Source: a candidate division FCPU426 bacterium (GTDB lineage Bacteria > Oederibacteriota > Muellerivitia > Muellerivitales > Muellerivitaceae). From it: a DNA stretch of 29,006 bases. The notes under the pieces are model-generated. The model saw only the letters and a list, made by a program, of their open reading frames with translations. It did no database searches and was not told where the DNA came from. Within the stretch, counting starts at the first letter, position 1, and each line of letters begins with the position of its first letter. The stretch covers positions 1 through 29,006 of the forward strand of contig CAVTWJ010000017.1 in the NCBI GenBank assembly GCA_963738405.1, given 5' to 3'. The position numbers were made by a program, and so were the translations under genes. Below, one piece after another: positions 1 through 29,006 of this stretch.

Positions 1-3000
1 CGGTTCCATGGGGTTTCAACCGTTCGACCATAATTTGCCCGCCGTATTCTTTCGCGATCCTCTGGCTCAAGGCCAGCCCCAGCCCCGAACCCGCCTTTTT
101 GGTGGTGAAAAAGGGCTCAAAAATCCGAAGCATATCCGCCTCCTGGATTCCGGGGCCCGAGTCTTCCACGCGCACGAGAGCGTATTTTTCATCGCTTTTC
201 ACGCCCAGGGTCAGCGTGCCGCCTTCCGGCATGATTTGATAGGCGTTCATGATCAAGTTCACCAAAATCTGCTGAATGCGCTGGGGATTTGCGGAGAGGG
301 TGATGCCTCCCTTTTGGAGTTCCCATTTTACCTGTACTTTCGCGTGCGCAGGGCCGAATTGGATCTGGCTCAAACGGAGGGAGCTTTCCAATATCGGTTT
401 CAGGGCGAAAGGCTCGTTTTCATCGGTTTTCTCGCTTCGGGCGTACCCAAGCGTGTCCCGAATGAGCTGTTCCAGCCGTTGGGACTGCTCCACGATGGTA
501 TCCACCAAGCTCGTATCCCCCCCCGCTTTTTCCCCCCGTCTTTTGAGGACCTGGGCCGCGGTGGAGATGGCGGCCAGGGGGTTTCGAATTTCGTGGGCCA
601 TACCCGCCGCCATTTCACCAATGACGGAAAGCCGCTCGAATTTTAAAAGGGCCTGCTCGGCCATCCGCTTTTCAGTCACGTCCCGGTAATTGAAGATGAT
701 CCCCTTCACCGTGGGATGATCCAGCAGGTTCATGGCGACGGCCTCAATATGCCGCCAGGTGCCGTTCTTATGAAGGGCCCGGGCCTCGGCGTAGGCGGTG
801 GTACCCGGTTTATCCAGGAAGGCCCGAAAGGTCTGCAAAACCCGGGACTGGTCTTCGGGGTGGACGATCTCCATGAAACTTTTCCCGACCCTTTCCGCCG
901 GTTCGTAGCCCATGACCTTTCGGACCGAGGGGCTGACATAACGGGCCCGGCCGTCATTGCCCACCACCGAAATGACGTCGTTTGAGTTTTCAATCAGGGT
1001 CCGAAAGTTCTCTTCCGATTGGCGAAGGGCCTCCTCGGCCATCTTCTTCTCGGTCACGTCCCTGCTGTTAACAACGATCCCCCCCACCGCCGGGTCGTCC
1101 AGAAGGTTGGTGAGTACCACCTCCGCCCGGATAAAATGCCCGTCCTTGTGCTTAAAAGCCGTTTCGGTCTTATAGGGCACGCCGGGATGGGCCAATACCT
1201 CGGCGAAAAGCTTTCGGTTCTTTTCCAGGTCCTCCGGGTGCTGGAAGTCAAAGGCCGGGCCCACTCTTTCACCGGGCTTGTAACCCATGACGCGCTCCAG
1301 GGAAGGGCTCTCGTAGAGCCGATGGCCCTTGGCGTCGACCACCGTAATCATGTCGTAGGAATTCTCGATCAGGCCCCGGAACTTGGCCTCCGATTGTTTC
1401 AGGGCCCTCTCGGTCTTTATTTTTTCCGTTACGTCGCGGCTGTTGATGACGATGCCGCCTACCGCGGGATCATCCAGCAGATTCGTGACGATCATATCCC
1501 CGTCGATGTAGCTTCCGTTTTTGTGGACCGACTTCATTTGGGCGTGGATCGGCACACCCGGATTCGCCAAAACCTTCTTAAAGATTTCCCCGGCTTGTGC
1601 CCGTTCCTCCGGCGGCTGGGCCTCAAAAGCGAAACCCTCCCTTTCTCCCGGCTTAAAACCCAAAACCCGTTCCAAGGAAGGGCTCTCATAAAGCCTCTTA
1701 CCTTCGCGGTCCAAAACCGTGATGAGGTCGTAAGAATTTTCGATCAAACTGCGGAACTTGGCTTCCGATTGTTTCAGGGCCTCTTCCGCTTTTTTCCGGT
1801 CCGAAATATCCCTAAAGAGCACCATGGTGGATGGAAGCTGGCGGTAACGGATGCCGATGGAGGATGTTTCGACCGGGACCGACGAACTGTCTTTTCTCAG
1901 AAGCTGTATTTCAATGGCGGGGTTTTCACCGCCCTCCAGGGTTTTTTGAATGCGTTTTTGCACCCTTTCCCGGTCTTCGGGATGGATCAGGTCCGTCGGC
2001 GCCAGGACCCACATCTCCTCTTCTTTCCCAAACCGCAGCAACTCCACGCATTTTTTGTTCGCGTAGACGATCTTCCCCCCCTGATGCACCAAAATGGCGT
2101 CGGGAGACTGTTCAATGAGGGTCCTAAAATTTTCCTCCGACTGGCGCAGGGCCTCCTCGGCCTTCTTGCGCTCGGTGATGTCCCAGATGCTGGCGACCCG
2201 GAGGTCCCTTCCCTGGTAGGTAAAATTTTGGCCGATGATTTCCGCGGGGAAGGTGGAGCCGTCCTTGCGCCGGGCCAGAATTTCGTAGGGGTGGGAATAG
2301 TTTTCTTCGGCGTGTCGGCGCACCATTTCCACCGATTCGGGAGCTAAAAAGCTGAATTTCGGCATCTCCATCATTTCGGAGATCGTGTATCCCAACATAG
2401 CCGAAAGGGTGGGGTTGGCGTCCACCAGGACCCCGTGGTCGTGGATCATGATGCCTTCCTTCGTCACCTCGGAGAAACGGCGGAACCTTTCCTCGCTCTC
2501 GCGCACGGCCTGTTCGATCTTTTTCTGGTAGGTAATGTCCCATCCGCTGGAGGCCCGCATCTTCCGCCCCTGGAACATGAAATCCCGGCCATGGACCAGG
2601 ATGGGAACAACGGTCCCGTTCTTGTGTTTGGCGCTGATTTCATAGGTTCCCTCCGGATATCCCCTTTCCATGCGGGTCTGGGTGTCTTCGATGGAAGCCT
2701 GGTCCATGAAATTCGAGAGGTGTTTTCCGACCACTTCAGAGCTGTCATAGCCCAAGAGGCGGGTCAGGGCCTGGTTGACTTCCACGATGACCCCCTGGTC
2801 GTGGATCATGATGGCTTCTTCCGTCAGCTCATCAAACAGCCGAAGCCTTTGACCGCTTTCATAAAGGGCTTGGTCCGCTTTTTTGCGTTCCGAGATGTCC
2901 CGAAGCACCACCGTGTAATAAAGCCGGCCTTCCCGGCTGAATTCGCCGAAGGAGCCTTCCAAGGCGAGGGTCTGCCCTTTCTTGTGAAGGCCCTCAAACT

Positions 3001-3892
3001 CGAACAAAAGGCCCGGCATCCCCTTCTTATGGTTACGTAAGTAAGAGAGGATGGAATCCAAAAAACCCACATGGGATTTTTCGGGGAGGATCATGGTGAG
3101 GGACTGGCCCCGCAATTCGTCGGGGGAATAGCCAAAGATGGATCGGACCGCCTCGTTGGCATAGACCATCTTCCCCTCATCATCCAGGTTCAGGATGGCG
3201 TCGGTAGCCGTTTCCGTCAGCGCCCTGAAACGCTTTTCCTCTTCCAAGAGAGCCATTTCACTTCGAAGGGCCTGGCGAAGATCGGCGGTGATGGAATAGC
3301 CGACCGCCAAGAAACCCAAAGCCAGAAGAATTCCCACCACCACCAAAACCAGATCGGTTTGAATGAGCCGTAAAAAACCGTTCTGTTCCTCAGCTTCCTT
3401 TTGGTCCAGGTAGCCGATGTAGGCCTGGCTGGCGTTGTCGAAATCGATGGTGATGTCTTTAAGGTAGCGGTTGTAAAGTTTTTCGGCGGAGTCGCTCTTT
3501 TGGGCGGTGGAGGCGAGAATTCCTAATGGGAACTGGACATCCCGAAGTCCGGCCCCGAGGCGGAAAAGCAGGCCCTTGCCGTCGGGTTCCTGTTCCAAAA
3601 GCGAAAGCCGGTTGAAATCATCGGCGGCTTCCTGGTAATAGGCCAGGCTCCTTTGTTTATTCTTCTCATCCTTCAGAATGGCGAAATTTTTGGCCTTCGA
3701 AATGGCCAACTGGAAAGCGGAATTGGTCTTTTGGGCCAGTTGGGCCTTCTGGTCAAAAAGCGCGTCCTCCCGCCGGTCCTGCAGGGCCATCCAAAATCCG
3801 ACGAAGGCGGCGATAAACAAAAGGCCGACCAGGCCGCCGAGGATGTAAGTGGCGGTGATTTTGGCTCTAATTTTTTTTGTCAGTTCAAGCAC
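1..3892 (-). CDS. Membrane-bound multi-PAS sensor histidine kinase (2 TM + periplasmic domain, 7 PAS domains, HisKA, HATPase); 3' end runs off the window
   Basis: Hand translation of the minus strand from GTG at 3892 (MLELTKKIRAKITATYILGGLVGLLFIAAFVGFWMAL...) stays open to the left edge. It has a second TM (LVLVVVGILLALGFLAVGY), repeated PAS starts/ends (SEENFRTLIE...RDVTEKK, WDITERK), H-box GMAHEIRNPL near 580-610 and G-box residues with FEPFFTTKKAGSGLGL near 65-125. The plus-strand ORFs in the track are its antisense shadows. Confidence 0.93.
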   Translation of the reverse strand, partial: MLELTKKIRAKITATYILGGLVGLLFIAAFVGFWMALQDRREDALFDQKAQLAQKTNSAFQLAISKAKNFAILKDEKNKQRSLAYYQEAADDFNRLSLLEQEPDGKGLLFRLGAGLRDVQFPLGILASTAQKSDSAEKLYNRYLKDITIDFDNASQAYIGYLDQKEAEEQNGFLRLIQTDLVLVVVGILLALGFLAVGYSITADLRQALRSEMALLEEEKRFRALTETATDAILNLDDEGKMVYANEAVRSIFGYSPDELRGQSLTMILPEKSHVGFLDSILSYLRNHKKGMPGLLFEFEGLHKKGQTLALEGSFGEFSREGRLYYTVVLRDISERKKADQALYESGQRLRLFDELTEEAIMIHDQGVIVEVNQALTRLLGYDSSEVVGKHLSNFMDQASIEDTQTRMERGYPEGTYEISAKHKNGTVVPILVHGRDFMFQGRKMRASSGWDITYQKKIEQAVRESEERFRRFSEVTKEGIMIHDHGVLVDANPTLSAMLGYTISEMMEMPKFSFLAPESVEMVRRHAEENYSHPYEILARRKDGSTFPAEIIGQNFTYQGRDLRVASIWDITERKKAEEALRQSEENFRTLIEQSPDAILVHQGGKIVYANKKCVELLRFGKEEEMWVLAPTDLIHPEDRERVQKRIQKTLEGGENPAIEIQLLRKDSSSVPVETSSIGIRYRQLPSTMVLFRDISDRKKAEEALKQSEAKFRSLIENSYDLITVLDREGKRLYESPSLERVLGFKPGEREGFAFEAQPPEERAQAGEIFKKVLANPGVPIHAQMKSVHKNGSYIDGDMIVTNLLDDPAVGGIVINSRDVTEKIKTERALKQSEAKFRGLIENSYDMITVVDAKGHRLYESPSLERVMGYKPGERVGPAFDFQHPEDLEKNRKLFAEVLAHPGVPYKTETAFKHKDGHFIRAEVVLTNLLDDPAVGGIVVNSRDVTEKKMAEEALRQSEENFRTLIENSNDVISVVGNDGRARYVSPSVRKVMGYEPAERVGKSFMEIVHPEDQSRVLQTFRAFLDKPGTTAYAEARALHKNGTWRHIEAVAMNLLDHPTVKGIIFNYRDVTEKRMAEQALLKFERLSVIGEMAAGMAHEIRNPLAAISTAAQVLKRRGEKAGGDTSLVDTIVEQSQRLEQLIRDTLGYARSEKTDENEPFALKPILESSLRLSQIQFGPAHAKVQVKWELQKGGITLSANPQRIQQILVNLIMNAYQIMPEGGTLTLGVKSDEKYALVRVEDSGPGIQEADMLRIFEPFFTTKKAGSGLGLALSQRIAKEYGGQIMVERLKPHGT

Positions 3893-4063
3893 GGAATCTT
3901 CTTAACGTGAAATGCTGCGGGTTCACACGCGGGACTATCAGAATGATCCATTTTAACGAAATAACAACCGAAATACCCATAGCCATGAGGGCCCGATCCA
4001 TAGGGCCCGCAAGCGATTCCATTGATAAAAGGGACGTTTAGGCGGGACTGGAGTTCTTAAACT

Positions 4064-4474
4064 CTAGCTGAAACTCAGCTGCATCTTTCCCGAATCCGCC
4101 AGGGAATAGAACTTGGTTTCCTGTTTTTTCGTTACTTTTTTGGACTGCAAACTTTTCTTGATCTCAGAGTTTAAATTCTTGGAGGCCTCGCTCATCTCAC
4201 GCCTCAGGGAAACGTAAGCCGAATGGCTTGTTTGGGAACCTTCCAATTCCAAAAAGCGGACGAAATTTCGGGCCTTTTCCACGGTCGTTTTGCTCCAGGG
4301 GCCGCAGCGCCAGGAAGCGGACTCGGCCCAATGCTCGAAATAGCGGGCCCAATCCAAAACCTCAGCGTCCGTGGCGCCGTAGCACATGCCGTAGTGAGTG
4401 ATGAGGACATGAAGCTCCTGCTCCAGATCCAGATAGAATCCCCTCGAAGTATCCACGCCTGTTTCGGTCTTCAT
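4064..4474 (-). CDS. Hypothetical 136-aa cytoplasmic protein (MKTETGVD...GKMQLSFS)
   Basis: Strong RBS (AAAAAGGGGAGGAAGC) directly before ATG at 4474 and a sigma-54 promoter about 40 nt upstream. The longer 255-aa track ORF is over-extended. Confidence 0.7.
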   Translation of the reverse strand: MKTETGVDTSRGFYLDLEQELHVLITHYGMCYGATDAEVLDWARYFEHWAESASWRCGPWSKTTVEKARNFVRFLELEGSQTSHSAYVSLRREMSEASKNLNSEIKKSLQSKKVTKKQETKFYSLADSGKMQLSFS

Positions 4475-4515
4475 GCTTCCTCCCCTTTTTGTCCTGCAGA
4501 TGAACACCCTATAAG

Positions 4516-4530
4516 GCAAACCTTGTGCCA
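4516..4530 (-). promoter_or_regulatory. Sigma-54 (-24/-12) promoter for the 136-aa orphan
   Basis: Minus strand reads TGGCAC-AAGGT-TTGC, an exact match to TGGCAC-N5-TTGC. Confidence 0.75.
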
Positions 4531-4734
4531 AAGTTGGGATGGGAAAATTAGCGTGGAAATTTTTGAATGGGCCGTTGATGGGGTGGGTAAAAATGACCAA
4601 GGCGGGGTCTTTTGACCCAGTTTCAAAAAAAAGTTTGGGAACGATGGGGTTTCGGCGCCGAAGGCACACACACTTACTAAAACGGGCAGTGGAATGGACC
4701 CGCCAGCGGGAAGAAAGTGGGTTTGGAGCCGCCT

Positions 4735-4980
4735 TTAGTGGTGGGAGTGTCTCACAATCCACCACTTGCAGACTCCAAAGTACAGAAGGGCTATGCCCGC
4801 CAAAATCACAAAGGGCAAATAGGCGATCCAACCGTCATTGGGCTCAGTCATTTGAGGGCTGAGCGGGATGGGGTTGGGCCATAAATCCGCCCCATAGCAA
4901 TGGCCGGCCAGCGCCATCCAATAGATCACCGCGAAGGGTTTCAGGCCGATGTCGGTCGGCCAAGAAAGAAATTTTTTCAT
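4735..4980 (-). CDS. Small (81 aa) membrane protein with N-terminal hydrophobic/signal segment and C-terminal TM helix
   Basis: RBS GAGGAGGTGAGGAAGAA before ATG at 4980. Sequence MKKFLSW...WIAYLPFVILAGIALLYFGVCKWWIVRHSHH. Confidence 0.6.
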   Translation of the reverse strand: MKKFLSWPTDIGLKPFAVIYWMALAGHCYGADLWPNPIPLSPQMTEPNDGWIAYLPFVILAGIALLYFGVCKWWIVRHSHH

Positions 4981-5268
4981 TTCTTCCTCACCTCCTCGAA
5001 CTTCGATTCTTCGTTTATTGTTGAGCCGGCGCCTTCGAAAAGTGAAGCGCCTCCTTCGTCCATTCAGCAAAAAGTCCGGCGGAAAGCTGATGACGTTTTC
5101 CCCGAGCCAATCATTTTCATTGCGGGGTCAAGGCGCATTATTTTTTATAAAAGTTATCCTTTACCCATAGTGGGTCTAGCCTGGGAAAACCTGTACCCAA
5201 TTGACCCAACCTGCTCCCTCTTTACCCACTTCCAAATTTAAAATAGCGCTTTTTCCTCAATTAGTCCT

Positions 5269-5283
5269 TGGCACGCCCCTTGC
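5269..5283 (+). promoter_or_regulatory. Sigma-54 promoter for the PilZ gene
   Basis: TGGCAC-GCCCC-TTGC, exact consensus, about 65 nt upstream of the likely TTG start. Confidence 0.78.
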
Positions 5284-5347
5284 CATAAGAGATATCGAAA
5301 GTAAAAGCCAACAACCATTTCAGTTGTTGTTAAAAGGGAAAAAGAAA

Positions 5348-5704
5348 TTGCCAACTTCAAAAGCCGCAGAGGAAAGACGAAAACAACCCAGGGTTAAATT
5401 CGCGAAACCCGTTCAAATTTATCCGGTCGTGGAATCCCAGTCCGGAAATATTTTCGAGGTTCAAAAGGATTTTTTAACCGTGAAGGCCGTTGATTTAAGC
5501 GAAGGCGGGATCCGTTTGGAGCTGGGGATCCCGAAGCCCCCCGGCCATATCCTGAAGCTCAATTTTGATATACAAAAAGACCGGTCCGTGACGGTCTACG
5601 GAAAGCTGTGCTGGTCCACCGGCAAATTCGCCGGATGCAAGTTCATCGCCCTGGAAAAAGAGACCCTTCAGCAGATTCAAGATTTCGTGGAAAAACAGCT
5701 TTAG
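5348..5704 (+). CDS. Single-domain PilZ (c-di-GMP receptor) protein
   Basis: RxxxR (ERRKQPRV) and DxSxxG (DLSEGG) motifs. TTG start at 5348 follows AAAAGGGAAAAAG. The stop overlaps the mreD stop (5701-5704). Confidence 0.85.
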   Translation: MPTSKAAEERRKQPRVKFAKPVQIYPVVESQSGNIFEVQKDFLTVKAVDLSEGGIRLELGIPKPPGHILKLNFDIQKDRSVTVYGKLCWSTGKFAGCKFIALEKETLQQIQDFVEKQL

Positions 5705-6183
5705 GCGGTCGCGGGATCCTGCCGGCGGGGCCGGAGCCTCACCACCAGCCAGCAGGCCAGAAGCCCCACCAGGCCCGTCAAGGCCGTTGAATGCAGCACG
5801 ACCGTAAAGGCTTCGGCCGCCGGAGGCGCCGTTCCATCCCATTTTAAAAGACCCCAAATCGCCAGCTGGCGGAGTGCCATCATGGCGAAAACGAGGAAGC
5901 TTTGGGTCAGGACCCTTTCCCGAAAAACATGGCGCCGTGAAAGGGAGCTCAAATAACCCGCCAAGGCGTCGGAGGCCAGGTGGAGGCCGATCCAATCGGC
6001 GGTGAAAATATCCTGCGCCGCCCCCAGGAAAAACCCCCAGGCCGTCGCCTTCACGGGTGTGGTTCGAAGGCCCTTGAGCACCACGAAAATCAACGGCAGG
6101 TCCACTCCCCAATCCGCCACGCCCACCAGTTGCTGGAGAAAGAACAACCCCAAAACAATGAGCGTTTCTTGAGCGATTCTCAC
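5701..6183 (-). CDS. mreD: Rod shape-determining protein MreD
   Basis: 160-aa polytopic membrane protein with GFFLGAAQDIF...G motif, immediately downstream of mreC. Confidence 0.85.
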   Translation of the reverse strand: MRIAQETLIVLGLFFLQQLVGVADWGVDLPLIFVVLKGLRTTPVKATAWGFFLGAAQDIFTADWIGLHLASDALAGYLSSLSRRHVFRERVLTQSFLVFAMMALRQLAIWGLLKWDGTAPPAAEAFTVVLHSTALTGLVGLLACWLVVRLRPRRQDPATA

Positions 6184-6185
6184 GG

Positions 6186-7019
6186 TTATTCCTTGAAAAT
6201 TTCAACGGGCGGCAGGATGAAAACGTAATCCAAGACTCCGAGATCCACCGCCGGGGCCAATTCGATTTCGGTGTCCAGATGGTTGTCCGAAACCTCTTTT
6301 TTCACGATGGTTCCCAGGGCGTAGCCTTTCGGGAAGACTCCCCCCAGCCCCGAGGAAACAATCGTATCCCCCACCTGGATGTCCTCCAGCGGGCTCACGA
6401 AGCCCAGGCGCAGGGGGCCCAAGCCCGTTCCCTGCACCACCCCGTTGACCCGGGACCTGACATCCACCCCCGACACGGAAGAATCGGTGTCGGAAATCAT
6501 GAGCACACGGGAATATTTGGCCGTGCATTCCAACACGCGCCCCACGATTCCCTGCTCGGCGATGACGGGCGAGTCCGCCACCACGCCGTCGTCGCGCCCC
6601 AAGTCGATGATGAAACTCTTGCTCCAGGTGCTGGGATCATGCGCGATGATGCGGGCGATCTTGGCCTGATGGGGAAGCTTCGACTTGATCTGGAGGACCT
6701 CTTTGAGCCGCGCCAGCTCGTCCTGAAGCGATTTATGGTTGGAAAGCTCAAGACGAAGGGCCTGATTTTCGAGCTGGAGCCGGCTGACTTCCTGGCGCAG
6801 GTGGCCCAGCTCCTGGAGGGCGGTGAGGATGTTTTCCGGCAGCGCCAGAAGGGCCCCGATGGAGTTTTGAACCGGAAGCCAGAGATTCAAGGAAGTGTTC
6901 TTGAGGCTCCAATGGCGGGCGTTGGGGTGGTTGTGCCGGTAGGCGAGGACCCACAGGCAGATGAAAACCAAGAGAAAGAGCATCAGGAGGGAAAAATTTC
7001 GCTTTAGAAATTTCAGCAT
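6186..7019 (-). CDS. mreC: Rod shape-determining protein MreC
   Basis: N-terminal TM, coiled coil, IIDLGRDDGV, GIVGRV and VGDTIVSSGLGGVFPKG motifs. Confidence 0.95.
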   Translation of the reverse strand: MLKFLKRNFSLLMLFLLVFICLWVLAYRHNHPNARHWSLKNTSLNLWLPVQNSIGALLALPENILTALQELGHLRQEVSRLQLENQALRLELSNHKSLQDELARLKEVLQIKSKLPHQAKIARIIAHDPSTWSKSFIIDLGRDDGVVADSPVIAEQGIVGRVLECTAKYSRVLMISDTDSSVSGVDVRSRVNGVVQGTGLGPLRLGFVSPLEDIQVGDTIVSSGLGGVFPKGYALGTIVKKEVSDNHLDTEIELAPAVDLGVLDYVFILPPVEIFKE

Positions 7020-7088
7020 GTCTTGGCAGCCGAGAAAAGGTTGGGATGTGGTTTCATCGGATCGGCGCCCTTCTCCGGAAGATCCGGA

Positions 7089-8129
<1,041 letters not shown>

Positions 8130-8182
8130 GAAAAGCCCTCCAACCTCAGTTTGCTGGGGCCCTCCAAAGGGCCTGGTCATTC

Positions 8183-8215
8183 AAAAAAAAGCCCCGGATC
8201 GAAGTCCGGGGTTTT
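8183..8215 (-). terminator. Intrinsic terminator-like hairpin in the mreB leader
   Basis: Minus strand reads AAAACCCCGGA-CTTCGA-TCCGGGGC-TTTTTTTT, a GC stem followed by a U8 tract. Confidence 0.75.
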
Positions 8216-8624
8216 ATTAAAAGCGTTTAAAACCGGCTTTTAGAAGGGCACAAGTTTAACACAGAGGGAACCGGAGTCCAACGATTTTAACGTTATTTGA
8301 GGCGGGGAATTTGACTTTTTACTTTGAACCCACCCAATTTCATTCAGCTTAAAGAGTCATTGATAAGGATGGGCCGCCGATAGGAAGAGAAGCCGCCCAC
8401 GCTTAATATCTTTCATGATATATCGGTCAAGAAAACGCAAAAACTGCTTGGAGGTCTTTCCGTAAAGGCCTTTTTTGAGCCTGCGAAAACCCCGAATCTT
8501 TCTTTGAATGACCGGAAGGGTTTTCAACCGGGGGGCATAGGCGGTGACAAGCAAAACTTTTCCCGAATGGGCCATATCGATCTCCCCAAAATGGACCGTA
8601 AAGGAATGTAGAAGGGTGTCGGGG

Positions 8625-9173
8625 TTAGAGACTGGTTTTTAAAAAAAAGTCACACAACCAAATTCCGGCATGGGCGCTGATAGTTCCTAAGGCGAGGCCC
8701 GCTAAAACATCCCCGGGGTAATGGACCCCCAGATAAACTCGGGAAATGCCGATCAAAACCGCCCAGGCGAAAACCCAAGGCCCGAGGGCGGGCAGAGCGG
8801 CTGTCAAAACCACTGCCAGCAGAAAGGCCGCGCCAGTGTGGCCCGAGGGAAAGCTGAACTCGTCCGGTGGAACGATGAGGGCACGGACACCCTTGAGGCG
8901 GTTGAAGGGCCGGGGCCTGCGCACGTTTTTTTTGATGAGGTAGTAAAGCGAAAGTTCCAACAAAAAAGCGGAAAGACCGGCCAAAACGTAAGGCCATTGG
9001 GCCGGCTTCATCCAAAGCCAGATGATTCCAATGCCCACACAAGGCAGTACATCCGCCGTATGGGAGAGATAATAAAAAAACCTTTTCAAAGGCTTTCCCT
9101 GGGCCTCACCAAAGATCAAATTAAAGATCCAGGCATCCCAGCTGTTGGCTTTTCGAAGAATAAATTGAACCAT
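8625..9173 (-). CDS. PAP2-family membrane phosphatase (undecaprenyl-PP/lipid phosphatase type)
   Basis: C1 KKNVRRPRP, C2 SFPSGH and C3 SRVYLGVHYPGD motifs, with several TM segments. Confidence 0.93.
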   Translation of the reverse strand: MVQFILRKANSWDAWIFNLIFGEAQGKPLKRFFYYLSHTADVLPCVGIGIIWLWMKPAQWPYVLAGLSAFLLELSLYYLIKKNVRRPRPFNRLKGVRALIVPPDEFSFPSGHTGAAFLLAVVLTAALPALGPWVFAWAVLIGISRVYLGVHYPGDVLAGLALGTISAHAGIWLCDFFLKTSL

Positions 9174-9231
9174 AAGGCCTAAACCTTCCTTGGTAAGTTG
9201 GCTAAAGGTTAGGCTTTATGTATTTCAGGCC

Positions 9232-9248
9232 TGTAAATAACCTATAAA
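9232..9248 (-). promoter_or_regulatory. Putative Pho-box-like tandem repeat in the PAP2/ppx divergent intergenic region
   Basis: Minus strand TTTATA-GGTTA-TTTACA, 11-bp period. Confidence 0.45.
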
Positions 9249-9365
9249 CAGGCCGAAACTTCTCTCGAAACAGCAACGGAATACACACAAAAAAGCTTAA
9301 AAACCATATAATGTGCCTCTTTTCCGCCCTATCTCGGATTCGAAATGTTGGTTTAAAGGGGTTCC

Positions 9366-10877
9366 ATGCCAAATCTTTGTTCCATTGACGTGGGTTCCAA
9401 CGCCATGAGGCTGGCCATCGGCTTCCTGGACCATAACAAACAGCTTCATTTGGTCGAGGACATGCGTGAGCCCGTGCGCCTGGGCCAGGACGTCTTCAAG
9501 CAGGGCGTCATATCCAAAGAAACCACCCAAAAAGCCGTGGAAGCCTTTCTGCGTTTTAAAGAGCTGATTCACCAGCACCAGGTCGTCATTACCCGCGCGG
9601 TCGCTACCAGTGCCGTTCGTGAAGCCCATAACCGGGACGAATTTATCGCCCATATTCAGGAGGCCACCGGCATCGAGCTTCGGCCCATCACCGGCGAGGA
9701 AGAAGCCCTTCTGGTTTATTTGGCCGTGGCTAAAAAGATACCGTTGGAAAACAAGACCGCCATGCTGATCGACATCGGCGGGGGAAGCGTGGAACTGACC
9801 CTGGCCCGCGAAGCCAAGATTCTCGCCACCGACAGTTTCAAGATGGGGGCGGTCCGCCTTCTTCAGGTTTTAGAGCAAAAGAAGGTTGGCGAAAAGCGTT
9901 TTAACCAAATGGTTCAGGAATACGTCGAATCCGCCAGCAAAAGATTTAATCAAAAACTGGCCGGCCAGCGCATCAACATCTGCGTCGGAACCGGCGGCAA
10001 CCTGGATACCCTGTTGTCCCTCAAGAGCCAAATCCTGCACAAGGCAGGCTCCCTCTTCGTAACCCTGCCGGAGCTTAAGACCATCCTGCACCGGATCCGT
10101 TCCTTGACCTATGAAGACCGGGTGACCCGCCTGGGGTTGCGCCCCGACCGCGCGGACGTCATTTTGCCCGCCGCCACCGTTCTCCAAAAAGTGATGGAAG
10201 TCGGAAAGATCAACCGGATTTATATCCCCAACGTGGGCGTGAAGGAAGGCCTGCTCATTGAGATGGTAACGGAACTATTAACTGGGAAACGCCCCCTCCA
10301 TCGGCAGGAAGTGGTGGGAGCCCTGAAACAAGTGGGCCTCAAATACGGCTACGACGAGGCTCACGCTTCCACCGTGACCAAGCTCGCCCTAGACCTCTTC
10401 GATCACACGAAGGCCCTTCATAAGCTGGGGGATGACCAGCGCCTGCTGTTGGAAGTGGCGGCCCAGCTCCACGACATCGGCCAATTCGTCAACTATGGGG
10501 CCCACCATAAGCATTCCTATTACCTGATCAAGGCCACCCAGCTGGTGGGCCTGCACCACGACCAGGTGGAAATTATCGCCAACGTGGCGCGGTACCACCG
10601 CAAGGCCATGCCGAAGATGGAGCACGAAAATTACCGCGCCCTTTCCCCCGCCCAAAGGCAGGTGGTGAACAAATTGGCGGGTATTTTGCGGGTGGCCGAC
10701 GCCATGGACCATGAACATTCGTCAAAAGTAACAGGGTTCAACCTGACCCAAAAGAGGGGCCACTTTGCCGTCAAGCTGAAGGGCCAGGGGGATATGCTTT
10801 TGGAGCGCTGGGCGCTTTTGAAAAAATGCGACTTGTTTGAAAAGACCTTTAAGGTCCGCTTTGCCGTAGCCCGCTAG
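9366..10877 (+). CDS. ppx: Ppx/GppA exopolyphosphatase with C-terminal HD domain
   Basis: DVGSNAMRL, ATSAVREA, GEEEA, DIGGGSVE, RADVI, GVKEG and HDIG...HHKHS motifs. TATAAT at 9307-9312. Confidence 0.95.
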   Translation: MPNLCSIDVGSNAMRLAIGFLDHNKQLHLVEDMREPVRLGQDVFKQGVISKETTQKAVEAFLRFKELIHQHQVVITRAVATSAVREAHNRDEFIAHIQEATGIELRPITGEEEALLVYLAVAKKIPLENKTAMLIDIGGGSVELTLAREAKILATDSFKMGAVRLLQVLEQKKVGEKRFNQMVQEYVESASKRFNQKLAGQRINICVGTGGNLDTLLSLKSQILHKAGSLFVTLPELKTILHRIRSLTYEDRVTRLGLRPDRADVILPAATVLQKVMEVGKINRIYIPNVGVKEGLLIEMVTELLTGKRPLHRQEVVGALKQVGLKYGYDEAHASTVTKLALDLFDHTKALHKLGDDQRLLLEVAAQLHDIGQFVNYGAHHKHSYYLIKATQLVGLHHDQVEIIANVARYHRKAMPKMEHENYRALSPAQRQVVNKLAGILRVADAMDHEHSSKVTGFNLTQKRGHFAVKLKGQGDMLLERWALLKKCDLFEKTFKVRFAVAR

Positions 10878-10912
10878 GGCCGGGCGGAAAAGATTCGGGA
10901 GGAGCCAGGACA

Positions 10913-11608
10913 ATGGTGACCAATACAACGAGTGAAATAAAAGGCCGGCTGATCGCGGTGGAGGGCCTGGACGGGTCCGGCAAGTCCACCCAGATACGCC
11001 TGCTCAAGCGGTGGCTGGAGTTGGAAGGCTATAAGGTCTTTTTCACCGAATGGAACTCTTCGGACCTGGTCAAGAAGGCCACCCGCAAGGGCAAAAAAAA
11101 GAAACTCCTGACCCCCACCACCTTTTCCCTGATCCACTGCACGGATTTCGCCGACCGGTACGAACGGCAGATCCTTCCCCTTTTGCAGGGGGGCTATCTG
11201 GTTTTGGCGGACCGCTACGTCTACACCGCCTACGCGCGCGACGCGGTGCGCGGCTGTGACCGGGATTGGCTGAGGAAACTTTACCGTTTCGCCCGAAAAC
11301 CCGATATTACCTTTTTTTTCGAGGTGCCCCTGGACGTAGCCCTGGGCCGAATCCTCGAGGGCCGTCCCATGCTGAAGTACCACGAGGCCGGCATGGATAT
11401 GGGATTTTCAAAGGACCCTTACGAATCTTTTAAAATCTTTCAGGGGAAAATTTACGAGGAATACGGCCGCATCGGCAAGGAATACCCCTTTGAAAGGGTG
11501 GACGCCACCCTGCCGTCGGAGGAACAACAGGCCTTGATGAGGGATCTGGTTCGGCGCCGGATCGATTTGAAGGATTACAAAATCAAGGGACGGGAGGCCA
11601 AGTCATGA
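10913..11608 (+). CDS. Thymidylate-kinase-like P-loop kinase, copy A (non-canonical)
   Basis: Walker A EGLDGSGKST and DRY motif. TEWNSS replaces the usual REPG, and there is a Lys-rich insert KKATRKGKKKK. Confidence 0.88.
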   Translation: MVTNTTSEIKGRLIAVEGLDGSGKSTQIRLLKRWLELEGYKVFFTEWNSSDLVKKATRKGKKKKLLTPTTFSLIHCTDFADRYERQILPLLQGGYLVLADRYVYTAYARDAVRGCDRDWLRKLYRFARKPDITFFFEVPLDVALGRILEGRPMLKYHEAGMDMGFSKDPYESFKIFQGKIYEEYGRIGKEYPFERVDATLPSEEQQALMRDLVRRRIDLKDYKIKGREAKS

Positions 11609-12405
11609 AATCCAAACGCTTTTTCGGCAAAGGACTTCCCGGGGTTGACCCGGCGCTTTTAAACGGAACTTTAATTATTATCGAAGGGTCAGATGGATCG
11701 GGCCGTTCGACCCAGATCGGCTACCTTACCAACTGGCTGGAGCGAAAGGGCTTCCCCTCTGTTCAAGTGGGCCTCAAGCGCAGCGAGCTGGTGGGAGAGG
11801 CCTTGGCGGAGGCGATGAAAGGCAATACCCTCAACGCCATCACCCTCAATTTATTCTATGCCACCGACTTCGCCGATCAGCTGGAGAGGGTGATTATCCC
11901 GTCACTGAAAGCGGGATTCGTGGTTTTGGCGGACCGTTATATTTATACCCTGATGGCACGGGACATCGTTCGGGGTTCTTCGATGGACTGGCTGAAGGAA
12001 ATTTACGGTTTCGCTTTGGAGCCGGACGCGGTTTTCTACCTGAACGTCTCGCCCAAAGTGCTGGCGGAACGCCATTTCAGCAAGAGCGGGATGTTGGATT
12101 ATTGGGAATCGGGTATGGACGTCCAGCGCGCGGGCGGGATGTACGACAACTTCATCAAATATCAGACCCGAATCCACAAGGTGTTTGAAAGCCTGCAAAA
12201 GGAATTCAAATTCACCACGATCCAGGGGAACCGCAGACCGGCCTCCATCGCCAAAGAAATCAGGGATAAGGTGGAACGCATCCTGGCGGAACGGTCCAAC
12301 CGTTTCAAGGACCTCCAAAAGCCCCGCCTCAGCGCGACCGAATCGGCCGACGCGGCCGCGCGGGCCCTTTTGGCGCCCGGCGAAAACCCGGCGGATCAAA
12401 ACTAG
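11605..12405 (+). CDS. Thymidylate-kinase-like P-loop protein, copy B (Walker A Lys replaced by Arg)
   Basis: EGSDGSGRST, ATDFADQLE and LADRYIYTLMARD are paralogous to copy A. ATGA overlap with copy A. Confidence 0.88.
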   Translation: MKSKRFFGKGLPGVDPALLNGTLIIIEGSDGSGRSTQIGYLTNWLERKGFPSVQVGLKRSELVGEALAEAMKGNTLNAITLNLFYATDFADQLERVIIPSLKAGFVVLADRYIYTLMARDIVRGSSMDWLKEIYGFALEPDAVFYLNVSPKVLAERHFSKSGMLDYWESGMDVQRAGGMYDNFIKYQTRIHKVFESLQKEFKFTTIQGNRRPASIAKEIRDKVERILAERSNRFKDLQKPRLSATESADAAARALLAPGENPADQN

Positions 12406-12414
12406 CCGTTTTTT

Positions 12415-13926
12415 CTAATGAAGCACCTGGCAGTGGAGTCCGCCCGCGCCCCAGGCGAAGTCCGAAACCGGAATCACATCGATCCCGGCTCGATTGAAGA
12501 TCGAGACCCATTGATCGAAAAGCGGGTTCGATTCCTTGTCCGTTTGATCCATTTCTTTCCAAACTTCCGCAATAGAATCCAGTACATCCTTAAACCGGCC
12601 TTCACTTGGTTGTTTCTGCCATTCCCCCGCCTTTAACTGGAGTGCCCCCAGCTTTTCTTTCAATACTTCCTGGGCGGGCGTTGCGTTTGGATCTTCCGTT
12701 GTTTGAACCGGGTATTTCGACAAAAGCACCTCACACTTCCCCTTTTCGGGGTCGTAAAACCGCACCATATTGGCCGGACTGCGGACCGGATGGTCCCCGA
12801 AGGGAAGCCGGTTCACCTTGAATCCCAAGGTTTCCAATTCGGAAGCGATCAGGTCCATTTCTCCCTGCAGGCTTTTGACAAAATCCCCATCAAGGGGCTG
12901 ACCTGTCACCCGGTCTATAGGATTGGACTGATAAGTCGGCACAAAGGCTTGAGCTTCCCGCGCCATCCCAACAACCGCCGTGGACATATCCAAGTGAAAG
13001 AGCTCATCATTTCCCAGGCTGGGTTTAAGCAGGGCTCCGGAGGGTAATAGGCAAACCGGAAGACCGTCAAAAGCCTTTGAAAACTCATCTTGATCCTGGA
13101 GAAGCTGTTCCTGGCTTAGCGCGGGAGCCGTCGAGGGCGTCAGAGAGTTGTTCATCAACTTCAGGGCCCGGTGTCTTCCCAAAAGGAGCACTTGGTTACC
13201 GCTCGGGGTTCTTACGAGGTCCTCATCCCCGCCCTCGGCACTCACCCCTGCCGGAAGGTCCCGGTAGGCAAACTGGTCCGGATAAGCCGCGCATAAATCC
13301 GCCACCGCTTGATGGTAGAGGGGCAGGTCCTGGGGGCCCCGATAGATGATCCAACGGCCCTTCCCATCCCTCCCGATGATCTTTCCGATATCCTGAGCCC
13401 AAATCAAAGGCGTGGGGCTTTTAAAAAAATGGACCCGATTCTTAATTTGATCCAATGACCAACCGCATCGTGAAGCGAGGTAATCCAAAAAATATCTTTC
13501 CTCGTTTCCGGATGCTCCCTTCACCCTTCTGGGGTCCGGAAGGGCCACGTAAAGTTTAGTTTGGGGCGGAAAGGCATTGATCACACGACCATGGCAGAGC
13601 TCAAAATTAAGCCAATAAAGTTGTTCATGGACCTTCTGATAATCGACGGCCGGCAAAGTAGGACCTGGCGTAATGCTCGGAAGGAGGTAAAAAGATGGGT
13701 TGTCGGAATCAATTCCGATGACCACAAAATCCAAGGGCCTTTCAGTTTCAGGAATGGTCATCAAACCATCCTGGTTATGAAACACTTCAGCCGAGAGGGG
13801 AGCGATACCTCTAGAAGTCACTCGGGGCAGAATGAAGTAAAAGGCCGCGACAAAAATGATGAGAAACGCCCCCAAGAGAAAGGGCAAGGGGTTTCTTGAA
13901 TTTCGTAGGGCGTCGGTTTCTGTCAC
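12415..13926 (-). CDS. Membrane-anchored pentein-superfamily enzyme (agmatine/peptidyl-arginine deiminase-like)
   Basis: N-terminal TM (LPFLLGAFLIIFVAAFYFIL), then WAQD, EGGD, FHLD and C-terminal GGLHC in the order of the Asp/His/Asp/Cys catalytic residues. Confidence 0.78.
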   Translation of the reverse strand: MTETDALRNSRNPLPFLLGAFLIIFVAAFYFILPRVTSRGIAPLSAEVFHNQDGLMTIPETERPLDFVVIGIDSDNPSFYLLPSITPGPTLPAVDYQKVHEQLYWLNFELCHGRVINAFPPQTKLYVALPDPRRVKGASGNEERYFLDYLASRCGWSLDQIKNRVHFFKSPTPLIWAQDIGKIIGRDGKGRWIIYRGPQDLPLYHQAVADLCAAYPDQFAYRDLPAGVSAEGGDEDLVRTPSGNQVLLLGRHRALKLMNNSLTPSTAPALSQEQLLQDQDEFSKAFDGLPVCLLPSGALLKPSLGNDELFHLDMSTAVVGMAREAQAFVPTYQSNPIDRVTGQPLDGDFVKSLQGEMDLIASELETLGFKVNRLPFGDHPVRSPANMVRFYDPEKGKCEVLLSKYPVQTTEDPNATPAQEVLKEKLGALQLKAGEWQKQPSEGRFKDVLDSIAEVWKEMDQTDKESNPLFDQWVSIFNRAGIDVIPVSDFAWGAGGLHCQVLH

Positions 13927-14095
13927 GGAAATATTTTTCTCGTTATTCGATTAGGCTCTTCGGCTTCATCGAGTAAAAAAATGCAATTTCCATTCCGAAA
14001 TAAACAATCGACAAAATTCTTAAAGTTCCTTCGGCGGGTAAGCTGATCGTTAAAACATTACCCAACTTGTTACCTTGTGTGAGCTTGCGGAAAAT

Positions 14096-14112
14096 ATTTA
14101 ACGAATTGTAAA
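14096..14112 (-). promoter_or_regulatory. Possible Pho-box-like repeat upstream of the pentein gene
   Basis: Minus strand TTTACA-ATTCG-TTAAAT. Further half-sites (GTAACA, TTAACG) lie at 14048-14073, but the region is AT-rich. Confidence 0.35.
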
Positions 14113-14216
14113 ATTTTATTCTTTTTGATTACCGGCCGGTTTTTTCGAAAAGGAGAAGGTTGCGTCCGTAATGAAGATTTGATATTTGTCGCAAGGTGAA
14201 ATTTCCTTAAAAACCT

Positions 14217-15515
14217 TTACTCTTCTTGAGCGCGCAAGACAATCGTAAAGGCGCTTCCCTTTCCTTCCGCGCTTTTCAAAAGCACTTCCCCGCCCATTTT
14301 TTCAGCCAAATGTTTCACGATCGAAAGCCCCAGACCCGTGCCTCCGGCCTCCCGGCTTCGGGAGCTATCCACCCTGAAAAACCTCTCAAAAACCCTGGTT
14401 TGCGCCTCGGGCGGAATACCCGGTCCTTGGTCCGCGACCGTGATTTCCTCCAATCCATCCCCGCGCCGATTGGAAAAAATACGTATTTCCGTTTTAGCGG
14501 GAGAGTATTTAATCGCGTTATCCAGCAGATTCTCGAAAACATGAAAGAGCCCTTCGCGGTGAGCGGTCACCATTTCACCCGTTGGAATCTCCTGGGTAAT
14601 CTTCATTTCCTTGGCTTCCCACTTGGCCTTTAAAAGATCCACCACCTGCTGGGCCACCTCGGCGGGTTTAACGGGTTCCAACCCGGTGATGTAAAGACCG
14701 CTCTCGATCTTGGAAAGTTCCAATACGTCGGTAATGAGGGCATTGAGCCGGTTCGCCTGGTCGGAAATTTTCTTGAGAAATTGCCCCCGGTTCTTGCGGT
14801 CATCCAACGCCCCGGTCAAGAGAGTCTCCACATAACCCAAAATGGCCGTCAAAGGCGTGCGGAGTTCGTGTGAAACATTGGCCACAAACTCGGTTCTCAT
14901 ACGCATCAATCGCCGGAGGGAGGTAATATCGGAAAAAACAACAATTTGACCCAAAGGATAGCCTTCCTCCACGCGGATGGCTCCCACGCTCACCGCGAAA
15001 TATTTTTCGTCCCTGCCCCCAAATTCAATTTCTCCCCCGGCGCGGCCTTCCCTTTTCGATTCCGCCAGAAGATCAGCCAAAACGGGATGCCGCACCACCT
15101 CCAGGTAATGCCGGCCCAAATGATTTTCTTCCAGGGTTTCCAGTATTTTTTCGGCGGAGGGGTTCATGAGAATGATCCGGTCGGCCTGATTGAGAAGCAG
15201 GACGCCCTCTCCCATGCTGTTAAGGATCACGTTCAGCATCGACTCGTTGGACCCTAAACGCTGGATCATCTCCTCGAAATTCCGCCCGGGAATGGATCCG
15301 CGCTTTATTTCAGATGGGGCTTCCGGAAGTTTGGCGGCGGGGGGCTCGTCAGGAACCGGGTTTAGGAAAAGGCGGACCAATCCAAAACCCATCAAGATAC
15401 CCAGGACCATGAAAAAGGCGGATTTCCACAACATGGCCTTCATCAAGGCGAGAATCACCACAGCTATCAGAAGGAGAAATAGGAAAAGCCAAAAAGAACG
15501 GGTAGCGGATTTCAT
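14217..15515 (-). CDS. phoR: PhoR-type sensor histidine kinase
   Basis: Two N-terminal TMs, PAS (LNSMGEGVLLL), MRTEFVANVSHELRTPLT, NLLDNAIKY, RVFERFFRVDSSRSREAGGTGLGLSIVKH. Confidence 0.9.
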   Translation of the reverse strand: MKSATRSFWLFLFLLLIAVVILALMKAMLWKSAFFMVLGILMGFGLVRLFLNPVPDEPPAAKLPEAPSEIKRGSIPGRNFEEMIQRLGSNESMLNVILNSMGEGVLLLNQADRIILMNPSAEKILETLEENHLGRHYLEVVRHPVLADLLAESKREGRAGGEIEFGGRDEKYFAVSVGAIRVEEGYPLGQIVVFSDITSLRRLMRMRTEFVANVSHELRTPLTAILGYVETLLTGALDDRKNRGQFLKKISDQANRLNALITDVLELSKIESGLYITGLEPVKPAEVAQQVVDLLKAKWEAKEMKITQEIPTGEMVTAHREGLFHVFENLLDNAIKYSPAKTEIRIFSNRRGDGLEEITVADQGPGIPPEAQTRVFERFFRVDSSRSREAGGTGLGLSIVKHLAEKMGGEVLLKSAEGKGSAFTIVLRAQEE

Positions 15516-15582
15516 AACAGGATTTTAACAGGTTGTTGAATAAGTCCACAGAACAGACTTTTTTTAATCATTGGAGTTTCGG

Positions 15583-15598
15583 AATCGGTCAACCGATT
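15583..15598. repeat. Palindrome AATCGGT-CA-ACCGATT at the phoB stop, with an inverted near-copy at 16321-16337
   Basis: Perfect 7-bp arms. Its reverse complement shares 13 consecutive nt (AATCGGTTGACCG) with 16321-16333. Confidence 0.7.
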
Positions 15599-16281
15599 TA
15601 AACTTCCTCTTTGAATAAATATCCATAACCCTTGACCGTCTGGATATGCTTGTCATAGGTTCCCAGTTTTTCCCGAAGACGCCTCACATGCACATCCACC
15701 GTCCGGGTCGTTCCGAAGTAATCGTAACCCCAAACATTATTCAATAGAACGTCCCGGGAGAGAACACGGCCCGTGTGGGTGAGAAAATAATCCAGAAGCT
15801 CGAATTCCTTGGCGGTTAGATCCAGCTTATGGGATTTCAGGACCACCTCATGCTTGGCCCTATTAAAGACGAGGTCCTTGAACTTCTGGACCGATTCCCC
15901 CTCCTGCGCTTTACTGAAACGCCTTAGGACCGCCCTAACCCTGGCCAACAGCTCCTTAACGGAAAAAGGCTTGGTCATATAATCGTCCGCGCCCAATTCA
16001 AGACCCACGATCTTGTCCGATTCTTCTCCCTTGGCGGTCAGCATGACGACCGGAATATGCGCGGTCTTCGGATTGGATTTGAGGGTCTTACAAACGGTCA
16101 ACCCGTCGGTTTTCGGAAGCATAAGATCCAGCAGGACCAAGTCCGGCATTTTTTCAGGAATTTTTTTGAGGGCTGTCTCGCCGTCCATTTCGGACAAAAC
16201 CCGGTAACCGTCTTTTTCTAAGTTGTAGGTTAATAACTCAACCAGGTCCTTCTCGTCTTCAACAATAAATATTTGTTTCAT
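15598..16281 (-). CDS. phoB: PhoB/PhoP-type OmpR-family response regulator
   Basis: VEDE, LLDLMLP, MLTAKGEESDKIVGLELGADDYMTKPFS and TRTVDVHVRRLREKL motifs. Adjacent to phoR and phosphate genes. Confidence 0.9.
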   Translation of the reverse strand: MKQIFIVEDEKDLVELLTYNLEKDGYRVLSEMDGETALKKIPEKMPDLVLLDLMLPKTDGLTVCKTLKSNPKTAHIPVVMLTAKGEESDKIVGLELGADDYMTKPFSVKELLARVRAVLRRFSKAQEGESVQKFKDLVFNRAKHEVVLKSHKLDLTAKEFELLDYFLTHTGRVLSRDVLLNNVWGYDYFGTTRTVDVHVRRLREKLGTYDKHIQTVKGYGYLFKEEV

Positions 16282-16363
16282 GGAAACCTTTCTGGTCTTG
16301 CAGGGCCGGCGGGAAAAGGCAATCGGTTGACCGGATTATATAAGGTGACCCCATCCAAACCTC

Positions 16364-16380
16364 TGTTAAAAGAGTGTAAA
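16364..16380 (-). promoter_or_regulatory. Pho box (autoregulatory) upstream of phoB
   Basis: Minus strand TTTACA-CTCTT-TTAACA, followed 23 nt later by TATAAT (16335-16340). Confidence 0.7.
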
Positions 16381-16421
16381 TCCGCCTGTCTAAGCCCTGA
16401 ATCTTAAATAATCCATGAACT

Positions 16422-16449
16422 TTTACGATGCCTTTACAAGATTTTCATC
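16422..16449 (+). promoter_or_regulatory. Pho-box-like repeats upstream of the lone receiver gene
   Basis: TTTACG-ATGCC-TTTACA plus a weaker third repeat. TAATAT at 16470-16475. Confidence 0.55.
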
Positions 16450-16532
16450 CTGTCGATTCGGGTGTTTCTTAATATTACTCACAAATGATTTTGATAAACA
16501 GTCGGCCTATTCGGGGAAATGAGGAGTTCCAT

Positions 16533-16937
16533 ATGGAAAAAATCATGCTTTTGGACGGAAACACCCGCGACTTGAGAGAATTAAGCGGCGCCCTTTCGCC
16601 TTACTTTATCGTTCTGAGTTGCGGGCGCGGTATCAAGGCCTTGGAAATTTTGAAAGTATTTCAACCCTCGGGTTTGATCCTGGATCCCTCCATGTCCGGT
16701 TTCGACACGGTGGATTTTATTCAGCAGGCTCGTTTTCACTCGAAAGGCCTTCCCTTAAGCGTGATGGCCCTAAGTTCTATGTTCAATCTTGTTCAGGTTA
16801 GCCGGGTTTTCGATTGGGGTGTGGACTTGGCCTTTTCCAAACCTTTTGACGCCGCATTCGTGGCAAAAAAAATGACTGAACTTATTGATTCGCGGAAACA
16901 AAAAAATCTTTTGGAAGTTGCAGCGAGGGGATACTGA
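16533..16937 (+). CDS. Single-domain response regulator receiver (atypical acidic pocket)
   Basis: RBS GAGGAG before ATG at 16533. KIMLLDGN, ILDPSMSG (phospho-Asp position), ALSS and SKPF motifs. Confidence 0.8.
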   Translation: MEKIMLLDGNTRDLRELSGALSPYFIVLSCGRGIKALEILKVFQPSGLILDPSMSGFDTVDFIQQARFHSKGLPLSVMALSSMFNLVQVSRVFDWGVDLAFSKPFDAAFVAKKMTELIDSRKQKNLLEVAARGY

Positions 16938-16953
16938 CCTTTAGCCCTTGGTT

Positions 16954-16970
16954 TTTACCTAGAGTTAACT
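16954..16970 (+). promoter_or_regulatory. Pho-box-like repeat upstream of the PHP gene
   Basis: TTTACC-TAGAG-TTAACT, 11-bp period. Confidence 0.5.
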
Positions 16971-17019
16971 CGATCTTGATTCTCCCCTAATGAATAACAA
17001 TTACATTTAGGATCCATAG

Positions 17020-17733
17020 ATGCCAAAAGCCGACCTACACCTACACACCGACTTCTCCGATGGGCTCCACAGCCCCCGCCAGGTTGTCCAATCTGCCTCT
17101 AAAGCCGGTCTCCCCATCATCGCTGTTACCGATCACGACACCATGGAAGGCGCCCTTCGCGCTCATGAATATTCTCTTCGACGGCCCGATTTGGGTGTTC
17201 AGGTCATCATCGGAGAAGAAGTCAGCTCTCTCAACGGCCACGTTCTTGGCTACTTTCTGACAAAGTTCGTTCCTCCCCGGTTGACCGCCAAAAGAACAGT
17301 GGAGTTGATCCATCAGCAGGGCGGTTTGGCGGTTTTGGCTCACCCCTTTCATCTCTACACCGGGCGGGATTCCAAGCACCCCCCCGCAATCGAATTAATT
17401 CGCGAAATTCCATTCGATGGGGTGGAAACCGTAAACCACGGGGATGCCCTTTCTTTCTGGAGCAACCGCAAAGCCCTCAAGTCTCTGGAAAAGATGGATT
17501 TTGCCCATATCGGATCAAGCGACGCCCACAATAGCCGTTTTATCGGCATGGGTTACACGGAATTCCAGGGTTCCACTCCCGAAGATCTGCGACAAGCCAT
17601 CCTCCAGCGCCGCACCAAGGCCTGTTATCAAAGGCGCTGGGGTTTCAAAGACATTTGGCTGCACCTCAGGGATGCTTCCTCGGTGCTGAGCCGTTACTCG
17701 AAAAAAATGGCCAGTATCAACAACCTTTACTGA
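17020..17733 (+). CDS. PHP-domain metal-dependent phosphoesterase
   Basis: DLHLHTDFSDG, AVTDHD, GEEVS, GH, AHP and GSSDAH motifs. Confidence 0.93.
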   Translation: MPKADLHLHTDFSDGLHSPRQVVQSASKAGLPIIAVTDHDTMEGALRAHEYSLRRPDLGVQVIIGEEVSSLNGHVLGYFLTKFVPPRLTAKRTVELIHQQGGLAVLAHPFHLYTGRDSKHPPAIELIREIPFDGVETVNHGDALSFWSNRKALKSLEKMDFAHIGSSDAHNSRFIGMGYTEFQGSTPEDLRQAILQRRTKACYQRRWGFKDIWLHLRDASSVLSRYSKKMASINNLY

Positions 17734-17750
17734 TTTTCCTTTCAACCGAA

Positions 17751-18485
17751 TTACCAGTTGGGACACCGACTTCTCAATTCAGTGTAATTTTCCGGACTGT
17801 CCAATTGATCCTGCCGCTGTTGAAGTTCCGTTTGAAAATCCTCAAACACTGGATCAACGACTTTCGTGATCATTTTTCCCAACCCCTCCTTGCCTTCATC
17901 CCAATTCAGCGTGGTGATGGGATGCGAATGGGTGGGTAGCCCGGTGGCGGCGGCCATGGCTTCCTGAATTTTTTCCTGGAACTCCTTGTAAACTTCCCGG
18001 TGGATTTCCACATGCTGTTTCTCATGGGCCAAAATCTGCTCGTACTGGCAGGACCCCTCGGGAAAGGCATTGGTGACATAGACATTCATCGTGTTGTAGG
18101 AAAATTCCACCGTCATCGAATCAATCCACATGACATACTCATCCGCAAACCACCGTTTGTAGCCCCCGCAATGGTATTCGGTGTTGGTCTCAAAACCCGC
18201 CTGAGTGAGACCTTCGATGTGATATTGAAGGTCTGCGAAGTTGCCCAATCCCATTTCAATGGCTTCAATTTGGGAAGTCGAATAATCATGGTTGATTACG
18301 GGCTCGTGGAAACCGTAAACATATCTCACAGGGGCCCCTTCGCCTCCATTATCGGAGCCCACGTAATCCCTGGGCCCTTGCTTGGAGCGGACTTCATTGG
18401 CCGTTTCATTCCAATCCCAGGCCATGTAGCCGAAGAAAGCCAGTAGCAGACACGCGAGGAAAAAGGCAAAATGCTTGATGTTCAT
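17751..18485 (-). CDS. Exported/membrane-anchored hypothetical protein with HExxH zincin motif (DUF922-like)
   Basis: N-terminal hydrophobic helix, GSCQYEQILAHEKQHVEI and C-terminal QLDSPENY...C. Confidence 0.7.
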   Translation of the reverse strand: MNIKHFAFFLACLLLAFFGYMAWDWNETANEVRSKQGPRDYVGSDNGGEGAPVRYVYGFHEPVINHDYSTSQIEAIEMGLGNFADLQYHIEGLTQAGFETNTEYHCGGYKRWFADEYVMWIDSMTVEFSYNTMNVYVTNAFPEGSCQYEQILAHEKQHVEIHREVYKEFQEKIQEAMAAATGLPTHSHPITTLNWDEGKEGLGKMITKVVDPVFEDFQTELQQRQDQLDSPENYTELRSRCPNW

Positions 18486-19482
18486 GAATGAGATCCCATC
18501 CCTTCCACCGCCGGGGGAGGAAACCATCCTCCAAACCCGTGTACCGCCCCAAGGGGACGGAAAGACCCTACTAGATTACCTTGCGGGCCGTTTCCGCTAC
18601 CAGTCCCTAGATTCCTGGAACAAGCTTATCCTCGAGGGCAAGGTCACCTTAAACGGGGCTCAAACCCACGCATCCCATGTCTTGACCAGGGGCGACAAAA
18701 TCGCTTATCGAGTGGTTCTAAGGGAACCCCGGGTTGAAAAAAATATCCGTATTCTTCACGAAGAAGAACCCTTTCTCGTTGTCGAAAAACCCGGAAACCT
18801 TCCCTCCCATGCGGATGGAACCTTTATCAAGAATACTTTCATTTATATCTTGACCCAAAACTTGCGGCAATCCGGGTGGAAGGGTGATGTAAAACTAGTT
18901 CATCGCCTGGACCGGGAAACCAGCGGCTTGATGGTGGTGGCCAAAGAAAAGGAAGCCCATCGAAATTTAGTTGAGCAATTCGAGATGGGGACCATTGAAA
19001 AAGAATACTTGGCCCTTGTTCGTGGCGTCGTTGAGAAGGATTCCTTCGAGGTCGCGGGCGCCATCGGCCGCTCTCCCACCAGCCAGGTTTCCATCCGCCG
19101 CCAGGTACTTCCCGACGGCACTCCTGGAGCTCAACCCTCCAAAACGCTTTTTGAGGCGGTTCAGCGATATAAAACCAGGACCCTCGTCCGGTGCCTTCCC
19201 AAAACGGGCCGAACGAATCAAATCAGGGTGCATTTAGATTTTGCCGGATTCCCCGTTCTCGGTGACAGGTTGTATGGACAAACCGACGCGGAATTTTTAA
19301 ATTTCGTCAAAACAGCTAAAGAAGGAAAGAATCTCCCTCCCACGCCGGGAGGCGCTCCCCGACTCATGTTACACGCGCACAAGCTGTCTTTTTCACACCC
19401 GATCACGGGTAAAAAAATCTCTTTTGAATCTCCCATGCCCTTAGATATGCGCGCATTCATGGACCGTTCGATCCAGACCTAG
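18484..19482 (+). CDS. RluA-family RNA pseudouridine synthase with S4 domain
   Basis: VVEKPGNLPSH, VHRLDRETSGL, KTGRTNQIRVH, GDRLYG and LHAHKL motifs. Start is 18475-18484, exact position uncertain. Confidence 0.93.
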   Translation: MNEIPSLPPPGEETILQTRVPPQGDGKTLLDYLAGRFRYQSLDSWNKLILEGKVTLNGAQTHASHVLTRGDKIAYRVVLREPRVEKNIRILHEEEPFLVVEKPGNLPSHADGTFIKNTFIYILTQNLRQSGWKGDVKLVHRLDRETSGLMVVAKEKEAHRNLVEQFEMGTIEKEYLALVRGVVEKDSFEVAGAIGRSPTSQVSIRRQVLPDGTPGAQPSKTLFEAVQRYKTRTLVRCLPKTGRTNQIRVHLDFAGFPVLGDRLYGQTDAEFLNFVKTAKEGKNLPPTPGGAPRLMLHAHKLSFSHPITGKKISFESPMPLDMRAFMDRSIQT

Positions 19483-20633
19483 AACCAATAGGTCAGTCCC
19501 AATCTCAATTCAAAACCCAAAAGTTCCATCAGCGCGTATCTTTCACCCGAGGAAGCGATATTCGATTGATCCACCAAATTCAACCCGCCACCCGAAGAGG
19601 TGACAAGGGCTCCGGTCCCGCTCGACGACAATTCAGGATTGGGACCACCTGTGGCGGTGTAGGCCCCTGTCATTTGAGGAATCGTCCCCAACTTAACTTT
19701 CCCGAGAAGCTCCAAACTCAAGCCCCCCATTTCAAAATCCTTCCCCAAAGCCACCGAGGCCCCCAAGGCGCTGCCGCCTCCCGAGGGCAGGCTCACAGCC
19801 TGTGAAACGGCGGCGGAATTATCCACCTCACTCTCGTAATAGGAAAAACTGAGAAAATAATAATCCACGCCAAAACGAGCGATCCAGGGCCCGTCCTTAT
19901 CAGGCGTCAAATAGGAATAATTGATTCCGAGGGTCAAAAGTTGGTTGGTAAGTTTCTGGGTGAAATGGTCCAAGGGATCGCCGTTATCGATGGAAAACCC
20001 ATAAACCGAAGCCAGCTCCAGATTCACGCTGAAGCAGTCATTCCGGTCGAGGCGGTACCCCGTTTCTATCCCCATTCCAACGTAAGGAAGATAGGTTTGA
20101 TTGTTGCTGCCGGGGCCCTGGGTGAGATTATTGATGTAGCGGTAACCCGCCGTTAGGTCGGTAAAGGCCGAATTCCCGAAAGTTCCGTAAACCTGAGCGA
20201 AGGCGGGCTTCATGAGTGATCCAGGGTTGACGATCGGCTTGGCGCTCATGCCTATGGATGAAACGGGTCGGGCCCCTTCACGGATGGGTTCAGCCGGGGC
20301 CATCGTTTGGCGAATTTTATCCGTGAAATTTTGGAGGGATGGATTATCGGGGTGGATTTTCAGGCTCTTTTCAAAAGCCGCCAGGGCCCCGGGCCGATTC
20401 CCTAACTGGTATTCGCATTGTCCCAGTGCCTGATAGGCCTGCCAAAAGGAGGGGTCGGCCAGGGCCGCCGACTGAAACAGGGTTTCCGCCTGCGCGTACT
20501 GGCCCTGGCGATAAAGGTCTAAACCTGTTCGATAGTCCTTCCGTTCATCTACGGCAAAAGCGTGGGTCGTCAGAAGATAAAGTAACACGCCCAAACAGTG
20601 GAGGGGCCGCTGCGAAGGATAACGAGTGGGCAT
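19479..20633 (-). CDS. Secreted TPR protein with predicted C-terminal outer-membrane beta-barrel
   Basis: Signal peptide ending THAFA, TPRs (GLDLYRQGQYAQAE, WQAYQALGQCEYQLG), alternating beta strands and C-terminal LRLGLTYWF. Start uncertain (20633-20708). Confidence 0.75.
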   Translation of the reverse strand: MPTRYPSQRPLHCLGVLLYLLTTHAFAVDERKDYRTGLDLYRQGQYAQAETLFQSAALADPSFWQAYQALGQCEYQLGNRPGALAAFEKSLKIHPDNPSLQNFTDKIRQTMAPAEPIREGARPVSSIGMSAKPIVNPGSLMKPAFAQVYGTFGNSAFTDLTAGYRYINNLTQGPGSNNQTYLPYVGMGIETGYRLDRNDCFSVNLELASVYGFSIDNGDPLDHFTQKLTNQLLTLGINYSYLTPDKDGPWIARFGVDYYFLSFSYYESEVDNSAAVSQAVSLPSGGGSALGASVALGKDFEMGGLSLELLGKVKLGTIPQMTGAYTATGGPNPELSSSGTGALVTSSGGGLNLVDQSNIASSGERYALMELLGFELRLGLTYWF

Positions 20634-20685
20634 AAGTGAAAAGAAACATCCTTCCCGTATCATCAGGCCTATCGATACCAGCCGA

Positions 20686-21396
20686 TCAATAAAATTTACG
20701 TTTTTCATCCCAAAGCGCCAAGCCGCCTAAGATTCCAGCGTCGTTGGAAACGATTTTGACGTTTTTAGGAAGCTTGAAGCGGATATCCTTCGAATTACCC
20801 CCGCCCAAATAGAGCCGGTCATAATTGATAAGAGTTTCAAGAAAAAACAGAGCCTTTTGTAGTCGCTTATTCCATTTCTTATGTCCCTTTTTCTTCAAAA
20901 CCTTGTCGCCGATATATTGATTATAGGTTTTATCCTTCACGACCGGATGTTGGGCCAGTTCCAGGTGGGCCATGAGTTCCCCGTCCCGGTACAAGGCCGT
21001 TCCAACGCCGGTTCCAAGGGTTACCACCATTTCCAGACCCTTGCCCGAAATAACAGCAAGTCCCTGCATATCGGCGTCGTTCAAGATGCGTGTGGGTTTT
21101 CCCCATTCTTTTTCCAGGGCCTTGGCCAGGGGAAACCGAAACCAAGTTTGGTTATCAAGGTTGGGCGCGGTTAGGACCACGCCGTCGCGAACCACGCCGG
21201 GGAATCCCACCGAAACCCTGTCAAAGGAAGGAAGGTTTTTAACCAGTTTGGAAAGACTTTTAATGAGAAGAGGGGGAGGACAGGGGTGTGGGGTTTCAAC
21301 CCGAAGTCTTTCAACCAACATTTTTCCTGCGGGGTCCAAAACGGAAGCTTTAAGCCCGGTGCCTCCGACATCAATCGAAAGGGTGTTCAATCCCAT
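20686..21396 (-). CDS. ppgK: ROK-family polyphosphate glucokinase (cyanobacterial-like)
   Basis: SIDVGGTGLKA, VSVGFPGVV, LNDADMQG, TLGTGVGTAL, ELAQHP, KKWNKRL and LYLGGGN motifs. No ROK Cys-rich zinc motif. Confidence 0.8.
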   Translation of the reverse strand: MGLNTLSIDVGGTGLKASVLDPAGKMLVERLRVETPHPCPPPLLIKSLSKLVKNLPSFDRVSVGFPGVVRDGVVLTAPNLDNQTWFRFPLAKALEKEWGKPTRILNDADMQGLAVISGKGLEMVVTLGTGVGTALYRDGELMAHLELAQHPVVKDKTYNQYIGDKVLKKKGHKKWNKRLQKALFFLETLINYDRLYLGGGNSKDIRFKLPKNVKIVSNDAGILGGLALWDEKRKFY

Positions 21397-21471
21397 AGGG
21401 CCTCTTCGGAAAAAATAATTCTGTCAAACCCGAGTATAGGCCCGCAAAAAGTTTGTTAAAACAAAATATTT

Positions 21472-21831
21472 CTAGAGATAAAAGGCAATGGGTTGAACGG
21501 GTCCCCGGGCAGGAGACTGAGACTTTGACTGAACCGAGTTTCCTTTTAACATTAACCGAAACCGAGATGAGGCCTTCTGGGGCCGAGCTTGGCCATAACG
21601 AGAAGACCCTTTCAAATCCGAAGGCGCCTTCATGGCCAGGGTATTAATAAAGCTTTCTTTCGCCTTAACCATTCGATTTGTTTCTTCCCCAAATGATGAC
21701 CCTTTAGGATTCAAAAAGAGGCATATTTTTTCGTTCAAAAAAGGAATCTTGGAAAAGTCAGGTCCTAAATGCCCCGCCAGGACGATGAGAAGATAAACGC
21801 AAACCCCAAGCCAAAATTCTTCACGTTTCAT
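21472..21831 (-). CDS. Hypothetical 119-aa protein with N-terminal hydrophobic segment
   Basis: RBS AAGGGG before ATG, FWLGVCVYLLIVLAG segment, fills the gap between genes. No recognisable family. Confidence 0.45.
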   Translation of the reverse strand: MKREEFWLGVCVYLLIVLAGHLGPDFSKIPFLNEKICLFLNPKGSSFGEETNRMVKAKESFINTLAMKAPSDLKGSSRYGQARPQKASSRFRLMLKGNSVQSKSQSPARGPVQPIAFYL

Positions 21832-22083
21832 CTAGACCCCCTTCATTCTTTTGGGTGGTGCCTGAATCCCATTTCTATGTTTCTGGGTATCGGTTCTTTG
21901 GACGCACAGAGGCTCAAAAGAGGCCGCCATCCGGGGGAATATTCCGTCCATCCAGCCTTGACAGGTCGTTCAATAAATTAAATCCAACCTGATTCTTGTC
22001 ATGATGGCACTTATCAAACATCTTTAGAATTCCCATTGGTTTTTCACACCCTTTGGGCCTATCCCACCGCAAAAGGACAAGAC

Positions 22084-23376
22084 ATGAGCACAAACTATCG
22101 TTTCGATCTGACACAAAAGGACATTCCCACCCATTGGTACAACCTTCTCCCCGACTTTCCTGTCCCGCTTCCCCCTCCCCTCCATCCCGGAACCAAGGAA
22201 CCCGTGACGCCCGATTTGATGACGGCCATCTTTCCCTTGAACCTTGTCATGCAAGAAATGAGCACTGAAAGCCGAATTCCCATCCCTGAAGAGGTCCGGG
22301 ATATTTACACCCTATGGCGCCCCACTCCCCTGTTAAGAGCCGTTCGACTGGAAAAGGCGCTGGATACCCCCGCCCATATCTATTACAAGTATGAAGGCGT
22401 TTCCCCAGCCGGTTCGCACAAACTCAACACGGCTGTTCCACAAGCTTATTTCAACAAGCAAGCGGGTACCAAACACCTCGTGACCGAGACCGGCGCCGGG
22501 CAATGGGGTTCCTCCCTGGCAATGGCCTGCAAGCTCTTCGGCCTCGATTGCAAGGTTTTCATGGTTCGCGTGAGCTTCCATCAAAAGCCCTACCGTAAAT
22601 TGATGATGCAAACCTGGGGGGCCACGGTTTACCCCTCCCCCAGCCACGAGACCGAATTTGGACGGAAGAAACTTCACGAGGATTCGGATTGCCCCGGAAG
22701 CCTGGGAATCGCAATCTCGGAAGCGATCGAAACGACAGTCAAAACCCCCGACGCCAAATACTCTCTGGGGTCCGTCCTCAACCATGTCTGCCTGCATCAG
22801 ACCGTCATCGGGCTTGAATCCCTGAAACAAATGGAATTGGCGGGAGAGTACCCGGATGTGGTGATTGGCTGCGCGGGTGGAGGTTCGAACTTTTCGGGGA
22901 TCGCTTTCCCCTTTGTTGAGCAGAACCTGAAAAAAGGAAAGAAAACCCGCATCGTGGCCGTGGAGCCCTCTTCCTGCCCCTCCCTCACCCAAGGCGAATA
23001 CCGCTACGACTTCGGCGATACAGCCGGTATGACCCCCTTAATGAAAATGTACACGCTTGGTAATCAATTCATGCCCCCCGCCATACACGCCGGAGGCTTG
23101 CGCTATCACGGCATGGCCCCGACGGTCAGCCATCTCTTCCATCAGAAACTGATCGAGGCCGCAGCGGTTCCCCAGGAAGAGGTTTTCGAGGCCGCGCTTA
23201 AATTTGCAGGAACAGAAGGCATTATCCCGGCCCCCGAATCCTCCCACGCCATTGCCAGGGCGATTTCGGAAGCAGAGCAGGCCAAAAAAGAAGGGAAAAA
23301 GAAGGTCATTCTCTTTAATCTTTCAGGACACGGCATGCTGGATTTAACTGCCTATGATGAATATATGAACGGATGA
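22084..23376 (+). CDS. trpB2: TrpB2 (stand-alone tryptophan synthase beta-like PLP enzyme)
   Basis: [32 protein letters not shown] (PLP Lys), [28 protein letters not shown] and FNLSGHG motifs. RBS AAGGA before ATG at 22084. Confidence 0.95.
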
Positions 23377-23407
23377 GTTAATGGGAAGCGATTGATTTTT
23401 TATATTT

Positions 23408-23857
23408 TTAATAGCTGAAATGCAAAACAACTAAACCCAACACCAACCACACCAACGAAAGGGCGATGGAACCTTTTCTTTCGTTCGAATCTTTGGTGTA
23501 TCTGATTGCGGAAAGTCCAAATATCAAACAGGACAACCCCATCATCAGGGCCAGTTTGTAACCGCAATGCTTATAACATTCTAAAATGGTTTCATGACGG
23601 GCAAGCCCCACCAAGCACCCAAAAAAGAGTAAACACAAAAACGAAGTCCGCAGGGTGTAGGTTAGATTTTTGAAATATATTAAGCAGATGACCTCCCCCA
23701 GGATCATTTGAGGGATGATGACCCCGGGAACCCAGGGTAGGATCCAATGATGGTGAACGTTTTTCAAGAAAACATACTGCATCGCGATGATAAACAAGAC
23801 GAGGTTGAGAGCAATCACCCCGAAGGCGGTGTAAACCTTTCCTCGATCCCAATTCAA
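23408..23857 (-). CDS. Hypothetical integral membrane protein (about 5 TM)
   Basis: RBS AAAGGGGG before TTG and several hydrophobic helices. Confidence 0.7.
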   Translation of the reverse strand: MNWDRGKVYTAFGVIALNLVLFIIAMQYVFLKNVHHHWILPWVPGVIIPQMILGEVICLIYFKNLTYTLRTSFLCLLFFGCLVGLARHETILECYKHCGYKLALMMGLSCLIFGLSAIRYTKDSNERKGSIALSLVWLVLGLVVLHFSY

Positions 23858-23901
23858 AGATGCCCCCTTTCAGTGCGACTTATTTTAGACTGAAAGTGGG
23901 A

Positions 23902-25176
23902 TTAAGAGGCTCCCGGAAGCTGCTTGAGGTACTGAGTATTAATATCCACACATAAAACCCTCATCGAATCGTCTAGGCCTTTAAATACACGTCCAAAAGT
24001 AACGCAAAGGTTTCCTGTGGAATTGGAAAGATAGGGATCACTGACATAGGTTGTTTTTTTCAATCCCCCGCCGATCAGCATGTAGTAATAATCTCGGAGG
24101 GAATGATCCGCGCCCCTCTCGCGGGGGCGAAATACAATCCTGTTTTTTGACCCTAAAACGCCCTCGCCTATGACTGTATCCGTCATTTGGATACCCGCTT
24201 CATCCAGAACATAAACCGACTCTACTTGGGGGAAATAATGAATCAATTCATACATTTTCTGATCGTAAGCAGTTGGGGGAATTTGCGAGAGTTCAGTTTG
24301 AATGTCGCGGGTCAAAAGCTCATATTTCCTTAAATTAAACCTTTTGACATTAAGCTTCTCGTAGATGCCTTCCCTAAAATCCTTCCAAAGCTCCTGCAAC
24401 GGCACCTGGATCGCCTCATCATCAAGCTGATCAAAACGATGGGGTCTGGCGAAATAGAAACCCTGAACAAGATCAACTCCCATTTCCATGATGCTGAGCG
24501 CCTCTTCTTTTGTTTCGATTCCTTCGGCGATTACGAGGGCGCCAATCTGGCCCGCCAGCCGAACCAGGGATTTGAAGACTTCTTGTTTATAAAAATCGTT
24601 CTGTATCCCACGAATAAGGTACAAGTCAATCTTAAGAATATCGGGGCGGATGAGCGGGATTCGGTTGAGATTAGAATGGCCTGATCCAACGTCGTCTAGG
24701 GCGATCAAAAATCCATAGCCGCGGTAGGTTCGCACAAAATTTTGCAATTCCTTAATATCTTCTACTTGGGACTCGATAATCTCTAATGCGATGTTTTCAG
24801 GTTTAAGGCCTAAAGAAGTTACTTGTTGAATAATATTTCCAGAACCTACGACACCTTGGTCAATAACCGAAGACTCAAAGTTAAGCGAAAGAAAACATTC
24901 CGGCCTCACCGCCTGAATGTTCTTGAAATATTCTAAGGATTTTTTTCGGCAGACTCGGTCGAGTTCCAAAGACAGATTTTCTCGGCTCGCCTTTCCAAAA
25001 AGATTGGCTGGAGAAAGCGTTTCACGGCTGATGGGATGAACCCCTCGAGCTAGACTTTCGTATCCCACAATGGCTTTTCGACCCACCGAAATGATGGGTT
25101 GAAAGTGCGGGAAAACAAATTCGCCATCAAGAACATCCCGGAGATTAAAAGAAGGAACAGGCATTGGGGTGGGCAT
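23902..25176 (-). CDS. EAL-domain c-di-GMP phosphodiesterase with C-terminal Cache/PAS-like (YkuI-type) domain
   Basis: FQPI, YESLAR, SLNF, LEIIE, IALDDVGSGHSNL, LKID, AEGIE and QGFYF motifs. C-terminal YVSDPYLSNSTGNLCVT. Confidence 0.92.
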   Translation of the reverse strand: MPTPMPVPSFNLRDVLDGEFVFPHFQPIISVGRKAIVGYESLARGVHPISRETLSPANLFGKASRENLSLELDRVCRKKSLEYFKNIQAVRPECFLSLNFESSVIDQGVVGSGNIIQQVTSLGLKPENIALEIIESQVEDIKELQNFVRTYRGYGFLIALDDVGSGHSNLNRIPLIRPDILKIDLYLIRGIQNDFYKQEVFKSLVRLAGQIGALVIAEGIETKEEALSIMEMGVDLVQGFYFARPHRFDQLDDEAIQVPLQELWKDFREGIYEKLNVKRFNLRKYELLTRDIQTELSQIPPTAYDQKMYELIHYFPQVESVYVLDEAGIQMTDTVIGEGVLGSKNRIVFRPRERGADHSLRDYYYMLIGGGLKKTTYVSDPYLSNSTGNLCVTFGRVFKGLDDSMRVLCVDINTQYLKQLPGAS

Positions 25177-25234
25177 GGTTACCTTTTTCAGATTTGGTCA
25201 TAGACAGAAGAATCAAAAGATTGAAAAAAGAGTA

Positions 25235-25249
25235 TCAACTTTCGTGCCA
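25235..25249 (-). promoter_or_regulatory. Sigma-54-like promoter for the intact EAL gene
   Basis: Minus strand TGGCAC-GAAAG-TTGA, one mismatch at the -12 C. Confidence 0.55.
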
Positions 25250-25516
25250 CACGGTTTAAAAATACATACCAAACACCCAAGGGTTATCAAATTCTTTCCG
25301 CCAAAGGTTCCAAATAGGTAAATTTTAACCGTGCGGCCATCCGCTGCCAAAACTTACGACTTTCAAATCACTCCGATGATGACAAAAACGTAGTTCTCAA
25401 TACTTTTTTTGCAACACAGCTTCTCAATTAAATTCCCATTTTGGGTAAGGCTTACGCTTTCTAGCTTAACAGGACACAAATTGGACTATTTTTTCCCGGG
25501 ACCCAAAAACATCTTT

Positions 25517-25531
25517 TGGCATAAGGGTTGC
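25517..25531 (+). promoter_or_regulatory. Sigma-54 promoter for the degenerate EAL gene
   Basis: TGGCAT-AAGGG-TTGC, 33 nt upstream of ATG, with RBS GAGG. Confidence 0.7.
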
Positions 25532-25563
25532 TTGAATAAGCATAAAAATTAGCGAGGTAACCG

Positions 25564-26823
25564 ATGGAAATACTTTCCGCTCCCAACCCTGTCCCTTTTG
25601 ATCTGCCAACCCTTCTCGAACAACAAAGCGTAGCGGCCTTTTATCAACCTATCGTTTCCATCAAAAAAGGTTCAGTGGTCGGGTTGGAAACCCTGGGAAG
25701 GGGCGTGGATCCGGAAGGCCGCCAACTCATTGAGCCTGAAACTCTTTTCCAGGCCTCTGGCCCCCTCAACAAAAGCCTGGATTTGGACCGCCTTCTGCGG
25801 CACAAGGGTTTGGAAGGCTTCAAGGAAATTCAAGCCAAGATGCCAGGTCTCGTTTTATTCCTCTCCCTGGAAACCTCGGTTTTGACCCGGGAAGTGGTTG
25901 GAAGCGGCCATCTTTTGGACAAGGTACAAGCCTTGGGGCTGGCTCCCAACAGCATCGTTATTGAATTGTCCCGTTCCTCTGCGGCCGATTCGGATGCCGT
26001 TAAAAAGTTTGTCGATTTCTACCGGAACGCCAATTTCCTGATCAGCCTGAAAGATTTGGATGAAAGTCGGGCAAGTTTGGACCGAATTTTCCATTTAAAC
26101 CCTGACGTCCTCAAAACCGCTCCTTCCATGACTTCCGCCCTGTCCAAGGATTCATATAAGAGAGATTGTCTCCGCTCCCTAGTGAGTCTTAGTCACCGCA
26201 TGGGCGGCTTGATCGTGGCGAACGGCATTGAAAACGAGGAGGACGCCTTAGCGGCCCTGGAACTGGGCGTGGACATGCTGCAGGGTGGGTATTTTTCAAA
26301 ACATCAAAGGACCGAAAACTCGACGACCCTGGGCCTTAAGGCTCGAATCGTCTTCCTGGGCGCCAGGTTCAAGCGTCAATTAAACGAGAGGTTCAAGCGG
26401 GACAAGGACCGCAAGGCCCATTACGAGAAAATAGCGGGCGAAATCACCGCCCAATGGATGGATGTCGCCGAGGACAAGCTGGAATCCAAGTTCGCCGAAA
26501 TCTTGAAATCCTATCCCCAGTTGGAATGTCTTTACCTTTTAAACCAAGACGGGATTCAAGTGACCGAAACGGTTTTGAATTCACGCAAATTTTCCGACCG
26601 GAAGAAATATCTTTTCCAGCCCGCGCCCAAGGGAACCGACCACTCCCTGAAAGATTATTACTATTCGTTGGTTTACAATAATTTGGAGCGCTATTTCACC
26701 GAGCCCTATGTCTCACTGGCCTCGGGAAACCCCTGCGTTACCGCCGCCTTGCTGTTAAAGGGTTCGGCGGAAAAAAAACCGCACATTCTCTGCCTGGATA
26801 TCGATGTGACAAAAATGGTTTAA
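25564..26823 (+). CDS. Degenerate EAL-domain protein with C-terminal Cache/PAS-like domain (probably catalytically inactive)
   Basis: YQPI and ETLGR are retained, but FLSL (N lost), KDLDES (for DDxGxG), LKTA and ANGIE (catalytic Glu to Asn) are degenerate. C-terminal FTEPYVSLASGNPCVT. Confidence 0.88.
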   Translation: MEILSAPNPVPFDLPTLLEQQSVAAFYQPIVSIKKGSVVGLETLGRGVDPEGRQLIEPETLFQASGPLNKSLDLDRLLRHKGLEGFKEIQAKMPGLVLFLSLETSVLTREVVGSGHLLDKVQALGLAPNSIVIELSRSSAADSDAVKKFVDFYRNANFLISLKDLDESRASLDRIFHLNPDVLKTAPSMTSALSKDSYKRDCLRSLVSLSHRMGGLIVANGIENEEDALAALELGVDMLQGGYFSKHQRTENSTTLGLKARIVFLGARFKRQLNERFKRDKDRKAHYEKIAGEITAQWMDVAEDKLESKFAEILKSYPQLECLYLLNQDGIQVTETVLNSRKFSDRKKYLFQPAPKGTDHSLKDYYYSLVYNNLERYFTEPYVSLASGNPCVTAALLLKGSAEKKPHILCLDIDVTKMV

Positions 26824-26838
26824 ACCCTCCGGAATCTC

Positions 26839-27342
26839 TTAACCGCCCCAGGAAAACCCGTAGCCCGACAGCTTCCACCCAAACCATCCATCGCGCTGAA
26901 AAATCAGCGTCAGCTTGTTATCCGGGGTTTGAACCTGGGTCTTGTAAATATCAATGGCGTAAACATCCGGACCCGTAAAATGCTTGTCGATGGGATGGGG
27001 CGTCTTGTCATCCGTAGAATCGGGCGGGTTCATTCCAGGCTCCAGATAAACCCCTTTCATTATCAGAAGGATATTATTGGGCGTCACATATGAATCGACG
27101 ATCGATTGAATTTGGTCAGGGCCAAGATTGCCGGAAGGGTTGTCCGTTTTATTGAACCGCAGTTTCACGAAATCCCCCGCGTTTTTCTTGAGCGCCGGAA
27201 TATCCATAAAAGGTGAAAGCGTCTCGGGTTTACCGCTGTCCACTGCGGCTTGAAAATCATCCATCACCGGATTCACACAGTAAAAGTACCAACCCACCAG
27301 CCCGCCCACCGCCAAAAGAAACAAGGCAAGAAATAGTTTCAC
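26839..27342 (-). CDS. DUF2939-like membrane-anchored protein
   Basis: N-terminal TM, MDIPALK and C-terminal FQRDGWFGWKLS. GTG start follows AAGGGGG. Confidence 0.65.
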   Translation of the reverse strand: MKLFLALFLLAVGGLVGWYFYCVNPVMDDFQAAVDSGKPETLSPFMDIPALKKNAGDFVKLRFNKTDNPSGNLGPDQIQSIVDSYVTPNNILLIMKGVYLEPGMNPPDSTDDKTPHPIDKHFTGPDVYAIDIYKTQVQTPDNKLTLIFQRDGWFGWKLSGYGFSWGG

Positions 27343-27473
27343 AAGCCCCCCTTTTTGCTTTTGCTATTTCACCAGGATGATCCGCTATCATCCCAAAAAT
27401 CAATCACGTTCCCCTTGCCAGGTTTTTCCTACCAAGTTCCAAAGTTGATCCAGCCCCGATCCGCCCCCATCCC

Positions 27474-28661
27474 TTAAACCACCTGCCCCGCCGCCCAACC
27501 AGAGGACCAGGCCCATTGAAAATTAAATCCGCCTAACTGCCCCGTCACGTCCAATACCTCGCCGATAAAATAAAGGCCCGGCGTCTTGGACGATTCCATG
27601 GTTCTGGCTGAAAAACCTCTCGTGTCCACGCCTCCCCGGGTCACTTCCGCCTGCCCAAACCCAAAGGTACACGCCGGGATAAAACGGTAGGCGTGAATAT
27701 CCGTGGCAAGGGCCAAAAGCCGCTCATCGGAAAGCGCAGACCAGGGTCCCCTGGCTTCCGCATTCCATGCGATGCGCTCAGCCAAGCGTCGGGGAATACG
27801 TTCAGAAAACCATACCCTGAACTTTCCGCGCCCCCCCTCCGCTTTATCTTTCTGAAGCTGCCAGTAGGTTGTTTCAACGGTGTACTCGGGGACCCAATTA
27901 ACCTCAATTTCACGGTCCGGTTCCCAGTAGAGGGAGGCGTTCAGCATGACCGGACCACTCAAGCCCTTATGGGTGATCATCAAGTCATCTGTCAGGTTCC
28001 AGTCGCCACAGGAAACCCCCACACGAAGGTGTATTCCGGCTAGGTCCTTGAATCGTTCCATTTCCCTCGGCGGAAAGGTAAGCCCCACCAGGGCGGGCGA
28101 GGGTTCCACGATTTCGTGTCCGAATTGACGGGCGATTTTGTAGCCCAGATCCGTGGCGCCCAATTGAGGCCAGGACAAACCTCCGGTCGCGACCACCAAC
28201 CGGGAAGCCGAATAGGTATCCGTTCCCGTTTGGACCCAAAAAACGCCTTCCGAATGGCGCACTTCCCCCACTTGTTGATCCAGGAGGATCTTCACCCCCC
28301 TTTCCTCAGCCCGGGAGACCAGAAGATCAATGATGGCCTTGGCGCTCTTGTCGCAAAAAAGCTGCCCATCTTTCTTTTCGTGATAGGGAATGGACCGGGC
28401 ATGAACCAGGGATATGAAATCTTTGGGGGTAAAACGGGAGAGAGCGTCCCGCACAAACGCGGGATTCGAACTGACATAATGGGCGGGGGTTACATGCAGA
28501 TTGGTGAAATTGCAGCGGCCCCCGCCTGAAACGAGGATCTTAGGGGCCGGGCGTCGCCCTTGCTCGAGAACCAGCACCCGGCGCCCCCGGGCGGCAGCTT
28601 CGGAGGCGCAGAAAAGGCCCGCAGCCCCTCCACCAAGGACAATGACATCGTAGTTTTCCAT
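27474..28661 (-). CDS. HI0933/YhiN (BaiN-like) family FAD-dependent oxidoreductase
   Basis: GGGAAGL, KILVSGGGRCNFTN, ATGGLSWPQLG, THKGLSGP, AEVTRGGV and GEVLDVTGQLGGFNFQWAWSSG motifs. Confidence 0.94.
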   Translation of the reverse strand: MENYDVIVLGGGAAGLFCASEAAARGRRVLVLEQGRRPAPKILVSGGGRCNFTNLHVTPAHYVSSNPAFVRDALSRFTPKDFISLVHARSIPYHEKKDGQLFCDKSAKAIIDLLVSRAEERGVKILLDQQVGEVRHSEGVFWVQTGTDTYSASRLVVATGGLSWPQLGATDLGYKIARQFGHEIVEPSPALVGLTFPPREMERFKDLAGIHLRVGVSCGDWNLTDDLMITHKGLSGPVMLNASLYWEPDREIEVNWVPEYTVETTYWQLQKDKAEGGRGKFRVWFSERIPRRLAERIAWNAEARGPWSALSDERLLALATDIHAYRFIPACTFGFGQAEVTRGGVDTRGFSARTMESSKTPGLYFIGEVLDVTGQLGGFNFQWAWSSGWAAGQVV

Positions 28662-28732
28662 GGGTGCAGGATAACACCCGGATCGAAGGGTACAGGAAAA
28701 TTAAGAAGCTGTACCCAGTCGTGGTGGACGGG

Positions 28733-29006
28733 TCATCCCTGGCGGGTCTTGTTGTTGAACCAAACCACTGCGGCAATTCCGATCAGAATAAAAACAATCC
28801 AAATCACACCTTGGGTTTCAGAGTCACCGAAGAACATACCCCATTTGGTGTTCAATATCCGCCCCAGATAGAAACCCCCAACAACACCGCTCACGGCGTC
28901 CGAAATCATTCCCACGGCCCTCCAAAAGGTAAGGTTGTCCTTCCCCACGCCCCAAAGGTGCTCCACGAAAAATAAATAATCCATCACGTAAAAGGAGCAA
29001 TGCGTC
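28733..29006 (-). CDS. Partial membrane protein (5' end probably outside the window)
   Basis: The frame is open from the right edge to TGA at 28733 and has hydrophobic segments such as VIWIVFILIGIAAVVWF. Confidence 0.55.
   Translation of the reverse strand, partial: THCSFYVMDYLFFVEHLWGVGKDNLTFWRAVGMISDAVSGVVGGFYLGRILNTKWGMFFGDSETQGVIWIVFILIGIAAVVWFNNKTRQG

Follow-up and report, generated by a model that had tools for sequence, protein, structure and literature searches.

Two adjacent genes with the thymidylate kinase (TMK) fold, here called A and B, lie directly 3' of an exopolyphosphatase gene (ppx) in the DNA of an uncultured bacterium, and it may be asked whether they encode two dTMP kinases or the two subunits of an enzyme of polyphosphate (polyP) metabolism. 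A preliminary description of this DNA had proposed a heteromeric polyP kinase of two non-canonical TMK-fold proteins that acts together with Ppx. This proposal was supported by the analysis presented here, and it matches a published archaeal enzyme.

This enzyme is SaPPK3 of Sulfolobus acidocaldarius, which is composed of Saci_2019 and Saci_2020 (Hofmann et al., J Biol Chem 2026; PMC12995831). SaPPK3 was described there as a reversible polyP kinase, with Saci_2019 as the catalytic subunit (cPPK3) and Saci_2020 as the regulatory subunit (rPPK3). Saci_2019 makes polyP from ATP and has alone approximately one tenth of the activity of the holoenzyme; Saci_2020 is inactive but stimulates Saci_2019, with the highest activity when the two are present 1:1, and they form an alpha2beta2 complex (PMC12995831). 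Neither protein made dTDP, which was formed by the separate canonical enzyme Saci_0893, while GDP was accepted by SaPPK3 with reduced activity and GTP was unused as a donor (PMC12995831). The protein STK_15430 (structure 5h70) was named as a cPPK3 homologue. Bacterial paralogues were placed in the PPK3 clade and PPK3 was reported for 'few bacteria', with Chloracidobacterium and Phycisphaerae RAS2 flagged as carriers in Data S1 (PMC12995831). The idea of a bacterial PPK3 is already published, and A and B probably add a further bacterial member, as yet uncharacterised, to this family. No bacterial PPK3 member with assayed activity was found in the literature searched. The SaPPK3 work reportedly appeared as a bioRxiv preprint in 2024 (10.1101/2024.08.28.610084).

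Organization of the locus

The window analysed here is the whole 29,006-nucleotide stretch of DNA. The first gene of the putative operon is ppx (9366..10877, + strand), an ORF of 503 aa for an exopolyphosphatase of the Ppx/GppA family. Gene A (10913..11608, + strand; 231 aa) encodes a putative cPPK3-like catalytic subunit and starts 35 nt after the ppx stop, with GGGAGGAG located 8 nt 5' of its ATG. Gene B (11605..12405, + strand; 266 aa) encodes an rPPK3-like, probably non-catalytic regulatory subunit, likewise of the TMK fold; its ATG and the TGA stop of A share an ATGA overlap, and GGGAGG is present upstream of its start. The arrangement that had been noted previously, ppx followed by two paralogous TMK-fold genes with a 35-nt gap and an ATGA overlap, was thus confirmed by the ORF list and the sequence.

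The ppx product matched the Pfam families PF02541 (7.7e-51) and PF21447 (3.3e-28). Its top NCBIfam match was TIGR03706 (exo_poly_only) with 230.2 bits, below the cut-off of 307, and the score on the GppA model was 152.3 bits, also under the equivalog cut-off.

All of the phoBR, PAP2, PHP and ppgK neighbours listed in the preliminary description were present, although the phoBR and ppgK matches scored under the NCBIfam cut-offs. The PAP2 gene (8625..9173, - strand) precedes ppx. A PhoR-like histidine kinase (14217..15515, - strand) contains the Pfam domains PAS, HisKA and HATPase_c, and its top NCBIfam matches were PnpS (342 bits, cut-off 400) and phoR_proteo (295 bits, cut-off 334). The PhoB-like response regulator (15598..16281, - strand; Response_reg and Trans_reg_C) best matched PhoB TIGR02154, with 270.9 bits against a cut-off of 296.2. 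The PHP gene is at 17020..17733 (+ strand), and a ROK protein (20686..21396, - strand) had polyphosphate-glucose phosphotransferase as its top NCBIfam match (120.7 bits, cut-off 250). The PhoR/PhoB-like pair may be a candidate for the regulation of the ppx-A-B operon.

The gene order ppx, c, r, with two adjacent TMK-fold paralogues directly 3' of ppx, is shared with the archaeal operon (PMC12995831). PPK3 genes are expected near ppx and other genes of polyP or phosphate metabolism (SixA, CHAD, NUDIX, Pst). The archaeal operon also has CHAD and SixA genes, whereas neither was found in the operon here by domain scans of the window ORFs. Other differences are the PhoR/PhoB-like pair near the operon and the uncultured bacterial host. 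A genome with PPK3 would be expected to carry a canonical dTMP kinase gene at another locus and mostly to lack PPK1 and PPK2; no tmk, ppk1 or ppk2 gene was found among the ORFs scanned in the 29-kb window.

Probable assignment of A and B to the PPK3 family

Both proteins matched the Pfam family Thymidylate_kin PF02223 (A, 1e-22; B, 6.3e-20), and they are paralogues, with 39% identity over 220 residues (E 5e-50). Their grouping with PPK3 or with canonical TMK was judged by the gap in score. The top PDB match of A was S. tokodaii STK_15430 (2plr/5h70) with an E-value of 1.9e-65, compared with 1.7e-16 for the best canonical TMK; for B, the values were 2.2e-45 (2plr) and 5.7e-12. The identity of A to STK_15430 was about 55-60%, a rough estimate made by eye from the alignment. 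On the dTMP-kinase equivalog TIGR00041 (cut-off 83.25), A scored just above the cut-off with 86.0 bits and B below it with 76.8 bits. A phylogenetic tree separated the c and r clades on a single branch with a local support of 100, with A in the c clade and B in the r clade. The view that A and B are non-canonical TMK-fold proteins rather than dTMP kinases was upheld by this gap in score to 2plr/5h70, by the replaced REPG motif and by the absence of dTMP kinase activity in the archaeal homologues (PMC12995831).

Neither A nor B matched the PPK2 family (PF03976) at E-values up to 0.01, while a two-domain PPK2 from a related locus (L046) scored 3.8e-147 on this model. The name PPK3 was reportedly given in 2009 to an enzyme of the PPK2 family from Ruegeria pomeroyi, which would be a clash of names and not a relative. 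PPK2 enzymes resemble PPK3 in that they are P-loop kinases, phosphorylate nucleotides at the expense of polyP and have a basic polyP cleft; the two-domain class II PPK2 also resembles PPK3 in combining an active unit with an inactive one, which in PPK2 is the N-terminal domain (PMC12995831). The ADP and polyP sites of PPK3 are stated to be swapped relative to those of PPK2 (PMC12995831).

Residue patterns of the two proteins

The features ascribed to both proteins beforehand, namely the lack of REPG, the motif DRY(V/I)YTxxARD and a common TDFAD, were all recovered in the translations. A has DRYVYTAYARD and B has DRYIYTLMARD; in place of REPG, A carries TEWN and B carries VGLK. In the alignment of A with the TMK of T. 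thermophilus, the canonical F and R of LLFSADR pair with H75 and F79. These two residues and E46-W47, which stand at the changed canonical positions (the REP motif and others), are invariant in the A-type family. We take the canonical positions changed in A to be residues that contact dTMP. The dTMP-binding residues are reported not to be conserved in PPK3s (PMC12995831).

The Walker A motif of A is GLDGSGKST (residues 18-26; 10964..10990, + strand; read from the translation), and its lysine is kept in all but one of the 80 A-type ORFs (79 of 80), where the alignment has a gap. K24, D100-R101-Y102 and the lid residues R146, R151 and K155 are invariant in 75 of 75 A-type sequences. The second element noted for A was the basic stretch KKATRKGKKKK (residues 54-64; 11072..11104, + strand), a candidate part of the polyP-binding cleft. 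The intact GxxGxGKST and the basic stretch were both present as claimed, but the stretch is no true insert: its alignment with 2plr is free of gaps, and the corresponding region of the T. thermophilus TMK is shorter by just 2 residues. At K54 and K59, 100% of the A-type sequences have a basic residue, compared with 0-14% of the B-type; at K62 the values are 94% and 11%, and K61 is invariant in the A-type. Eleven positions (R33, K41, K54, K59, K62, R82, R85, R151, K155, K174 and K223) carry a basic residue in 80% or more of the A-type sequences but in no more than 20% of the B-type, and B lacks these conserved basic positions. The net charge of A is +11, and the median is +7 for the A-type and +0.5 for the B-type. 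A positively charged cleft was described as conserved in cPPK3 and not in rPPK3 (PMC12995831), and the basic residues of this stretch of A may belong to that cleft.

The Walker A motif of B is degenerate (GSDGSGRST, residues 28-36; 11686..11712, + strand), with Lys replaced by Arg. This Arg was present in 77 of 79 B-type ORFs, with gaps in the other two; it was invariant in 75 of 75 aligned sequences and across the named phyla sampled, which number at least 14. The DRY motif of B (DRX/Walker B; D110-R111-Y112, 11932..11940, + strand) is retained, being invariant in 75 of 75 aligned sequences and present in 77 of 79 ORFs. The position matching K155 of A is Asp in 77 of 79 B-type sequences, and that matching R151 is Lys or Arg in just 13 of 79. 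The glycine-rich loop of B is complete, and its lid residue R156 is retained as well. As B keeps DRY and R156, it may bind a nucleotide or retain some activity. The B-type sequences are well conserved, with 53% identity per column on average and no variation in 36 columns, which points to selection for a function linked to A.

Replacement of the dTMP-binding positions, a basic surface conserved only in the c-type and a degenerate r-type are features shared with SaPPK3. The manner of degeneration differs: the inactivity of rPPK3 was ascribed to loss of the DRX arginine, which is stated not to be conserved in the Sulfolobales rPPK3s (PMC12995831), whereas B keeps this arginine and has the Walker-A Lys to Arg change, a comparison in which the archaeal side is taken from the text and the legend of supplementary Fig. 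S14 of the report.

Conservation of the gene pair in related loci

A scan of 185,579 species-representative genomes gave at least 555 confirmed matches, of which the best 80 were taken as the related loci. All 80 (76 bacterial and 4 archaeal) were from metagenome-assembled genomes, and as they are the best-scoring loci, 64-93% identical to A, the counts describe close relatives only. The A-type gene was followed by an adjacent B-type gene on the same strand in 79 of the 80 loci, and the exception was truncated by a contig end; this recurrence indicates that the arrangement is more than chance. With heuristic start calls, a 4-nt overlap of the two genes was seen in 30 of 79 loci, and the genes overlapped or were at most 30 nt apart in 63 of 79. 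Among 87 long homologues, 48 natural c-r fusions and 16 Ppx-c fusions were detected, and further fusion partners were Ppx domain III/HD, NUDIX and SPX domains.

A Ppx homologue was encoded in 45 of the 80 loci, immediately 5' of the A-type gene in 26 of these; it was not found in the other 35, many of which have full 10-kb flanks. Within 5 kb of the pair, CHAD (with or without a SixA-type His_Phos_1) was present in 24 of the 80 loci, a PhoB-type regulator in 8, a PhoR-like kinase in 7, a PstB-like ATPase in 8, a PstS-like binding protein in 4 and PhoU in 3. Homologues of the PhoR-like kinase of the window were found in 11 and of its PhoB-like regulator in 9 of the 80 loci, and in three loci (L002-L004) PhoR/PhoB-like genes were immediately 3' of the r-type gene. 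The suggested check of gene neighbourhoods for co-occurrence of ppx, CHAD, phoU and pst was therefore positive, as Ppx, CHAD, PhoU, Pst and PhoBR genes recur near the homologues. An anti-correlation with ppk2, which had also been anticipated, was not strict: a PPK2 homologue was present in 9 of the 80 loci, so PPK3 is not always the sole polyP kinase and the two families coexist.

Alternative functions of A and B

Taken together, the 2plr/5h70 match, the biochemistry of the archaeal enzyme, the conserved pair, its neighbourhood, the fusions and the residue pattern make it probable that ppx-A-B is an operon of polyP turnover, in which A and B form a bacterial PPK3 (EC 2.7.4.1 type). The alternative that they are two dTMP kinases (EC 2.7.4.9), perhaps derived from a duplicated housekeeping gene, agrees with their fold and Pfam family, with the P-loop, DRY and lid arginine of A, with the TIGR00041 score of A above its cut-off, and with the names in databases, where homologues are called 'dTMP kinase' and the 2plr entries 'probable thymidylate kinase'. 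This alternative is extremely improbable. The similarity of A to canonical enzymes is 1e-16 or worse; different, invariant residues stand at the REP motif and elsewhere in the canonical sequence; B has no Walker-A lysine and is under the TIGR00041 cut-off; and dTDP was made by canonical Saci_0893 and not by the S. acidocaldarius homologues (PMC12995831). Nor would two dTMP kinases account for the conserved linkage with ppx, CHAD and pst or for the Ppx fusions.

The ppx product belongs to a joint Ppx/GppA family and scored under both equivalog cut-offs, and GDP is accepted by SaPPK3, although with reduced activity (PMC12995831). The operon could on these grounds act on nucleotides or alarmones, with a GppA-type pppGpp phosphatase and A and B as kinases that recycle guanine nucleotides. 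However, the ppx product scored 230 bits on the exopolyphosphatase-only model against 152 on GppA, the recurrent neighbours are genes of polyP and phosphate (CHAD, PstS, PstB, PhoU and PhoBR), fusions with SPX and Ppx domains occur, and GTP is not a donor for SaPPK3 (PMC12995831); alarmone recycling, which the preliminary description had offered as an option, is without support and very unlikely. It is somewhat less improbable, but still unlikely, that A is the whole enzyme and B a degenerate paralogue that forms no functional complex, or has an activity or substrate of its own. Saci_2019 is active by itself at about one tenth of the holoenzyme level (PMC12995831), and B, with its DRY, R156 and glycine-rich loop, is less degenerate than the archaeal regulatory subunit as reported. 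Against this stand the B-type gene that accompanies the A-type gene in 79 of 80 loci, commonly with overlap or near-overlap, the 48 c-r fusions, the conservation of the B-type columns, and the Arg that replaces Lys wherever a B-type sequence has no gap at the Walker-A position.

Proposed mechanism and role of the r-type subunit

In the PPK3 reading, the TMK-fold P-loop site of A would take ATP or ADP, and its Lys/Arg-rich surface, replacing the dTMP pocket, would hold the polyP chain, so that A could move phosphate reversibly between polyP and ADP/ATP. In the paralogue B, the Walker-A lysine, two basic residues of the lid and the basic surface have been lost, and B probably does not catalyse the transfer. 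Its probable role is to bind A at a 1:1 ratio and to increase the activity of A, as described for the alpha2beta2 enzyme of the archaeon. Ppx would break the polymer down to phosphate. The A:B heteromer is predicted from homology, translational coupling and the natural c-r fusions. The activity of the enzyme, the reaction direction, the subunit stoichiometry, the role of B and control by the PhoR/PhoB-like pair are extrapolated from the archaeal enzyme. By analogy with SaPPK3, ATP would be made from polyP at a low ATP/ADP ratio, and polyP would be built only at a high ratio.

It is also conceivable, although rather doubtful, that the bacterial r-type subunit is a nucleotide-binding sensor rather than a dead scaffold. 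B keeps the glycine-rich loop, DRY and one lid arginine together with the invariant Walker-A Arg, so it could bind ATP or ADP, transfer no phosphate, and make the direction of polyP/ATP exchange depend on the energy charge. If this sensor function were true, then together with the PhoR/PhoB-like pair it might indicate that, in many uncultured lineages of bacteria, PPK3 is a main polyP enzyme under the control of phosphate. Such a role would be much wider than the 'few bacteria' reported, given the minimum of 555 confirmed matches in the 185,579 species-representative genomes.

The ppx-A-B locus

The locus comprises three genes on the forward strand. A 503-aa ORF (9366..10877), assigned to Ppx/GppA by Pfam (PF02541, 7.7e-51; PF21447, 3.3e-28) and termed ppx here, is followed after a gap of 35 nt, which contains the ribosome-binding site GGGAGGAG, by gene A (10913..11608; 231 aa; Pfam Thymidylate_kin, 1e-22) and gene B (11605..12405; 266 aa; Pfam Thymidylate_kin, 6.3e-20). 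The stop codon of A and the start codon of B share the sequence ATGA, with GGGAGG upstream of the overlap. The proteins encoded by A and B are 39% identical, and the P-loop of B reads GSDGSGRST, with an arginine in place of the Walker-A lysine.

The combination of ppx with two thymidylate kinase (TMK)-fold genes, reported in a preliminary description of this DNA, was confirmed. Every motif quoted there was found in the translations of A and B, and the neighbours that it named (PAP2, PHP, ROK and a pair resembling PhoR and PhoB) are present. The "basic insert" that it ascribed to A proved not to be an insertion, as in alignments this basic stretch is family-wide and lies in the normal place. 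The assignments of PhoR, PhoB and PpgK are best matches, all under the curated cut-offs; the last concerns the ROK protein, whose top match was a polyphosphate-glucokinase. No ppk1, ppk2, CHAD or second tmk gene was found among the scanned ORFs of the window.

A scan of positions 8900..12700 returned 2 promoter-like and 5 terminator-like elements, compared with means of 2.1 and 6.7 in shuffled sequence, and so gave no signal. No RNA genes were found in the whole window with Rfam at gathering thresholds or by tRNA scan. A Pho-box-like direct repeat (CTGTAAA/CTATAAA, 11 nt apart; 9231..9248, forward strand) between PAP2 and ppx was too weak to claim. When the region upstream of ppx was aligned with those of three related loci (L001, L004 and L005), conservation was partial and confined to the first half-site TGTAAA and a -10-like TATAAT (9307..9312).

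Relationship of A and B to PPK3

When all PDB sequences were searched, the top matches of both A and B were a set of structures of a "probable thymidylate kinase" from Sulfolobus tokodaii (2plr, 4nzy, 4rzx and 5h70). The E values to this set were 1.9e-65 for A and 2.2e-45 for B, against 1.7e-16 and 5.7e-12, respectively, for the best canonical TMK. With the NCBIfam dTMP-kinase equivalog (cut-off 83.25 bits), A scored just over the cut-off (86.0 bits) and B under it (76.8 bits).

According to Hofmann et al. (J Biol Chem 2026; PMC12995831), the ppx gene saci_2018 of S. acidocaldarius is directly followed by two "thymidylate kinase" genes that encode a heteromeric polyphosphate kinase, SaPPK3. 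The catalytic subunit Saci_2019 (cPPK3) makes polyphosphate (polyP) from ATP, and the regulatory subunit Saci_2020 (rPPK3) is inactive, yet stimulates Saci_2019, most at a ratio of 1:1, the complex being alpha2beta2. The reaction is reversible, with ATP formation from ADP and polyP approximately 50-fold faster, and dTMP kinase activity was assigned only to the separate Saci_0893. The same paper names STK_15430, the protein of structure 5h70, as a cPPK3 homologue. STK_15430 is also the best PDB match of A and B. The earlier reading of the ppx-linked pair as a heteromeric polyP kinase is essentially the published SaPPK3 result; this interpretation is supported here, and for the PPK3 family it had already been published. 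Proteins like A and B that are named "dTMP kinase", of which there are thousands in databases, most likely belong to this third polyphosphate kinase family, which corrects their annotation. Judged from its sequence, the window locus is most likely a new, uncharacterised bacterial member of PPK3 with a differently degenerate regulatory subunit, and is otherwise ordinary for the published family.

A full-text literature search found no published assay of a bacterial PPK3 of this type, and the PPK3 assays in the literature searched concern one archaeon only. The paper on the archaeal enzyme was reportedly preceded by a 2024 preprint, and the name PPK3 is also said to have been given to an earlier, unrelated enzyme of Ruegeria pomeroyi for nucleotide-sugar synthesis, which belongs to the PPK2 family.

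Residue pattern of the two putative subunits

The best 80 related genomic loci (L001-L080) were used to compare the A-type (c) and B-type (r) proteins, with residues numbered as in A. The Walker-A lysine K24 was found in 79/80 A-type ORFs (one gap), and the aligned residue was arginine in 77 of 79 B-type ORFs (two gaps). The lid lysine K155 was replaced by aspartate in 77/79 B-type ORFs, and R151 was aligned with lysine or arginine in just 13/79. The DRY motif was present in 80/80 A-type and 77/79 B-type ORFs, and was kept in B and in all 75 aligned B-type sequences. Eleven positions (R33, K41, K54, K59, K62, R82, R85, R151, K155, K174 and K223) were basic in at least 80% of the A-type and at most 20% of the B-type sequences, and the median net charge was +7 for the A-type compared to +0.5 for the B-type. 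This contrast fits the positively charged polyP cleft that is reported to be a conserved feature of cPPK3 but absent from rPPK3 (PMC12995831).

The inactivity of the archaeal rPPK3 is attributed to loss of the DRX arginine (PMC12995831, section 7 and Fig. S14 legend). To judge from the paper's wording, B and the aligned B-type proteins differ, with a degenerate Walker-A lysine and lid but a conserved DRX. Since the regulatory subunits of bacteria and of the archaeon are degenerate in different ways, the action of the inactive partner could be probed by simple mutagenesis.

Conserved pairing and gene neighbourhood

An A-type gene followed by a B-type gene on the same strand was found in 79 of the 80 loci, the exception (L010) lying at a contig edge. 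Going by heuristic start calls, the A-type and B-type genes overlapped by 4 nt in 30/79 loci, and overlapped or lay no more than 30 nt apart in 63/79. A FastTree phylogeny with 75 sequences of each type separated A-type from B-type by a single branch with a local support of 100, with A of the window placed among the c and B among the r sequences, each adjoining its counterpart from L001. The tree and the alignments omit L010, which is without a B-type gene, and five other loci whose genes are fused, truncated or aberrant. The c/r duplication is therefore older than the spread of the pair across these phyla.

A Ppx homologue was found in 45/80 loci: in 26 it lay directly upstream, in 3 it was upstream at a greater distance or in an irregular arrangement, and in 16 it lay downstream; none was found in the other 35, many of them with full 10-kb flanks. 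To survey the neighbours, 653 ORFs within 5 kb were clustered and representatives were scanned against Pfam; clusters without a Pfam match that lay opposite to and overlapped Ppx (e.g. L028:12628-14253) were treated as ORF-calling artefacts. Within this distance, Ppx was encoded in 39 loci, CHAD (some with a SixA-type histidine phosphatase) in 24, MnmG in 10, a PhoB-type regulator and a PstB-like ATPase in 8 each, a PhoR-like kinase in 7, a PstS-like protein, an ABC permease and ROK in 4 each, and PhoU and PPK2 in 3 each. The ppx, CHAD, phoU and pst genes that the preliminary description had proposed to look for next to homologues therefore do occur there, and PPX, SixA, CHAD, NUDIX and Pst genes are also listed for PPK3 neighbourhoods in PMC12995831; the operon in the window differs from these in having no CHAD or SixA gene.

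The anti-correlation with ppk2 that had also been expected was not strict. BLAST with the PPK2 of L046 (7035-8507, forward strand) as query placed PPK2 homologues within 10 kb of the pair in 9/80 loci (L046 itself, L040, L027, L022, L032, L028, L021, L078 and L080), mostly Geobacter-like genomes and including two-domain forms. PPK3 and PPK2 can therefore adjoin, and the two families are not mutually exclusive.

In the nearest relatives of the window (L001-L004), the order PAP2, ppx-c-r, PhoR-PhoB, PHP was kept. In L002-L004 the PhoR gene directly followed the r-type gene, the position occupied in the window by an ORF at 12415..13926. The adjacency of the PhoR/PhoB-like pair suggests that it may control the operon.

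Many related loci, but not the window, have a small basic ORF of approximately 105-160 aa directly after the r-type gene, with the motif LKPxKGRxKDLxxID (for example L027:11347-11739, L061:11383-11700 and L013:11426-11884, all forward strand). It was found in 15/80 loci by clustering of the ORFs within 5 kb, and in 37/80 by a profile search of six-frame translations. It had no Pfam or NCBIfam match, matched only "hypothetical protein" clusters in the Atlas, and no mention of it was found in the available text of PMC12995831. This ORF is a candidate for a third component in many PPK3 operons.

Natural fusions

Among the homologous proteins, 87 were longer than 405 aa, and were assigned by domain as 48 c-r, 16 Ppx-c, 19 single c with other parts, 3 c-c and 1 c-r-r. 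The Ppx-c fusions were of approximately 788 aa, some with Phycisphaerales names. Pfam analysis of 26 long cluster representatives revealed c-r followed by Ppx domain III/HD, NUDIX-c, and SPX with c (P0325 and P0469). MFS, c and APH/DUF2252 (kinase-like) domains were joined in proteins of approximately 1100-1270 aa (P0285, P0309, P0324, P0350, P0352, P0460, P0461, P0463 and P0467), and c domains also occurred in polyvalent proteins of up to 2575 aa with InPase and ART-PolyVal (inorganic pyrophosphatase and ADP-ribosyltransferase; P0306, P0337 and P0375). These fusions independently connect the c domain with the r partner, with Ppx and with phosphate sensing. The long fusions with MFS or SPX were at first considered eukaryotic, an idea dropped when the MFS fusion P0463 was found to bear an Elusimicrobia name.

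In five c-r fusions (P0241, P0426, P0417, P0420 and P0422), two of which have Alicyclobacillus names (Alicyclobacillus tolerans for P0426), the Walker-A position of the r domain holds neither lysine nor arginine (P-loop GSDYSGH.. or GSDYSHH..), and DRY is kept. Loss of the lysine from the r subunit has therefore taken more than one form.

Distribution

In a word-indexed protein search, all 8000 scored candidates matched A with E ≤ 1e-10, as did 7977 of 8000 for B; the search was saturated, so these numbers mean at least 8000 and at least 7977. The best 120 matches of A had 70-100% identity, and many matches were named "dTMP kinase". When 1.84 billion cluster representatives were searched in full with HMMER, there were 381 clusters with E ≤ 1e-30, 2147 with E ≤ 1e-10 and 10,917 with E ≤ 1e-3. 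No match to A was found in plasmid and phage collections (tblastn, E ≤ 1e-20).

In species-representative genomes, at least 592 stretches matched, of which at least 555 were confirmed. The 80 loci are the best of these, with 64-93% identity to A, and all 80 are from metagenome-assembled genomes. According to NCBI, they belong to Verrucomicrobiota (21), unassigned bacteria (18), Thermodesulfobacteriota (8), Acidobacteriota (7), Bdellovibrionota (5), Bacteroidota and Myxococcota (3 each), Pseudomonadota, Planctomycetota, Sumerlaeota, Bathyarchaeota and Methanobacteriota (2 each), and Ignavibacteriota, Chloroflexota, Latescibacterota and Deferrimicrobiota (1 each), with one locus lacking a lineage. 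Within the best 80 loci, the pair thus spans no fewer than 12 named phyla of bacteria and 2 of archaea, and polyP metabolism of many uncultured bacteria may therefore run via PPK3. This breadth in metagenome-assembled genomes exceeds the "few bacteria" of the abstract of PMC12995831, which was based on 47,545 GenBank genomes and describes the PPK3 clade as mostly bacterial dTMPK paralogues. Among 31,788 rows of its Data S1, Chloracidobacterium has no PPK1, no PPK2 and one PPK3 in 10/10 rows, and Phycisphaerae RAS2 has two PPK2 and one PPK3.

Proposed mechanism and alternatives

We consider it likely that A is a reversible polyP kinase, B its activating partner and Ppx the enzyme that trims the polymer. 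The sequences themselves establish the gene structure, the family placement, the residue pattern, the conservation of pair and neighbourhood, and the fusions; the activity, the direction of the reaction, the stoichiometry and what B does are inferred from SaPPK3. By this analogy, A would bind ATP or ADP at the TMK-type P-loop site and hold the polyP chain on a basic surface replacing the dTMP pocket, so that the terminal phosphate could be moved in either direction. B would bind A in equal amounts and activate it without catalysing transfer, and Ppx would trim the polyP.

That A and B are instead true dTMP kinases is extremely improbable, being contradicted by the changed pocket, by the neighbourhood and by the archaeal assays of PMC12995831. 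A might also act alone, and B might be unrelated to it or have a separate role; the pairing in 79/80 loci and the 48 c-r fusions speak against this, and we regard it as unlikely. The preliminary description had further allowed for alarmone or nucleotide recycling. Such recycling, with a first gene of the GppA type, received no support from neighbours or fusions and appears very improbable.

Other genes of the window

Signalling genes cluster around the operon. A histidine kinase with several PAS-domain matches, more than 1296 aa long (2..3892, reverse strand), runs off the window end, a PilZ-domain protein is encoded at 5201..5704 (forward), and two divergent EAL-domain genes of the c-di-GMP phosphodiesterase type lie at 23902..25176 (reverse) and 25564..26823 (forward). 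The genes mreB, mreC and mreD occupy 5701..8180 on the reverse strand.

The ORF at 12415..13926 (reverse strand; 503 aa) is convergent with B, with 9 nt separating the stop codons. It had no match in Pfam, NCBIfam or PDB sequences, and the Atlas pointed weakly to a cluster of the agmatine deiminase family (score 0.89; PF04371 in 47% of members). Its C-terminus, ...GGLHCQVLH, resembles the motif around the catalytic cysteine in guanidino-modifying enzymes. L001 was the only one of the 80 loci with a homologue, at 67% identity.
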